A stretch of DNA of 64,000 nt, taken from assembly GCA_000092065.1 (NCBI GenBank), contig CP000581.1; one strand, given 5' to 3'. A program made the position numbers and the translations under genes. Below the pieces are notes generated by a model. The model did no database searches. It saw only the letters and a list, made by a program, of their open reading frames with translations, and was not told the origin of the DNA. Below, piece after piece: positions 1 to 64,000 of this stretch. The stretch is from Ostreococcus lucimarinus (lineage: Eukaryota). How positions within the stretch are numbered: the first letter of the stretch is position 1; each line of letters starts with the position of its first letter.

Positions 1-240
1 CTTATCCGCCCTCAGGAACCGCTCGCACGTCTCGCGCGTGCACCACGCGTCGACGTCGTCGTCGCGCGCCGCCGCGAGCGCATCCGCGACGCGTCGTCGC
101 ACGGCGTCGACCGCCTCGGGCGCGATCGCGGTTCGCATGCGCGCCGTGATGGACACCTTATCGCGAAGCGCGACGTCGCGACTCGTCGTCGACGTCGACG
201 CGTCTTCCGCCCGCCGCGTCGCGCGCGCGCCGTTCGCCAT
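1..240 (-). CDS. 5' coding exon of a SEC14/CRAL-TRIO-like protein, partial (continues past the left edge)
   Basis: Real ATG (cat at 238-240 on + strand). Minus-strand translation is MANGARATRRAEDASTSTTSRDVALRDKVSITARMRTAIAPEAVDAVRRRVADALAAARDDDVDAWCTRETCERFLRADK. The ...ERFLRA.K stretch resembles the CRAL-TRIO N-terminal motif (..LLRFLRARKFD..). Composition is not the R/A noise of spurious GC ORFs. Confidence 0.3.
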   Translation of the reverse strand, partial: MANGARATRRAEDASTSTTSRDVALRDKVSITARMRTAIAPEAVDAVRRRVADALAAARDDDVDAWCTRETCERFLRADK

Positions 241-469
241 CGCGCGCCGCGCTCCGACGCGCGCGACGCCGAGCGCGACGACGCCGGCGCGATCGCGACG
301 CGTTTCAGTGCGTTTCAGTGAGACGTCATTTATACACCCGGTCGCAACGCACATAGCGATATCGCGCGTGGTGTACGTACATGCGTACATGCGCGCGCGT
401 CGCACGCCCCGCACGCGCGCGTCGAACGTGGGGCAGCGCGGCGTCGCGGACGTCACAAATACGCACCCC
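241..469. promoter_or_regulatory. Divergent intergenic/promoter region between the SEC14-like gene (-) and GAPDH (+)
   Basis: Contains a tandem decamer gcgtttcagt x2 (301-320) and a locally AT-richer tract (gtacgtacatgcgtacatgcg, 378-400). No ORF with coding-like composition. Confidence 0.3.
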
Positions 470-2354
470 ATGTCCGCCGCCGTTAAGGTGCGCGATCGAC
501 GCGCGAGACGACGCGATCGGACGACGACGGCGCGATCGCGACGTCGCGACGTCGCGACGCGCGGTCGCGACGTCGGCGACGGCGCGATGACGGACGCGGG
601 ACGAGCGATCGCGGATAATCATCTCATCGACGCCATCGGCGACGACGATCGGGGACCGCGGGCGTCGAGCGCGGACGCGCGCGCGCGCGAGGACGCGAGG
701 GACTGACGGAAAGAATTTTGTGCGTCGCGATCGCAGACCGTCGAACTCACCGCCCGCACCGCGCTCGCGGGTAACTTCCGCAAGGCGACCGCGCCGCGCG
801 CGGCCGCGAAGGTGCGTGACCGCGCGGAACTCGGCGCGCGCGCGACGCGCGAGCGCGCGCGACGTCGACGGGGGTGCGCGGAGACTGACGAATGGGGTGT
901 TTGCGCGTCTAGGCCAACGTGAACGTGGTGACCGAGGCGAAGGTTAAGGTTGCCATCAACGGTTTCGGCCGCATCGGTGCGTGCGATCGCGGATAAGGGT
1001 CGCGATGCGATTGTCGCGATGTCGATGCGTTTCGCGCGTCGTGTGCGCGGTGTTCGCGCGATGTGAGGCGAACGAGGGCGCGCGGTGATTGGGAGAATAT
1101 GCGCGCAGCGCTCGTGCGTCGAGGGAGGGCGCGCGCGAGGCGCGCGAGGCGCGCGAGGGTGCGATCGACGCCGGGGTGCGCGCACGTGGCACCCTGGGGA
1201 TTTTTATGACTTTTAGCTCGCGCGCGTGGGCACGACTCGAACGACGCGACTGACGATGAAATGAACGCTTGTGGGCGATTTAAAACACAGGCCGCAACTT
1301 CGTGCGATGCTGGAAGAGCCGTGGCCCGGACTGCCCGCTCCAAGTCGTGTGCGTGAACCAATCCGGCGGCGCCAAGCCGGCGGCGCACTTGCTCAAGTAC
1401 GACTCCATCTTGGGTACGTTCAAGTCTGACGTCAAGGTTGTCGACGACGCCACGATCTCCGTCGATGGTGACATCATCAAGGTTGTGTCCGATCGCGACC
1501 CGCTCAACTTGCCGTGGAAGGAAATGGGCATCGACATCGTCATCGAAGGTACGGGCGTCTTCCTCGACGGCCCGGGCGCGGGCAAGCACATCCAAGCCGG
1601 CGCCAAGAAGGTTGTTATCACCGCCCCGGCCAAGGGCTCCGACATCCCGACCTACGTCGTCGGTGTGAACGCCGACCAATACGACAACTCTGCCAACATT
1701 GTCTCCAACGCGTCGTGCACCACCAACTGCTTGGCGCCGTTCGCCAAGGTGATCGACGACAAGTTCGGCATCGTCAAGGGTACGATGACCACCACGCACT
1801 CTTACACTGGTGATCAACGCATCTTGGATGCGTCCCACCGTGACTTGCGCCGTGCTCGTGCCGCCGCCTTGAACATCGTGCCGACCTCCACCGGTGCCGC
1901 CAAGGCTGTTGCGCTCGTCTTGCCGCAACTCAAGGGTAAGCTCAACGGTATCGCGCTTCGCGTGCCGACGCCGAACGTGTCCGTCGTCGACCTCGTCGTC
2001 AACGTTGAGAAGAAGGGCGTCACCGCTGAAGAAGTCAACGCCGCGTTCAAGGAAGCGCAAGATGGCCCGATGAAGGGTGTTCTTGCGATCACCGATGTCC
2101 CGCTCGTGTCTGTCGATTTCCGGTGCACCGACGTGTCCACCACCATTGACGCGGCTCTCACCATGGTGATGGGCGATGACATGGTCAAGGTTGTCGCGTG
2201 GTATGACAACGAATGGGGTTACACCCAACGCGTCGTCGACCTCTCCCTCATCGTCGCCAACGGCCTCATCAACGAAGGTGTTGCCTCCGCCGACCCGATG
2301 GACCAACTCTGCGCGGATGATCCCTCGGCGGACGAATGCAAGGTGTTCGATTAA
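470..2354 (+). CDS. GAPB: Plastid GapA/B-type glyceraldehyde-3-phosphate dehydrogenase (NADP-dependent), GapB-like with CP12-like C-terminal extension; inferred 4 exons
   Basis: Main exon 1291-2354 encodes ..[72 protein letters not shown].., nearly identical to plant GapA/B. The tail ..[20 protein letters not shown] is a two-Cys CP12-like extension. Exon 913-976 (..[14 protein letters not shown]) joins via intron 977-1290 (donor gtgcgt, branch actgac, acceptor cag). Upstream exons are inferred from the intron grammar: 470-487 (MSAAVK) and 737-811 (..[11 protein letters not shown]), giving a short transit peptide. The main exon is certain; the 5' exons are moderate confidence. Confidence 0.8.
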
Positions 2355-2692
2355 ACCATTTTTTCGATCAACTTCATCGAGCGATGTTGGCGAGTGGACG
2401 AGGCGTGAGACGTAATTATTACGTCGTTGCGCCCTTGATTTCTCGCGCGATTTACCAGCGTATTAACACACACTTCTGTAATCAGAATCTAGAGACAGAT
2501 TTGAAAGAACCGCGTTCGCCTCGACGTAATTTTTCCGTCTCGACTCGAAAGCGCTGTACTTAACGTGGCGTCCTGCAAAGTTGCATTACAAATATATTGA
2601 ATCAATGACCTGTCGTCGATGAAAGAATATCACGAAATGAAGACGAGCGCGCGTCTCGATTGTCGTGTGCGCGTGCGAGAGGATGGGGATGG

Positions 2693-3715
2693 TCACAGGA
2701 TTGGATTTTCGCCCGAGAAGGACATTTGAGCGGTTATGGCGCTCAGCTTTTGGGTGAGCAGATAGTTGGCCATCTGTACGCCTTCTGCGCTACCCGAGAT
2801 GACGACTTTTCGATTGCGCGTGCCTTCGAAGAAGTCGTCGCGGTCACTGACTTTGATGCGGCACCCGCTCGCGACTTGAACCTCGGCAATGGTGCGGCCG
2901 CCGCGACCGAGCACGGCGCCGATGAGCGAGTCGGGGATGGTGACGAGGATGGAAGTCTCGTCATCCCTCCCACCGCCCTGACCGGCGCCATAACGTCGTG
3001 GCGTGGCGCGATTAAATTCGCCGCTTCTCCGTCCGCCTCCACCACCTTGCAACGAAAGCGGCGATTGCACGCTGTACGTACTCTGTCGATGCACGAGGGT
3101 GGCGTACGCGGGATCTTCGCACAGCGTCGTCGCCACGAGAGCCACCGCTCGTAAAACGCAATCAATCGTTCCAGTGATCGTCAGCGTGCGATCATTACAC
3201 CCGGGAAGCATCCGATCTTGATTACTCAGCTTAATGTCCGCCTGCGAATCCTCCACAAAGCTTCGTATCTTCGATCCGCCCTTCCCGATGATGCACCCGC
3301 ACGAGCTGTTGGGCACCACCAGCGCCACCTGAGGCTGTCCCATGCGATCGATGCCCTCGCCGTCCGCCACCAGCTTCGTGATGATCAAGTGCAACACCTG
3401 CAATATCGCGCTCAGATCCCCGCTCACGATCACCACGCGATCATTCGTCCCCGGAAACACCTCGCGATTCCTCGACAACTGAATGCGCGCCCCCGTGAGC
3501 GCCTGAAACTCGTTGATCGTCGCCCCTCCCTTCCCGATCACGCTCCCCGCCGCGCTCGGCGAGATCAAAAACTTGAGCGTGAACGATCCATCGTCGATCG
3601 GCGCCGCGCTCTCCCCGCCGTCGTCGCTCGCGTCACCGCCCGCGTCGTCCGCGTCGCGCGCCGCGTTCCCATCGTCGCCGCGCGCGTCGCGCGCGCCGTC
3701 GTCGTTCGACGACAT
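2693..3715 (-). CDS. Triple-KH-domain RNA-binding protein (PCBP/hnRNP-K/Nova-like)
   Basis: Three type-I KH cores with GXXG loops: SVIGKGGATINEFQ, CIIGKGGSKIRSFVE and GAVLGRGGRTIAEVQ. Start taken at ATG 3715 (MSSNDDGARD..). The longer ORF to 4042 would overlap the neighbouring gene and is R-rich. Confidence 0.7.
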   Translation of the reverse strand: MSSNDDGARDARGDDGNAARDADDAGGDASDDGGESAAPIDDGSFTLKFLISPSAAGSVIGKGGATINEFQALTGARIQLSRNREVFPGTNDRVVIVSGDLSAILQVLHLIITKLVADGEGIDRMGQPQVALVVPNSSCGCIIGKGGSKIRSFVEDSQADIKLSNQDRMLPGCNDRTLTITGTIDCVLRAVALVATTLCEDPAYATLVHRQSTYSVQSPLSLQGGGGGRRSGEFNRATPRRYGAGQGGGRDDETSILVTIPDSLIGAVLGRGGRTIAEVQVASGCRIKVSDRDDFFEGTRNRKVVISGSAEGVQMANYLLTQKLSAITAQMSFSGENPIL

Positions 3716-3995
3716 CCGCCGCGCGCGCGACGCCGCGACGCCGCGACGCCGCGGTCCGACCGTCCGACCGTCCGACCGTCCGGTCGCGCGGTCGCGCGGT
3801 CGCTCGGTCGCGCGTCGTCGACGCGTCGCCGTGTCGCGCGCGCGCGCCGACGTGCTGACGCGACGCTGACGCGGACGCGCCGCGGGCGATCCGCACGCGG
3901 GTCTCATCACATGGGCCCGAACGCGCGTTAAACGCGGGGAAATCTTCGTAAAGGAGTGCGGGTGACATAACAAGTTGGAGTGATCAAAGCATCGT

Positions 3996-5516
3996 CTAGT
4001 CCAAAGCGAGCACGGTGATATCCGAGCAATCGCGGCCGTCATCCGCGAGGACGCACTCGAATCGAGCCAACATCGTCTTCATTTTACTCCTCGTGATGCT
4101 CGCGGGCGTGAGTTTCTTGAGTCTTTCCTGGTCGCCGAGACTCGCCCCGCGTTCTTCTTTCATCTTCTCCCAGTCCTCGGCGGAACGAATTCCAACACAC
4201 AACTCTTCGGAGTTATACTTCGCGAGGCATTCTAAACGAGCTTCAATCATTATCATACCAGGCGACTTGCCTAAGCCACAGTCGCAGTGCAGCGTCGTCC
4301 AGGATCGCATGTGACGCAAGACTTCTGGGCTCCCGAAATCCCAAGTCTCGCCCGGGAGCTTGTTGACATCGGCACACCCTGAACCGTAGTCATCGTATGA
4401 CAGTGCGAACGCATGCGCTTCGCCTTTCATACTGAGTTCGTTGATGGCCTGCGCTACACGTTCTTGTTCCATCGGGTGAGGACCGTAATTCAAAGCGAGC
4501 CGCTGGATTTTCAGCGTCGTCGGCGACGCGCGCCAGAAGACTTGGCCCGAGTTGAAATTCCAAGCGTCTTGATGGTGTTGTTTAGCGTTCTCATTCTTTT
4601 GCATATATGGGTAGCGTCCACGGTACAGCGCGTTATATCCGATCCAGTCTTGTTGATAAAACACATTTGTGCGCGGATGTTCGCGGACTAAACGCCCCAA
4701 GTCTGGGACTTTAAAAAGGAGAACATCCGTGTCGAAGATGAAAAAGTCCACATTCGCGGCGAGCAATCCGAGAGTGACTTTTTGTTTGAACCAAGTCAGC
4801 TGTTTGTATTTGAGGTCGTCGGCGTGCCCGCCCGAGTGCACCAAGCCGTCGAACGCGTGCCCGTCGGCGTATTGCAAGCAGTGAAACAGCTTCTCGCTTT
4901 CGCACTTCCTCGTCGCGTCGGCGTCCAGCGTGATCAAAATGTACCGCTCAATGAAGCACGTTTGATTCACAACGCGCTGCGTCGATAATTTGGCGGTCTC
5001 ATAGTTTTCCGAATCCGCGATGGAGACAAAGAGCGTGTTCGCCGGCGCGCACGACGACGGCGTCTTCGCGCGCTGCTGCGCAAACGGGTGCAACTGTTTA
5101 TACCACGAGCAATCCCTCGGCGTGATCTTGTGTTCGGTCTCGTGTGCCCTGTCATCGTCTCCGTTCATCGCGTTCGGGTAGTCGCTCGTCATCGCCGGCA
5201 GGCACGACAAGTTGCCGCCGACGCGCTCGAAGTCGTAAAAGTCGCCGCCGAGCGTGGCGGCGTCCCCTTCCAAATCCATCGCGTCCGCCTTCGCCGAGCG
5301 CGCGCGCGCGCCGAGCGGTTGGACGGACGCATCGCGCGCGGAGTTGACGCTCGAGACGATCGCCGCCCCGACGAGGAGCGCGCACGCCGAGCCGACCGCG
5401 AGCGTCGTCTTCAGGCTCAGGCTCGAGCGTCGACTTTGGTGTTGCGCGCGATCCGTCGCGGTCAACGACGCCGGCGCGTCGACCAAGGGCGCGGACTCCT
5501 CGAGCGAGCCCGACAT
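3996..5516 (-). CDS. Type-II membrane glycosyltransferase, Nucleotid_trans (PF03407/GT77-like) family, copy 1
   Basis: 506 aa, real ATG at 5516. N-terminal hydrophobic anchor (LAVGSACALLVGAAIVSSV). DxD-type motif ANVDFFIFDTDVLLFKVPDLG and downstream NFNSGQVFWRASP, typical of nucleotide-diphospho-sugar transferases. Confidence 0.7.
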   Translation of the reverse strand: MSGSLEESAPLVDAPASLTATDRAQHQSRRSSLSLKTTLAVGSACALLVGAAIVSSVNSARDASVQPLGARARSAKADAMDLEGDAATLGGDFYDFERVGGNLSCLPAMTSDYPNAMNGDDDRAHETEHKITPRDCSWYKQLHPFAQQRAKTPSSCAPANTLFVSIADSENYETAKLSTQRVVNQTCFIERYILITLDADATRKCESEKLFHCLQYADGHAFDGLVHSGGHADDLKYKQLTWFKQKVTLGLLAANVDFFIFDTDVLLFKVPDLGRLVREHPRTNVFYQQDWIGYNALYRGRYPYMQKNENAKQHHQDAWNFNSGQVFWRASPTTLKIQRLALNYGPHPMEQERVAQAINELSMKGEAHAFALSYDDYGSGCADVNKLPGETWDFGSPEVLRHMRSWTTLHCDCGLGKSPGMIMIEARLECLAKYNSEELCVGIRSAEDWEKMKEERGASLGDQERLKKLTPASITRSKMKTMLARFECVLADDGRDCSDITVLALD

Positions 5517-5860
5517 GGTGATCTCTTGGATATCCTTGGATCTCTTGACTTAGAGTCGACGGACGAGCGAGCGATGTGCCGAACTGTGCCGCTCGCTCGC
5601 GGAGGGTGTTCAGACGGAGTGCTCGTCGAAGCGGTTCGCGAAGCAAACAGCCGCGTCGGCGGAAACGAACGAGCGAAGTCACCGCTCAGCTCGAGACACG
5701 CCTGGATCTGACGATATTAAACATGGACACAGGCTTAGCCGAGGCGAGAGGCGTAGCTCGAGCGTCTAGACCTCGGCGACGATCGCTTTCGCCACCGCCG
5801 CGCTCGGAGGCGCTTTCCCGGTGCGGGTGACATAACAAGTTGGAGTGATCAAATCATCGT

Positions 5861-7381
5861 CTAGTCCAAAGCGAGCACGGTGATATCCGAGCAATCGCGG
5901 CCGTCATCCGCGAGGACGCACTCGAATCGAGCTAACATCGTCTTCATTTTACTCCTCGTGATGCTTGCAGGCGTGAGTTTCTTGAGTCTTTCCTGGTCGC
6001 CGAGACTCGCCCCGCGTTCTTCTTTCATCTTCTCCCAGTCCTCGGCGGAACGAATTCCAACACACAACTCTTCGGAGTTATACTTCGCGAGGCATTCTAA
6101 ACGAGCTTCAATCATTATCATACCAGGCGACTTGCCTAAGCCACAGTCGCAGTGCAGCGTCGTCCAGGATCGCATGTGACGCAAGACTTCTGGGCTCCCG
6201 AAATCCCAAGTCTCGCCCGGGAGCTTGTTGACATCGGCACACCCTGAACCGTAGTCATCGTATGACAGTGCGAACGCATGCGCTTCGCCTTTCATACTGA
6301 GTTCGTTGATGGCCTGCGCTACACGTTCTTGTTCCATCGGGTGAGGACCGTAATTCAAAGCGAGCCGCTGGATTTTCAGCGTCGTCGGCGACGCGCGCCA
6401 GAAGACTTGGCCCGAGTTGAAATTCCAAGCGTCTTGATGGTGTTGTTTAGCGTACTCATTCTTTTGCATATATGGGTAGCGTCCACGGTACAGCGCGTTA
6501 TATCCCACCTGGCCTTGTTGATAAAACACATTTGTGTGCGGATGTTTGCGGAGTAAAAGCCCCAAGTCTGGGACTTTAAAAAGGAGAACATCCGTGTCGA
6601 AGATGAAAAAGTCCACATTCGCGGCGAGCAAACCGAGAGTGACTTTTTGTTTGAACCAAGTCAGCTGTTTGTATTTGAGGTCGTCGGCGTGCCCGCCCGA
6701 GTGCACCAAGCCGTCGAACGCGTGCCCGTCGGCGTATTGCAAGCAGTGAAACAGCTTCTCGCTTTCGCACTTCCTCGTCGCGTCGGCGTCCAGCGTGATC
6801 AAAATGTACCGCTCAATGAAGCACTTTTGATTCACAACGCGCTGCGTCGATAATTTGGCGATGTCATAGTTTTCCGAATCCGCGATGGAGACAAAGAGCG
6901 TGTTCGCCGGCGCGCACGACGACGGCGTCTTCGCGCGCTGCTGCGCAAACGGGTGCAACTGTTTATACCACGAGCAATCCCTCGGCGTGATCTTGTGTTC
7001 GGTCTCGTGTGCCCTGTCATCGTCTCCGTTCATCGCGTTCGGGTAGTCGCTCGTCATCGCCGGCAGGCACGACAAGTTGCCGCCGACGCGCTCGAAGTCG
7101 TAAAAGTCGCCGCCGAGCGTGGCGGCGTCCCCTTCCAAATCCATCGCGTCCGCCTTCGCCGAGCGCGCGCGCGCGCCGAGCGGTTGGACGGACGCATCGC
7201 GCGCGGAGTTGACGCTCGAGACGATCGCCGCCCCGACGAGGAGCGCGCACGCCGAGCCGACCGCGAGCGTCGTCTTCAGGCTCAGGCTCGAGCGTCGACT
7301 TTGGTGTTGCGCGCGATCCGTCGCGGTCAACGACGCCGGCGCGTCGACCAAGGGCGCGGACTCCTCGAGCGAGCCTGACAT
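5861..7381 (-). CDS. Type-II membrane glycosyltransferase, Nucleotid_trans family, copy 2 (tandem paralogue)
   Basis: 506 aa, real ATG at 7381. Roughly 98% identical to copy 1 (differences include ETAKLSTQRVVNQT->DIAKLSTQRVVNQK, GRLVREHPRT->GLLLRKHPHT, DWIGYN->GQVGYN, NENAKQ->NEYAKQ). Confidence 0.7.
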   Translation of the reverse strand: MSGSLEESAPLVDAPASLTATDRAQHQSRRSSLSLKTTLAVGSACALLVGAAIVSSVNSARDASVQPLGARARSAKADAMDLEGDAATLGGDFYDFERVGGNLSCLPAMTSDYPNAMNGDDDRAHETEHKITPRDCSWYKQLHPFAQQRAKTPSSCAPANTLFVSIADSENYDIAKLSTQRVVNQKCFIERYILITLDADATRKCESEKLFHCLQYADGHAFDGLVHSGGHADDLKYKQLTWFKQKVTLGLLAANVDFFIFDTDVLLFKVPDLGLLLRKHPHTNVFYQQGQVGYNALYRGRYPYMQKNEYAKQHHQDAWNFNSGQVFWRASPTTLKIQRLALNYGPHPMEQERVAQAINELSMKGEAHAFALSYDDYGSGCADVNKLPGETWDFGSPEVLRHMRSWTTLHCDCGLGKSPGMIMIEARLECLAKYNSEELCVGIRSAEDWEKMKEERGASLGDQERLKKLTPASITRSKMKTMLARFECVLADDGRDCSDITVLALD

Positions 7382-7715
7382 GGTGATCTCTTGGATATCC
7401 TTGGATCTCTTGACTTAGGGTCGACGGACGAGCGAGCGATGTGCCGAACTGTGCCGCTCGCTCGCGGAGGGTGTTCAGACGGAGTGCTCGTCGAAGCGGT
7501 TCGCGAAGCAAACAGCTGCGTCGGCGGAAACGAACGAGCGAAGTCACCGCTCAGCTCGAGACACGCCTGGATCTGACGATATACGCAACGCTATCGCGCG
7601 ATCGCCCGCCCGGCTCGACCCGTCGTCGCGCGGCGCCAACGTGTGCGGCGGCGATGAAACCACGCGCGAGCGCGGCGCGCGCGCGAGAGCGGCGCGCGCG
7701 GCGCGCGCGCGGGCG

Positions 7716-8387
7716 ATGAAGCGACCCGGGATCGCGCGCGCGGACGCGCGCGACGCGCCGTCGACGTCGTCGGACGCGATCGACGCGCGCGCGGCGAAAA
7801 AGGCGCGCGCGAACGCCGCGGGTGGACTGCTCGCGAGCATCCTCGGCGACGTGAAGCGATCGAACGCGCAGCGCGCGAAGACGGTCGTCGCGAGCGGCGG
7901 ACGCGCGATCACGAGGGATGACGTCGTGTCTCGGGAGACGAAAGCGATGGAGGCGCGAAGGAAGTTTGAGAGGGAGGTGCGGGAGAGGATCGAGCGAGAG
8001 GTGGCGGGGAGCGAGAGCGCGGAGGCGTTTTGCGAGTTTGAGACGATGGAGAAGCAGTGGAGGAACATCGTGCACGAAATCGCGGCGGAGATGAAGTTGT
8101 TTTCGGAGAGCGTGGAGGTAGGGGCGACGGGGGAGGAGAAGTTTGTGATTGTGCATAAGAAGGCGCCGGAGGTGGAGCGAGACGCGGAGTCGTTGCGAAA
8201 CGAAATCGCGGCGAGAGAGCGGGCGGGAAAACACGGTAAAAAGGGAGAGGGGTTGAGCGATAAAGCGCCGACGTACGCGGCAGATGCGGTTGAGTTGACA
8301 GTTGTGGGTACGGTGAAGCGAGACTTGCGGTCGGTGGAGGAAACGATTGCGGATATGCGCAAAGCTCGCGAGAAGACGGACGCTTGA
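7716..8387 (+). CDS. Hypothetical protein (K/E/R-rich, coiled-coil-like)
   Basis: First real ATG at 7716 (MKRPGIARAD..); the track's start at 7641 is GTG. Mixed, coding-like composition (..EKQWRNIVHEIAAEMKLFSESVEVGATGEEKFVIVHKKAPEVERD..). The antisense ORFs here are R/P/S-rich noise. No family recognised. Confidence 0.5.
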   Translation: MKRPGIARADARDAPSTSSDAIDARAAKKARANAAGGLLASILGDVKRSNAQRAKTVVASGGRAITRDDVVSRETKAMEARRKFEREVRERIEREVAGSESAEAFCEFETMEKQWRNIVHEIAAEMKLFSESVEVGATGEEKFVIVHKKAPEVERDAESLRNEIAARERAGKHGKKGEGLSDKAPTYAADAVELTVVGTVKRDLRSVEETIADMRKAREKTDA

Positions 8388-8433
8388 GTCGAGACCCTTC
8401 TAATAACAAATCGCTACGACGTATTAGGCTTAT

Positions 8434-11400
8434 TTACAGCTCATCTTTCACGTCTTCTGTTTTATCGCCGACGCGCATGCGTTCTTCGACTCGTTCGGTG
8501 AACGCGCGAACCTCCGCGTCCAAACCTGGCCACTCTTGAACGATGCGTCGCGCGCCTTCAAGTTTTGGCTCCTTCGTGAGCGGGTTGTTACACAAATCGA
8601 TCGTCTTCGCCGCAGATTTGGTCTCATTCCCACACCACGATTCGCACCACAGCCAGGGCTGCGGTAACGAAAAGATTGGCACGTCGTGCTGCGCGTAGTT
8701 TGGCAAGTCTTGATCGAGGTTCGCCAACGAACCCGGATCTCGCGAAAGTTGGTCGTACATAACTCTCAATCTATCGCCAGCCGCCATAGCGCGAAAACGA
8801 TCGAGATCCACGACGTACAGCGCACTAATATGGTACGGCCTACCTCGTAAGTGATCTCGCCAGAAGCCCTGTTTCCAAAATCTAAAGCCTTCCATTTCTT
8901 TGTTGTTGTCGCACATCGGCGTGTACCCGTACGGCGCACCGTGAAGATCCATGGTCCAAAGTTCGCTCATATCCGCTCGAACAATTTGATCGGCATCGAC
9001 AAAAATAACTTTGTTGAGCTCGAGTGGGAACAGTACGTCGAGGAACAGAATCTTATACGCCCAGATGATTCTTTGCTTCTCCGTTTGCTTGTTCAGCCAC
9101 GTCGGCCACTTGTAGCTCACGAGCTCATACTCAAAGTCGTACTCCTTTGCCATGTACGGTAAGAAATCTTTAAAGGACGGCGAAAGCCAGTTTTTGATGA
9201 ACCAGAATTTCACCGGATTCTTCGTCGAGCGCTTGACGGATGCCATCATAATTTTCAAGAATCGCTCGTACAGATGACCGGAGGCAACGCTAAAGATGTG
9301 AATACGGTCTGCCTCCTTCGTCCTCTTGAATACACTCGACAACCATCCACTATTGTCTGAGGTTGAAACTTCGTCGAGTACGTCAAGATCTTCCTTACCT
9401 TTCCGTCTCGCAAGAGATACGTCAAGTTGCCGCCCTCTGAAAGAGTCCACTAATACGTCGACGGTGGATTCGTCGTGCGAAAGCGTCAAGTCTCGCGCCT
9501 CCGAGTCGAGAAGATCTTTCACCTGAAGAAATGCGAATATGTCCGACGATCTACCAGCTCGAAGTGACAACTTGTGCATTCCAGGTGAGGCTGGAAGCTG
9601 AAAATAACCCAAGTTCGACATCACGATTGTGCCTGGATTCACGGCCACGCTCTTATCCTCGAGCACGAACTGTGTCCCTCTCGCCGGTTGACCCGTGTTG
9701 TGATCACTTGCGTGGCCAGTGACTAGCAGAGACTCGAGCAAGTACTCTGCGTGCACAGTCTTCTCCTTGATGTCTTTGAGAATCAGGTTATCCAAATCAT
9801 ATGCCGCCCTGTGAGTCGTCACCATCCACGCTTCTGGGAAATCTACGTGCATCGTGAGCGTCTTGTGGGTCGGAACATTGGTGATGAATGCACGAGGTGA
9901 TTCCGTCATCGACGACGGTGGCGCAACATAGCGGTAGTACGACTTCAACGGTAAATCCTGCAAATTCGTCATGGGATTAAGGACGACTCGAATGGTCACC
10001 GCTTCTGGCAATCGGTCTCGAAGTAGCGCGAGCACCGGCGCGACGCGTTGCGCCTCCTTACTCAAAGGATCGAGAATGGCCTCAATCTGAACGATAGTTC
10101 CGGAGCCAGTGACAAAACTTGTTGCTTTCGCGTCGTTAATGATTTCCTCCAAACTTTCCACCGTTCGCTTCGTGGATGCGCCGGCTTGTTTCATCGCAAC
10201 AATTGCTGCGGCGTCTGAGATGATGGTCGACAACAAAGCCGGTTCCATCTCCTCGGCGTCTGAGAGGATTTCTTCTTTCACCACGTCGAATACCATTTTA
10301 GATGTTTTTGTCATCTCGATGGCGGCGAGAACGTCCAGGTCTTCGGCATCCATTTGACATTGTCTGGCCATCAGATCCAGGACCCTTCCATTCGCAATAA
10401 CGGCGCACTTCGATGTCAAGTCGTAATGAGCCAGTAGTCGAAGACTTTGCGTCGCGACGTCGGCAAAAATCGTCTCGTCGCTATACAGTCGCTTAAAATC
10501 GACCAAATTCAGCCCCATTCGCTCCGCCGCATCCTCGGGCTTCACATCTTCTGCCAAGAGTTGCTCAACGAAATTGGCAATCTTAGCCCGTCGCGTAGGC
10601 AGATGCAACGCGGCTTGAATCGCGCGCGAGCGCGCTCCCATCGTCGCAGCTGCCGATGGATGAACTACTGTAAATCGCGAAAGCGAACCAGATTCGGACA
10701 ACACGTGCTTTGCAGCCGCCAGGATCAAAAGTGCGCCCCTATCACTGTCAGCGTTGGCTACGACGACGATGGACATACCTTTCACTTCGTCTGCATCGCC
10801 GCCTTGAGCGTACTTGAGCGAAGCGATTGACGAACGGTCGATGGGTAATCGATACACCGGTGCGACATCATCCTCATCCAATATCCAAGGAACATACTTA
10901 GAAACCGCTCCTTCTTGCATGAACTTCGCCACATTTTCGAGCAGGGCGCCGGCAAGTTTTCCCGCAACAACGAGTCTTCGAACTTTCTCCATCTCCTGGC
11001 GCAAGTGGTGCGATACCATTTGCTCCAACGATGCGCGATACGCCATACCTTGCGATTCATCGACGTACACACCGTTCAATACGAACGACTGTGTCATCAA
11101 GCCTTTCGCCTTCACGGCGGCGCGGACTTCGTCGATGTACTTGTCGATGCTCGTTGACGAACGAGATGCGAACTCTTCGAGCAACGTCACCGCATCAAAT
11201 TCGAGATCATCGGCAAATTCTGACAGTGTTTTCTCGAACGCATCCATCGCACCTTCCCAAGACGGCGGAGAATATACCGCGGGCGCGAAGTACGACGGTG
11301 GTCTTTCTTCCGTACGACTTTGCGCTACGTAAGACATGAAATTGTGCTGTGCGACAGGCCCATATTCGCGCAATAAGTAATTTGCGGCACGTGCAACGCG

Positions 11401-13071
11401 ACGTCCGAAAACTAGGTCCGTTTGCTTCGCAAACGTCTGAGCGAGGACGGGATCAGGGTTATCTAACCCTGTGACGACGACTTGAGCCATTCGCACCGGT
11501 ACTTTGTGATCGTAGAAATGGGACATCATCCCAACCATATCCCACGTCGACATGTCTGACGGATCCAGGAAAACGGCCATATTGTAGAGATTGTACCTCA
11601 CTTTCGGAAATCCGCCTCGCGAAGGTTCGAGCAACGTTTTCAAATTCCTAGTCCACGAAGCGAACTTCGCGTCGGCCTCGATGTCGTTGTAAAACAGGAT
11701 TGCCGGGTTCGTCACGTCAATCTTGACCTCAGAGCTTCGCTGCTTTTTGGGCAAGCGAAGAAGCCTTGAAACGCTCGATTGCGGCAACCCAAGACGACGA
11801 AGCGCAGCGGCGTGCTGTACCTCCTTTGATATGGTCTCCGTCAAGGTGTAGATGTCGATGGTGTCGAGTTCTAAATTCTCGCCGTTGAGCGACATGATCA
11901 ACCCTCCGGGACGCATGTTTTTGCGATTTTTCGTCACTTCATTAACGATTGTCGAATTCAGTTTCATGCGAGACAATGAGTTCGCTAAAGAAGGGAAATT
12001 TTGCGAGAGCTCGACCAGGGCTCGGAGAGGATCGTCGGAGAGCGAGATGCGCTGCGTCGCCTGCAAGCCTAAATCCTTGATATCCCACAATTTCAGAGGC
12101 GCATCCGAGGTCAGCTCCGACTTTCCAACCATCGCGTCGCGAAATGCGCGTAGACCATCGACTTCGTTCGGATATCTCTTTGCTAATGTAGCGAAATTAA
12201 ATCCCGACACGCTCTCGTCTGCGAGCTCGTCGCCGAGCGGCGCCGACGCGTCGTCGTCCGCATCAGCCTCTTCGGCCTTGACCTTGCTATCATCAATCGC
12301 CTTGTACTCCATATTTTTCACCGCGAGCTCGACACCGAATCCGGCCAGGCGCAAGTTGGCGTCGTCAGACGCCCCGAACGCAGCGCACGAATCTCTTCTC
12401 GCGCACGCCGTCTCGAACAGTACCGGTCTTAAAACGTAGTTCACCAGACCGGACTCGCTCGCATCGACTAAAACGCGGTGCATCGAGTTAAAACACGCCG
12501 TCCCGGGCGCGGCGTACGCGAAAGCCGTCGGCAACGTCGCATTGAGCGCACCGCCGTACGTCGCGTCGCGTTCCGTCGCGCTCCCGCTCGCGCTCGCCGC
12601 GCCCGCGCGCACCGCCCCCTCCAGCGCCCCCGTGTCGTCATACACCGCCCCCCCCAACTCCACGCGACAGCATCCACCGCTCGCATCGCTCAGCGCCGCC
12701 GCCATCGTCCGAAAACTCGCCAGTCTCGGCGAGTACGCTCGCGCGCCGCGCGCCAATCCCAACGCCCGCGCGCGTCCATCGTCCCCGAGCGCCCGTCGTC
12801 CCGCCTCGTCCACGCGCGCCTCGCACGTCGCGTCATCGCTCGCGTCGCCATCGATCGGCGCGTCCAGATCGTCGACGAGCGTCCAGAACGCCGCGCCATC
12901 GACGTCCGCGACGCCGACCAGCGTTTCCAACGCGAACGACGTCGCGCGCCATCCCGCGCGCAGCGCGACGTCGATCGATTTCGCGCCCGCCGCGCCGCGC
13001 GCGAGCGCGCACGCGACGAGCAGCGACGCGATCGCGCGGCGCGCGCGCGCGCGCGGCGTCTCGACGCGCAT
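8434..13071 (-). CDS. UGGT: UDP-glucose:glycoprotein glucosyltransferase (ER folding sensor)
   Basis: 1545-aa single ORF with a signal-peptide-like N-terminus. C-terminal GT8/GT24 catalytic domain (..[75 protein letters not shown]..) and a terminal ..VKDEL ER-retention signal. Real ATG at 13071. Confidence 0.9.
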   Translation of the reverse strand: [1545 protein letters not shown]

Positions 13072-13163
13072 CGCCGCGCGGATGAGTGACGCGCCGGCGC
13101 GCGCGGCGTCATCTCTCGACGCGCGACGCGTCGCGCGGACGCGCGCGCGCGCGACGCGACGCG

Positions 13164-13733
13164 ATGGTGCTCGGCGTGTCCACGACGACGCTCGTGCTCG
13201 CGATCGGCGCCGGCGCGCTGGCGCTCGGGCCGAGAGACGTCCCGGTGGCGGCGAAATTCTTGGGAAGACTCACGGGACGCGCGGTGGCGCACGTCGGCGG
13301 CGTCGCGCGCGCGATCGAGCGCGCGACGAACGAGCGGGAGCTGCGAGGGATACGCGCGGAGGTGCGAGCGTCGATGAAGGACCTGCGAGGGGTGGCGCGG
13401 GAGATCGAGCGGGAGTTGACGCCGTCGGGACGGCGCGGCGAGGACGAGGGCGAGGGCGAACGCGAGGGCGGGACGAGCGCGACGGCGACGACGGCGACGT
13501 CGAGGGACGATTCGAGGACGTCGACGTCGGCGAGATACGAACGGGTGATTCCGGTGAGCGCGCGCGCGGTCGGGGCGACGCCGGCGAGCGGCGGGTTCGG
13601 CGTCGCCGGTTCCGAAGTGCTCGCGGCGAGTTTTAAAGAGCGCGAGGTCGCGCTCAAGGCGGCGCGGTTGATGGAGAGCGGCGCGATCGATGACTATTTA
13701 GCGAAGCGCGAGCGCGAGGGGGGCACCGAGTAG
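13164..13733 (+). CDS. TatB/Hcf106-like twin-arginine translocase subunit, no N-terminal presequence
   Basis: First real ATG at 13164; the track's 13086 is GTG. MVLGVSTTTLVLAIGAGALALGPRDVPVAAKFLGRLTGRAVAHV.. has the TatB pattern: TM helix, GP hinge, amphipathic helix (compare E. coli TatB [37 protein letters not shown]). The rest is an acidic/basic tail. Confidence 0.45.
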   Translation: MVLGVSTTTLVLAIGAGALALGPRDVPVAAKFLGRLTGRAVAHVGGVARAIERATNERELRGIRAEVRASMKDLRGVAREIERELTPSGRRGEDEGEGEREGGTSATATTATSRDDSRTSTSARYERVIPVSARAVGATPASGGFGVAGSEVLAASFKEREVALKAARLMESGAIDDYLAKREREGGTE

Positions 13734-13838
13734 AGACGCGGACGAAGCGCGCTGCGGTAGTAGGGACTTAGACGAATAGCAAAGAAACGGTGTGGTAAAA
13801 ACATACTTGCCAGTATCAACGAAAATCAACTCCGCGCT

Positions 13839-14579
13839 CTAAAGCTTGTCGAGAATGTGCTCGGTGACTTGCTTGCGAGTGTCCTCGGGCGACGTCACGG
13901 TGTGCCCGATCGTCTTCGGAGACTCGAAAATCTCGTGGTCGTTACCGCCCGGGTACGTCTTGTCGCCGAAGAAGTGAATGACGTCGAAGTCGTTCTCCAC
14001 GAATTGCAAGCAGTACGTCTTATCCCATCCCTGCGGGAACACGTCGAACGAAATCTGTCCCCCGATGGAGTACGTCAGCCCGTAATCCGCGAATTCTTTG
14101 CGCAGAGTCTCCACCATCGCCTTGCGCACGCCCGCCTTTTCGTCAAAGCGCTCGAACTCGTCCCGCTCCTCCTGACTGCAATTTCTCCCGATCGGCGACA
14201 CGTTCAGCATCCCCGCCCTGAACTCGATGAACGTCCCCCGCTTCACCGGGACGTCCAAATCCGCCACGTAGTGCAGCACAAAGTTAATAAACCGCTTCAA
14301 CTTGTCCTCGCCCAGAAACGCCTTGAGCGACTGCTTCGCCAGGAGCGCGCCATCCTTGTACGCCACCAGCCCGTTCTCCGAGAACAAGTACGCGTACTCC
14401 CGCTCCACGCCCTCGCCGAGCTGTTCGGAGATCTTCACCAGATCCGACCCGCCCACGATCCCGACCGTCACCCTCGACCGCAGATCCTCCATGAAGCGCT
14501 TCATGACGTCGTCCGCCTCCTTTCGCGGCACCGTCAGCGTGCCGTCGACGTCGAACAGCGCGAGCACGCGCGGCGACAT
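13839..14579 (-). CDS. PMM: Phosphomannomutase (HAD superfamily)
   Basis: 246 aa from real ATG at 14579: [20 protein letters not shown].. (DVDGT HAD motif) ..[36 protein letters not shown]... Upstream of 14579 the long ORF is microsatellite-encoded R/A noise. Confidence 0.9.
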
Positions 14580-14599
14580 GTCGCGGTGCGTTCGCGCGT

Positions 14600-14990
14600 T
14601 CGCCGTATCTCTCGCTCGCTCGCGTCGCGTCGCGTCGCGTCGCGTCGCGTCGCGTCCACGTGTGCGGCGCGCGGACGGCCGCACCGCACACCGCACGCCG
14701 CACGCCGTCGTCGTCGTCGTCGCCGATCGGTCGCCCGCGCGTCGGTCGGTCGGTCGGTCGGTCGGTTTCGTTTCCGTCGCGCGCGCGTCGTCGTCGCGGC
14801 CGCCGGACCGCCGGACCGCCGGACCGCCGGACCGCCGGTCCGCCGGTCGCGCGCGCGGTCGCGTCGGCATCTTGCGCGCCACCGCGCGCGCGTCGACGCG
14901 CGGCGCCTCGGCGAGGTCCCGCGCGCGACGCGGACGCGCGCGCGTCGTCGACGCGCGTCCGACGCGCGCCGTCGCGCCGTCGCGCCGTCG
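14600..14990. repeat. Cluster of GC-rich microsatellites in the PMM/enolase bidirectional promoter
   Basis: (gcgtc)x7 at about 14621-14656, (gtcg)x6 at about 14741-14766, (cgccggac)x4+(cgccggtc)x2 at about 14801-14848, and (gtcgcgcc)n near 14960-14990. Confidence 0.8.
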
Positions 14991-15154
14991 CGCGCGTCGT
15001 CGCCGTCGCCGTCGCGCGCGGCGTCGCCGTCGGCGACCGACCGCGCGTGGTCCGACCGACCGCGCGGATAAGCCGGAAAAACCCACCGACCGAGGGTCGC
15101 GACTCGATCGAGACCCCCTCGGGGTGACGACGTATGCGCGCCAGTGCGAACGCA

Positions 15155-15164
15155 TATATACCTC
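15155..15164 (+). promoter_or_regulatory. TATA-like element upstream of enolase
   Basis: catatatacc sits in otherwise about 75% GC sequence, roughly 140 bp upstream of the enolase ATG at 15299. It argues against the upstream in-frame ATG at 15134 being the start. Confidence 0.3.
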
Positions 15165-15298
15165 CCGCGCGCGCCCCACACGGGCGAAACGCGCGCGCAG
15201 TACGCCCCCGCGCGCCGCGGTCGCGCGCGGCGCGTGAGGGCTTGCGCCGGCGCGCCGTCGCGGCGCCCGACGCCGCACACGACGACGCGACGCGCGCG

Positions 15299-17137
15299 AT
15301 GAGCGTTCAGGAGTACATCGAGAAGCACGATCTCACGAAGAAGATCGAGGAGGCGCTCAACGCCGCGGTCAAGGCCAAGGCGGATGAGCCGCTCGCGTTC
15401 GTGGTGCGCGCGACGCGACGCGATTGACGCGCGAACGCGATGGATGCGCGCGACCGCGGCGCGACGTCGAGGGCGAAGGGCGACGCGCGCGAAGGCGCGC
15501 GAAGGCGCGCGAGCGATGCGTTCGATGGCGTGGAAAACGTGCGGGCGAATGGGACGGGACGCGGGATCGGTGCGAGCGCGCGCGCGCGGGGGGGGGGTCG
15601 TTACGATCGCGGGAGGCGATCGGGTGTCTGGATAAAAGCGCGCGGCGCGCGCGGGCGATCGCGCTCGCGGAGGGGTGGGCGGGGCGAACGCCGTCGCCGT
15701 TCGGGATCGGGCGTGGAGGATTCGGGCGCGAAGATGCGTCGCGCGGCGACGCGGCGCGACGAAAAGACGATTGACTGACGATTCGACGAATGCTTACGAC
15801 GCGCGCAGAGCGAGTACATGAAAAAGCGCACGACGCCCGCCATCACGAAGGTCGTCGGTCGCCAAATTTTTGACTCTCGCGGTAACCCGACGGTTGAAGC
15901 CGATGTGTACACGCACAAGGGTATGTTCCGCGCCATGGTGCCGAGTGGTGCGTCCACGGGTATCTACGAAGCCGTGGAACTTCGCGACGGCGGCAAGGAA
16001 TACATGGGCAAGGGCGTCATGCAAGCCGTGAAGAACTTGAACGAAATCATCGCCCCGGCGCTCATCGGCAAGGACCCGCGCGACCAAAAGGCGATCGATG
16101 ATTTCATGTGCAAAGATCTCGACGGTACGGACAACAAGGGCAAGCTCGGCGCCAACGCCGTGCTCGCGGTTTCCATGGCCGTCGCCAAGGCTGGCGCCGC
16201 CGAGAAGGACGTGCCGCTCTACCAACACATCGCCGACCTCGCCGGTAACGGCAAGTTGGTGCTCCCGGTGCCGGCGTTCAACGTCATCAACGGTGGTTCC
16301 CACGCTGGTAACAAGCTCGCCATGCAAGAGTTCATGATCTTGCCGGTCGGGGCTTCCTCCTTCAAGGAGGCGATGCAAATGGGCTCCGAAGTCTACCACA
16401 ACTTGAAGTCGGTCATCAAGAAGAAGTACGGCCAAGATGCGTGCAACGTCGGTGACGAAGGTGGCTTCGCCCCGAACATTCAAGACAACAAGGAAGGTCT
16501 CGACCTCCTCGTTGAAGCGATCGAAAAGGCTGGCTACACCGGTAAGATGAAGATCGGTATGGACGTCGCCGCGTCTGAATTCTTGACCGAAGACAAGTGC
16601 TACGATCTCGACTTCAAGACCGAAGGCAACGACGGTTCCATGAAGAAGACTGGTGCCGAGATGATCGACTTGTACCAAGAGTTCATCAGCGAGTACCCGA
16701 TGATCTCCATCGAGGATCCGTTCGACCAAGACGACGCTGAAAACACCGCCGCGCTCACGGCGAAGAACAACTGCCAAATCGTCGGCGACGACTTGTTGGT
16801 GACCAACCCGAAGCGCGTGCAAGCCGCCATCGACGGCAAGTGGTGCAACGCCCTCTTGCTCAAGGTGAACCAAATCGGCACCATCTCCGAGTCCATCGAG
16901 GCCGTCGGCATGTCCAAGAAGGCTGGCTGGGGTGTCATGGCTTCCCACCGCTCCGGCGAAACCGAAGATTCCTTCATCGCCGATCTCGCCGTGGGCTTGT
17001 CCACCGGTCAAATCAAGACGGGCGCCCCGTGCCGCTCCGAGCGTTTGGCCAAGTACAACCAGCTCTTGCGCATCGAAGAAGAACTCGGTGACAAGGCTGT
17101 CTACGCCGGCGCGTCGTACAAGCACATTGCTTGGTAA
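15299..17137 (+). CDS. ENO: Enolase with a 35-aa N-terminal Dpy-30/RIIa-like extension (2 exons)
   Basis: Exon 2 (15809-17137) is a canonical enolase (..[41 protein letters not shown]..). Exon 1 (15299-15403, [35 protein letters not shown]) ends at a gtgcgc donor. Intron 15404-15808 has actgac 29 nt before acceptor gcgcgcag. The junction is in phase and gives ..LAFV|[15 protein letters not shown]... Confidence 0.85.
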
Positions 17138-17436
17138 ACGCGCGTTAGGACACGCTCGGCACAATTACGTTTGTGCGCGCGTCGAGCGCCCCAGTCGCTC
17201 GTCGCGCCCCGCGATCGCGCTTTGCTTTGCCTTTGCTTGCATTAGAGCCACACCTTTCATATAATCCAACACAATTAGAAAAGCAACTCTACGCGTCGCC
17301 GTTCCCGAAAACGCGGGGGCAGGGTGCCGTTTTCTGTCCCGATGGAGGCCCCCAAGATGACGTTTCGCCCAATCGCGTCGACGCGACCGCACAGCGCGAC
17401 GCGACCGCGCAGTGCGAAGGCGCGCCGGCGGTGGAA

Positions 17437-18198
17437 ATGTCCTCGCTCGAGCGCGCGTCGCGCTCGAGCGCGCGCGCGGCGTCCGCGCGCGAGGACGCGA
17501 CGCGCGACGTCGCCGCGACGATTCAAGACAAAGATATTTTCGTCAAAGAATCCGCGTCGAAGGCGGCGTCGAACGCGCGCGACGGCGCGCGCGAACGCGA
17601 GTACGCGCGCGCGATGAAAGCAGACGTCGTCTGCGGCGGCGACGGACGCGCGGGAAAGAGTCGAAGCGCGCGCGGACGGGGACGGCGACGCGGCGCGAGG
17701 CGGTTGCTCGACGAGGCGTCGGCGTCGACGTCGCGATCGAGCGATCCCGGCGCGGACGCGCGATCGATGGTGAAGAACGAGGCGTTACTGGCGAGAGAGC
17801 GCGAATGCGCGGTGCGCGACGAGATCTGGGCGACGAGACTCGAGGACGACGAGACGACGGGGTACGACTTCGAAGCCACGCTCGAAGAACTTTGGATGGA
17901 TTGGTGGTGGAAGATGAGTCGAGGCGAGCGTCTGAGCGCGGAAAAGGCGTCCGTGATGGACATGCTGACGGCGATCGTCAACGGCACGAGCTCGAGGGAC
18001 ATCGAAACCGGCGTGCGTCGCGTGAGCGTCGCCGAGGCGTCCGAGTCCTCCGACTGCCCGGTGTGTCTCGAAGACGACGACTCTCGCGCCGACATCGTCC
18101 GACTCACGCGCTGCGAGCACACGTTTCACATCGACTGCATCGCCCCGTGGCTCCAACGACACAAAACCTGCCCGAAATGCCGCGCGCGCGTGCGTTGA
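17437..18198 (+). CDS. RING-H2 zinc-finger protein (putative E3 ubiquitin ligase)
   Basis: C-terminal CPVCLEDDDSRADIVRLTRCEHTFHIDCIAPWLQRHKTCPKCR. Start set at real ATG 17437 (MSSLERASRSS..). 17173-17436 is an AT-richer, promoter-like tract (ttcatataatccaacacaattag). Confidence 0.7.
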   Translation: MSSLERASRSSARAASAREDATRDVAATIQDKDIFVKESASKAASNARDGAREREYARAMKADVVCGGDGRAGKSRSARGRGRRRGARRLLDEASASTSRSSDPGADARSMVKNEALLARERECAVRDEIWATRLEDDETTGYDFEATLEELWMDWWWKMSRGERLSAEKASVMDMLTAIVNGTSSRDIETGVRRVSVAEASESSDCPVCLEDDDSRADIVRLTRCEHTFHIDCIAPWLQRHKTCPKCRARVR

Positions 18199-18471
18199 CG
18201 CCGCCCGCTCGCCGCTCGCCGCCGTCGCCGACGCGTCGTCGACGCGAATAATTCATTGTAACGCTGTACCGCTATCCACCTCGTCTCTCGTTGTCATCCC
18301 TCGTCTTCCTTCGTCTTCACTCGCCCGCCGTTCGCCGTCGTCTCGCGCGTCCCTCGCCCTCGCCTCGTCTCGCTCGGACGCGCCGCGCGCCGCGCTCGCG
18401 GTTTCGAATGCCCGGCGCGCGTCCACCAGATTTCTCTCGCTCGCGTCCGCCGCACACCGCCCCGTCGCGAG

Positions 18472-20606
18472 ATGTCGCGCGCGCGCGCGCGCGACGACGC
18501 GCGCGCTGTCGACGTCGCCCTCGCGTCGCGCGCGCGCCTTCGCGCGGGCCTGTACAACGCGTCGAACACGTGTTACCTGAACGCCATCCTCCAGGCGCGT
18601 CCGCGCGCGCGATCGCTCGCCGCGCGATGGCGCTCGCGCGGCCGCTCGGCGACGACGGCGACGACGACGACGACGACGCGCGACGCGAGCGACGACTGAC
18701 GACGACGACGCGCGCGCAGGCGCTGCGACACGTGCGCGCGTTTCGAGAATATCTGCTCGGCGACGAGGCGGCGGCGTTTTTATCGGCGCGCGCGACGCGA
18801 GGACGCGCGCGCGCGCGGTCGTTCGACGCCGGCGATGAGGTGCTGACGTTCGACGCGTCGCTGAAACGGAAGCGACGGACGGAGGGACGGTCGGGACGAG
18901 GGACGAGCGAATCGACGGCGAGCGAGGGCGACGCGGGACGAGACGACGCGGGGACGACGAGCGCGAGCGAGCGGGGAGGGGCGAAGAGGAGGTTCGCGAT
19001 GCGACCGCCGGCGATGACGCGAGAGAGGCGGGCGGATATGGCGAGCGCGGAAACGCTGGACGTGGGGGCGGAGATGCGGTGCGTGATGCGGACGCTGATG
19101 GATGGAGAGTACGAGGCGTTTCCGCCGCACGATTTGTTGCGAAGCGTGTGGAGGCTCGTGCCGTCGTTCGCGGGGAACGAACAGCAGGACGCGCACGAGT
19201 TCATGCGGTTCTTGTTGGATAGGTTGAGAAAGGAGTTGAGTAGTGGGAAACACGCGGTGAAAATGCGAGGGACGCTGACGCCGCGGCGGAAGGAACACTC
19301 GCCGTGCGAAAACGGCATTCCGAATCCTCCAACGCGAGCGAGAAGCGTGAGAAGCCGCAGCGGAAGATCGAGCCCGAGCCCGAGCTTTTTGAGAAACGAC
19401 GACGACGACGACGACGACGAGACGAAAAGTAGCGGCGCTGCACGCGGCTCGTCGCCGGTGAATGGGCTGTTGTCGAACGAAGATAGGCGAGTGGACGACG
19501 GCGACGAAGACGGAGGATACATCATCATGTCTCGTTGGGGGCCGAAGAGACACGACAAGGGTTGTATTTGCCGTCCTTGCAAGGCGCAGGCGAAGAAGGA
19601 AGCGCAAGAAGGGGTGCGCTGCGAAAAGTCCAAGACTACCACCGCCGATGCGAGCACGCATTTGAGTTCGCCTTCGAGCACGTTTGCGTCGCCGTCGCGG
19701 CTGTCGCGCGGGGTCACGGCGAGCGAGGTGAAGAGGCAACTCGAGGAGTCGCTTAAGGGATCTCAAACGAACGGATTGAAGGGTGGATTGTCACCCACGT
19801 CGCCGAAGACACCACAGGGGAAATGTGAACAAGATGACGGCGTGACGGGTGATAAAATCATGGAAATCTTCGGCGGCGTTGCGGTGACGACGGTGACGTG
19901 CATGAAGTGCGAGCGATCAAGCGAACGTCGAGAACCATTCATGGATCTTTCGCTTCCCATCCCTCCTGTCGTCGGGAAAAACGGCTCCGTGCCGTCGACC
20001 CCGGTTTCACCTTCGGTGGAGATCGAAGAAGGCGAAGGTCCTAACGGAGAGGCCACCCTGCAGCAATGTCTCGCGGCGTTTGTGCGCAACGAAACCCTCA
20101 GCGGACACGGGCGATACTTTTGCGACGGATGCGGTAAAGTTCAGAGTGCGACGAAATCTACGCGGATCGCCAAGCTCCCGCCTGTTCTGTGCTTGCACTT
20201 GAAACGTTTCACGTGGAAAGGTCACGCGATGCGCACCAAGCTCACGCACGACGTGGACTTCCCTTTGGATGATTTAGACTTAGCTCCTTACTGCGAGACC
20301 AACGGCGAAGCGGTGCAAAAACCTGAAAAGGTGCCGGCTTCGACGGGAAAGTCTCGTCGCACACCGAGGAAGAGCGCCATCCCCCCTGCGCAGGTTATGC
20401 GCAGCGATAAGATGTATGATCTCGTGGCTGTCGTCACGCATCACGGTTTGAACGCCGGTAGTGGGCACTACACCGCTTGCGCGCGAGAGTTCACCGCTGA
20501 AGGAAACAGCGACTGGCAGCACTTCAACGACGATGATGTCAACTCACTCACCGCGGAAGAAGTTCGAACGGGTCAGGGATATATCTTTTTATACGCGCGT
20601 AAGTAA
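18472..20606 (+). CDS. Ubiquitin carboxyl-terminal hydrolase (USP/UBP, peptidase C19), 2 exons with a GC-AG intron
   Basis: Cys box GLYNASNTCYLNAILQ ends exon 1 (18472-18594), in a different frame from the main ORF. Removing 18595-18719 (donor gcgcgt, branch actgac, acceptor gcgcgcag) gives ..LNAILQALRHVRAFREYLL... Downstream are ..EQQDAHEFMRFLLDRL.. and the His box YDLVAVVTHHGLNAGSGHYTACARE..GYIFLYARK. Confidence 0.8.
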
Positions 20607-20713
20607 GAATAGCACGATTTGCTTTGCTGTTATATCGAAACGACATTCATTGAAATTGCGATTTCCCGCGACGCGTGTCAAGGTTAAGTTTGATTACAAC
20701 AAGTACCGCGCTT

Positions 20714-22879
20714 TTAAAGCGTTCTGTAAAGGTCAATATATGACTGAGCCGGTTCCGTCCACGTGTTGTCGACGTTCATCGCGCGCTTCTGGTACTCCTC
20801 AAACGTGGAGCGTTTGGATTTGTACAGATTGAATGCTCGCGAGAGCGCGACGTCGATGTCTTCAGCACCCGTGCCATCAAACACGAAACCGTTTCGTTCG
20901 TTTTCGTCGATCGAAGCGTCATCGATGTCGAATACGGTATCCGCGAGACCGCCCGTGCGACGGACGAGCGGAAGTGCGGCGTAGCGCAACGCGATCATTT
21001 GCGTAAGTCCGCACGGCTCGAACATCGAGGGCACGATGACAATGTCCGCTGCGGCGTAGAGTAAATGGCTCAATGCGTCGCTGTACATGAGCATAAGCCG
21101 CGTCGAGTCGGAATTTTCTCCGAACTCTTCCGTTTCAGCCATTTTGCGGAAAACGCCGTCTGAATGGCCGGTGCCGAGAAGCACGAATTGACCGCCGTTA
21201 AAGCGCGTCGTGCGAATCGCTTGCTCGATGAGATTTACTCCCTTTTGCGGCACGAGGCGCGACACGCACACGACCAGCGGCGCGTCGGGGTCTTCCTTCA
21301 TACCTAATCCGCGCTGCAGATACTTTTTGCACAACGCCTTTTGCGACTTGACGTTGGTAGAGTCATAGCCGTACGGTATGAACGGATCGTCGCTCGGGGT
21401 CCAACTCTCCGGATCGATTCCGTTGAGAATCCCGCTAAACTTGTGCTTGTTTCCAACGAGATTCTTCCCCGTGAATCCGCCACCGCCGGCGAGAATTTCC
21501 GTCGCGTACGTCGGAGACACCGTGGTGACGTGATTCGAATACACGATGCCCCCCTTGAGCAAGCAAAGCCTTTCTGGGTTGTGCCCGATGGTGCGTTCGT
21601 CCAAAGCCTTGTCGACGGTGGCGAACATGGAGGCGTCCACGCCCGTGGCGCAGAACTCTTCCTGTCTCGCTTCGCCGTTGGAGTCCAAGTTATGAATCGT
21701 CAGCATGATTTTCGCGTTGGACATACCGTCGCAGTCTTGCCCGTACGCATCGCGAAGTCCCCAAAAGATCATAGGAAATCCGCACGCTTGCCACTCGTGA
21801 CAGTGAATGATGTTTGGATTCTCACCAGAGGCGATTAAAAATTCGCGCGCCGCGCGACAAAAGTACAAGTACGCCTCACGTTCATCGTACGATCCGCCGT
21901 AAATCTTCGAACCTTGAAATATATTCGAGCGCTCGTCGTCGTGTGGCTTGAGAAGTATCACGTCGATGCCGTTCACTCGCCCTCGCATCGCCGTCGTGCG
22001 AAAGTTGAAATATCGCGTCTCGCCGTCTTGATAACGACCCTTGGTGACGTCGTAATCCATCACGTGCGTCAAGCCGTCGATCTTGTCCGTCGGTAAACAC
22101 GAGTAAAATGGAAGAATCACAGTCACCGCGTGTCCCATCTTCCCGTGCGCGCGCGCCAGTCCTTCGACGACGTCGCCCAAACCGCCAACCTTGGCGATGG
22201 GCGCCAACTCGGCGGTGATGTGCACCACGCGCAACGGCGACGTCGTCTTCGTCACTTCCGCTTCTCGAGCGTCCGCTCTCGTCGCCCGCGGCATCGCGTT
22301 CCAAAACGCCGTGCCCGGCGTCGGCGCGCGCGCCTCGTCCCATCCCTCGACGACGCTCGCGCGCCGTTCGACCGGCGCCGCCGTTTCCGCCGGCGCGGCG
22401 TCCGCGCGCGTCTCCATCACCGTCTCCGCGACACCACCCTCCTCGCGCGCCTCCGCGAACGTCGCCTCCGCTTCTTCCACCGCGCGTCCCTCGACCGTCG
22501 CCTCCACGACCGCCTCGATCGTCGCCGTCGCGTCTTCGTCTTCGTCTTCGTCTTCGCCTTCGCCTTCGCCGCGCGCCGCCAGCGCCTCCTTCACCCGCGC
22601 CGCGAGATCCGCCTTCCGCCCGCTCACCGGCAGCGCCATCGTCCGCAGCACGTCCTTCAGTTCGTCCACCTTGAGCCCGTCGACGTCGTCCTCGCGCAGC
22701 GCGCGCGTCGTCGCCGCCGCGCGTCGCCGCAACGGTTTCGAACCATCGCCCATCGCATCTTGCGCCCTTCTCGCGCGCGCGACGCGCGTCGTCGCGCGTC
22801 GCGCCCCCCCGCGCGCGGTCGACGCCGTCGCGCGCGCCGTCGCGCGCGCCGTCGCGACGCGCGCGCGCGCGAGCGACAT
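20714..22879 (-). CDS. Starch synthase, GT5, SSIII-like catalytic domain, with transit peptide and SAP-like motif at the N-terminus
   Basis: ..LRVVHITAELAPIAKVGGLGDVVEGLARAHGKMGHAVTVILPFY.. and ..AAADIVIVPSMFEPCGLTQMIALRYAALPLVRRTGGLADTVFDIDD.. match plant SSIII. Start taken at real ATG 22879 (MSLARARVATARATARATAS.., transit-peptide-like). The track ORF extends 338 R-rich codons further, antisense to the next gene. Confidence 0.85.
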   Translation of the reverse strand: MSLARARVATARATARATASTARGGARRATTRVARARRAQDAMGDGSKPLRRRAAATTRALREDDVDGLKVDELKDVLRTMALPVSGRKADLAARVKEALAARGEGEGEDEDEDEDATATIEAVVEATVEGRAVEEAEATFAEAREEGGVAETVMETRADAAPAETAAPVERRASVVEGWDEARAPTPGTAFWNAMPRATRADAREAEVTKTTSPLRVVHITAELAPIAKVGGLGDVVEGLARAHGKMGHAVTVILPFYSCLPTDKIDGLTHVMDYDVTKGRYQDGETRYFNFRTTAMRGRVNGIDVILLKPHDDERSNIFQGSKIYGGSYDEREAYLYFCRAAREFLIASGENPNIIHCHEWQACGFPMIFWGLRDAYGQDCDGMSNAKIMLTIHNLDSNGEARQEEFCATGVDASMFATVDKALDERTIGHNPERLCLLKGGIVYSNHVTTVSPTYATEILAGGGGFTGKNLVGNKHKFSGILNGIDPESWTPSDDPFIPYGYDSTNVKSQKALCKKYLQRGLGMKEDPDAPLVVCVSRLVPQKGVNLIEQAIRTTRFNGGQFVLLGTGHSDGVFRKMAETEEFGENSDSTRLMLMYSDALSHLLYAAADIVIVPSMFEPCGLTQMIALRYAALPLVRRTGGLADTVFDIDDASIDENERNGFVFDGTGAEDIDVALSRAFNLYKSKRSTFEEYQKRAMNVDNTWTEPAQSYIDLYRTL

Positions 22880-22939
22880 CGCGCGCGAGTCTGACGCCGG
22901 CGGACGCGACCGACAGGCTGGCGCCACATCTCGTCGCCG

Positions 22940-24637
22940 ATGCGCGTCGCCGCGCGCGCCGCGGCGCTCGCGCGCGACGCGGACGACGCGGCGACGTCGC
23001 GCGGGGCGTCGCGCGCGCCGCGCGCGACGGCGTTCGCGGCGCGCGGCGACGTCGTCGTCGTCGGGTTCGACGACGGGTCGTTGGCGCGCTTCGACGCGGC
23101 GCCGCGGCGCGACGGCGCGCGCGACGGCGATCGCGCGCGCGCGACGTGGACGTCGATCCCGCGCGACGCGCGCGCGCGGGCGGACGACGCGCGCGACGGC
23201 GGAGGCGGGGCGGTGGACGCGTGCTGCGTCGGGACGGCGGCGGCGGCGGGACGCGTCGCGCGGTGCCGCGGCGATCCGACGTGCGCGGTCGACGTCCTGG
23301 ACGGGGCGACCGGAGACGTCGTGAAGACGCTGACGATGCCGACGGCGTGGCCGGCGACGGGACGGTGCGCGGTCGGCGGGTGCGGGACGGCGGGGGAGTA
23401 CGCGTGGGCGCGCGCGGCGACGAAGTGGAACCACTCGGGCGACGAGTTCGCGGGAAACGGGTCGTGCTTGGCGATATGGCGGCTGCGTGGGGATGAAGCG
23501 ACGGCGTGTGCGGTGTTCACGGCGAACGCGGACAGGCGAAGCGCGCGGGGAGGGATGGAGGAGGAGAAGACGCTCGCGCCGTTCGCTCGCGTGCGCGCGC
23601 TCGACGGCGGCGAAGGATTGGAGTACGTGACGATTGCGATTAATTTCGACGAAGAGTACGCGGTGCTGGAGCGAAAGGCGTGCGCGTTCACGTTGGATGA
23701 GCGTGGGCGGACGCGCGTGCGCGCGATCGAGGCGACATCGTTGAGGGTGGATTTGGGATGGATGCCGCGATTCGGCGCGGTGCGAGGTCGAGCGCTCGAG
23801 CTGGCGGCTCGAGCGATGCCTACCGTGCCGTCGTGCGCGATTTCGAGTCAATTCATCGTCGTCGTTTGGCTCGACGGCGAGCGCCCGGTGCACGTGATCG
23901 ACTCCAGGGCTGAGGGGTCGACAGACTCGCGACGGGGCTTGCTCGAGGCGTTGCGCGTCAACGTGGAGGCGTGCCTCGCGAATCCCGACGCGAAGACGTC
24001 GAGAACGGTTTTAGACGTCACCACGTACGACGGCGATGCGTACGTCATTGTGGTCACACGCGATGCGCCGACGCCGCAGAAATACGCACCGACGCCGCGC
24101 GAGGAGGATATACATTGCAAAGTCTTCGCGATTCCCACCGGTTTTCGCAGCGCCAAGCCGTCCGAGACGACGACGGAGACGACCCCGTTGATTGATTTAG
24201 ACGACGAACTCGTGACGCGCGATGAGTCGTGCACGATTTGCCTTGATGTGTTATCGGGCGAAGCCGCTCGCGCGCCGTGCTGCGGGGCGTCTTTCTGCGA
24301 AGACTGTCTCGCGTCGTACGTCGCGCTCTCAGCGGCGAAAGGGTGTCCGATGTGTCGCGACGTCGACGTCTTCTTGACGTCTCGTCGACCGCATTCGGCG
24401 TGGGGGCGGGCGTTGACCTCGTTCGAGCTCGACCTCCCGTTCCGCGCGCGTCAGCAATTGAAAAAGTATCGCGTTCTCGAACAAGTTTTAGATGGAGACT
24501 ACGCGACGCTCGACGATTTCCACCTCACGGGCGACCGGACACCGTTCGCGCTCGAAAACGGGCGCGCGCTCACCTTAGCCACATCCTCCGACTCAAACTT
24601 CGAAGGCGTCGAAGTTCGCGAGCTCGTGATCGATTAG
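22940..24637 (+). CDS. Hypothetical protein with a C-terminal RING-type zinc finger
   Basis: Real ATG at 22940. C-terminal CTICLDVLSGEAARAPCCGASFCEDCLASYVALSAAKGCPMCRD. The remainder is coding-like but unassigned. Confidence 0.55.
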   Translation: MRVAARAAALARDADDAATSRGASRAPRATAFAARGDVVVVGFDDGSLARFDAAPRRDGARDGDRARATWTSIPRDARARADDARDGGGGAVDACCVGTAAAAGRVARCRGDPTCAVDVLDGATGDVVKTLTMPTAWPATGRCAVGGCGTAGEYAWARAATKWNHSGDEFAGNGSCLAIWRLRGDEATACAVFTANADRRSARGGMEEEKTLAPFARVRALDGGEGLEYVTIAINFDEEYAVLERKACAFTLDERGRTRVRAIEATSLRVDLGWMPRFGAVRGRALELAARAMPTVPSCAISSQFIVVVWLDGERPVHVIDSRAEGSTDSRRGLLEALRVNVEACLANPDAKTSRTVLDVTTYDGDAYVIVVTRDAPTPQKYAPTPREEDIHCKVFAIPTGFRSAKPSETTTETTPLIDLDDELVTRDESCTICLDVLSGEAARAPCCGASFCEDCLASYVALSAAKGCPMCRDVDVFLTSRRPHSAWGRALTSFELDLPFRARQQLKKYRVLEQVLDGDYATLDDFHLTGDRTPFALENGRALTLATSSDSNFEGVEVRELVID

Positions 24638-24721
24638 ACTTTAGTTTAGTTTCACTACGGACGTTTCTGTCTGGATTAAATGTCTTTCTATGCGTCCCGC
24701 CGCGCGCGTTCGAGTCCTCGA

Positions 24722-25369
24722 TCACTTTAGCTCCGTCGTCGCCGCTCCGAAATCCGGCATCGCGGGCGACCCGCTGGACTCTTCTTCGGCTTTTCGTCCA
24801 CCGCCGAACACGTTCCCCCAGATCGACCCGCTCTCCTGCCCCCCCGCGTTCGCGTTCGCGTTCGCGTTCGCGTCCCCGCTCGCGTCCCCGCTCCCGCGCC
24901 CGCTCCCCGTCTCCGGTCCTCCCGCCATCGCCATCACCGGCGGCGGCGGCGGCGGCGCCGTCAACCGCGTCAACATTATGCTAATCCCTTCGATCACCGC
25001 CAACAGGAACCCTCCGAACGCCGCCGATCGCGCCGCGCTCGGCAATCCGTACCTCAGCTGCAGCGCGCCGCCCGTCGCCGCGCCGCTGATGATCGGATTC
25101 CACGGATCTTCCTTCCTTCGCGCCGCCACCAGCGCGCAATCGAACGCGCTGAACAGTCCCCCCCAGACCGCGAACGAGCCACCGATTCGCGGCGCCTCGC
25201 GTCGGATCGCCTCGGCGGCGCTCGCGAGCGCGAATCCTCTCGGCGCGTTGTACGCACCCTTGACGAGATTGACGACGCCGCCGCCGACGGCGCCCATCGC
25301 GAACGCGCCGCCGACGTCGTCGAAGATTCTGTGCGGGCACGGCTCGCGCCCGTGGTCGACGGACGCCAT
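24722..25369 (-). CDS. TIM17: Mitochondrial inner-membrane translocase subunit TIM17
   Basis: From real ATG 25369: MASVDHGREPCPHRIFDDVGGAFAMGAVGGGVVNLVKGAYNAPRGFAL.. (compare Tim17 ..REPCPWRIVDDCGGAFTMG..). The C-terminal tail is low-complexity (PPPPPP, ANANANAN from a (gcgttc)n repeat). Confidence 0.85.
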   Translation of the reverse strand: MASVDHGREPCPHRIFDDVGGAFAMGAVGGGVVNLVKGAYNAPRGFALASAAEAIRREAPRIGGSFAVWGGLFSAFDCALVAARRKEDPWNPIISGAATGGALQLRYGLPSAARSAAFGGFLLAVIEGISIMLTRLTAPPPPPPVMAMAGGPETGSGRGSGDASGDANANANANAGGQESGSIWGNVFGGGRKAEEESSGSPAMPDFGAATTELK

Positions 25370-25486
25370 GGCGACGCGCGCGTCGCGCTCTGCGGGCGAT
25401 CGCGTGACGTCGGCGGCGACCCTAACGCGCGCGAGCGACAGAGGGCGACGCGCGGCGCGCGACGCGAGCGACGGAGGGCGCGCGCG

Positions 25487-27682
25487 ATGGCGGACGCGAC
25501 GCAGCGCGACGCGAGCGACGCGAGCGCGGGCGAGACGTCGATGAGCGCGGCGAAGAAGGCGCTGAAGGCGGCGGAAAAGGTGACGAAAAAGCGACCGGAT
25601 CCGAGCGCGCTCGACGCGATCGCGCGCGGGATGGCGGCGATGCGGGTGAAGGCGTACGGCGAGGCGAAGGCGGCGTTTGAGAGCGCGGAAGCGATATGCG
25701 CGACGACGACGGTGCGGGCGGAGGCGAAGGCGAAGGAGGGAGGAGAGGGGGGGAAGGCGAAGGCGAAGACGAAGGCGAAGGCGAACGCGGCGGAGACGCA
25801 GGACGCGCTGGACGCGACGCATTTACCGAAACCGGGGAGCGAAGGACACGTGACGGCGAAACAAAAGGAAAATTTGCCGCCGGGGGCGAAGAATTACGCG
25901 ATAAACTCAGTGGCGGCGATGGCGGATCACTTGGCGGCGACGGGTGGGAAGTGGCGAACGCGATTTCCGCCCGAGCCGAACGGGTATTTGCACATCGGAC
26001 ACGCGAAGGCGATGTACTTTGACTTTGGAGTGGCGAGAAAACGAGGCGGTGAGACGATTTTGAGGTTTGACGACACGAATCCCGCGGCGGAGAAGCAAGA
26101 GTACATCGATAGCATTATTAGTTCGGTAAAGTGGTTGGGACACGAACCGGCGGCGACGACGTACTCGAGCGATTATTTCGACAAGTTGTACGAGTTTGCG
26201 GTAGATTTGATCAAGTCTGGCAACGCGTACGTGTGCTTTCAGAACAAAGAGCAGACGTTCAACTCGCGAAAGCTACTGCAGTCGTTTCAAAAGATGTGCG
26301 CCGACGGCGGCTTGCCGCGTTACGAGACGCCGCTTCCCGAGGGCGCGGAAAGTCCGTGGCGAAACACGAGCGTCGAAGAGAACTTGTCGCTTTTCGAGAA
26401 GATGAAAAATAGAGAGTTCAAGGAGGGCGAGTGCTGCTTGCGAATGAAGGGGGATTTGCGAAGCGACATTCCGAGCATGTGGGATCTCGCGGCGTATCGC
26501 ATCAAGTACGAGACGCACCCTCACTCTGGCGACAAGTGGTGCATTTACCCGACGTACGACTACACGCACTGCTTAGTGGACAGCCTAGAAAATATCACGC
26601 ACTCATTGTGCACGCTCGAATTCGAGTCTAGACAAGCGCCGAACGGGTCGTACTATTGGCTGTTGGACGCTCTCGACACGTACAAGCCGGTGACGTGGGA
26701 GTTTTCTCGATGCAACATCACTTACAACGTGATGAGCAAGCGCAAGTTGAACACGCTCGTGACCAAAGGATACGTCAACGGTTGGGACGATCCGCGTTTG
26801 CTCACTCTCGAGGGCCTTCGCCGGCGCGGTTACACGCCGAGCGCCATCAACAAGTTTTGCGCGTCGCTCGGTGTGACACGTCACGACAACACGCAACCCA
26901 TCAGCCGTCTCGAGAACGTGGTGCGGGATGAGATGAAAGATTCGGCGTCTAGATATTTCGCAGTATTAGATCCTGTGAAGGTGAATATCACGAACCATCC
27001 CGGAGGTGAGTTGATGTGTGAAGCTCCGGTGCATCCGTCGTTTGCCGAGCGCGGCATGCGTCGCATCGATTTGAAGCCAACCATTTTCATAGAACGTTCT
27101 GACTTCAAGACGGAAGACGTGGACGGATACTTTGGTTTGGCGCCTGGTAAGACGGTTCGATTGCAGTTCGGGTATAACATCACGTGCACGGATTTTAAGA
27201 CGCACGACGATGGCTCGGTATCGGAAATCAACGCAACGATAGACATGGAGTCTCGCGCGGCAAAGCCGCCAAAGGGAATTCTTCACTGGGCAACGCCGGA
27301 CTTCGTCAAGGGTGAGTGCAGATTATACAACAATCTTTTCACCGTAGAGATCCCCGGTAAAGTTGACGCGAACGCCGAGCAAAGTAACGCACCGACGGCG
27401 ACGGCGACCGACGCTGTTGAAGGCGACGCCGAAGAAGACGAAGAAGACGATGGAAGCGTGGACTGGTTGACTCAAATCAACCCCGAGTCGCTCGTTGTCC
27501 ATAGAGATGCGCTCCTCGAACCGGGCCTAATTGAATTCGCCTCCAAACCATTGGAAACGCAAGTGCAGCTGCAGCGTCTGGGTTTCTTCACCTTTGACAA
27601 CGATAGCACCGCGGACGCCCCGGTGCTGAATAGAATCGTCACGCTCAAGGAATCTGCGTCGAGGAAAACGCTCGGAAAATGA
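25487..27682 (+). CDS. QARS: Glutaminyl-tRNA synthetase (class I aaRS)
   Basis: FPPEPNGYLHIGHAKAMYFDFGVARKRGGETILRFDDTNP (HIGH motif, GlnRS-type ..LRFDDTNP) and VMSKRKL (KMSKS). K/A-rich N-terminal appendix. First real ATG in frame is at 25487. Confidence 0.85.
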   Translation: MADATQRDASDASAGETSMSAAKKALKAAEKVTKKRPDPSALDAIARGMAAMRVKAYGEAKAAFESAEAICATTTVRAEAKAKEGGEGGKAKAKTKAKANAAETQDALDATHLPKPGSEGHVTAKQKENLPPGAKNYAINSVAAMADHLAATGGKWRTRFPPEPNGYLHIGHAKAMYFDFGVARKRGGETILRFDDTNPAAEKQEYIDSIISSVKWLGHEPAATTYSSDYFDKLYEFAVDLIKSGNAYVCFQNKEQTFNSRKLLQSFQKMCADGGLPRYETPLPEGAESPWRNTSVEENLSLFEKMKNREFKEGECCLRMKGDLRSDIPSMWDLAAYRIKYETHPHSGDKWCIYPTYDYTHCLVDSLENITHSLCTLEFESRQAPNGSYYWLLDALDTYKPVTWEFSRCNITYNVMSKRKLNTLVTKGYVNGWDDPRLLTLEGLRRRGYTPSAINKFCASLGVTRHDNTQPISRLENVVRDEMKDSASRYFAVLDPVKVNITNHPGGELMCEAPVHPSFAERGMRRIDLKPTIFIERSDFKTEDVDGYFGLAPGKTVRLQFGYNITCTDFKTHDDGSVSEINATIDMESRAAKPPKGILHWATPDFVKGECRLYNNLFTVEIPGKVDANAEQSNAPTATATDAVEGDAEEDEEDDGSVDWLTQINPESLVVHRDALLEPGLIEFASKPLETQVQLQRLGFFTFDNDSTADAPVLNRIVTLKESASRKTLGK

Positions 27683-27786
27683 CTCAACTTGGACTTTGGC
27701 GAATAATAGGGTGATTATTAATACCGAAAACTCTTTCGTTCGCTTCGCTATCGCTACTGCGCGTACTTCATATTACGTGTCGGTTA

Positions 27787-29346
27787 TTACTTGCTGAAAA
27801 ATTCAGAGTGAATCGCTCGCACGGCGTCGCTCCCTTGTTCTTGGTCGACTAAAAGAGAGATGTTCGTTTTCGACGCCCCTTGAGAAACCATCTTCACTTT
27901 GATATCCTCGGAGCCAAGAGCGCGGAACGATCGCTCCATGATTTCGTTGTTTCTTTCCACGTTACCGATGAGAGAAATGATGGAATGTCCGCTGCTCACC
28001 GTCACGTGCGCGATGCCCTCGTTTTCGAAATCTTGCACGAGTTTTTCCAGTTCCTCCTTGGCCAAATCTCGGCTCCACAACTTGGATGGGTCGAGCGTGA
28101 GCGACACGCTCACCTCTGATGTCGCGACGACGTCGACAGAAATTCCATTGGACGCCATGACGCTGAAAACCTTGGCCAAAAAACCGTATTGGCCGAGCAT
28201 GCGCGTCGACGTAATGTCGAGCATGGTGACGTTTTTCTTTTGCACGATGGATGTAAGAAGCCAATTTTTGTGCTCGTCTTCGTCGCGCACGTGCCCAATA
28301 ACGGTGCCGGGCGCTCTAATGTTATACGAGTTTTTCACGCGCACGCACAAGTCACTGGAATCCATCGCCGGTCGCATCGAGTGCGGGTGAAGCACCTGCG
28401 CGCCAAAGTACGCCAACTCGGTCGCTTCTTGAAAACTCAAAAACGGCATGGGAACCGTGCCCTCAACCTCGCGCGGATCCGCGGAGAGCACGCCGTCGAC
28501 GTCTTTCCAAACCTGGACCTCTTTTAACCCGAGCGCCTTGCCGATCACCGTCGCCGTTAAATCACTACCTCCCCGTCCGAGCGTGCACACCGCCCCCGTC
28601 TTTTCGCCTCTACCGAGAAATCCCGTCACCACGCGCACGACGGGTTCGTCCCCCGGCCCCAACGTCAATCGCGCCTTCGTCTTTGAAAACGTCGCGTCCA
28701 GAATCATCCCATTTTCAAACTCATCCGTCGTGACGAACATGTCGTCGATCGTGTCCACCTGCTCGGTTCGAGCTCCCAACGACCGCAGATACGACGCGAA
28801 GATTCTCGTGCTCATTCGCTCGCCGAAACTCACCAGCAGCGCCCGCGTCCGCGACGTCACCTCTTGCATCAGCGCGATCCCCGTGCACACTTGCTCCAGC
28901 TTCTTCAACAACTTTTGCACCTCCGCCTTCGTCACCGCATCCGTGCCCAGCGCTTCCATCGTGTCCTCGTGCAGCCTTCGTATCGCGCGCAGCGGTTCCA
29001 GCGCCTCGACGCCCTCCTCCGCGCGCATCGCCATCTCCCCCGCCGCCAGCAGATTATTCGTCGTCTTACCCATCGCCGACAGCACGAGCACCGGCATCTC
29101 CTCCGGAAACGACAGCACGATCTGCGCGACCTCTCGCACGCGCGCCGCGTCGGCGACGGACGAACCGCCAAACTTCATGACGACCGAGTGCTGATGAAGC
29201 CCTCGACCGGGCGTTTTATTCGCCGCGTCCGTCGCGATCGCCGCGCGCGTCGCGCCCGCGCGCGCGCCGCGACGGACGCGACCGACCGCGCGTCGATCGA
29301 GCGCGCGCGCGGGCGCGCGCGCGGGCGAGGCGACGCGCGACGCCAT
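27787..29346 (-). CDS. Aspartate kinase (monofunctional, plastid-type, with ACT domains)
   Basis: ..HSVVMKFGGSSVADAARVREVAQIVLSFPEEMPVLVLSAMGKTTNNLL.. (aspartokinase N-terminus). C-terminal ACT-like repeats. Start at real ATG 29346 (MASRVASPARAPARALDRRAV.., transit-peptide-like). The track's start at 29397 is GTG. Confidence 0.85.
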   Translation of the reverse strand: MASRVASPARAPARALDRRAVGRVRRGARAGATRAAIATDAANKTPGRGLHQHSVVMKFGGSSVADAARVREVAQIVLSFPEEMPVLVLSAMGKTTNNLLAAGEMAMRAEEGVEALEPLRAIRRLHEDTMEALGTDAVTKAEVQKLLKKLEQVCTGIALMQEVTSRTRALLVSFGERMSTRIFASYLRSLGARTEQVDTIDDMFVTTDEFENGMILDATFSKTKARLTLGPGDEPVVRVVTGFLGRGEKTGAVCTLGRGGSDLTATVIGKALGLKEVQVWKDVDGVLSADPREVEGTVPMPFLSFQEATELAYFGAQVLHPHSMRPAMDSSDLCVRVKNSYNIRAPGTVIGHVRDEDEHKNWLLTSIVQKKNVTMLDITSTRMLGQYGFLAKVFSVMASNGISVDVVATSEVSVSLTLDPSKLWSRDLAKEELEKLVQDFENEGIAHVTVSSGHSIISLIGNVERNNEIMERSFRALGSEDIKVKMVSQGASKTNISLLVDQEQGSDAVRAIHSEFFSK

Positions 29347-29435
29347 GCTCGCGACGGTTTGTGACGCGCGCGCTGTGTTTTGAATCGCGCGCGTCACATC
29401 GGGACGGCGCGACGCGCCCGTCGAGGGCGCGCTCG

Positions 29436-30470
29436 ATGGTGGGACTGCTCGGCGAGTTCACCGAGGACGTCATCCATCGCGCGCGGGCGTCGGAGAGCGA
29501 TTCCGACGCCGATTCCGACGGCGCGGCGTCGAAGCGGGCGCTGCTGGCGAAACAGCGCACGCTCGAGGAGGTGCTGCGAACGCTCGGCGCGCGGGCGACG
29601 AGGCTCGAGGACGACGCGCGACGCGCGGATAAGGAGGCGAGAGCGGCGAGGCACGCGCTGGAGGACGCGCGACGAGAGAACGCGGCGCGAGAGAGAGATG
29701 TGGGCGCGCTGGAGGAGGCGCGGGACGCGGCGGACGGCGCGGCGCGCGCGGCTGCGAGCGAAAGGGACGACGTCAAGGCGACGCTCGCGCGCGCGGAGCG
29801 GGATTTAGCGCGCGTTCGTGAAGAGCGTAATGCGCTGCGGAAAGATTTAGAGGCGAAGGCGAAGGCGTGGAGGGATATGGAGGAAGAGCATCGACGACGG
29901 GAGCGCGCGGCGAGCGACAACGCGGCGTCGGCGAGAGCCGAGTCGGCGAAGAAAGACGTCGAGTTAGAATCGCTTCGTCGGCGGTGTGAGAGTGCAGAGG
30001 CGTACGCGAACAGTGTGAATGCGCGCGTAACCGAGGCGGAGCGCGAAATCGATGCGTTCAACGAGGTTGTGGTGTCGAGCGGCGACGGTTTGTCGCGAGA
30101 ACTACGCGAACAGCTCGCGCGCGCCGAAGAAACGCGCGTGGCGCTGGAGAACGAACTCGCGCGCGTCACGGCGAACGCGATCGCGCAAGAGGGCGAGCTC
30201 AAAAAGCTGCGCGTGATGGTCGAACACGATGCGCCAGGAGTTGCGGAACTTCGCGCGCGAGTGGACGCGATGGACGTTCGCGAGCGAGACTTGGTCTCGG
30301 CGTTGCGATACGAGGAAACCAAAAAAGATGAAGCCATTCGCGAAATGTATCGCGCGCGCGCGGCCGCTGCAAAAGCTGAAGCTCACGCATCGCGTCTCTC
30401 CGCGAAATCTTCGCACAGTCAAGCTTTGGCGACGGTGATTGAGTCTCTCGGAGACAGCTTGTTCGATTAA
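29436..30470 (+). CDS. Coiled-coil protein (hypothetical)
   Basis: Real ATG at 29436 (MVGLLGEFTEDVIHRARAS..). Long heptad-like E/R/A/L-rich stretch (..LEEVLRTLGARATRLEDDARRADKEARAARHALEDARRENAARERDVGALEE..). No family assigned. Confidence 0.5.
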   Translation: MVGLLGEFTEDVIHRARASESDSDADSDGAASKRALLAKQRTLEEVLRTLGARATRLEDDARRADKEARAARHALEDARRENAARERDVGALEEARDAADGAARAAASERDDVKATLARAERDLARVREERNALRKDLEAKAKAWRDMEEEHRRRERAASDNAASARAESAKKDVELESLRRRCESAEAYANSVNARVTEAEREIDAFNEVVVSSGDGLSRELREQLARAEETRVALENELARVTANAIAQEGELKKLRVMVEHDAPGVAELRARVDAMDVRERDLVSALRYEETKKDEAIREMYRARAAAAKAEAHASRLSAKSSHSQALATVIESLGDSLFD

Positions 30471-30515
30471 CAGCCCGCAATGTTACATAATATTTGTACT
30501 CTACTGGTAACGCCC

Positions 30516-31310
30516 TCATCGCTTAGCCTTTTCGGCGATCGCGTCGTAATGCACAGGGGAGACGTACGAGATGAAGCACATCCGTTTACTTTTAAGTTCT
30601 TCGGGTTCGTACAGCAAGTACCAATTGCTCTGCGTGCTCTGGACGCAGTGAATCTTCTGTCCCAACGCGTCGCACGCCGCGCGAAGCGTCAACTCATCCC
30701 CCCACGTCCTATCGCGTTTCATCTCCCGCAGCCACTTATCCAAGGCGCGCGGTCCATCAAAATAAATCTCAAAGTCCTCTCGTCTCTCCTCCACGCGCGT
30801 CGTCGCCAACTCCCTAATCTCCGCGTGGCGCTCCTGGTCGCGCAACGCATTCGCCGCCAACGCTCGAAACTGACAATTCCCATCCCCGACCATCGGCACT
30901 CGCGTCATTCCGAGTCGTCCCAACCGCGCATCCAGCGCTTTATTCCCGCTCTCCAACCGCGCCTCGCGTTCGCTTTCGCTCGCGAGCTCGAGTCCCACGC
31001 GCTCCGTCAGCATCGCCGCCAACCGCTCGCTCGTCGTCGTCGTCATCCGGCGCACCACGGCCAACTTCGCGTTCGCCGCGCGCCATCGCGCGTTCGCCGA
31101 CGTCGAAGGGTTCACCGCGCGCCGCGTCGCCAGGCTTTCCGGCCGCATCACGGTCGGTTTCGTGTTTTCCAATTTCGCCAACTTCGAAAACTTTCGCGTG
31201 AGCGCGCGCTCGATCGTCGTCGTCGAGCGCGCTTCGTCGTCGTCGTCGTCGGCGCGCGGCGTTTTACAGCACGCGGCGGCGCGCGCGCGCTTGCGCGGCG
31301 TCGCCGCCAT
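30516..31310 (-). CDS. OTU-domain cysteine protease (deubiquitinase-like)
   Basis: 264 aa from real ATG 31310. OTU Cys motif ..RVPMVGDGNCQFRALAANAL.. and C-terminal His region ..YVSPVHYDAIAEK... Confidence 0.7.
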   Translation of the reverse strand: MAATPRKRARAAACCKTPRADDDDDEARSTTTIERALTRKFSKLAKLENTKPTVMRPESLATRRAVNPSTSANARWRAANAKLAVVRRMTTTTSERLAAMLTERVGLELASESEREARLESGNKALDARLGRLGMTRVPMVGDGNCQFRALAANALRDQERHAEIRELATTRVEERREDFEIYFDGPRALDKWLREMKRDRTWGDELTLRAACDALGQKIHCVQSTQSNWYLLYEPEELKSKRMCFISYVSPVHYDAIAEKAKR

Positions 31311-31403
31311 CGATTCGATCGGCGCGCCGCGCTCGGCCGCCGCGCCGAGAAATGCCGACGCAGTCGTCACTCCGCGCGCCGTCGTCGCGCGACGAACGAC
31401 GCC

Positions 31404-32978
31404 ATGCCGCCGCGATCGACCGCGCGCGATGCGTCTCGACCGCGCGCGCGCGCGCGCGAGTCTCGATCGCGGTCGCGGTCGCGGTCGCGGTCGAGGCGTC
31501 GAGCGCGAACGACGAAGGCTGGCGACGAGCCGACGACGAAACGATCGACGACGACGCGCGCGACGACGGCGGACGCGCGCGCGTTCGCGTTCGGACTGCC
31601 GTACGATGACTTTCGCGCGGTGTGCCTGCTGCTGCTGCTGTACACGCTGCAGGGCGTGCCGATGGGGCTGTCGTCGTCGGTGGGATTCATCTTGCAGGAG
31701 CGCGGCGCGTCGTACGGCGACCAAGGCGTGTTTTCGTTGGCGTCGTGGCCGTTCTCGTTGAAGGTGCTCTGGGCGCCGGTCGTGGACGCGGTGTACGTGA
31801 AGTCTTTCGGACAGCGACGGACGTGGGTGATGCCGCTGCAGGCGATCGTCGGATGCACGCTGTTGTTTTTGGCCAACGCGCTCGGGGAGTTGATTAGCGC
31901 CGACGGGAGCGACGTGAAGACGCTGACGTGGACGTTTTTTTGGTTGTATTTGTTGCTGGCGAGTCAGGATATCGCGGTTGATGGGTGGGCGCTGACGATG
32001 TTGAGCGAGAAGAACGTTGGGTTGGCGTCGACGTGCAACGCGATCGGGCAAATGGTCGGGTTTTTCGTGTGCTTCACGGGATTTTTGGTGCTGAACTCGT
32101 ACGGGGTAGATCTCGGGGCGTTTATATCGTTCTGGGGGTATGTCTTCATCGCTTCGTCGGTGTTCGTGTACGCCACGAAGGAGGTGCGGTGCGAGACGCA
32201 GATGAGCGTGAAGAAGGCGTACGCGCAAGCGTTTTCCATTCTGCGATTACCCGCGGTGCTCAAGTTGAGCGCCGTGTTACTCACGCGATTCGTGGCGTTT
32301 AGCGCGTCCGAGACGCTGACGACGCTCAAGTTATTAGAGAAAGGCGTGCCGAAGACGCACATTGCCACCATGTCCGCGCTAATGACTCCGCTCAACTTGG
32401 CCATGCCCATGCTGACTCGAAAATGGACCGCCGGGGCGCGGCCGTTGGACACCATCACCAAGACTTGGGTGTGGCGCGGCGTCGCGTGCGCGTTCGCGGC
32501 GCTGCTCGTGTTTTACGCTCCCGATGTGACATCGAGCGGGACGATCCCGTACGGGTACTACGCTTTCTTATTCGCCTGGCTGTCCGTATACAGCGCATTC
32601 AGCAACGCGCATTTCATTTCATTTATGGCGTTTTACAACCGCGTCTCCGATGCGGACATGGGCGGCACGTACATGACAATCTTAAACACCGTCAGCAATC
32701 TCGGCGCCAAGTGGATGGAGAGCGTCACGTTGTTCACAATCGATCGAGTGAATACGAACGTGTGCGTCGCGAAAGGTACGCGCGAGATCATCGGCAGTTG
32801 CGCCACGGATGCGTTGAAGGCGGCGTGTAAAGGTAAGTGCGCGACGACGGATACGCCGTACTACATCGTCGTGATGCTTTCGCCAGTCATCGCTTACGCG
32901 TGGTTAAGGCTCACGCGTAAGACGATCGATTGGTTATCGCAGGCTCAGAAGTCGCACTGGCGCGTGAAGCAGGCGTAG
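31404..32978 (+). CDS. Acetyl-CoA transporter (AT-1/SLC33A1-like, MFS)
   Basis: ..FRAVCLLLLLYTLQGVPMGLSSSVGFILQERGASYGDQGVFSLASWPFSLKVLWAPVVDAVYVKSFGQRRTWVMPLQ.., a multi-TM protein matching the Acatn family. First in-frame real ATG is at 31404; the N-terminal 60 aa are S/R-rich. Confidence 0.75.
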   Translation: MPPRSTARDASRPRARARESRSRSRSRSRSRRRARTTKAGDEPTTKRSTTTRATTADARAFAFGLPYDDFRAVCLLLLLYTLQGVPMGLSSSVGFILQERGASYGDQGVFSLASWPFSLKVLWAPVVDAVYVKSFGQRRTWVMPLQAIVGCTLLFLANALGELISADGSDVKTLTWTFFWLYLLLASQDIAVDGWALTMLSEKNVGLASTCNAIGQMVGFFVCFTGFLVLNSYGVDLGAFISFWGYVFIASSVFVYATKEVRCETQMSVKKAYAQAFSILRLPAVLKLSAVLLTRFVAFSASETLTTLKLLEKGVPKTHIATMSALMTPLNLAMPMLTRKWTAGARPLDTITKTWVWRGVACAFAALLVFYAPDVTSSGTIPYGYYAFLFAWLSVYSAFSNAHFISFMAFYNRVSDADMGGTYMTILNTVSNLGAKWMESVTLFTIDRVNTNVCVAKGTREIIGSCATDALKAACKGKCATTDTPYYIVVMLSPVIAYAWLRLTRKTIDWLSQAQKSHWRVKQA

Positions 32979-33010
32979 CGAGTCTTTAACATCATTCCAA
33001 GCACTAGTCA

Positions 33011-33529
33011 TTACACATCGCCCAACGCTCGAGCGTCCGCCGCGAATAATTCTGGGTACTTCTCCCGCATCCCTCGCGCGCTCGTCGCCGCACCATCCGC
33101 TAGCAAAAACGCGGGTGGTGCGTTCCAATCCTCCCCACTCGGTTTCCACGCATCTTCCGCGTCGTCCTTCGTCTCCGCCGAAGCCTCGACGTCCTCTCGC
33201 AGCTCCGACACCAACCGCCTCAGGATCGCATCCGCCGCCCGCACGCGCGATGACGACGTCTCCACGCCGTCCCCATCGTCCGGCGCCGCGGACGCGAGCG
33301 GTCTCGAATGTTCGTCCGCGTCGCGCGTCGCCAGCGCGGCGCCACTCGACACATCGTATCCCAACATGCGCAGTTCCATGCGTCGTCGAACCATCGCGCG
33401 AAGCGCCGCGTCGTCGTCGCGCGCGTCGTCGCTCGCGTCGCTCGCGACGGTCAGAGCGGTGGCACGCGACGACGTCGAGGGATGACCGTCGAGGTAGGCC
33501 TCGAGACGCGCGCTGGCCTCGAGACGCAT
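33011..33529 (-). CDS. Hypothetical acidic protein
   Basis: 172 aa from real ATG 33529. D/E-rich, non-repetitive composition. No domain recognised. Confidence 0.35.
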   Translation of the reverse strand: MRLEASARLEAYLDGHPSTSSRATALTVASDASDDARDDDAALRAMVRRRMELRMLGYDVSSGAALATRDADEHSRPLASAAPDDGDGVETSSSRVRAADAILRRLVSELREDVEASAETKDDAEDAWKPSGEDWNAPPAFLLADGAATSARGMREKYPELFAADARALGDV

Positions 33530-33577
33530 GCGCGCTGTAGAGTTGCTGAGTGACGCTCTGGTTGAAATTTAAGATTA

Positions 33578-34666
33578 CTACTCGCACTTTTCGCAATTCG
33601 AGGACGGCACGGCGATGACGAGGTCGCACTCGCCGACGTTTATCCAAACGTTTTCCATTTTGGTTTTGCTGTTCACGGTGACGTCTGCGTCGAGGTGGCT
33701 CTCGGTCGTCGGCGCATCGGCGTCCGGCGCGGAAACGTCGAATAAGTCCGTCGTCCAATCGATGAGCGTTCGAGCCGTCTTCGCGAGCTCGCGGCTCTCG
33801 CGATCGAGTCTCTTGAGATACCACGGCGGCGTTTCCGCGTGTGCGGTTTTCTCCGCGTGCGGTGGACTCGGAATCGGGCACTCCGGAGACGCCGGCGAAC
33901 TCGGCGTAACGCGGACGACGGGCGCGTCTCGCGAGAAGTCGAACCCGGTCCGACTTCGAGCGCCCGCCCAAAACGTGTTCGCTTTTGAAGAATCGATGAC
34001 TTTACCGGTCAACTTCAACGCCTTGGGAGGTGGTACGAAACTCACGGTGTTTGACTGAGGCAACGCGCCGTCGAGGGCGAGCGCTCTCGGGACGACCACG
34101 ACGCGATGCTCGTCCGTCCCGTGGTCGTCACCGTCCTCTTCATCAAACACGTAATCATTTTCATCGTACGACGTCGAAGCCTCGCACGGCGACAACGCGC
34201 ACCGCTCGAAATCTAAATTTAGCTCTTCGACGTCGGCGCTCGCGTCGATTACGTCTTCGCTCCCCGCGACCGAAGCGACTGAAGCCTCCGGTTCGCCGAC
34301 GTCTTCCGGCGTCGAAGTCGCCGCGCCGACACCATCACTCGATGACTCCACGACTGCCGTCGCGCGCTCGCGCTCCGCCGCCTCGAAAGCCGCGACTTCT
34401 TCCAAACGTTCCATGTGCTCGAACCACACGTCTGGCGGCGGGAACTGCTCGCGCAGCTCCAGCTTCACCCTCCGCACCACAGCCTTCGTCTTCGCCCGAA
34501 CCGCGATCTTCGCTCGCGACGCCTTCCCCGCGAGCCACGCCTTGGCCGCGCCCAGTCCCAGGCGCGCGCGCGCCCCGTTCGCCGTCGACGCGCCCTCTGC
34601 CGACTGTGACGATTCGCGTACTCGCGCGACATTTTCCGCCTCCACGCCGCCGTCGCGCGCCGTCAT
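33578..34666 (-). CDS. Hypothetical protein
   Basis: 362 aa from real ATG 34666. Coding-like, acidic composition, C-terminal ..CEKCE. No domain recognised. Confidence 0.4.
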   Translation of the reverse strand: MTARDGGVEAENVARVRESSQSAEGASTANGARARLGLGAAKAWLAGKASRAKIAVRAKTKAVVRRVKLELREQFPPPDVWFEHMERLEEVAAFEAAERERATAVVESSSDGVGAATSTPEDVGEPEASVASVAGSEDVIDASADVEELNLDFERCALSPCEASTSYDENDYVFDEEDGDDHGTDEHRVVVVPRALALDGALPQSNTVSFVPPPKALKLTGKVIDSSKANTFWAGARSRTGFDFSRDAPVVRVTPSSPASPECPIPSPPHAEKTAHAETPPWYLKRLDRESRELAKTARTLIDWTTDLFDVSAPDADAPTTESHLDADVTVNSKTKMENVWINVGECDLVIAVPSSNCEKCE

Positions 34667-35000
34667 CGCGTCGCTCCGACGCGCGCGCGCGCGAATTAAT
34701 TATTACCCGCCGCGCGCGCGCGCTGCGGCGCCGCGCGATGTCGCCGCGCGCGTCGGAGCGACGCGATGTCGCCGTCGCGCGTCGTCCCCCTAACATTCGC
34801 GCGCGGTGCCATCGAAAAAATCGCGAAATCGCGATCGCGCCGCGCCGACGTCAAAAGCACGCGCGTCCTCGACGTCGCGTCGCGTTCGAGCGCATCGACG
34901 CGAGCGCACGATCGCGAGCGACGCTCGCGAGACGGTTCGCGGCGCTCGGCGCGCGCGCAGGGCTCGACGCGCGCGAAGATTCGCGTGAGGGACGGGAGAC

Positions 35001-35419
35001 ATGTGCGTTCGAAGCGACGCGGTGACGCGCGCGACGCGCGCGCGCGGCGCGGCGCGCGACGGACGACGCGACGAGGGCGCGCACAGCGCGCGAACTGGGG
35101 TGACTGACGACGGCGCGTCGCGAACGCTCGCGCTCGTAGGTTGTTTTACTCGTACTTTAAGACGCTCGTGGGGAAGCCGGTGACGGTGGAGCTGAAGAAC
35201 GATCTCGCCATCGCGGGCACGCTCGTGTCGGTGGATCAATACTTGAACATTAAGCTCGAAAACACGCGGGTGACGGATGAGGCGCGGTATCCGCACATGC
35301 GAAGCGTGAGGAATTGTTTCATTCGCGGGAGCGTCGTGCGATACGTGCAGTTGCCGGAAGCGGCGGTCGACGTGGACATTCTGCACGACGCCACGCGGCG
35401 CGAGGCGCGAGGGGCGTGA
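35001..35419 (+). CDS. LSM2: U6 snRNA-associated Sm-like protein LSm2; start codon split by an intron
   Basis: Exon 2 (35140-35419) begins G TTG TTT TAC TCG TAC TTT AAG ACG CTC GTG (LFYSYFKTLVGKPVTVELKNDLAIAGTL..SVDQYLNIKLEN..GSVVRYVQLP). No ATG lies in frame. Upstream, AT|gtgcgt at 35001-35008, actgac at about 35103 and acceptor ctcgtag|G rebuild ATG TTG.. = MLFYSYFKTL (compare LSm2 MLFFSFFKTL). Confidence 0.8.
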
Positions 35420-35674
35420 TATCATCGATAGCTTACCACTACCAACTTAGCGTTTTAATGTCTCCACGTCGTGGTGATTAGGTTCATCTACGCTTTGCCG
35501 TTTCAGACGCGATGTTGCTTGCGAACGACGCGCCGCGTCTGAGCAACTAAGACGACGCCGCGTTGATGTACACGATGTATGAATGATGCGTCGATATAAA
35601 TACAATGGCGCTTTACTGCGCGCCGCTAGCTAAAGATTGTTTCAATGCGATTTTCTAACCCGATTCGACCGCGA

Positions 35675-36631
35675 TCACCGCGCGATGCCGTACGGAAGCG
35701 CCGCGGCGAGGCGAGTGATTCGACGAATATCCACCGGCGGGTAGTTTTGCAACATCTTCATGCACGTCGCAAAATCGCCGTCGATAAGTTCTGAGCCGAT
35801 GTTCAGCACACACGCCACGCACAAGCGTAGCAGACACTCTTTGCGAGAACGCGGCGACGCGAGCATGACGTCCCACAGGCGCAAGACGTCCGCGAACTCA
35901 AAGTCCTGCGTGAACAGCAGCGTGATCCACCGAAATGCGTACATCGACGTCGTCAGGTTCAGATCTTCCAAGTGTCCGTGCACCTCTGGCCCGTGCACGG
36001 CCAGCATATCGCTCAACTCGTCCAACAACGCGCGGACGCCTTGATCCGTCGCGTCGAGCTCCATGACGAAGACGTCGCGAAACTCGCCGAATATCTCGGT
36101 AAAGCAATAAAATGCATCCGCCGCGGCGGCGTTCGGCGCGGCGTGCGCGTCCGCTGAATTCGCCAATACGTAATATATGCATCCATACATCTCGTGCATA
36201 CCCTGCACGTACCCGACGCCCGGATTCAACTTGGCGAACACGTACAGCGCGTTTCGCATCTCATCCTTCCTTCGCCCTCCCTCACCATCCTCACCCTCGT
36301 CGTTGAAGAAATGCATATCCGGATGCACGCGCGCGACGTCTCGATCGATCTGCTCCGCCAACTCATCCCCTCTGCGCGCGTCGATCCACGCGCCGCTCGT
36401 CGTCGTCGTCGTCGTCGACGCGCAAAACTCCTCCAAAAACCTCCCGTACTCCTCTCGTCTCGCCCGTTCCGTCGCCTCCCACCGCGCGCGCTCTTTCGGC
36501 AGGTACTCCAAGCACACCTTCCAAACCATCGCCCGCGCGCGTCCACCGTCGTCATCCGGCACGCCGCCGTCCGACGCCAACAGTTTCAACCGCCCCGCGT
36601 CCACCTCGTCGTCCCTTCCCAGCGCCTCCAT
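35675..36631 (-). CDS. TBC-domain Rab GTPase-activating protein
   Basis: Real ATG at 36631. ..RAMVWKVCLEYLP.. (Arg-finger region), ..IDRDVARVHPDMHFF.., ..NPGVGYVQGMHEMYGCIYYVL.. (Gln finger YxQ) and ..YAFRWITLLFTQDF... Confidence 0.75.
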   Translation of the reverse strand: MEALGRDDEVDAGRLKLLASDGGVPDDDGGRARAMVWKVCLEYLPKERARWEATERARREEYGRFLEEFCASTTTTTTSGAWIDARRGDELAEQIDRDVARVHPDMHFFNDEGEDGEGGRRKDEMRNALYVFAKLNPGVGYVQGMHEMYGCIYYVLANSADAHAAPNAAAADAFYCFTEIFGEFRDVFVMELDATDQGVRALLDELSDMLAVHGPEVHGHLEDLNLTTSMYAFRWITLLFTQDFEFADVLRLWDVMLASPRSRKECLLRLCVACVLNIGSELIDGDFATCMKMLQNYPPVDIRRITRLAAALPYGIAR

Positions 36632-36954
36632 CAGCGCCTCTCGTCGCGACGTCCCGCGCGCGCCGCTCGCGCCGAGCGCGTCCTTTTCGTCGCTTCGCGC
36701 GATCGCGCGCGCGACGCGCGCGGCGTGCGCGCGCGACTCCTCCTCGATCGTCGCCGCGCGTCGTCGCGCGCGCCGACGCTCGTTCGCGACGCGCGGCGCG
36801 CGGGACGATCGTCCGAGTCAGCGCGCGCGACGGCGACGGCGACGACGACGGCGCGCGCGCGACGACGCGACGCGCGACGCTGGCGACGCTCGCGTGCGCG
36901 GTGACGACGACGACGACGGCGCGCGCGCGCGCGGATTACGGCGACACGGTGTAC

Positions 36955-37470
36955 ATGAACGCGCTGCAGGGGGAGGGGAAGGATTACGGAAAGAAGGAGG
37001 TGCTGTATCCGGATTTCGAGCGCACGTCGAGCGGGCTGCAGTACAAGGACATGAAGCTCGGAAACGACGACGCGGCGACGTACGAGGGTAAATCTGGGAA
37101 AACGGCGGTGGTGGATTGGGATGGGTACACGATCGGGTACTACGGACGACCGTTCGAGGCGAGGAATAAATCCAAGGGCGGGGCGTTCACGGGGGACGAG
37201 AAGGACTTTTTTCGATTCAAGGCGGACGACGAGAAGGTGATCGGCGCGTTTCGAGAGGCGATCGAGGGAATGAAGGTGGGGAGCATTCGAAGGATTATCG
37301 TGCCCGCGAATAACGCAAAGTTGGGGTATCCCGATGGAAAGAAGTGGCGGACGATGCAGCCGCAACCGGCAAACTTTTCGGGCGAGCGGGCGTTGGGATT
37401 CGTGCTCGAAAATCAGGGCATGATTGACAAGACTCTATTGTTTGACATCGAACTCCTCGCGATTCGCTGA
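36955..37470 (+). CDS. FKBP-type peptidyl-prolyl cis-trans isomerase, thylakoid-lumen-type family; 5' end unresolved
   Basis: FKBP fold ..SGLQYKDMKLGNDDAATYEGKSGKTAVVDWDGYTIGYYG..LLFDIELLAI. Coordinates start at the first ATG (36955). The reading frame is open upstream to before 36601, with no ATG in any frame between 36632 and 36954. The track's 36901 start is GTG. Confidence 0.6.
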   Translation: MNALQGEGKDYGKKEVLYPDFERTSSGLQYKDMKLGNDDAATYEGKSGKTAVVDWDGYTIGYYGRPFEARNKSKGGAFTGDEKDFFRFKADDEKVIGAFREAIEGMKVGSIRRIIVPANNAKLGYPDGKKWRTMQPQPANFSGERALGFVLENQGMIDKTLLFDIELLAIR

Positions 37471-37585
37471 GGAGCGCGCGCGTCGTCAACACGGGTTGGG
37501 GTCAACTTTTTGTACACCAAGCGCTTCGCGTCGGGCGCGAAGCGGGCAATTACCTTGTTTTAATAAACATCCATCCAGTTTGGCG

Positions 37586-38833
37586 TCAATTCGGCGGGTA
37601 CATCGGAGCGTACACGCCCGCGGCGAACATCGGATGCACCGCCGGCACCGCGCCGTTCGGCACGCCGGCGGCTGGCATTTCCCCCGCGGCGAAGGCGCGC
37701 ACCAGGCTCTTCGCCGCGGCGATATTGCTCTCGTGGGGACCCTTGAGCTCGACCGCGCTCGTATTCGTCTCGGGATCGGTTTCGATGAGGGACACTTGAC
37801 ATCCCGAAATTTGCGCGATGGTCGAAATGTTGTTCCCATGATCGCCCAACACGTTCGACACGGCCTCGCCCTCGACTTCGACCGTTTCGTGAATCATCGG
37901 CGGCGGCATCGCGGACGGTGGAACCGCGGGCATCATGTACATCGGAGGCATGGGCGGCGCCGCCATCATCGCCGGCGTGATGCCGACGATGGCGGGATCG
38001 GCGAACGCCATGGCCGCCGCCGCGTTCGCCGCGTACTCCGAGCGCATGTCCCTCGGCGCCGCGACGGTCGGCTGATAATACCCCAACACGCTCGAATCCA
38101 CCAAAAAGTCTCTGAGCAAATCAAACACGAGCTCCGCCGCCGCGCGCACGTCCTTCCTCGGCCCGTGAATCTCCACCACGCGGTCCTCGCTCGTGGCGCA
38201 CGGAGGCACCTGCCCGACTTCTTGCACCGCCACGTGCGCCCCGTTCGCGAGCAATCGAATTTTTCTAATATTTTCCCCACCCTTCCCGATGAGATGCCCC
38301 GCCTGACCCGCCGGCACGAGCAATCTCAGCGCCACGTGCGTCCTTCGCGGCGCCCCCGTCGTCTCGCCGTCGTTCAACCTCTTTTCCCCACCCTCGTCCC
38401 CCAAATCCGTCGATTCCCCGCCATCGCCGTCGCCGCTCGCATTTTCACACCCCCCCTCGTCCCCATCGCTCCTCTCCGCGTCCTCCGTCTCGTCGTCCGA
38501 CCCCTCGCCGCCTCGCCTCGCGTTCGACGTCAAGAATTTCACCACCATCATCGCCGCCGTCTTCGCCGCGCACGCCTCCTTCCGCGCTTCCCGCCCCCTG
38601 GGCGCGCTCACCAACACCGCCCGCTCCAACCCCTGCGTCGGCGATTCCAGCACCTTGACCGCCGCGCCCGTCTCGCCGACGATTCGTTTGACGTTCGCGC
38701 CCGATTTCCCGATCAATCCGCCCACGCGCGTCTCCGCGCACAGCACGCGGAACACCGCGTGCCCGAGCGTCGCGCGCGCGTCGTCGTCGCCGTCGCCGTC
38801 GCCGTCCGCCGTCGGCGTCGCCGCGGTCGTCAT
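37586..38833 (-). CDS. Triple-KH-domain RNA-binding protein (PCBP/hnRNP-K-like), second paralogue
   Basis: Real ATG at 38833. KH cores VGGLIGKSGANVKRIVGETGAAVKV, AGHLIGKGGENIRKIRLLANGAHVAV and LGDHGNNISTIAQISGCQVSL. Pro/Met/Ala-rich linker. Confidence 0.7.
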   Translation of the reverse strand: MTTAATPTADGDGDGDDDARATLGHAVFRVLCAETRVGGLIGKSGANVKRIVGETGAAVKVLESPTQGLERAVLVSAPRGREARKEACAAKTAAMMVVKFLTSNARRGGEGSDDETEDAERSDGDEGGCENASGDGDGGESTDLGDEGGEKRLNDGETTGAPRRTHVALRLLVPAGQAGHLIGKGGENIRKIRLLANGAHVAVQEVGQVPPCATSEDRVVEIHGPRKDVRAAAELVFDLLRDFLVDSSVLGYYQPTVAAPRDMRSEYAANAAAAMAFADPAIVGITPAMMAAPPMPPMYMMPAVPPSAMPPPMIHETVEVEGEAVSNVLGDHGNNISTIAQISGCQVSLIETDPETNTSAVELKGPHESNIAAAKSLVRAFAAGEMPAAGVPNGAVPAVHPMFAAGVYAPMYPPN

Positions 38834-39252
38834 CGCGGCGGCGCGCGCGCGAGTGTCGCCTGGGGGGGACGGCGACCGTCCCGGTCGGTCGGTCGGTCGC
38901 CGCGCGCGTCGCGCGACGACGACGCGCGCGCGCCCGCGGCGACGCGACGCGACGCCGCGCGCGGGTCACCGAAGGCTCGATCGTCTCGGAGAATTTCGTC
39001 TCCATTTTCGCGCGTCGCGCCGCGGTCGGCGCGCGCGTCGCGGGCGTCGCGGTCGGTCGGTCGCCGCGCGCGCGACGACGACGCCGCGCGCGCGCGCGCG
39101 ACGACGGCACCGCGCGCGCCGCGGCGGGCGAGACGCCGGCGCGCCTCGCGCGCGGGCGACGGATTTTTCCCCGACGGTTTTTCGCGCGAATCCGCGCGTC
39201 GCGACGACGCGCGACGACTCGGCGCGTCACATCGCGACGACGCGAACGACCG

Positions 39253-41043
39253 ATGGCGCGACGAATGACGACGACGCGCGCGGCGACGACGACGCGCGCG
39301 GCGACGACGACGGCGGCGCGACGGCGCGCGCGAACGGCGACGCGATGTCGCGCGAACCGCGACGACGCGCCGTCGGCGCGGACGACGCGGTTGCTCGAAG
39401 ACGTCGCGACGACGAACGCGACGGCGACGACGCGCGACGCGCGAGGCGCGGGCGCGCAGACGACGCTGGACGGATTGCGCGCGCTGGACGCGGCGTGGGC
39501 GAAGATGCGCCGCGGTGACGCGACGGCGACGGCGACGGCGACGGCGGCGTTCGCGAAGCGACGGGAAGGCGCGAGCGACGCGCGCGGGGAGACGTACGAC
39601 GTCGCGGTGGCGGGCGGGACGCTGGGGGTGCTCGTCGCGGCGGCGCTGCAGAGACGAGGCGCGAGGGTGGTGGTGGTCGAGCGAGGGGAGCTGAGAGGAC
39701 GCGAACAGGAGTGGAACGTGTCGAGGGAGGAGTTGGAGCGGTTGGTGCGCGTCGGTGCGATCACGACGGAGGACGCGGACGCGTGCACGCGCATCGAGTT
39801 TAATCCGATTCGGTGCGGGTTTCACGGCGGAGGGAACGGGAACGGGAACGCGGGCGATTTGGTGACGAGGGACATTTTGAACACCGGGGTGTCGCCCGCG
39901 GCGCTCGTCGAGGCGTGTCGGAAGAGATTCGAAGAGGCGGGCGGCGCGGTGCTGGAACGAGCGTCGCTGCGCGGCGTCGAAGTGTACGACGACTGCGCGG
40001 TTCTCGACGTGGACGGCGTGCCCGTGCGCGCGCGGCTGGTTTTAGATTGCATGGGGTTTCAATCGCCCATCGTGCGTCAAATCAGAGACGATAGAAAACC
40101 GGACGGCGTGTGCGTCGTCGTCGGAAGTTGCGCCGAGGCGGACGCGTTCGACAACTCGTCGGCGGATTTGATTCGCACCGTCACGGACATCGAGGAAGAC
40201 TATAGAGGACAATACTTTTGGGAGGCGTTTCCCGCGAGCACCGGGCCGCGAGATCGCACGACTTACATGTTCACGTACATGGACGCCGATGAAAGTCGCC
40301 CGAGCATCGCGTCGATGCTCGACGATTACTGGGACCTCATGCCTTTGTATCAAGGCTTGGATTCAATCGAAGACGCCAAGCTCAAACGCGTTTTATTCGG
40401 GTTGTTTCCGACGTACAGAGACTCGCCGCTGAAGACGGAGTTCGATCGCGTGCTCGCGATCGGCGATGCGAGCGGCATCCAATCTCCGTTGTCCTTTGGC
40501 GGCCTCGCCGCGATTTTGCGCCACATCTCGCGAATCACGGGCGCGTGCGAAGAGGCGTTGGACGCCGACTGCCTCGACCGCGAAGCCCTGAGAACGGTGA
40601 ACGCGTACCAGCCGGCGTTATCGGCCGCGTGGTTGTTCCAAAAATGCATGAGCGTCGAGGTCGGATCGCGCCCGAAACGCGACTTCATCAACCGACTCAT
40701 GCGAATCAACTTCAACGTGATGAGCCGCCTCGGAGAAGACGTCTTGCGCCCCTTTCTCCAAGACGTCGTCACTTTCAAAGGCTTGGGCAAAACCTTAGTC
40801 TCCATGACCCTGACAGAACCGTTATTCGTCCCCGAGATCCTCATGAACGCCGGCGTGGGTCCCATTTTAGATTGGTTCAAGCACTTCGCCGCGCTCGGCG
40901 CGTACGATTTCTTGGCTTCGCCAGCCGCCGCTCTGGCCGATACGGTCAAAGACTTCAGCGCGGTTTCTCCGCGCCGTCGTTTCATCATTCGTCGTCAGTG
41001 CGAAGCCATCATTTACGGTGCCGGTCGCGACGTCATCCCTTAA
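39253..41043 (+). CDS. Plastid-targeted FAD-dependent oxidoreductase of the CruA/CruP lycopene-cyclase family (CruP-like)
   Basis: Real ATG at 39253. Transit-peptide-like T/A/R N-terminus. Dinucleotide-binding YDVAVAGGTLGVLVAAALQRRGARVVVVERGELRGREQEWNVSREEL.. and ..VLAIGDASGIQSPLSFGGLAAILRHI... The family call is from memory of CruP-like proteins and is moderate confidence. Confidence 0.55.
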   Translation: MARRMTTTRAATTTRAATTTAARRRARTATRCRANRDDAPSARTTRLLEDVATTNATATTRDARGAGAQTTLDGLRALDAAWAKMRRGDATATATATAAFAKRREGASDARGETYDVAVAGGTLGVLVAAALQRRGARVVVVERGELRGREQEWNVSREELERLVRVGAITTEDADACTRIEFNPIRCGFHGGGNGNGNAGDLVTRDILNTGVSPAALVEACRKRFEEAGGAVLERASLRGVEVYDDCAVLDVDGVPVRARLVLDCMGFQSPIVRQIRDDRKPDGVCVVVGSCAEADAFDNSSADLIRTVTDIEEDYRGQYFWEAFPASTGPRDRTTYMFTYMDADESRPSIASMLDDYWDLMPLYQGLDSIEDAKLKRVLFGLFPTYRDSPLKTEFDRVLAIGDASGIQSPLSFGGLAAILRHISRITGACEEALDADCLDREALRTVNAYQPALSAAWLFQKCMSVEVGSRPKRDFINRLMRINFNVMSRLGEDVLRPFLQDVVTFKGLGKTLVSMTLTEPLFVPEILMNAGVGPILDWFKHFAALGAYDFLASPAAALADTVKDFSAVSPRRRFIIRRQCEAIIYGAGRDVIP

Positions 41044-41158
41044 TTCGACTCGACTCGACCGTTCTCGTAGTCGTAGCGCTGTAAAACACGCGAGCCCGCG
41101 CGAGGCGTTTCCCGCAGCCAGCCCGCGCGGACGTCATTCGCGCGCACGCGGGATCACC

Positions 41159-44100
41159 ATGGGCGTCTACGACGACGACGACGCCATGCGCGTCGACTCC
41201 AGAGAAGACGACGAGGAAGAAGAGATCGGACAGGTGCGTTTGAACGCCCGCGCGCGACGCGCGAGCGCGCGAAGGCGACGCGAAGGCGCCGAGATCACCG
41301 AACGACGCCCGCGATCGACGCCGCATTCGTCGCGAATGCGTCGTCTTTCGCGACGCTCGCGCGGATTCGAGCGCGCGCGGACGGTCGCGTGGACGCGACG
41401 TCGCATCCGTGGTCGCGCGCGGTGACGAAACGCGCGCGGAGGAGGCGCGCGAGGACGAAGATCGCGGAAAAAGATCAGAGACTGACCGAATCTCACTCGT
41501 TTTCGGAGCGCGCAGGAAGACGCGTGGGTCGTCATCAGTTCCTTCTTCGAGGAGAAGGGTTTGGTGCGCCAACAACTCGACTCTTTCAATGAGTTCATCC
41601 AGCACACGATGCAAGAGATTGTCGGTGCGTGCGATCGAGCGAGACGCACGACGCGACGCGCGGGTAAAACGCGGGGTTTAGGGTAACGTATAAGATCGCG
41701 GAAACGAGAGACTGACGTGCTTTGGATTCGTTCGACGACGCAGATGAGATGCGGGAGATTGAGTTGACGCCAGAACATCAACACATGCCCGGACAGGATA
41801 TCGATTCGATGGAGAAGAAGACGTACAAGATTAGCTTTAACCAGATTTACCTCAGCAAGCCGATGGTGACCGAGGCGGATGGATACACCACAACGCTGTT
41901 CCCAAAGGAAGCGAGATTGCGTAATCTCACGTATTCGGCGCCGTTGTACGTCGATATGGTGAAGGAAGTCACGACGGTGCAACCGGACGGGGAAACGACG
42001 GTGGAGAAGGAGATTTTGAACAAAAACTTCATCGGCAAGGTTCCGATTATGCTGCGCTCTGATTACTGTTCGCTTCACGGACACACGGACAAGGAGTTGA
42101 CCGAGCTCGGGGAGTGCCCGTACGATGAGGGTGGTTATTTCGTCATCAACGGTAGCGAGAAGGTGCTCATCGCGCAGGAGCGTATGAGTACAAACCACGT
42201 GTACGTGTTCGAGAAGAAGCAACCGAGCAAGTTTATGTGGCAGGCTGAGTGCCGCAGTCAACCGGAGCGCGGGTCTCGCGGCGCGAGCTCGTGCGTGATG
42301 CGACAACTTCACGCCCCGGGGACTAAGGACGCGCCTGGTCCGATTCGATGTACGCTACCGTACATTCGAACGGATATTCCCATCTTCGTCGTGTTCCGCG
42401 CTCTCGGCTTCGTCGCAGACAAGGATATCTTGGAGCACATCGTGTACGATCTCGCGGACAATGAAATGATGGAGATGTTGAGGCCGTCTATCGAAGAGGC
42501 TTTCGTGATCCAATCGCAAGAAGTGGCGCTCGATTTCATCGGTAAGCGTGGATCCGCCGTCGGCGTTTCTCGCGAGAAGCGGATCAAGTACGCAAAGGAG
42601 ATTTTGCAAAAAGAGCTACTTCCCCACGTCGGCGTGCGTGAGGATTGCGAAACGAAGAAGGCGTACTTTTTGGGTTACATGATTCACCGTTTGTTGCTGT
42701 GCTCTCTCGGACGCCGTCCGGAAGACGATCGTGATCACTACGGCAATAAGCGTTTGGATCTCGGCGGTCCGTTGTTGGCACAATTGTTCCGACAATTGTT
42801 CCGCAAACTTACCAAGGACGTGCGTCTGTACTGCCAACGCTGCATTGACAGCGGCAAGGAAATTCAGCTCCAGCTCGCGATCAAGGCGAAAACGATCACT
42901 CAGGGCTTGAAGTATTCCCTCGCCACCGGTAACTGGGGATCGCAAGGAGCTGCAGATATTCGGGCAGGTGTCAGCCAAGTGCTAAACCGCCTTTCGTATT
43001 CGTCCACCTTGTCGCATCTTCGTCGCATCAACTCTCCGATCGGTCGTGAGGGTAAATTGGCCAAGCCTCGTCAGCTGCACAACTCATTGTGGGGTATGAT
43101 TTGTCCCGCGGAGACTCCCGAAGGCCAAGCTGTCGGTTTGGTGAAGAACCTCGCGCTCATGGCTCTCGTTTCCGTCGGTTCTCCCTCGGAGCCGATCTTG
43201 GAGTTCTTGGACGAGTGGACCATGGAAAACTTGGAAGAAATCTCTCCGTCGTTGATTGCTGAGTCGACGAAGATTTTCCTGAACGGCGTGTGGGTTGGCG
43301 TGCATCGGAACCCGGCGGATTTGGTCAGAACGCTGCGCAAGCTTCGCCGTCAGTGTGACATCGATTCTTCAGTGAGTGTCGTGCACGACATTCGGTTGAA
43401 AGAGCTTCGATTGTACACCGATTACGGTAGATGTACGCGTCCGCTCTTCATCGTCGAGGACGATCAAAAACTCAAGATCAAAAAGCAACACATCGAATTG
43501 TTGACGGAGAAGGACGTCACAGGGTACACCTGGAACGAACTCGTCACGTCGGGTTTTATCGAGTACGTCGACACTGAAGAAGAGGAAACGACCATGATTT
43601 CCATGACCATCGATGATCTTGTTGCCGGTCGCCACGCGGTCGAGCAAAACACCGGCGTTGCGATCAACTACACGCACTGCGAGATTCACCCGTCGATGAT
43701 TCTTGGCATCTGTGCCTCCATTATTCCCTTCCCCGACCACAACCAGTCGCCGCGTAACACTTATCAAAGTGCGATGGGTAAGCAAGCGATGGGGATGTAC
43801 GTGACGAACTACCAAATCCGCATGGATACCCTCGGTTACGTCATGTTTTACCCGCAAAAGCCACTTGTCACGACGCGCGCCATGGAATACTTGCACTTCC
43901 GCGAGCTTCCCGCTGGTTGCAACGCCGTTGTCGCCATCATGTGCTACACCGGTTACAACCAAGAAGATTCCGTGCTCATGAACCAAAGCGCCATCGATCG
44001 CGGCTTGTTCCGTTCTCTCTACTACAGATCGTTCAAAGACGAGGAGAAGAAGCAAGGCAGCTTGAGCCGAGAAGAGTTCGAGAGACCAGACAGAGACACG

Positions 44101-45111
44101 TGCTTGGGTATGCGTCACGGCACTTACGACAAACTCGATGACGATGGTTTGATTTGCCCGGGTACGCGCGTGAGTGGTGATGATATCATCATCGGTAAGA
44201 CGGCGCCGCTTCCCGAAGATGACACCGCCGTGCTGTCCAAGCGCTTCTCGAAGAAGGATTGCTCCACGGGCATGAAGCACGCGGAGACTGGCATCATCGA
44301 TCAAGTGCTGCTCACGACGAACGATCAAGGTTTACGTTTCGTCAAGCTTCGCGTCCGCTCGATGAGAACGCCGCAGGTTGGCGACAAGTTTTCTTCGCGT
44401 CACGGGCAGAAGGGTACCGTCGGCATGACGTACACGCAAGAAGACATGCCGTTCACGTGCGAGGGTATCACGCCCGATATCATCGTGAACCCTCACGCTA
44501 TTCCTTCGCGGATGACAATCGGTCAGCTCGTGGAGTGTATCATGGGCAAGGTTGCGGCGTGCATGGGCAAGGAAGGGGACGCTACGCCATTCACCCCGGT
44601 TACTGCAGAAGACATCTCTTCGATGCTGCACAAGTGTGGCTACCAAAAGCGTGGTAACGAAGTCATGTACAACGGTCACACGGGGCGCATGCTGGACGCG
44701 CAAATCTTCATCGGTCCGACGTATTACCAGCGCTTGAAGCACATGGTAGACGATAAGATTCACTCGCGCGGGCGCGGGCCGGTGCAAATCTTGACTCGTC
44801 AACCGATGGAGGGCCGCTCGAGAGATGGTGGTCTTCGTTTCGGGGAAATGGAACGAGATTGCATCATGAGTCATGGTGCTGCCTCTTTCCTCAAGGAACG
44901 ATTGATGGATCAATCCGACGCTTACAGAATCCACGTTTGCCAAAAGTGCGGGTTGATTGCCGTGGCCAACTTGAAGAACCAAACGTTTGAGTGCTGCAAG
45001 AACCCGAGCGAACGTACGTCGGTCGTCCAAGTCATGGTTCCGTACGCTTGCAAACTTCTGTTCCAAGAGCTCATGAGTATGGCGATCGCCCCGAGACTCA
45101 TCACCGGTTAA
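41159..45111 (+). CDS. RPB2: DNA-directed RNA polymerase II second-largest subunit (RPB2), 3 exons
   Basis: Exon 1 is 41159-41233 ([25 protein letters not shown]|gtgcgt). Exon 2 is 41516-41624 ([36 protein letters not shown]|gtgcgt). Exon 3 is 41744-45111 ([52 protein letters not shown]..). Both introns carry actgac 25-27 nt before the AG. The track ORF (41722, a TTG start) lacks the conserved N-terminus. Confidence 0.9.
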
Positions 45112-45174
45112 CGCCGGAATATTAGAAAAACGCAAAAAAAAAATTGTTAGAAATCACGAACCGTTAGCCTTCAA

Positions 45175-45801
45175 CTACAACACTCTCGCCGCCTCTAAGT
45201 TCAGCGCGCACACACCACGCATGAACGCCCGCCGAACTTCCGACTCCGAATCATTGCGATCGCCGCTCGCGTTCGCACAAACGGCCGCAGGGTGTCGCTT
45301 TCGCGGCGCGAGTTTGGCCACGGCGTCGTCGCACCGTTCGCGGTAGAACGTCGTCTCGCGAGTCAACGTCTCTTCGCGCTTTGAAACTTTCACACGAGAT
45401 GCTCGCCGCAAAGCGCGCCACGCATCGAGCACCGATCGTTTCGTGCGTAAACGTGCTTCGCGCGCTCGCGCGCGTTCTTCTCGTCCCACGTGAACCGCTT
45501 CGCGCCATCGCCGAAGCAGTCTGCGCGCCTCGTCGCGTCGCGCGCGCCGGGCCAACGCCTCCGCGCACCGCGTCGTCTGCATCCTCGCCCGCGCGCACCA
45601 CGCTCGCCACCGCGTCGTCTCTTCATTCGCCGTCCGCAAGCTCTCGTCCCCCTGCGCGTCCCGCCGTCGCGCGTTCGTCTCCACCGCTCGCGCGCACTCG
45701 CGCACCGCCACCGCCAGCGCGCGCTCGAGCTCGCGAAACGTCGTCAGCAATCCCGCGTCGTTCGTCGCGCGCTCGTCCTTCCGCCGTCGACTCGACTCCA
45801 T
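45175..45801 (-). CDS. Hypothetical coiled-coil protein
   Basis: 208 aa from real ATG 45801. Fits exactly in the gap between RPB2 and the tRNA methyltransferase. W/E/T-containing composition, unlike the R/P noise of the overlapping + strand ORF. Confidence 0.35.
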   Translation of the reverse strand: MESSRRRKDERATNDAGLLTTFRELERALAVAVRECARAVETNARRRDAQGDESLRTANEETTRWRAWCARARMQTTRCAEALARRARRDEARRLLRRWREAVHVGREERARAREARLRTKRSVLDAWRALRRASRVKVSKREETLTRETTFYRERCDDAVAKLAPRKRHPAAVCANASGDRNDSESEVRRAFMRGVCALNLEAARVL

Positions 45802-45947
45802 CGCGCGCGGCGCCCGGACCGTTCGTCGGACCGCGGACCGTTCGGTCGTCGGATCGCTCGCGCCGTTCGCGCGCGACAGAGCGCCGCCGTCGCGCGTCGG
45901 TCAATGCCGACGCGTCGTTTCGTCTCCCGCCATTGACCGCCGCCGCG

Positions 45948-47090
45948 ATGGCGGCCTCGAGTCCGAGCTATCACGGCTCGCGCGCGCTCGACGCCGACGC
46001 GTACGAGCGCCAGCTCGAGGAGAAGGTTGCCGAAATCGCGCGCGCGTTCGCGCCGTTCGTCGACGCGTCGCGCGCGCGCGTCGCGCGCTCGGAAATCGTC
46101 GAGTTCCGCTCGAGGGTACGGTTTCAAGTCGTTCGCGACGTTGACGGCGCGTCGCGCTACGCGATGTGGGACAGAGGCGCGCCGACGGTGATGGTGGATG
46201 ATTTTCCCATGGCGCGACGGGCGATCCGAGACGTGATGGGGCGATTGCTGCGCGAGGCGAGCGCGGTGGCGGCGCTGCGGGACGGGCTCGAGGCGACGCA
46301 CTTTTTGTGCGGCGTCGCCGAAGGCAAGGTGTTGGCGACGCTCGTGTACTCGACACCGATCAACGTCGACGCGTGGACGCTCGCGGCGCGTCGTTTACTC
46401 GCGACGAAGTTCGACGACGTGTCGCTCGAACTCATGGGACGATGCAAGGGCGTCGTCGCGAAGACGGGGGATGATTTCGTGTGGGAAGAGTACGAGCTCG
46501 GCGACGGTTCGGTGTTGACTTACAAACACACCGAGGGCGCTTTTTCGAATCCTAATCGAACGATCACGATCGCCACGATGGAGTTCTTGCGCGATGCGGC
46601 GAAGAAGAAGTTCTCGAGGCGAAAGATGCTACTAGAGCTGTATTGCGGCAACGCGAATCATACGTGCGCGCTCGCGAATTTGTACGAGCGCGTTGTCGCG
46701 GTTGAAGTAAACCCCGTTTTAGTCGATGCCGCGCGAGAGAGTCTGGACATGAACTCGGTGTCGAACGTCGATATAATTTTGAGTCCGAGCGAGAGCGTCG
46801 CCAAAAGTTTGCTGCGCGGAAAGTTCAAAGACGCAGCCGGCGCTACGATTCGCGTCGAAGACTTTGACGCCGTCCTCGTCGATCCACCTCGAGCGGGTCT
46901 CGACGCCGACACGTTGGCGCTCGTGTCCCAGATCGATCACGTGCTGTACGTGTCGTGTGGACCTGAAAACTTGCTCGCCAACATCAGGGATGGACTGGAC
47001 GCAACACACGCGGTCGACGATTTCATAGTATTGGATCATTTCCCGTGGACGCGACACATCGAAGTCGCCGTATCCATGCGCAAGCGTTAG
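45948..47090 (+). CDS. tRNA (uracil-5-)-methyltransferase, TrmA-type (tRNA m5U54)
   Basis: From real ATG 45948: MAASSPSYHGSRALDADAYERQLEEKVAEIARAFAPF.. parallels E. coli TrmA (..[21 protein letters not shown]..). C-terminal SAM-MTase fold: ..LELYCGNANHTCALA..FDAVLVDPPRAGLD..VLYVSCGPENL... The track ORF extends 189 R/P-rich codons upstream from a GTG. Confidence 0.8.
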   Translation: MAASSPSYHGSRALDADAYERQLEEKVAEIARAFAPFVDASRARVARSEIVEFRSRVRFQVVRDVDGASRYAMWDRGAPTVMVDDFPMARRAIRDVMGRLLREASAVAALRDGLEATHFLCGVAEGKVLATLVYSTPINVDAWTLAARRLLATKFDDVSLELMGRCKGVVAKTGDDFVWEEYELGDGSVLTYKHTEGAFSNPNRTITIATMEFLRDAAKKKFSRRKMLLELYCGNANHTCALANLYERVVAVEVNPVLVDAARESLDMNSVSNVDIILSPSESVAKSLLRGKFKDAAGATIRVEDFDAVLVDPPRAGLDADTLALVSQIDHVLYVSCGPENLLANIRDGLDATHAVDDFIVLDHFPWTRHIEVAVSMRKR

Positions 47091-47253
47091 GTAGTTTAGA
47101 GAAATCCAATGTAGGTAGAACGGTAGTACAACATAAGCAATTCTTTTAGTAGTCACATCGAAGTCGCCGTATCCATGCGCAAGCGTTAGGTAGTTTAGAG
47201 AAATCCAATGTAGGTAGAACGGTAGTACAACATAAGCAATTCTTTTAGTAGTC
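47056..47253. repeat. Perfect 99-bp direct tandem duplication (x2) spanning the stop codon of the tRNA methyltransferase gene
   Basis: acatcgaagtcgccgtatccatgcgcaagcgttaggtagtttagagaaatccaatgtaggtagaacggtagtacaacataagcaattcttttagtagtc occurs at 47056-47154 and again at 47155-47253. It lies in the convergent 3' region just before the DUS3 stop (47263). Confidence 0.85.
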
Positions 47254-47262
47254 TAGTTAGGG

Positions 47263-49089
47263 TCATCCCTGGTCCATATCGCCGAGCGCGGCGCCAGACT
47301 CGCTCGCGTAAGCGTTCGATTTGTGCTTTGGCTGAAATGCGAATCCTTCAGGCGGCGGGCCGAGGAGCATTGTGGAGATCTTCACCCAATCGCTACTCGC
47401 CTCGCTCGCCATGAGTGTCTCCAAATCGTCCCGTCCAACAAACGCCGGTGGGCGCTGTGTCATCGCGGCAGCGCCGTAACTGTGATCCAACAACCCGATG
47501 GGGGTGTAGCGATACGTAAACGACATCCACTCGAGCAAATATTTGCGCGTCGACTCCACGCCTCGCGTGTCGCTTCCCCAGTGTTCGAGCCCGAAAGAGG
47601 CGAATGATTTCAAAATATCGAATCGCTCACGCGACGAAATGTCCCAGTCGCGACGCTCTTTGATTTCGGTGAACAGCCACGGCTTGATGAGCGCGCCGCG
47701 AGCGAGCATGCACGTGTCCACGGAGTGTTCCTCCAGATGGGTGTAGTAATCCTTTTGCATGTATACATCGCCGTTACCTATCAAAGGTACCGAGCTCGAC
47801 TCTTTTGTTAATTTGGTGTACTCCCAATCCGCCACGCTCCGGTATCGCTGCGCGCGCGTGCGTCCGTGAAGCGTCATCGCCGCCGCGCCCCATTCGGCGA
47901 CTTTCGGCGCAAACGTGTGCGCGACTCGACTTTTATCGGTGTACGCCATGCGCGTTTTGAACGTTAGCGAACACTTGCCAAGCGCCGCGCTGGCAGCACG
48001 AATGACTGTTTCCATCTTCTTGGGTTTCTCGAGCATCATCGACCCGTATCCTTTCTGGCACACGGAGTCGATCGGGCACCCCATGTTGATGTCTATAAAG
48101 TCGACGTCTATCGTGTCTTCGAGTAATTGGCAGCACCTGGTGACTGAGTCTGGGTAACCACCACATATCTGCACCCCAAAAATGTCTTCGCTCTTATGAC
48201 GACGAAGAAGCGCCCACTCACTCGGGAGTCCTTGCAGTAAACTCGTACACAACGCCATCTCACCGCACGTGATGTCGGCGCCAAGCGTCTTGCAAACGCG
48301 ACGAAACGGTAAATTTCCGACCGTCGTCAAAGGAGCTAGGTACAGCTTGTCTTTGAAGTCGATTGTTCTCTTCTCTTCGACGCGCGCTTTCGTAAACGCA
48401 CCCGTATCCGTACGGTTTTCTTCGTCGACTTTTGCGCGTTTCGCCGCGCTCTCCTCGCCCGCTTTCGTCTGCTCATCCTTTTTCGTCTCCATCGCCCTCA
48501 ACACTTCCTTCACGATCGTATCCGCCCTAGAAAAATCATACTTCTTCTTGCGTAACCGCACCATCACGTCCTTGTCCACGAAATTCATCTCCTTCTCCAC
48601 CGTCTTCGGCGGCTCGAGCGTCGTCGTCGACTCGGCAACCGTCGCGCCGTCCCGACCCTCCCCCGTCGCGTGCGTTCCGTAATATCGACAACGCACCCCG
48701 TACGGGCACCCGCCCTCTTTATTCACGAACGTGCACGTCCCCGGCAAATCGGGAGGTTTCGTCTTCAAAAACGCGTCGACGTCGTGCGAATATTTACACG
48801 CGTCGCCAAAGGCGCACTTTCCCTCGCGCGTCAACTGATTGCACAGCCCGCGCTCGCGCGGCTTATCCGCGCGCGACTTTTCGGCGAACTTGGCGCGTTT
48901 GTTGAACGCGCCGAACGTGCCGCCGCCCGAGATCGGCGCGGCGTCGCCGGCGTCGGCGTGGGTCGCCGCATCGAGCGGCGGCGGTGGTCTGGGCTCGACG
49001 AGAAACTCGCGCTTGACGACGACGGTACCGCTCGCGAAGAGCTCCGCGGACGTGGGCGGAGTCCACGGCGCGCCGACGTCGCTCGACAT
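47263..49089 (-). CDS. DUS3: tRNA-dihydrouridine synthase 3-like (two CCCH zinc fingers + DUS TIM-barrel)
   Basis: Real ATG at 49089. ..LCNQLTREGKCAFGDACKYSHD.. and ..GTCTFVNKEGGCPYGVRCRYYGTH.. (CCCH x2). DUS domain ..LAPLTTVGNLPFRRVCKTLGADITCGEMA..IDINMGCP... Confidence 0.85.
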   Translation of the reverse strand: MSSDVGAPWTPPTSAELFASGTVVVKREFLVEPRPPPPLDAATHADAGDAAPISGGGTFGAFNKRAKFAEKSRADKPRERGLCNQLTREGKCAFGDACKYSHDVDAFLKTKPPDLPGTCTFVNKEGGCPYGVRCRYYGTHATGEGRDGATVAESTTTLEPPKTVEKEMNFVDKDVMVRLRKKKYDFSRADTIVKEVLRAMETKKDEQTKAGEESAAKRAKVDEENRTDTGAFTKARVEEKRTIDFKDKLYLAPLTTVGNLPFRRVCKTLGADITCGEMALCTSLLQGLPSEWALLRRHKSEDIFGVQICGGYPDSVTRCCQLLEDTIDVDFIDINMGCPIDSVCQKGYGSMMLEKPKKMETVIRAASAALGKCSLTFKTRMAYTDKSRVAHTFAPKVAEWGAAAMTLHGRTRAQRYRSVADWEYTKLTKESSSVPLIGNGDVYMQKDYYTHLEEHSVDTCMLARGALIKPWLFTEIKERRDWDISSRERFDILKSFASFGLEHWGSDTRGVESTRKYLLEWMSFTYRYTPIGLLDHSYGAAAMTQRPPAFVGRDDLETLMASEASSDWVKISTMLLGPPPEGFAFQPKHKSNAYASESGAALGDMDQG

Positions 49090-49188
49090 GCGCGCGGAGA
49101 AGCGCCGCGGCGGCGCGCGCGGCGCTGTGTGTCGTAACCGACTCTCTACACCTAATCGCTACAAAGACGCCGCGCTAACCGCGCCAAT

Positions 49189-50067
49189 TTAATTTTTCCT
49201 ACGGCGTAATTTTCGCGCGCGCGCGCCGCTCGCGGCGCACCGATCGTCGTCGTTTTCTTCGTCTCGTCCATCGACGACGTCGTCGTCGTCGTCGAGATGG
49301 ACGCGAACGTCGGCGCGCGTCGCGACGCTCGATTCCGGCGCCGCGCGCTTTTTCGTCTTCGACTTGGCGTTCGCCGCCGCCGCGCGAGAGAATCGCGGTT
49401 TCGGCAACGCTTCGACGGACTCGCGTTCGACGTGTATCGTCGGTGTGTTCGGGTGCTCGTCGCCCGTCGCCGACGACGGACCGCGCGCGTTCGACACTCG
49501 CCCGCTACCGACGGTGAGCTCTTCGTCGAGCGCGTATCGCGTGTACTTGGCGGGATTCGCCACGTGATCCGGCACGCGGTCCACCGCGCTCGGCGCGCCC
49601 ACCGCGCGCGCGCGCTCGACCATCGACGTCACCCCGTTCATCGATCGACGCTCGCGCGCGTCGACGCCGAGCGCCAGGGCGTCGTCCTCGTCGAAATCCG
49701 CCTCGCCGTCCAGCGCGCGACACCGCCCGACGCTCGCCGCCAACCGCGTCATCTTCCGCGCGTCGTCGTCCCCCTCCTCGTCCGATTCCAGGCAATCCAA
49801 ATCGTCCCCGCATCTCTCGCTCGCGCTCTCGCTCGCGCTCTCGCCGTCGCCGCCGTCGCCGTCGCCGCCCCGTCGCGTCACCGCGTTCGATCGCGGTCGC
49901 CACCCGCCGCCGTCGCCGTCCCCGAACACCGCGCCGACGCGCGCGTGAAACGTCCCGTACTCGATCGTCTCCGTCGCGCCGCGCGACGTCGACGCGCGCG
50001 CCGATTCGCGATTCAAGCGATCCTTCGCGTCGCCCGCGTCGTCGTCCGCGCGCGCGCGCGTCGCCAT
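49189..50067 (-). CDS. Hypothetical acidic protein
   Basis: 292 aa from real ATG 50067. D/E/G-rich, contains ..PDHVANPAKYTRYALDEELTV... Basic C-terminal tail (KSKTKKRAAPE..KLRRRKN, NLS-like). No family assigned. Confidence 0.4.
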   Translation of the reverse strand: MATRARADDDAGDAKDRLNRESARASTSRGATETIEYGTFHARVGAVFGDGDGGGWRPRSNAVTRRGGDGDGGDGESASESASERCGDDLDCLESDEEGDDDARKMTRLAASVGRCRALDGEADFDEDDALALGVDARERRSMNGVTSMVERARAVGAPSAVDRVPDHVANPAKYTRYALDEELTVGSGRVSNARGPSSATGDEHPNTPTIHVERESVEALPKPRFSRAAAANAKSKTKKRAAPESSVATRADVRVHLDDDDDVVDGRDEENDDDRCAASGARARKLRRRKN

Positions 50068-50269
50068 CGCGTCGTCGTCGTCGTCCCGTTGTGTCCGCGC
50101 GACGCGTCGTCGTCGTCGTCGCGCGCGTCGACCGCGCCGCGCGTCGTCACCGCGCGTCGCGCGAACGCGCGCGCCGACGCGCGTGCGATTCGCCGGAAAC
50201 GTTCGCGCCCGTCACGCGCGCGCGCGTCCGCCGTCGCGCGTCGCCGCGATCGCGCGCGCGCGCGTCGAT

Positions 50270-50520
50270 CGATCGATCGAACCCGATCGACGCGATCCGA
50301 ATCGATCGAATCGATCGAATCGATCGATTCGAGCATCGAATCGAATCGACCTCGAGGTCGACCTCGCCCGCTCGACTCGGGGTGCTTGAATCCGGTATTG
50401 GGAATTTCCCGATGCGTATTGAAATCGGCGATTTTACACTGTTTGCCCATACGAAAAGCCTAATACGTCGATACGCCAATACGGTATCAGCTCGTATCGA
50501 TACGAGCTGATACCGTCGCG
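50270..50520. promoter_or_regulatory. Bidirectional promoter region with palindromic microsatellite and a perfect 34-bp palindrome
   Basis: (gaatcgatc)n-type repeats and gacctcgaggtc at 50270-50360. A locally AT-richer tract. cggtatcagctcgtatcgatacgagctgataccg (50482-50515) is identical to its own reverse complement. Confidence 0.5.
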
Positions 50521-50582
50521 CGATCGCGAATCGCGATCGAACCGCGCGACGCACGACGACGCGCGCGATCCGACGCGCCGCG

Positions 50583-51161
50583 ATGACGCTCGCGACGACG
50601 ACGACGACGATGCCCCGCGCGCGCGCGATCGCGCCCCGACGCGCTCCGAAGACGACGCGCAAAATCGCGACGACGACGACGCGATCGACGGCGATCGACG
50701 CCGGCGATCGATTCGCGACGGCGACGCGGACGCTCGCGGCGGTGACGCTCGCGGCGACGCTCGCGATGCAACAACCGACGGACATCGCGCACGCGAAATC
50801 CGGCGCGGACGCGAACGTCGTCGAGAGATCGAGCGGGCTGTCGCCGATCAGCGATAAGGCGAAGTCGTACGGCGAAGAGATCGACGCGCGCGAGGCGGGC
50901 GATTACGAGAGCTCGAAGCGCGGGTCGTACAACGTGCGAGAAAAGTACGCGAAGAAGGCGCCGAAGGCGACGAAGAAGTTTGAACGACCGGTTCGGGAGG
51001 AAGCGGCGCCGAGGGCGAAGAAGGAATCCTCGGGCGGGGGGTTCGCGTTGCCGAGCTTTTCGTTGCCGAGCGTGTCGCTGCCGAGCCTGCCGAGCCTGCC
51101 GAGCTTCGGCGGCGACGCGGCGACGGAGGACGCGGCGCCGGCGGAGGCGGAGGCGTCGTGA
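50583..51161 (+). CDS. Hypothetical small protein with presequence-like N-terminus (possible plastid/thylakoid targeting) and SLPS repeats
   Basis: Real ATG at 50583. T/A/R-rich N-terminus followed by a hydrophobic stretch ..TRTLAAVTLAATLAMQQPTDIAHA (AxA-like site). Mature part is K/E-rich with ..GGGFALPSFSLPSVSLPSLPSLPSFGG... Confidence 0.45.
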   Translation: MTLATTTTTMPRARAIAPRRAPKTTRKIATTTTRSTAIDAGDRFATATRTLAAVTLAATLAMQQPTDIAHAKSGADANVVERSSGLSPISDKAKSYGEEIDAREAGDYESSKRGSYNVREKYAKKAPKATKKFERPVREEAAPRAKKESSGGGFALPSFSLPSVSLPSLPSLPSFGGDAATEDAAPAEAEAS

Positions 51162-51360
51162 GCGCGCGCGCGGCGAACGCGATGAAACGTCGCGAACGCG
51201 AACGCGATCGGCGCTCGACGCGACCGAACGCGTTTAATAATAAAGAAGCGCACACTTCGTCGACGCGTCGACGCTCGCCCCGCGCCGCGCGCTCGACGAA
51301 TGAGTGAAGACGACCGCGCGCGAGATTCCGCGACGCGCCGTCCGCGCGCGACGACGCGCG

Positions 51361-52146
51361 ATGGGCGGTCGCGGGCGCGGTGGACGCTCGAACGCGTGGA
51401 CGCGCGACGGCGGTCAGGGACGCGGCGGTCGCGGACACGCCGCCGTCGGCGTCCGAAGACGAGACCTGCTCCAGGAAGATTTGCTCGACGAGAAACCGAA
51501 CTGGGCGCTGTCGTGCTACGGCCCGAAGGGCGAGCAGCCGAACCTGCTCGGCGGTGACACGTCGTTCGAGGAGCTGCGGTGCGCGGCGTACGCGACGGTG
51601 CGCGCGGGAGGGGACGCGGGAGGCGCGCACGCGCGAGCGCGCGAGTACGCCGACGCCAAGGCGGGCGACGTCAAGGGAATACTGGCGTTCCCGGAACATC
51701 AGCTAAAGTTAGTTTTGGACCGCGTGGAGCGAGGGGAGATGGCGCCCGCGGGCGCGGATCGCGTGATGGACGGAACGGCGATCGTGGGGGGTGGGGGAGG
51801 GTTCTCGAGGACGCACGCGCCGGCGCTCGACGCGAGGGCGACGCCGTTCGCGCCGGCGGGTGGGATGGCGAGCGGGTTCACGGGGAATCAGCCTTCGTTG
51901 ACGCCGGTTGCGACGGGGTTCGTGGCGAGCGCGCAACCGACGAGTCCGTTCGGCGGCGGTCCCGGAGGCGGCGCGAGTCCGTTCGGCGGCGGTCCCGGAG
52001 GCGCGAGTCCGTTCGGCGGCGGTAACGCGCCGCGCGCGCCGTCGCTCACGCCGGATCCGAACGTCCCGAACTCAGAGGCGTGGTGCGCGCCTTCGTTCGA
52101 CATCGGAGGCGTGCCCGACGACCCGCCGCCCGCCGCGTACGTTTGA
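51361..52146 (+). CDS. NUP42/NUPL2-like FG-repeat nucleoporin
   Basis: First real ATG at 51361; the track's 51304 is GTG. ..EKPNWALSCYGPKGEQPNLLGGDTSFEELRCAAY.. parallels human NUPL2 ..[31 protein letters not shown]... C-terminal FG-type repeats SPFGGGPGGGASPFGGGPGGASPFGGG. Confidence 0.55.
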   Translation: MGGRGRGGRSNAWTRDGGQGRGGRGHAAVGVRRRDLLQEDLLDEKPNWALSCYGPKGEQPNLLGGDTSFEELRCAAYATVRAGGDAGGAHARAREYADAKAGDVKGILAFPEHQLKLVLDRVERGEMAPAGADRVMDGTAIVGGGGGFSRTHAPALDARATPFAPAGGMASGFTGNQPSLTPVATGFVASAQPTSPFGGGPGGGASPFGGGPGGASPFGGGNAPRAPSLTPDPNVPNSEAWCAPSFDIGGVPDDPPPAAYV

Positions 52147-52193
52147 TTGGGCGCGCGCTTTCGTGTTGTTACATAGTCGATGTAGTTGTAGAA

Positions 52194-55061
52194 TCACTCG
52201 CGAATCGCGAATTCACTCACCGATCTCGTCATCGGTGTCTCATTTTCTGCCTCTGCGGCCTCGAGCGCTTTTTTGTCATGCGCTTCGCGCTTGCGTTGCC
52301 CGCGCGCCTCTCGAGCGATGACTTTTCGTTGCGAACGAATCATATTGTCAAACTCCGACGTCAGGCGATAATCAAACTGGTACGCCCACTGTACCTCGGT
52401 GTCTTGAAACACGAGCGCGCGAACGTCGCCTACGGCGCGAGCTGACGTCCACGCCGTGAGAGTTTCTTCTTCGCCGCTCGCTTCCAAGTTTTTCAATTCA
52501 CCGACGAAATTGCCCACTCGACGAACGCCGACGACGACGCCGTCGCGAGTCAGCGTGCACTCGCCTGCAGTTATTATGAAGAACTCCGTCGCCGGGTCAC
52601 CCTGCCGCGTGATGAGCTCGCCGCTTTTGAATCGACGTTCAGGTGGTTGATGAGAGATGGAAATCAACCCGTCGAGTCGGGTGTGCAGGTTATGCAGCGT
52701 GTCCGAAGTGTGCGAAGCCTGGCCAGTGAACCAGGCGTGTTCTAGTGCCTGAGTCGCGGTGAGCCTGCGCTTGGGATTGGGATCGAGTAAACCTTCTATC
52801 AAATCCTTCGCGACATCACTCACAGATTCCCACTCCTCCGTTTCGAAATCGAGATCACATTCAATGATTTGCTCGTAAAGTTCATCCTCATCGTCGTCAT
52901 CAAACGGCCACGTATTCGTGAGCAGGACGTGCATGGCGATTCCGAGCGCCCAAACATCCACGCCTTGACCGTACACGCCAGCAAGTAACGCCTCTGGGGC
53001 GATGTACGATAGTGTACCACACACGTGCTGCGCTTTTTGACGAGCGTTCAACGCCTTCGCCAAACCAAAATCGACAATGTTCAACGACTTCAAATCGCCC
53101 TTTTCAGCCAGAACAAAGTTCTCGAGCTTCAAATCTCTATGAATGACACCCTTGCCGTGCATGAACGCCACTGCATCGAGCATGGCAGACATTATTATCT
53201 TGACCTCTTCTTCGCTAAATGCCCCGCGCGCGTTCACCAAATCGTCGAGCTCCTCGCCTTGCAAGCAATCCATGACGACGTGCACGACTTCATCGTTTTG
53301 TTCAGTGAAAAACTCTCGTATGGTGACGATATGCGGGTGCGCTGAGAGCTGCTGCATCATGACGAGTTCGCGCTTGACTTCATGAAGCGTCATGGATTGA
53401 AGCTCATCCTCATCGTCGCTGTCTTCATCGCTCGATGACTCACTTCCACCTTCGTCGTCGCTGTCGCCGCCTAAACCTTCGACGCGAAGCGTCTTCACGG
53501 CGACGATTTCACCCGTGTTACGATGCTTCGCCTTGCGCACAACGGCAAAACCACCGGCACCAAGAGTTTCTAAAACGTCGTACTTGTCTAGGAAAGGCAT
53601 ATAATCGTGCACTAACCCGACTGGGCGAACAAAACGCGATGTGTCAAGATCGTCCAAACCGCCCGGCGCAGAATTCGTTCGTTTCAGCCCGAGCTTGTTT
53701 CGCGTTCGACCTTCGGGCTTATGTTCGATGCGTTTGGCGAACAAGTGCGCTAAACGATAGCTAGGCATGGCTTTAACCAGTAATCCTTTGGTGTCGAATC
53801 CCTGCGGTCGTTGCGAATTCTTCAAATTGTTTGGCATCGCTTGAGCGCGCAAGCCACTCCAACCAGTGTTGATTTGCCTCTTCGTCGCGCTCCCCATTCG
53901 AGTCAAACCGGCAGAGTTCTTGCGCTCCAAAGTCATGGCGTGCATACGGTCACTTATGAACGGTGCCGGAGACGCGCTTCGCGAGCCTCCTGGAGATTCA
54001 CCTGGAGACTTCGTCGCCTTCGCGAGCGCGGCGAGATCCGGCGCGCTGTCCAACCGAAGCAACTGCGCGTGACCACGCGCAGCTTTCCCTCCGTAAGATG
54101 CAGGTTTCACCGATGCCCAAGCACTCAGACCAACAGGTAGTAAACCTGCGCGTTTCGCTCGTTCAATAAGCTCGCCAAAGATTTCGGGTGCCTTGGGAAC
54201 GTCTATGGACACGTCCTTGAGCGCCGTGGCGGTGCGCGCGAAACCTTTCGCCATTTGACTTCCGTTCACCACAGAGCTCCGCCCGATGTATTTCAATAAA
54301 TCCACCACCTTTTCGATGACGTTAGGGGTCAAGATCGACTGCTCGATCGCCAGCGTCAGCGCTTTCTTGACGAGCTCGTGATGGTAAAAAGGCATGTTCA
54401 ACCGACGTAATCGCCGCTCCGCCTCGGCGCCGTCTCTCGACATCAAATACTCATCGATGATATCCCGCATCTCTATCTTGGCGTTATCCGCGCTGTATCC
54501 CTCGGGTCCGCCCCACGCCTTACGCACGCGCGACTCCCCACTCGCATCGGCCAGCGTCATTTTCGCCGACTTGGCCACGTCTCTTCCTTCGCCGTAACCG
54601 TCCCTCGAGCACGCCGTCTCCAGGTACGTCACCGACACCACATCATCCGCCACCGCGCGCGCCAAAAACGTCACGCACTCAGCCACGGCATCTGGGAAAT
54701 CGATTTTCAAATCCGCAACCTCCGCGAGCACGCGATCGAACCCACGTTCGAAATCCTCCGCGTCCAGCGTCCCGCTCGCCCTCGTCGCCGCGAGCGCCTG
54801 CGCGCACATCTCCCGCTCTCTCGCCCCTCTATCCAGCGCGCACGCGATCATGCGCTTCACGCAGTGCGCCTCCAGCCCACACTTCGCATCGCTCGCCCCC
54901 GCGCCCCCGCCCTGCGCCGCGATCGTCTCCGCGAGCGCGCGGTCGAACTCCTCCACGCTGCAGTGCGAAAAGAACTCTCGACAGCGCTTCTCCACGTCGC
55001 GCTTGAACGCCACCTCCTGTCCGACGTAATACTTGGACCGCGACGACCACGGCGCGGACAT
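52194..55061 (-). CDS. Multidomain signalling protein: two PDCD4-like MA3 domains + CaMK-like Ser/Thr kinase + C-terminal cyclic-nucleotide-binding-like domain
   Basis: Real ATG at 55061 (MSAPWSSRSKYYVGQ..). MA3 #1 ..CREFFSHCSVEEFDRALAE..REMCAQALAA; MA3 #2 ..IDEYLMSRDGAEAERRLRRLNMPFYHHELVKKALTLAIEQS (compare PDCD4 ..LKELEVPHFHHELVYEAI..). Kinase motifs LGAGGFAVV, VAVK, HRDLKLEN, DFGLA, APE. C-terminal ..FKSGELITRQGDPATEFFIITAGECTLT..NFVGELKNL.. looks cNMP-binding-like. One uninterrupted frame. Confidence 0.75.
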   Translation of the reverse strand: MSAPWSSRSKYYVGQEVAFKRDVEKRCREFFSHCSVEEFDRALAETIAAQGGGAGASDAKCGLEAHCVKRMIACALDRGAREREMCAQALAATRASGTLDAEDFERGFDRVLAEVADLKIDFPDAVAECVTFLARAVADDVVSVTYLETACSRDGYGEGRDVAKSAKMTLADASGESRVRKAWGGPEGYSADNAKIEMRDIIDEYLMSRDGAEAERRLRRLNMPFYHHELVKKALTLAIEQSILTPNVIEKVVDLLKYIGRSSVVNGSQMAKGFARTATALKDVSIDVPKAPEIFGELIERAKRAGLLPVGLSAWASVKPASYGGKAARGHAQLLRLDSAPDLAALAKATKSPGESPGGSRSASPAPFISDRMHAMTLERKNSAGLTRMGSATKRQINTGWSGLRAQAMPNNLKNSQRPQGFDTKGLLVKAMPSYRLAHLFAKRIEHKPEGRTRNKLGLKRTNSAPGGLDDLDTSRFVRPVGLVHDYMPFLDKYDVLETLGAGGFAVVRKAKHRNTGEIVAVKTLRVEGLGGDSDDEGGSESSSDEDSDDEDELQSMTLHEVKRELVMMQQLSAHPHIVTIREFFTEQNDEVVHVVMDCLQGEELDDLVNARGAFSEEEVKIIMSAMLDAVAFMHGKGVIHRDLKLENFVLAEKGDLKSLNIVDFGLAKALNARQKAQHVCGTLSYIAPEALLAGVYGQGVDVWALGIAMHVLLTNTWPFDDDDEDELYEQIIECDLDFETEEWESVSDVAKDLIEGLLDPNPKRRLTATQALEHAWFTGQASHTSDTLHNLHTRLDGLISISHQPPERRFKSGELITRQGDPATEFFIITAGECTLTRDGVVVGVRRVGNFVGELKNLEASGEEETLTAWTSARAVGDVRALVFQDTEVQWAYQFDYRLTSEFDNMIRSQRKVIAREARGQRKREAHDKKALEAAEAENETPMTRSVSEFAIRE

Positions 55062-55178
55062 CTCCGCGACGCGCTCGCCGCGACGCGACGCGCGCGCGCG
55101 ACGCCAGCGCGTCGAACGGCGCGATGTGATGCGCACCGAACGCGTCGCGCGCGACTTCGCGACGCGTCGCGCGTCGCC

Positions 55179-56525
55179 ATGGGCATCTTCGACGGCATCT
55201 TCGGCGGCGAGCCGCGCGCGTCGAGCGGCGCGTCCGCGCTGTTCGACGCGCGGTCGGCGTTTCACGCCGCGAGCGCGGCGGACGCGCCGGTGGTGCGCGC
55301 GCCGTTGTCGGCGTCGGCGAAGAAACGGGCGCGACGCGACGCGAGCGCGGACGCGACGGACGCGCGCGCGAAACGCGCGCGAGAAAAACCGAACGCGCGC
55401 GCGGCGAGCGCGGCGTCGTCGTCGTCGGACGCGGCGTCGAGCGAGGATGAGGGCGAAAGCGAGGACGATGCGCCGGCGGCGGCGGCGGTTTCGGACGAGA
55501 AACCGAACGGCGACAGCGACAGCGATGAGGGAGCGACGAAAGCGAAACCGTCGGGGTCGGGGTATCGCGATCGATCGGCGGAGGCGACGGCGGAGGAGCT
55601 GGCGCGGACGGTGTTCGTCGGGAACGTCCCGGCGAAGACGAAGCTGAAAAAGTTGAAGGCGAAATTCGGCGAACACGGCAAGGTGGTGAGCGTACGGTTG
55701 AGAAACGTGCCCGTGGAAGCGGATGGAAACGAACCTAGGAAAATTAAAGTGCTGAAGGGAAAATTAAACGCGGAGCGGGCGAACGCGACGGCGTTCGTGG
55801 TGTACGACGACGCGGCGTCGGCGCGCGCGGCGACGGCGGCGTTGAATATGAAGGAGTTCGAGGGACGGCACATTCGCGTTGATTTAGCGAGTAAACCATC
55901 GATCATACGAAGTGAGGTGGTGTATGATCACACGCGAAGTGTCTTCTTGGGCCATTTACCGTTTAATGTCGACGATGAGGACGTGATTCGGTTGTTCAAC
56001 AAGAATAAAGAGTATCCCGATTTGCGCAAGAGCGTCGAGGCCGTGCGCGTGGTGCGAGACAGAAAGACGACCATGGGTAAGGGCATCGGGTTCGTGTTGT
56101 TCAAAACGCCAGCGCAAGCGCGTACGGCGCTTTTGCTTGACGGGAGTAAGCTCGGCGATAGAGAGATTCGCGTGAGCAAAGCCGCTCGATCCAAGGCGCC
56201 GAAACCCGGCACGCCGAGCAAGGCGCGCGCCGAGCCGAAGGTCGCCACCGGTGCCGAACGACGGAATCCGAAGCTTCGTGACGAAGGTGGCGATGCGTCG
56301 ACGTCGCGTGGCACAAACGCGTGGGAAGGGTCGAGATCTCGTCCCGGTGGAAAATCGTCCAAGAGCGCGCACCGCGGCGGCGAGGCGCAGCGCGGCGCCC
56401 CAGGCGCGAGGCAAACTTCGAGTAAAGCCGGCATCGCGAAGGCGGCCAAACGATCGGGAAAGCGCCCCGCCGTGGCGGCGCGCAAGGCCAAAGCCAAGGC
56501 GTCCGCGGCGGCGGGACGTAACTAA
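55179..56525 (+). CDS. Nucleolar two-RRM RNA-binding protein (RBM34/Nop12-like)
   Basis: Real ATG at 55179 (MGIFDGIFGG..). RRM1 ..TVFVGNVPAKTKLKKLKAKFGEHGKVVSVRL..AFVVYDD... RRM2 ..SVFLGHLPFNVDDEDVIRLF..GKGIGFVLFKT... Acidic Ser-rich N-terminus and K/R-rich C-terminus. Confidence 0.7.
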   Translation: MGIFDGIFGGEPRASSGASALFDARSAFHAASAADAPVVRAPLSASAKKRARRDASADATDARAKRAREKPNARAASAASSSSDAASSEDEGESEDDAPAAAAVSDEKPNGDSDSDEGATKAKPSGSGYRDRSAEATAEELARTVFVGNVPAKTKLKKLKAKFGEHGKVVSVRLRNVPVEADGNEPRKIKVLKGKLNAERANATAFVVYDDAASARAATAALNMKEFEGRHIRVDLASKPSIIRSEVVYDHTRSVFLGHLPFNVDDEDVIRLFNKNKEYPDLRKSVEAVRVVRDRKTTMGKGIGFVLFKTPAQARTALLLDGSKLGDREIRVSKAARSKAPKPGTPSKARAEPKVATGAERRNPKLRDEGGDASTSRGTNAWEGSRSRPGGKSSKSAHRGGEAQRGAPGARQTSSKAGIAKAAKRSGKRPAVAARKAKAKASAAAGRN

Positions 56526-56585
56526 CGTAGATTTTGTGGTCTTGATGCTGCGCAATACAACGTCTCAGCGATTCCTCGCGCCGTC

Positions 56586-57072
56586 TACTCCTCCTTCTTA
56601 TCGCCCTCGATCGCCTTCGTCTCGCCTTCTTCGGTCATTTCCTCTGTAAGTTCATCCTTAAACTCCTATTCGCGTCGCAAACCAACCGTCACGATTCGTC
56701 AGTCGTCGCGTTCGCTCGCCCTCGTCCCGCGTCGCCTTCGTTTGAGATACTCTTTGCCCTCGCGCGTCCGTCTCGCGCGCTCGCTCGATCAACGCCTTCG
56801 CCGCGCACCTTGGCCGCCTCTTGAAAACTCTTCACCGTCTTCCCGAGCGACTTTCCGAGCTCGGGAAGCTTGCTCGGGCCGAACAGCACCGCGGCGACGC
56901 CACCGATGACGACGATTTCAGGAAGCCCGAGCCCGAACAATCCGTTGGAAATCACGCGCGCGCGTCGTCGTTCGAGCGCCGCGCGACGCGGCGCCAGCGC
57001 GGACGATCGCTGTGCGTACGTTTGACGCGCCGCGACGCGCGTCGCGCGCGCCGGGGCGTGCACGGTAAACAT
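56586..57072 (-). CDS. THA4: Plastid twin-arginine translocase subunit Tha4 (TatA), 2 exons
   Basis: Exon 1 ..GLFGLGLPEIVVIGGVAAVLFGPSKLPELGKSLGKTVKSFQEAAK ends at AAG|gtgcgc (intron 56667-56808, actgac 27 nt before acceptor aatag). Exon 2 (56586-56666) encodes EFKDELTEEMTEEGETKAIEGDKKEE*, giving the canonical ..FQEAAKEF.. and acidic tail. Start set at ATG 57072 (MFTVHAPARATRVAARQ.. transit peptide). An upstream in-frame ATG at 57195 is an alternative. Confidence 0.8.
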
Positions 57073-57257
57073 CACGACGGATTCTGCGGTCGATCGCTCG
57101 CGCGCGGTCGCCGGCGTCGCCGCATTCGCGCGCGCGCGCGACGTCACGCGCGACCGTCGACGCTCGTGACGCGCTGAGATGACGTAACGCTGCATCGCGC
57201 GCGCACACGCACGAGATAGACGCGCGAGACGCGCGCGCGGCGACGCTGTTCGTCGTC

Positions 57258-59922
57258 ATGTCGACGCGATGCGCCGACGCGCAGTCGCTCAACCGCGCCG
57301 TCGTCGCCGCTCGCGCGCCGCGCGAGCTCGTCGCGCTCATCGACGGCAACGACGCGCTGCTGAACGCGATCAACTGCGCCGCGATCGCGGGCAAGGCGGC
57401 GAAGATGCACGCGCTGGCGGAGAAACGCGACGATGGCGCCGCCGCCGGGGAGGCGCGCGCGGTGGTGAAAACCATCGCGAACGTCGCGCGCGCGTCGCTG
57501 GAACGCGCGCCGCGCGAGTGGTGGCCGCGGCAGTGCGCGGCGATGCTTTGGGCGTGTGGACGCGCGAACGCGCGGGATGAGGCGATGGAACGCGCGATCG
57601 AGGCGATGGTGGAGGCGCGCGCGCGAATGTTCAAGCCGCAGGAACTGTCGAACGCGTTTTGGGGATTGGCCAAGGCGAAGAGCGATACCGTGGGATTGTG
57701 GTTGATATTGGGAGACTTGATACGAGCGTCGTTGATGGTGGATAAAGGGACGGATCATCAGAACGGATGGACGCCGCAAGGGGTGTCGAACGCGGCGTGG
57801 AGCTTGGGGGCGATGACGGAGACGACGCGACGAGGCGTGTTCGAGGAGAGCGCGCTGGGACGCGAGCTCGCACGTGGGATCGCGGTGGCGGTGGAAGAAC
57901 GAGTTGAGATGTTCAATCCGCAAGAATGTGCGAATACGATGTCTGGGTTCGCGAAGTGTGGGTCGAGCGTGCGAGAAGACGCCGAAGTAGGTGTCAAGGC
58001 GTTGTGCTCGCGATTGAAGCGAGAACGCGCGTGGTTCTCCGGCGGCGAGTTTCAGTGCCAGCACGTCTCCAACGTTATTTGGGCGTGCGCGAAGTTGAAC
58101 ATGAGCGATGATGCGGAATTGATCGCTATATTCGTCGACGCGGCAAACGAGTACGCGAACAAGTTCAACGCGCACGAACTCTCGATGGTTCTGTGGGCGC
58201 TCGCGAATCTCGCCGTCGACGATCACAAAGTCATGCACGCGCTCGCAAAGTCGATGGCGAGGAAAGCGGACGAATCATCGGCGCAGCAAATCGCGACGTC
58301 AGCGCACGCGATGGCAAAGCTCGGGATTTATAACTCACAGATAATGAAGGCTTACAAGGATCACGCCGCGGCGCGCAGAGATGAATTTCAGCCGCGCGAC
58401 ATCGCGTTCTTGGCGTGGTCGTTCGCAAAACTCGACATCAAGGCACCAGAACTGTTTGAAATGTTTAGCGCTGTGGTGTGTGAGATGTTGTTCGACGTCG
58501 AGTTTCAAACCTTTTCGCCACACCACTTGACGATGGTGTTGTGGTCGTTCGCCATGCTCAACGAAAATACGCAAGAGGTTTTACCATACATCGTGCGGGC
58601 GATGAAGTCCATGATCGACGAGTTCAATCCGCGAGATTTGACGAACACGGCGTGGGCGCTCGCCGCGCTCGGATGCGACGACAATGAATTAATCAAAGCA
58701 CTGGGCGCGTGCGCACAAATGAAGCTCAACGACTTTAATTCGCAGGAGCTTTTAAAGTTCCTCGGTTCGTACGAGCGACTCGGCGTTGAAGACGCTTCAC
58801 TCGCCAAAGCCGTGTCGGCGCGGCGTACGTTGTCGTACGAGTTTCCCTCAATGAACGCTACCATCGAGCTCACCGCGGCGACACCGCAGAGTTACAAAGG
58901 TACCGATCGTGTCCGCGTCGACGATAGCTGTGGGGGATGGGGAAGAGGAAACACGGGTGTGGCACTGTGGGAAGGAAGTTTTGTTTTAGCGGAGTGGTTA
59001 TCTCGACAGAAATCGCCGCTCGCGACGGAGGGCGTCGCTAAGGCGCTCGGTGGAGCTTGGGACGACGATTGGAAGGGTAAAGTATGCGTTGAACTCGGTG
59101 CTGGTTTAGGTTTACCGTCCGTAGTCGCTTCCAAACTTGGCGCGCACGTTGTCGCTACCGACGGTACGTTTCGCGCGTCTTCTTTCGACTTGTTCGTCCT
59201 TCGCCACTGTTAATCCCTTCATTGGACTTTCTGTGTCCTTGGAGTTTCAAATGTGGCACACATCAACTCGGGAGTTTCGCTGACAGCACTCGCACGTTTC
59301 GGCGGGCCATGAGTGTCATCTGATAGTAGCTCTCGCACATTCATCGCGCGTATCGCACATCGAACTGACGAGTTCCTTTTCATTCCACGCAGGCGACGAC
59401 GACGTCTTGACGCTACTGCGAGAGAACGTCGAAGCAAACGCGGCGAAGGACGCACGCGTAGAGAAACTTGTTTGGGGCAACGAAAAGCCGCTAAAAACTC
59501 TCGGGTTAAAAACGCAGCCGGATCTTGTCTTGGCGAGCGACGTCGTGTACGGTAACGACCCGGCCAAGTGGACGAATCTCGTGCGCACGATGCGCGACTT
59601 GGCTGGGCCGAACACGCTCATTTTGATCGCAAACGTCCAGCGGTACCCTGTACACCATCCGCTCGCGGAAACTAAGTTTTACACCGAGTCAACGGTAAAA
59701 GATTTTGAGCGAACGGAGCTACCAGTGACGGCATTACACTCCGATTTCCAACGCACTGGCGCCGGTAATTGCGTCATTCACGTGTTTCGTCCGCGCGGCG
59801 ACAAAAAGAGAAAGTCGGCGAGTAAAGATGCAAAAAAGGAGAAGAAGGCAAAAAAGGAGAAGAAGGAGAAGAAGGAGAAGAAGGAGAAGAAGGAGAAGAA
59901 AGAGAAGAAAGAGAAGTCCTAG
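57258..59922 (+). CDS. OPR (octotricopeptide, about 38-aa) repeat protein fused to a Methyltransf_16 (METTL21/Nnt1-like) SAM-methyltransferase domain, with a Lys/Glu-rich tail (2 exons)
   Basis: Real ATG at 57258. At least 8 repeats of F.PQELSN..WALAKL-type (FKPQELSNAFWGLAKA, FNAHELSMVLWALANLA, FQPRDIAFLAWSFAKLD, FSPHHLTMVLWSFAMLN, FNPRDLTNTAWALAALG ...). Then ..GGWGRGNTGVALWEGSFVLAEWL..VCVELGAGLGLPSVVASKLGAHVVATDG|gtacgt, intron 59164-59392 (actgac 21 nt before cag), then DDDVLTLLRENVEAN..DLVLASDVVY... Tail is KKEKKAKKEKKEKKEKK... Confidence 0.7.
59836..59915 (+). repeat. Coding trinucleotide-type microsatellite (AAGGAGAAG)n
   Basis: About 9 units of aaggagaag / aaagagaag encoding the (KEK)n C-terminal tail of the OPR-methyltransferase protein. 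Confidence 0.8.
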
Positions 59923-60004
59923 CTGAGTATTAGATAGAGTTAGAGCGTAGCGCGTCACGACGAGACGAGTGTTGTGAATAATATTGCAAAGTCATCGTTC
60001 GTCT

Positions 60005-60976
60005 CTACGGCGGCAGGTCAGAGTTTGTGAGTGGTTTCGCGAGCAAAATGTGCCCAACCTCGACGAGACCGAGCTTCGCGAAGGGATTGTTCTTGCTCGA
60101 ACGTTGCGCGATTTGCGCCGAGGTGAGCTTCGCCTTGACCTCAGGCGGCTCCTCGTATCCGCACTTTTCAAAGAGAATCTGCGCAGCCTCGTTGTCAACC
60201 TTAGTGTGCGTGTACAATATGGTTTCGCCCATATTCGCCATCGCGCGCTCGGCCGCGAGCACGAGTTGTCGGCCGATCCCACGCCCGCGCTGCGTCGGGC
60301 TCACGCACACGTCTGACAAGTACGCCTTGTCCCTCGGCGCCCTCGGCTGCAGCTTGTCGGCCCCGTATCTATTGCCGTTCGGCAACGACACCTCCGAAAT
60401 CCCCACCAACACGTTCCCAACCTTGGCAGATATCAAAATACGATCCTCCGCCGTCTTCACGCCGTCCAAAAGTCCCATGCGCACGCGCTTCGCTTGTTCG
60501 CCTCGCAATCGGTTCTTCGCCAAGATATCCTGCGGCCTCACCTTGAAAAACAAGTCCATCACCAAATTCGTCGCATCGTCCACATCCTCCTCCTCCAGCA
60601 CCCCGATCACGACGTTCCCTTTCGTCTTCATCTCCACCGACACCCGCTTCACCGCCTGATCCTTCTTCGCCGTCGCCTGACTCTTCTGCCGCTTCGTCGG
60701 CGCGAACTTCACCGTCCCCGCCGCCAGGTCCACCATCAACATCGGCCGCGGTCCATCGCTCACCGCCTCTCCCGTCGTCGTCGTCACGCCGCGAATCGAC
60801 GCGCTCTTCCTTCCGTCCACCGCGGTCCCCGTCTCCGCGTCATCGCTCGCGTTCGCGCGCGTCGCGCGTCGCGTCGTCGACTTATCCGTCGGCATCCGCG
60901 TCCTCGCCTTCGCGCGACCGACGCGCGGGGCGCGCGCCGCGCCCACCACCGCGGTCGCGCGCGTCGTCGTCGACAT
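60005..60976 (-). CDS. GNAT-family N-acetyltransferase with presequence-like N-terminus
   Basis: Real ATG at 60976 (MSTTTRATAVVGAARAPRVGRAKARTRM.., T/A/R-rich). GNAT core ..AYLSDVCVSPTQRGRGIGRQLVLAAERAMANMGETILYTHTKVDNEAAQILFEKCGYE.. (Q/RxxGxG/A acetyl-CoA motif). Confidence 0.7.
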   Translation of the reverse strand: MSTTTRATAVVGAARAPRVGRAKARTRMPTDKSTTRRATRANASDDAETGTAVDGRKSASIRGVTTTTGEAVSDGPRPMLMVDLAAGTVKFAPTKRQKSQATAKKDQAVKRVSVEMKTKGNVVIGVLEEEDVDDATNLVMDLFFKVRPQDILAKNRLRGEQAKRVRMGLLDGVKTAEDRILISAKVGNVLVGISEVSLPNGNRYGADKLQPRAPRDKAYLSDVCVSPTQRGRGIGRQLVLAAERAMANMGETILYTHTKVDNEAAQILFEKCGYEEPPEVKAKLTSAQIAQRSSKNNPFAKLGLVEVGHILLAKPLTNSDLPP

Positions 60977-61116
60977 CGCGCGCGTCGTCGTCGCGCGCGT
61001 CGTCGCGCGTCGCCGTGTGTCGCGCCGCGACGCGCCGGCGCGCCCAACCTCTCAACCCTATTCGTCCGGCGGATCTCGATTGACCGCACGATCGCGCGCG
61101 CGACGAAGCGCGCACG

Positions 61117-64000
61117 ATGGCGGCGCCCGCGGTGCCGGTCACGGTGAAAGAAGCGATACAGGTGCGTCCGCGACCCGCGGTCGCGCGGCGCGAAAGCGAC
61201 GCTCGAAGCGCGAAAAGACGACGGAACGCGACGGCAATGCCGAGGCGATCGCATCTCGTTGGGTCAATCGATGTCGAACGAAAACGCGCGGTGGACGCGT
61301 CGTCGCGCGAAAGGGCGCGGGATGGTGCGGACGGTGATGACTGACGAGATCCGCGCGGCTTTGAACGGTGCGCAGTTGAAAACGTGCGGAGTGAACCCGC
61401 AATGTATTTCGTTCACGAATCTCACCATGGAGAGCGAGAAGTACGTGTGCGCTCGGGAGAGCGGGACGACGAATAATGTGGTGATCGTCGAGGTGAATAA
61501 CCCGCTGCAGCCGATGAAGAAACCGATCACGGCGGATAGCGCGCTTATGAACCCGACGCAGAACGTGATTGCGCTCAAGGCGAGAGTGGAGAACGAGAAT
61601 GGCGTGGAGGATTCGTTGCAGATTTTCAACATTGATCAAAAGGCGAAAATCAAGGGGCACGACATGGAGCCGGTGGTGTTTTGGAAGTGGATCACGCCGA
61701 AAATGTTGGGGATCGTGACCAACACCGCGGTGTTTCACTGGTCGATCGATGACGCGAACGCGCCGGTGAAGGTGTTTGACAGAACTGCAAACCTGAACGG
61801 GAATCAGATCATCAGCTATAAAGCATCAGAGGACATGCAGTGGTTCACGCTGATCGGTATCGCGCAAGGCGACGCGTCGAGACCGGCGTTAGTGAAGGGT
61901 AACATGCAGCTGTACTCGGTGGCGCAACAACGCTCGCAGCCGCTCGAGGCGCACATGGCGGCGTTCACGACGCACCAAGTGCCGGGCAACGCGCAAAAGA
62001 GTCAGTTGGTATGTTTCGCTCAAAAGATGGTTCAAGCCGATGGATCGGTGGTTTCCAAGCTTCATGTGATTGAGCTCGGCGCGCCGGCAGGGCAAACGCC
62101 GTTCACGAAGCGCACGAGCGAGTTGTTTTTCCCGCCCGAGTTTGCCGACGACTTCCCGGTCGTCATGCAAGTGAGCGACAAATACGGCGTCATTTACATC
62201 GTCACCAAGAGCGGTCTGCTGTTCGTGTACGACGTGGAAACTGCGTCGCCGATCTACCGAAGCCGCATTTCGCAAGATCCGGTCTTCGTCGGCGCGTCCG
62301 CGACGAGCGTTGGCGGTTTGTACGTTGTTAACAGAGGCGGCCAAGTCTTGTTGATCACCCTGAACGAAGCCGCCGTTGTGCCGTTCATCAGCAGCACGCT
62401 CAATAACTTGGAGCTTGCGCTTTCGGTCGCGTCGAGAGGGAATCTTCCCGGCGCCGATGCGCTCGTGATGCCCAAGTTTGATATGCTCTTCAACTCTGCG
62501 GACTACAAGGGGGCGGCCGAACTCGCGGCGAGCATGAGCTCGTTGCGCACAGATCAGACCATCGCCCGATTTCGCGGCGTCCCGACTCAACCGGGCCAAA
62601 GTTCTCCTTTGTTACAGTACTTTGGCGCGTGCTTGCAGCGCGGAAAGTTGAACAAGCTGGAATCAGTTGAACTCGCAAAGCTCGTGCTTGCGCAAAACAA
62701 GAAGCAGCTTCTCGACACATGGCTGAGCGAGGACAAGCTCGAGGCGAGCGAAGAACTCGGCGACATGCTGGCGCCGACTGACTCCGATACTGCGCTTAAG
62801 ATTTACGTCAAAGCACGCGCGAGTCCGAAGGTAACCGCAGCGTTCGCGCAGCGTGGCGAATTCGACAAGATGGCGCAATACTGCTCCGCCGTCGATTACA
62901 AGCCAGACTATATGTACATGTTGCAAGCTCTTATGATGAAAGATCCCGCGAGCGCGGTGCAGTTGGCACAAAAGATCAGTCAGATGACACCGCCACCGTG
63001 CGACATGGGGGCCATCGCCGATCTCTTCTTGCAGCGCAACATGATTCGTGAGGCGACATCGATCTTGCTCGATTTGCTCAAGGGCGACGACGAGAGCCAA
63101 GCGGCGCTGCAAACCAAGGTTCTTGAGATCAACTTGGTGACATACCCGAACGTCGCTGATGCGATCTTGGCGCAAGGAAAGCTCACGCACTACGACCGCC
63201 CGCGCATCGCGCAGCTCTGCGAGAAGGCTGGTCTTTACATTCGAGCCATGGAGCACTACACGGAGCTCGCCGACTTGAAGCGTTGTGTCGTCAACACACA
63301 CTCGATAGACCCGCAAGCGCTCACTGAATTCTTCGGTACACTGAGCCGCGAGTGGGCTTTGGACTGCCTTAAGGAACTTCTCACGTTCAACATGCGTCAA
63401 AACCTTCAGATGGCGGTGAACATTGCTAAGGAGTACACGGAACAACTCGAGATTCACTCTGTCGTGAAGATGTTTGACAAGTTTGAATCTGCCGAAGGCC
63501 TCTTCTACTACCTCGGGTACTTCGTGAACACGTGTGAAGACAAGGACCTTGTGTACAAATTTATCGAAGCTGCTTCAAAGACTGGACAGATCAAGGAAGT
63601 CGAGCGAGTGACGCGCGAGAGCGATCATTACGATGCCGAACGCGTCAAGGTGTTCCTCATGGAAGCCAAGCTCTCAGATGCTCGTCCGCTTATCAATGTG
63701 TGCGACCGTTATGAGTTCGTTCCGGATTTGACGACATACCTTTACAACAACAACATGTTGCGCTACATCGAAGGCTACGTGCAAAAAGTCAACCCGAAGC
63801 AGGCGCCGAAGGTCGTTGGTACACTGTTGGATCTCGAGTGCCCGGACGATTTCATCAAGACTCTCATCTTGTCCGTGCGATCTCTCTTGCCCGTGGCGCC
63901 GCTCGTGGAAGAAGTGGAGAAACGTAACCGCTTGAAGATCCTCACGCAATTCCTCGAGCACCTCGTGAACGAAGGGAGCGTGGATCCGCAAGTACACAAC
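61117..64000 (+). CDS. CHC: Clathrin heavy chain, 5' portion (continues past the right edge), at least 2 exons
   Basis: Exon 1 is 61117-61161 ([15 protein letters not shown]|gtgcgt). Intron 61162-61375 (actgac 28 nt before gcgcag). Exon 2 from 61376: [91 protein letters not shown].. matches plant and animal CHC along its whole length (plant N-terminus MAAANAPITMKEALTLTSIGINPQ). Confidence 0.9.

Follow-up and report, generated by a model that had tools for sequence, protein, structure and literature searches.

The helical-repeat solenoids of the OPR, HPR and FASTK type are treated as organelle-specific RNA regulators, and their usual partner is the RAP nuclease-like domain. The Methyltransf_16 enzymes have protein targets that include VCP, Hsp70 and eEF1A and make use of accessory regions or partners, e.g. 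METTL21D acts with ASPL on p97; to our knowledge all characterised members modify proteins and none acts on RNA. OPR, HPR and RAP proteins have been described as organelle-associated (PMC8190603; PMC13126933), and the motif specific to the OPR proteins has been named PPPEW (PMC8190603). The KKE/D domain is a terminal, disordered, highly charged and net positive segment with lysine doublets spaced by E or D, and in yeast such a domain fused to GFP suffices for nucleolar and pre-rRNA association (PMC11528048).

One gene for solenoid, methyltransferase and basic tail

Chromosome 1 of Ostreococcus lucimarinus CCE9901 carries at positions 57258..59922 (+) of the window, i.e. the whole 64,000-nucleotide stretch of DNA that was analysed, the coding sequence of an 811-residue protein. 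It is one real nuclear gene that joins a solenoid, a Methyltransf_16 domain that follows without a linker, and a KKRK/KKE tail (Table 1). The original prediction had delimited the coding sequence exactly, from the ATG at 57258, which is the first start codon after an in-frame stop, to the stop codon at 59920-59922; a divergently transcribed TatA-like gene starts 63-180 bp upstream of this ATG. The reading frame is uninterrupted over 57258..59213, running from the repeats through motif I to VVATDG with no stop before about 58900, and the domain fusion is thus independent of splicing. The direct in-frame passage of the repeats into a METTL21/Nnt1-like Methyltransf_16 domain with no RAP domain, as had been proposed, is borne out by this single frame and by the Pfam match given below. 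A metagenome ORF call (P0001) is 100% identical to the exon 1 product, and homologs are found in MMETSP as single full-length transcripts from Gymnochlora and another taxon.

Table 1. Features of the solenoid-methyltransferase gene, in positions of the window
Feature	Coordinates	Strand	Description
Exon 1	57258..59163	+	Residues 1-635 plus first base of Gly636; entire solenoid and N-terminal half of methyltransferase
Alpha-solenoid	57258..58817	+	Residues 1-520; ~12 degenerate repeats, core F-x-P-Q-E-L-S-N-x-x-W-A-L-A-K-L; FASTK/OPR/HPR/RESC6 class
Methyltransf_16, N-terminal part	58821..59163	+	Residues 522-635; beta hairpin, low-confidence conserved loop 544-569, motif I, post-I VVATD
Intron	59164..59392	+	229 nt, GTACGT...CAG, phase 1
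H/ACA snoRNA	59201..59342	+	~142 nt; two hairpins with invariant pocket strands, H box ACATCA, ACA at 59337-59339
Exon 2	59393..59790	+	Methyltransferase C-terminal part, residues 636-768; motif II LVWG, post-II DVVY, remaining strands
Basic C-terminal tail and stop	59791..59922	+	Residues 769-811; KKRK (59803-59814), then KKE repeats
(AAGGAGAAG)9 microsatellite	59836..59916	+	Encodes KKE repeats; Tandem Repeats Finder

Two observations could be taken to favour an annotation artefact in which two genes, or a decaying pseudogene, have been read as one: the exact 811-residue spliced product has no identical entry in the protein collection searched, and no NCBI-named Mamiellales protein was among the matches of the homology searches. 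However, the crossing of the junction by a single unbroken ORF already refutes such an artefact, the junction (FNSQELLKFLG...RTLSYEFP) is among the best conserved regions of the family, and the architecture is seen again in at least 30 clusters and in transcriptomes, so that an artefact is exceedingly improbable and the gene model and the three-part architecture are nearly certain. In public Mamiellales proteomes the gene seems to be absent or wrongly modelled.

The fusion is a conserved and uncharacterised family of several eukaryotic supergroups, with at least 30 clusters (50% identity) matched in one stretch across both domains. Its members are spread over Mamiellales, haptophytes, one chlorarachniophyte, one dictyochophyte and Sphaeroforma, which is not photosynthetic. 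UniProt entries with the fusion exist for Sphaeroforma, Prymnesium and Diacronema under automatic names, the "calmodulin-lysine N-methyltransferase" of the haptophyte members being such a database label. The architecture is consequently not new, as had been suggested, although a literature search for the combination of solenoid and methyltransferase found no description of it. The ortholog of the ichthyosporean Sphaeroforma arctica is 44% identical and is encoded by 5 exons; its four introns over 7.3 kb and locus GC of 42% led us to reject contamination as its source. Because this well-integrated ortholog belongs to a non-photosynthetic organism, the family is not plastid-dependent.

The solenoid and its catalytic partner

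A repeat profile was built from the 8 clear repeat cores, with shuffled sequences as control. The 8 source repeats score 24-31 bits and a ninth is found at residues 88-104, and the shuffles average 0.02 hits; three further degenerate units at about residues 33-49, 341-355 and 493-507 were recognised by eye and from the AF2 helix pattern. The prediction of at least eight repeats with the OPR signature is therefore exceeded, with 9 by profile and 12 in all, and the repeats are in tandem as described, but their spacing of 37-48 residues is looser than the strict 38 that had been given. They are tandem, degenerate and form helix pairs, in the manner of the ~38-40-residue repeats by which OPR proteins are recognised.

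Membership of the OPR class at large, as originally proposed, is upheld by sequence and by fold. The solenoid matches Pfam FAST_1 (PF06743) in two stretches at 44.1 bits against a cut-off of 27.4 (E=1.9e-11), and also DUF6832; the precomputed matches of P0001 include RESC6 (PF26188, an unmarked hit) and RESC8 (PF26172), and phmmer against the PDB finds the RESC6 chain 8fn4_6 at E=3.3e-15. The AF2 model (pLDDT 89, pTM 0.78) has 28 helices in the solenoid, mostly with pLDDT >90, and Foldseek aligns this part with RESC6/8 and with algal and apicomplexan mitoribosomal OPR/HPR proteins. The Ostreococcus protein thus shares with OPR/HPR/FASTK/RESC6-type proteins an alpha-solenoid of ~37-48-residue tandem repeats, the core F-x-P-Q-x-L-x-N-x-x-W-A-x-A-K-L, and matches to the FAST_1 and RESC6/RESC8 profiles. 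Unlike them it is without RAP, FAST_2 and presequence: no Pfam match to FAST_2 or RAP (PF08368, PF08373) was found at E<=1, and the methyltransferase stands at the C-terminus where the usual nuclease-like domain would be. It differs also from the Chlamydomonas OPR motif, whose "PPPEW" half is missing; no PPxxW element was found after the WALAKL helix, where the positions read DDxEL or KAPELF.

Relatives of the solenoid carry a RAP, pseudouridine synthase, kinase or oxidoreductase domain in place of the methyltransferase, which argues that the solenoid is a reusable targeting module. The plan, in which a targeting solenoid at the N-terminus precedes a catalytic domain at the C-terminus, is shared with the RAP-domain proteins and with the dinoflagellate fusions of repeats to pseudouridine synthase, but the catalytic partner in the Ostreococcus protein would modify protein and not RNA.

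The C-terminal domain matches Methyltransf_16 (PF10294) over residues 565-720 at 70.3 bits against a gathering cut-off of 21 (E=2.2e-19), a class-I SAM-methyltransferase match of the kind that had been foreseen; the same model is matched by all of ten homologs tested and by the exon 2 ORFs of relatives. Motif I VELGAGLGLPS (59088-59120) and the DVVY element, here the post-II DxxY motif D685-V-V-Y688 (59539-59550), are present as predicted, together with the post-I VVATD and motif II LVWG. In the family alignment the columns V611 through G618, T634, D635 and G636 either never vary or reach at least 90% conservation, motif I being invariant across the fusion family, and the post-II D is replaced by G in one subclade (Prymnesium, Gymnochlora and others). 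Judged by these motifs the enzyme is catalytically intact. The AF2 model has a seven-beta-strand Rossmann-like fold, the best sequence matches among solved structures are METTL21D/A (E ~4e-11), and Foldseek returns METTL21D/A/C, the structures 7oat_C, 4lg1, 4lec, 8hl6 and 4mtl being matched with target TM 0.70-0.83.

The domain resembles the METTL21 group (METTL21D/VCP-KMT, METTL21A, METTL21C, EEF1AKMT3) in fold (target TM ~0.8), in motif I, post-I D, LxWG and DxxY, and presumably in chemistry, i.e. methyl transfer from SAM to a protein lysine. It differs in that the METTL21 enzymes are stand-alone domains of 200-290 residues, whereas here the domain makes up the C-terminal third of 811 residues, and in that the fusion family forms a separate cluster: its own fragments are matched at E<=1e-20 and generic METTL21A/EEF1AKMT3-like proteins at 1e-12 to 1e-8, with a gap between. 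The substrate is very probably a protein. Methylation of the bound RNA had been raised as an alternative, in which the solenoid presents an RNA and the domain methylates one of its nucleotides; the Rossmann-fold methyltransferase superfamily does include many RNA methyltransferases, and in some homologs the PrmA and TRM5/TYW2-type models of Pfam are matched weakly, as side-hits. However, the best sequence and fold matches are all protein-lysine methyltransferases, the Methyltransf_16 DxxY is intact, and the characterised enzymes of this family modify proteins, so that action on RNA is most improbable.

The net charge of the solenoid, considered as a possible sign of RNA binding, points both ways: the solenoid is mildly acidic in Ostreococcus (pI 5.4-5.9) and basic in most other lineages. 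Acidity is unusual for an RNA binder. It would suit a lysine methyltransferase of the cytosol or nucleus whose solenoid serves as a protein-protein adaptor towards the substrate, RNA having no part, and whose tail is no more than a nuclear import signal or a non-specific element. Proteins such as VCP, Hsp70 and eEF1A are the targets of Methyltransf_16 enzymes, and the OPR-like ASA2, a structural subunit that binds protein, indicates that the fold can bind protein instead of RNA. Against such an adaptor, the relatives nearest to the solenoid in sequence, RESC6/8 and mitoribosomal proteins, sit on RNA, the basic charge prevails in most lineages, the RGG boxes and KKE tails described below are typical of RNA-associated proteins, and relatives join the solenoid to an RNA-modifying pseudouridine synthase; a purely protein-binding role is accordingly considered unlikely.

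An H/ACA snoRNA in the intron

The short intron of the original prediction is confirmed, with a position and phase that are common to four other Mamiellales-type loci (L003, L005, L006, L007) and to the Sphaeroforma locus (L128); the splice position and exon 2 are kept in five Mamiellales-type loci. The haptophytes do not share the intron position that Sphaeroforma has in common with Mamiellales. The conserved continuation GDDDVL is regained with no acceptor other than that at 59392. The in-frame acceptors 59326 and 59329 were rejected, as they lie inside the snoRNA and would add 21-22 residues that have no counterpart in any homolog.

The intron hosts an H/ACA snoRNA, i.e. a pseudouridylation guide, as supported by covariation; this element was not remarked upon in the original prediction. 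Like snoR83 and SNORA62 it is intron-encoded and is a double hairpin with pseudouridylation pockets, an H box, and an ACA 3 nt from its 3' end, the Rfam match ending at 59342. It differs in that its Rfam scores lie below gathering, at 31 bits for snoR83 (E=0.0047, gathering 40) and 29 bits for SNORA62 (E=0.0089, gathering 80), so that it is called as neither. The snoRNA is conserved across genera and is found at 126 metagenome loci, and its alignment displays an ACATCA-type hinge between the hairpins, of the H box form ANANNA, and an ACA (ATA in some taxa). With the 22 stem pairs of the canonical structure 94.7% of cells pair, a value as high as which was reached by none of 500 shuffles and compared to which slid controls gave 31-50%, and compensatory change is seen in 16 of the 22 pairs. 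RNAalifold closes the 3' hairpin by pairing its two invariant pocket strands to one another; this fold was rejected for the canonical open pocket because its pocket pairs never vary and the flanking stems hold all the covariation.

The strands of the 3' pocket, GTTTCGC and GATAGTAG, could pair with CUACUAUC-UA-GCGAAAC, which we take to be a conserved sequence of LSU rRNA domain IV with CUACUAUC-U-AGCGAAAC as the putative target site. The candidate rRNA target string was not found in the literature search, and there was no rDNA among the 130 loci fetched. That the gene hosts a snoRNA is a weak pointer to a ribosome-related function of the host gene; in its own right a well-supported H/ACA snoRNA is added to a lineage with few annotated snoRNAs.

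Tail, localisation and probable function

The tail has a fraction of charged residues of 0.81, a net charge per residue of +0.35 and 10 KK doublets, values that agree with the compositional criteria for KKE/D domains (PMC11528048). Its resemblance to the KKE/D domains of Cbf5/dyskerin, Nop56, Nop58, Pxr1 and Rpa34 is compositional: the segment is terminal, lysine-rich and predicted to be disordered, its charge is high and net positive, and ~9-10 lysine doublets stand in a block in which E (or A) is the spacer. It differs in being shorter (43 residues) and, because it is microsatellite-encoded, more uniform, and the protein that bears it is not among the known factors of ribosome biogenesis. 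The microsatellite has a period of 9, 9.0 copies and 90% matches, and the length polymorphism to which it was predicted to be prone is found, the tail length varying in natural populations (43, 46 and 49 residues among O. lucimarinus-like metagenome contigs). In the AF2 model the tail is a lone helix with pLDDT 48-84. Past the last strand, nearly every member of the family that was examined has a basic cluster of the KKRK/KRKR/KRPR type; the KKE block is restricted to Mamiellales and a few other lineages, and elsewhere the short basic cluster alone is conserved. RGG boxes are found at the N-terminus of two members (P0332 and P0038).

No organelle targeting peptide is evident at the N-terminus from the N-terminal alignment, the AF2 model or the upstream sequence, which leaves no coding room. 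Residue 1 is the start of the conserved first solenoid helix in most orthologs, both green and haptophyte, and since the protein begins at this helix it would have no presequence; AF2 builds residues 2-17 into the fold, and an acidic residue occurs within the first 2-18 positions in 12 of the 13 N-termini examined. The label of a "chloroplast RNA-regulator type" protein thus lacks support, in view of the missing N-terminal extension, the non-photosynthetic ortholog, and the nuclear or nucleolar appearance of the tail. Localisation signals that look nuclear and not organellar set the Ostreococcus protein apart from the OPR/HPR/FASTK class, and the sequence features of its family point to the nucleolus rather than the chloroplast.

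An organellar function, in which the solenoid would bind a chloroplast or mitochondrial transcript or rRNA and the methyltransferase would modify a protein of that RNP, widens the original proposal to mitochondria and has the company of its relatives in its favour. Every relative of the solenoid with a solved structure is a mitochondrial RNP component or something similar, and those that have been characterised structurally are organellar throughout (trypanosome mitochondrial RESC, mitoribosomal proteins, ATP-synthase subunit ASA2). Published accounts of OPR, HPR and RAP proteins associate them with organelles (PMC8190603; PMC13126933), and a few homologs, such as P0315 and P0324 from uncurated ORF calls, have N-terminal extensions that may be presequences. 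However, Mamiellales and haptophytes have no space for a presequence, a C-terminal tail that is rich in lysine and NLS-like runs through the whole family, some members have RGG boxes, and a chloroplast role in particular is incompatible with the Sphaeroforma ortholog. An organellar function therefore appears improbable, and a non-organellar localisation, argued from these features and by analogy, is somewhat favoured.

The preferred reading, to which we assign a probability of about one half, is that the protein is an RNP-directed protein-lysine methyltransferase that would act in the nucleus or nucleolus. The solenoid would be the targeting module, docking on RNA or on an RNP as do its structural relatives in ribosomes and editing complexes, and the methyltransferase would methylate, with SAM as donor, a lysine on a protein carried by that particle, in keeping with all characterised members of its family. 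The basic tail would promote entry into the nucleus and concentration near nascent pre-rRNA in the manner of the KKE/D domains of Cbf5, Nop56 and Nop58, and the substrate may be a ribosomal protein or a ribosome-assembly factor; a nucleolar pre-ribosomal target is put forward only tentatively. Bolder still, and rather doubtful, is the proposal that the family is a first non-organellar branch of the OPR/HPR/FASTK class, a nucleolar one in which an RNA-reading array positions a METTL21-type methyltransferase on pre-ribosomal particles while the KKE tail concentrates the enzyme at nascent rRNA; were this so, RNA recognition would place protein methylation. O. tauri is a genetically tractable member of the picoplankton.

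A solenoid of the class regarded as organelle-specific is joined here to a protein-lysine methyltransferase in a family conserved across several supergroups, and this family bears signals of the nuclear or nucleolar type in place of a transit peptide. If the localisation proves true, the biology of this repeat class would reach beyond organelles, and the family would provide a concrete candidate for methylation directed at lysines of RNP or ribosomal proteins in ecologically dominant picoplankton.

A helical-repeat array and a methyltransferase in one reading frame

The exact identity of three of its ORFs to ABO94075, ABO94086 and ABO94090 assigns the window to chromosome 1 of Ostreococcus lucimarinus CCE9901. 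The coding-sequence coordinates of the original prediction are exact (see table). The initiating ATG is the first start codon downstream of an in-frame stop, and the single intron joins the exon-1 ORF to exon 2 to give a spliced product of 811 aa. Everything from the helical repeats across the domain junction to motif I and the post-I VVATDG of the methyltransferase is encoded in exon 1; the fusion is thus a property of one ORF, independent of splice prediction, and the proposed reading of the repeats in frame with the enzyme stands. In-frame acceptors at 59326 and 59329 were rejected, since the residues they insert have no counterpart in any homolog.

Features of the window and its neighbouring genes
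Feature	Window coordinates	Strand	Remarks
Neighbour ORF	5861-7381		identical to ABO94075 (exact protein look-up)
Neighbour ORF	47263-49089		identical to ABO94086 (exact protein look-up)
Mechanical ORF, GC-rich stretch	52194-55676	-	overlaps the next ORF
Mechanical ORF, GC-rich stretch	54864-56525	+	overlaps the preceding ORF
TatA/Tha4-like gene (GLFGLGLPEIVVIGGVAAVLFGPSKLPELGKSLGKTVKSF)	56689-57195	-	Arg/Ala-rich N-terminus; divergent to the 57258 gene
Solenoid-methyltransferase CDS	57258-59922	+	811 aa
Exon-1 ORF	57258-59213		unbroken, 651 aa
Loop KGTDRVRVDDSCGGWGRGNTG	58887-58964		residues 544-569
Intron	59164-59392		phase-1, GTACGT...CAG, 229 nt
SNORA62 match	59199-59342		29 bits
H/ACA box snoRNA	59201-59342	+	inside the gene's only intron
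snoR83 match	59214-59342		31 bits, E=0.005
Tail microsatellite (AAGGAGAAG)x9	59836-59916		KKE tail
Stop codon, exon 2	59920-59922
Neighbour ORF	60005-60976		identical to ABO94090 (exact protein look-up)

The spliced product has no exact match among 15 billion proteins, and no NCBI-named Mamiellales protein is among the matches of the homology searches; the public proteome may lack an annotation of the gene or carry a wrong model of it. Only three accessions (ABO94087-94089) lie between the ABO94086 and ABO94090 genes, an interval that holds five or six genes (neighbours 49297-57195). The start codons of the 57258 gene and of the divergent TatA-like gene, which is present also in the fetched locus L007, are ~63-180 bp apart, so that one bidirectional promoter probably serves both genes. 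Window 52194-56525 has the same gene order as positions 1-3355 of a low-GC metagenome locus (L006): a MA3-kinase-cNMP-binding gene, an RRM gene and a small ORF, then the solenoid-methyltransferase gene.

Tandem repeats of the OPR class, as proposed, are borne out. A profile built from eight clear cores recovers these at 24-31 bits plus a ninth at residues 88-104, with an average of 0.02 hits in shuffled-sequence controls; the repeats total 12, three more of them degenerate, at a spacing of 37-48 residues. Given a 24-sequence family alignment, AlphaFold2 (pLDDT 89, pTM 0.78) predicts 28 helices over residues 2-520, a beta hairpin at 523-540, a conserved low-confidence loop and a Rossmann-type domain beyond. 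Pfam FAST_1 exceeds its cut-off in the 811-aa protein, in which RAP and FAST_2 have no Pfam match. Sequence search of solved structures with the repeats finds trypanosome RESC6 (E=3e-15), and Foldseek places the solenoid with RESC6/RESC8, mitoribosomal helical-repeat proteins of Toxoplasma, Chlamydomonas and Polytomella, and ASA2.

The identification of the C-terminal domain as Methyltransf_16 also holds: 70 bits against a Pfam cut-off of 21, METTL21D/A/C/B at ~4e-11 among solved structures, METTL21D/A/C by Foldseek at a target TM of ~0.8, and all catalytic motifs (motif I VELGAGLGLPS, post-I VVATD, LVWG and the DxxY motif DVVY). One polypeptide joins an intact SAM-dependent Methyltransf_16 catalytic domain to helical repeats of the RNA-gripping class found in editing complexes and mitoribosomes. 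The loop lies between the hairpin of the methyltransferase and its first helix. Mamiellales and Sphaeroforma conserve it strongly; it is shorter in other lineages and is a candidate substrate-binding lid.

Distribution and relationships of the fusion family

The architecture had been thought new, a view overturned by a profile search covering 1.84 billion cluster representatives, in which at least 30 clusters (50% identity) span both domains in one stretch. Close relatives from marine metagenomes (61-73% identity) are prokaryote-style ORF calls ending in the intron; when four loci were fetched and spliced by homology, all four had the intron in the same codon phase after TDG, with exon 2 supplying the remainder of the methyltransferase. 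More distant full-length proteins share the identical domain layout, and the C-terminal Methyltransf_16 is found in each of the 10 full-length members scanned. Members include Sphaeroforma arctica (XP_014155531), Prymnesium parvum (KAL1512202), Diacronema lutheri (KFE25_003117), Gymnochlora sp. (MMETSP transcript) and Pseudopedinella (partial transcript). UniProt labels on members, "calmodulin-lysine N-methyltransferase" and "RESC6 domain-containing", are automatic, and searches of the available literature found no description of the fusion architecture.

A methyltransferase-only query retrieves family fragments at E<=1e-20 and, after a gap, generic plant "lysine methyltransferase", EEF1AKMT3-like and METTL21A proteins at 1e-12 to 1e-8; by these scores the family is a distinct clade inside Methyltransf_16. 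The junction FNSQELLKFLG...RTLxYxFPAL is among the best-conserved parts of the alignment, which argues for a rigid two-domain unit. In other lineages this solenoid type has other fusion partners: RAP domains, kinases, an oxidoreductase and, in dinoflagellates, pseudouridine synthase. Such variety fits a repeat array that serves widely as a reusable targeting module. Observed examples (P0028, P0029, P0030, P0032, P0187) carry pseudouridine synthase in Polarella and Alexandrium, an FAD oxidoreductase, or a protein kinase in Symbiodinium.

The S. arctica ortholog (KQ242013.1, 10001-17292 of the fetched locus) is 44% identical; the haptophyte members are more distant from Ostreococcus. With five exons across 7.3 kb in a locus of 42% GC, it is an integrated gene, which rules out algal contamination. 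Its intron at 15258-15624 matches Mamiellales in codon and phase (ACT GAC G|GT...CAG|GA GAC), while two haptophyte orthologs have introns at other positions; the candidate explanations are an old shared intron, or transfer between the lineage of this non-photosynthetic ichthyosporean and a Mamiellales-like alga.

The EukProt protein P0019, labelled "Pelagococcus subviridis", continues into the intron and so represents an unspliced transcript; it is closely similar to the P0018/L005 sequence from GCA_014466335.1, an assembly also containing Ostreococcus-type contigs (L037), and its species label may be unreliable. Downstream of the gene, L005 (7788-9093) has long perfect palindromic repeats (GTACGAAGGTAC units) that give spurious microRNA-family matches in a permissive Rfam scan.

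An H/ACA box snoRNA in the intron

The intron hosts a conserved H/ACA box snoRNA with strong stem covariation and invariant guide pockets. Translations of the intron were similar between genera, which led to its alignment, and long blocks are near-identical among Ostreococcus, a Micromonas-like locus and the low-GC locus although the proteins are only 37-46% identical ("Micromonas-like" and "Bathycoccus-like" metagenome labels are inferred from composition and synteny). The permissive Rfam scan gave snoR83 and SNORA62, both below gathering score, and an H/ACA match also at a sister Ostreococcus locus. A two-block pattern search found 126 metagenome loci; in 102 the snoRNA occupies the corresponding intron, beside exons of the solenoid-methyltransferase gene, both exons being recognisable in 92 of these. 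Across 18 diverse copies, pairing holds in 94.7% of the cells of a canonical two-hairpin structure, and compensatory changes occur in 16 of 22 stem pairs (RNAalifold was also run); none of 500 shuffles reaches this level, and sliding the partners by 1-3 columns gives 31-50%. The hinge conforms to ANANNA, the pocket strands do not vary, and an ACA is placed 3 nt from the 3' end. Its 3' pocket would pair with CUACUAUC-UA-GCGAAAC, a putative conserved LSU rRNA segment. The snoRNA is absent from the L005 intron and from the Sphaeroforma intron of the same position and phase.

Localisation and proposed function

The domains and their fusion were correctly recognised, but the assignment to a chloroplast-type regulator is not supported. 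The divergent TatA-like gene leaves no room for a transit peptide; orthologs in Mamiellales, in haptophytes and in lineages without assignment all open with one conserved helix, M-x-x-x-Q/A-h-x-h-N-x-x-L; their first 30 residues carry almost no net charge, and acidic residues occur from positions 2-18 in 12 of 13 N-termini examined; and AlphaFold2 packs residues 2-17 into the solenoid. In almost every member the last strand is followed directly by a basic C-terminal tail that includes a KKRK/KRKR/KRPR cluster, two homologs (P0332, P0038) have additional N-terminal RGG boxes, and S. arctica is plastid-less yet carries an ortholog. The missing transit-peptide room, the basic and KKE tails and the Sphaeroforma ortholog argue against the chloroplast; against a non-organellar reading, every solved solenoid relative is organellar. 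On balance a non-organellar localisation appears probable, at roughly 0.6.

The Mamiellales tail consists of lysine doublets spaced by glutamate (charged fraction 0.81, net charge per residue +0.35, 10 KK doublets) and fits the published description of the KKE/D domains of Cbf5, Nop56, Nop58, Pxr1 and Rpa34 (PMC11528048). In yeast, a KKE/D domain-GFP fusion is sufficient for nucleolar targeting and early pre-rRNA association (PMC11528048). A specifically nucleolar role is a possibility, less likely than not. The predicted length polymorphism is present among natural populations (the window and loci L044, L084, L023, L016, L042 and L057). In O. lucimarinus-like contigs the tail measures 43, 46 (the allele of the window, present in 6 loci) or 49 residues, and in a sister clade it ranges from 43 to 58 residues. 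The steps are whole KKE units, the pattern that in-frame microsatellite slippage would leave.

In the mechanism proposed, the solenoid would select an RNP, or possibly a protein partner, the enzyme would methylate a lysine of a protein within that particle, and the tail would serve for import into the nucleus and enrich the enzyme at nascent rRNA. Characterised Methyltransf_16 enzymes are known to act on proteins, many of which are translation components, and this makes methylation of RNA by the fusion enzyme very improbable. The Ostreococcus solenoid is slightly acidic, unlike the basic solenoids of most orthologs, and this keeps alive the rather unlikely alternative of a protein-adaptor solenoid with no RNA involved. 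Whichever partner the solenoid binds, the protein is built from two parts that are already known, a METTL21-type lysine methyltransferase and a helical-repeat targeting module, in a family that is widespread and uncharacterised.
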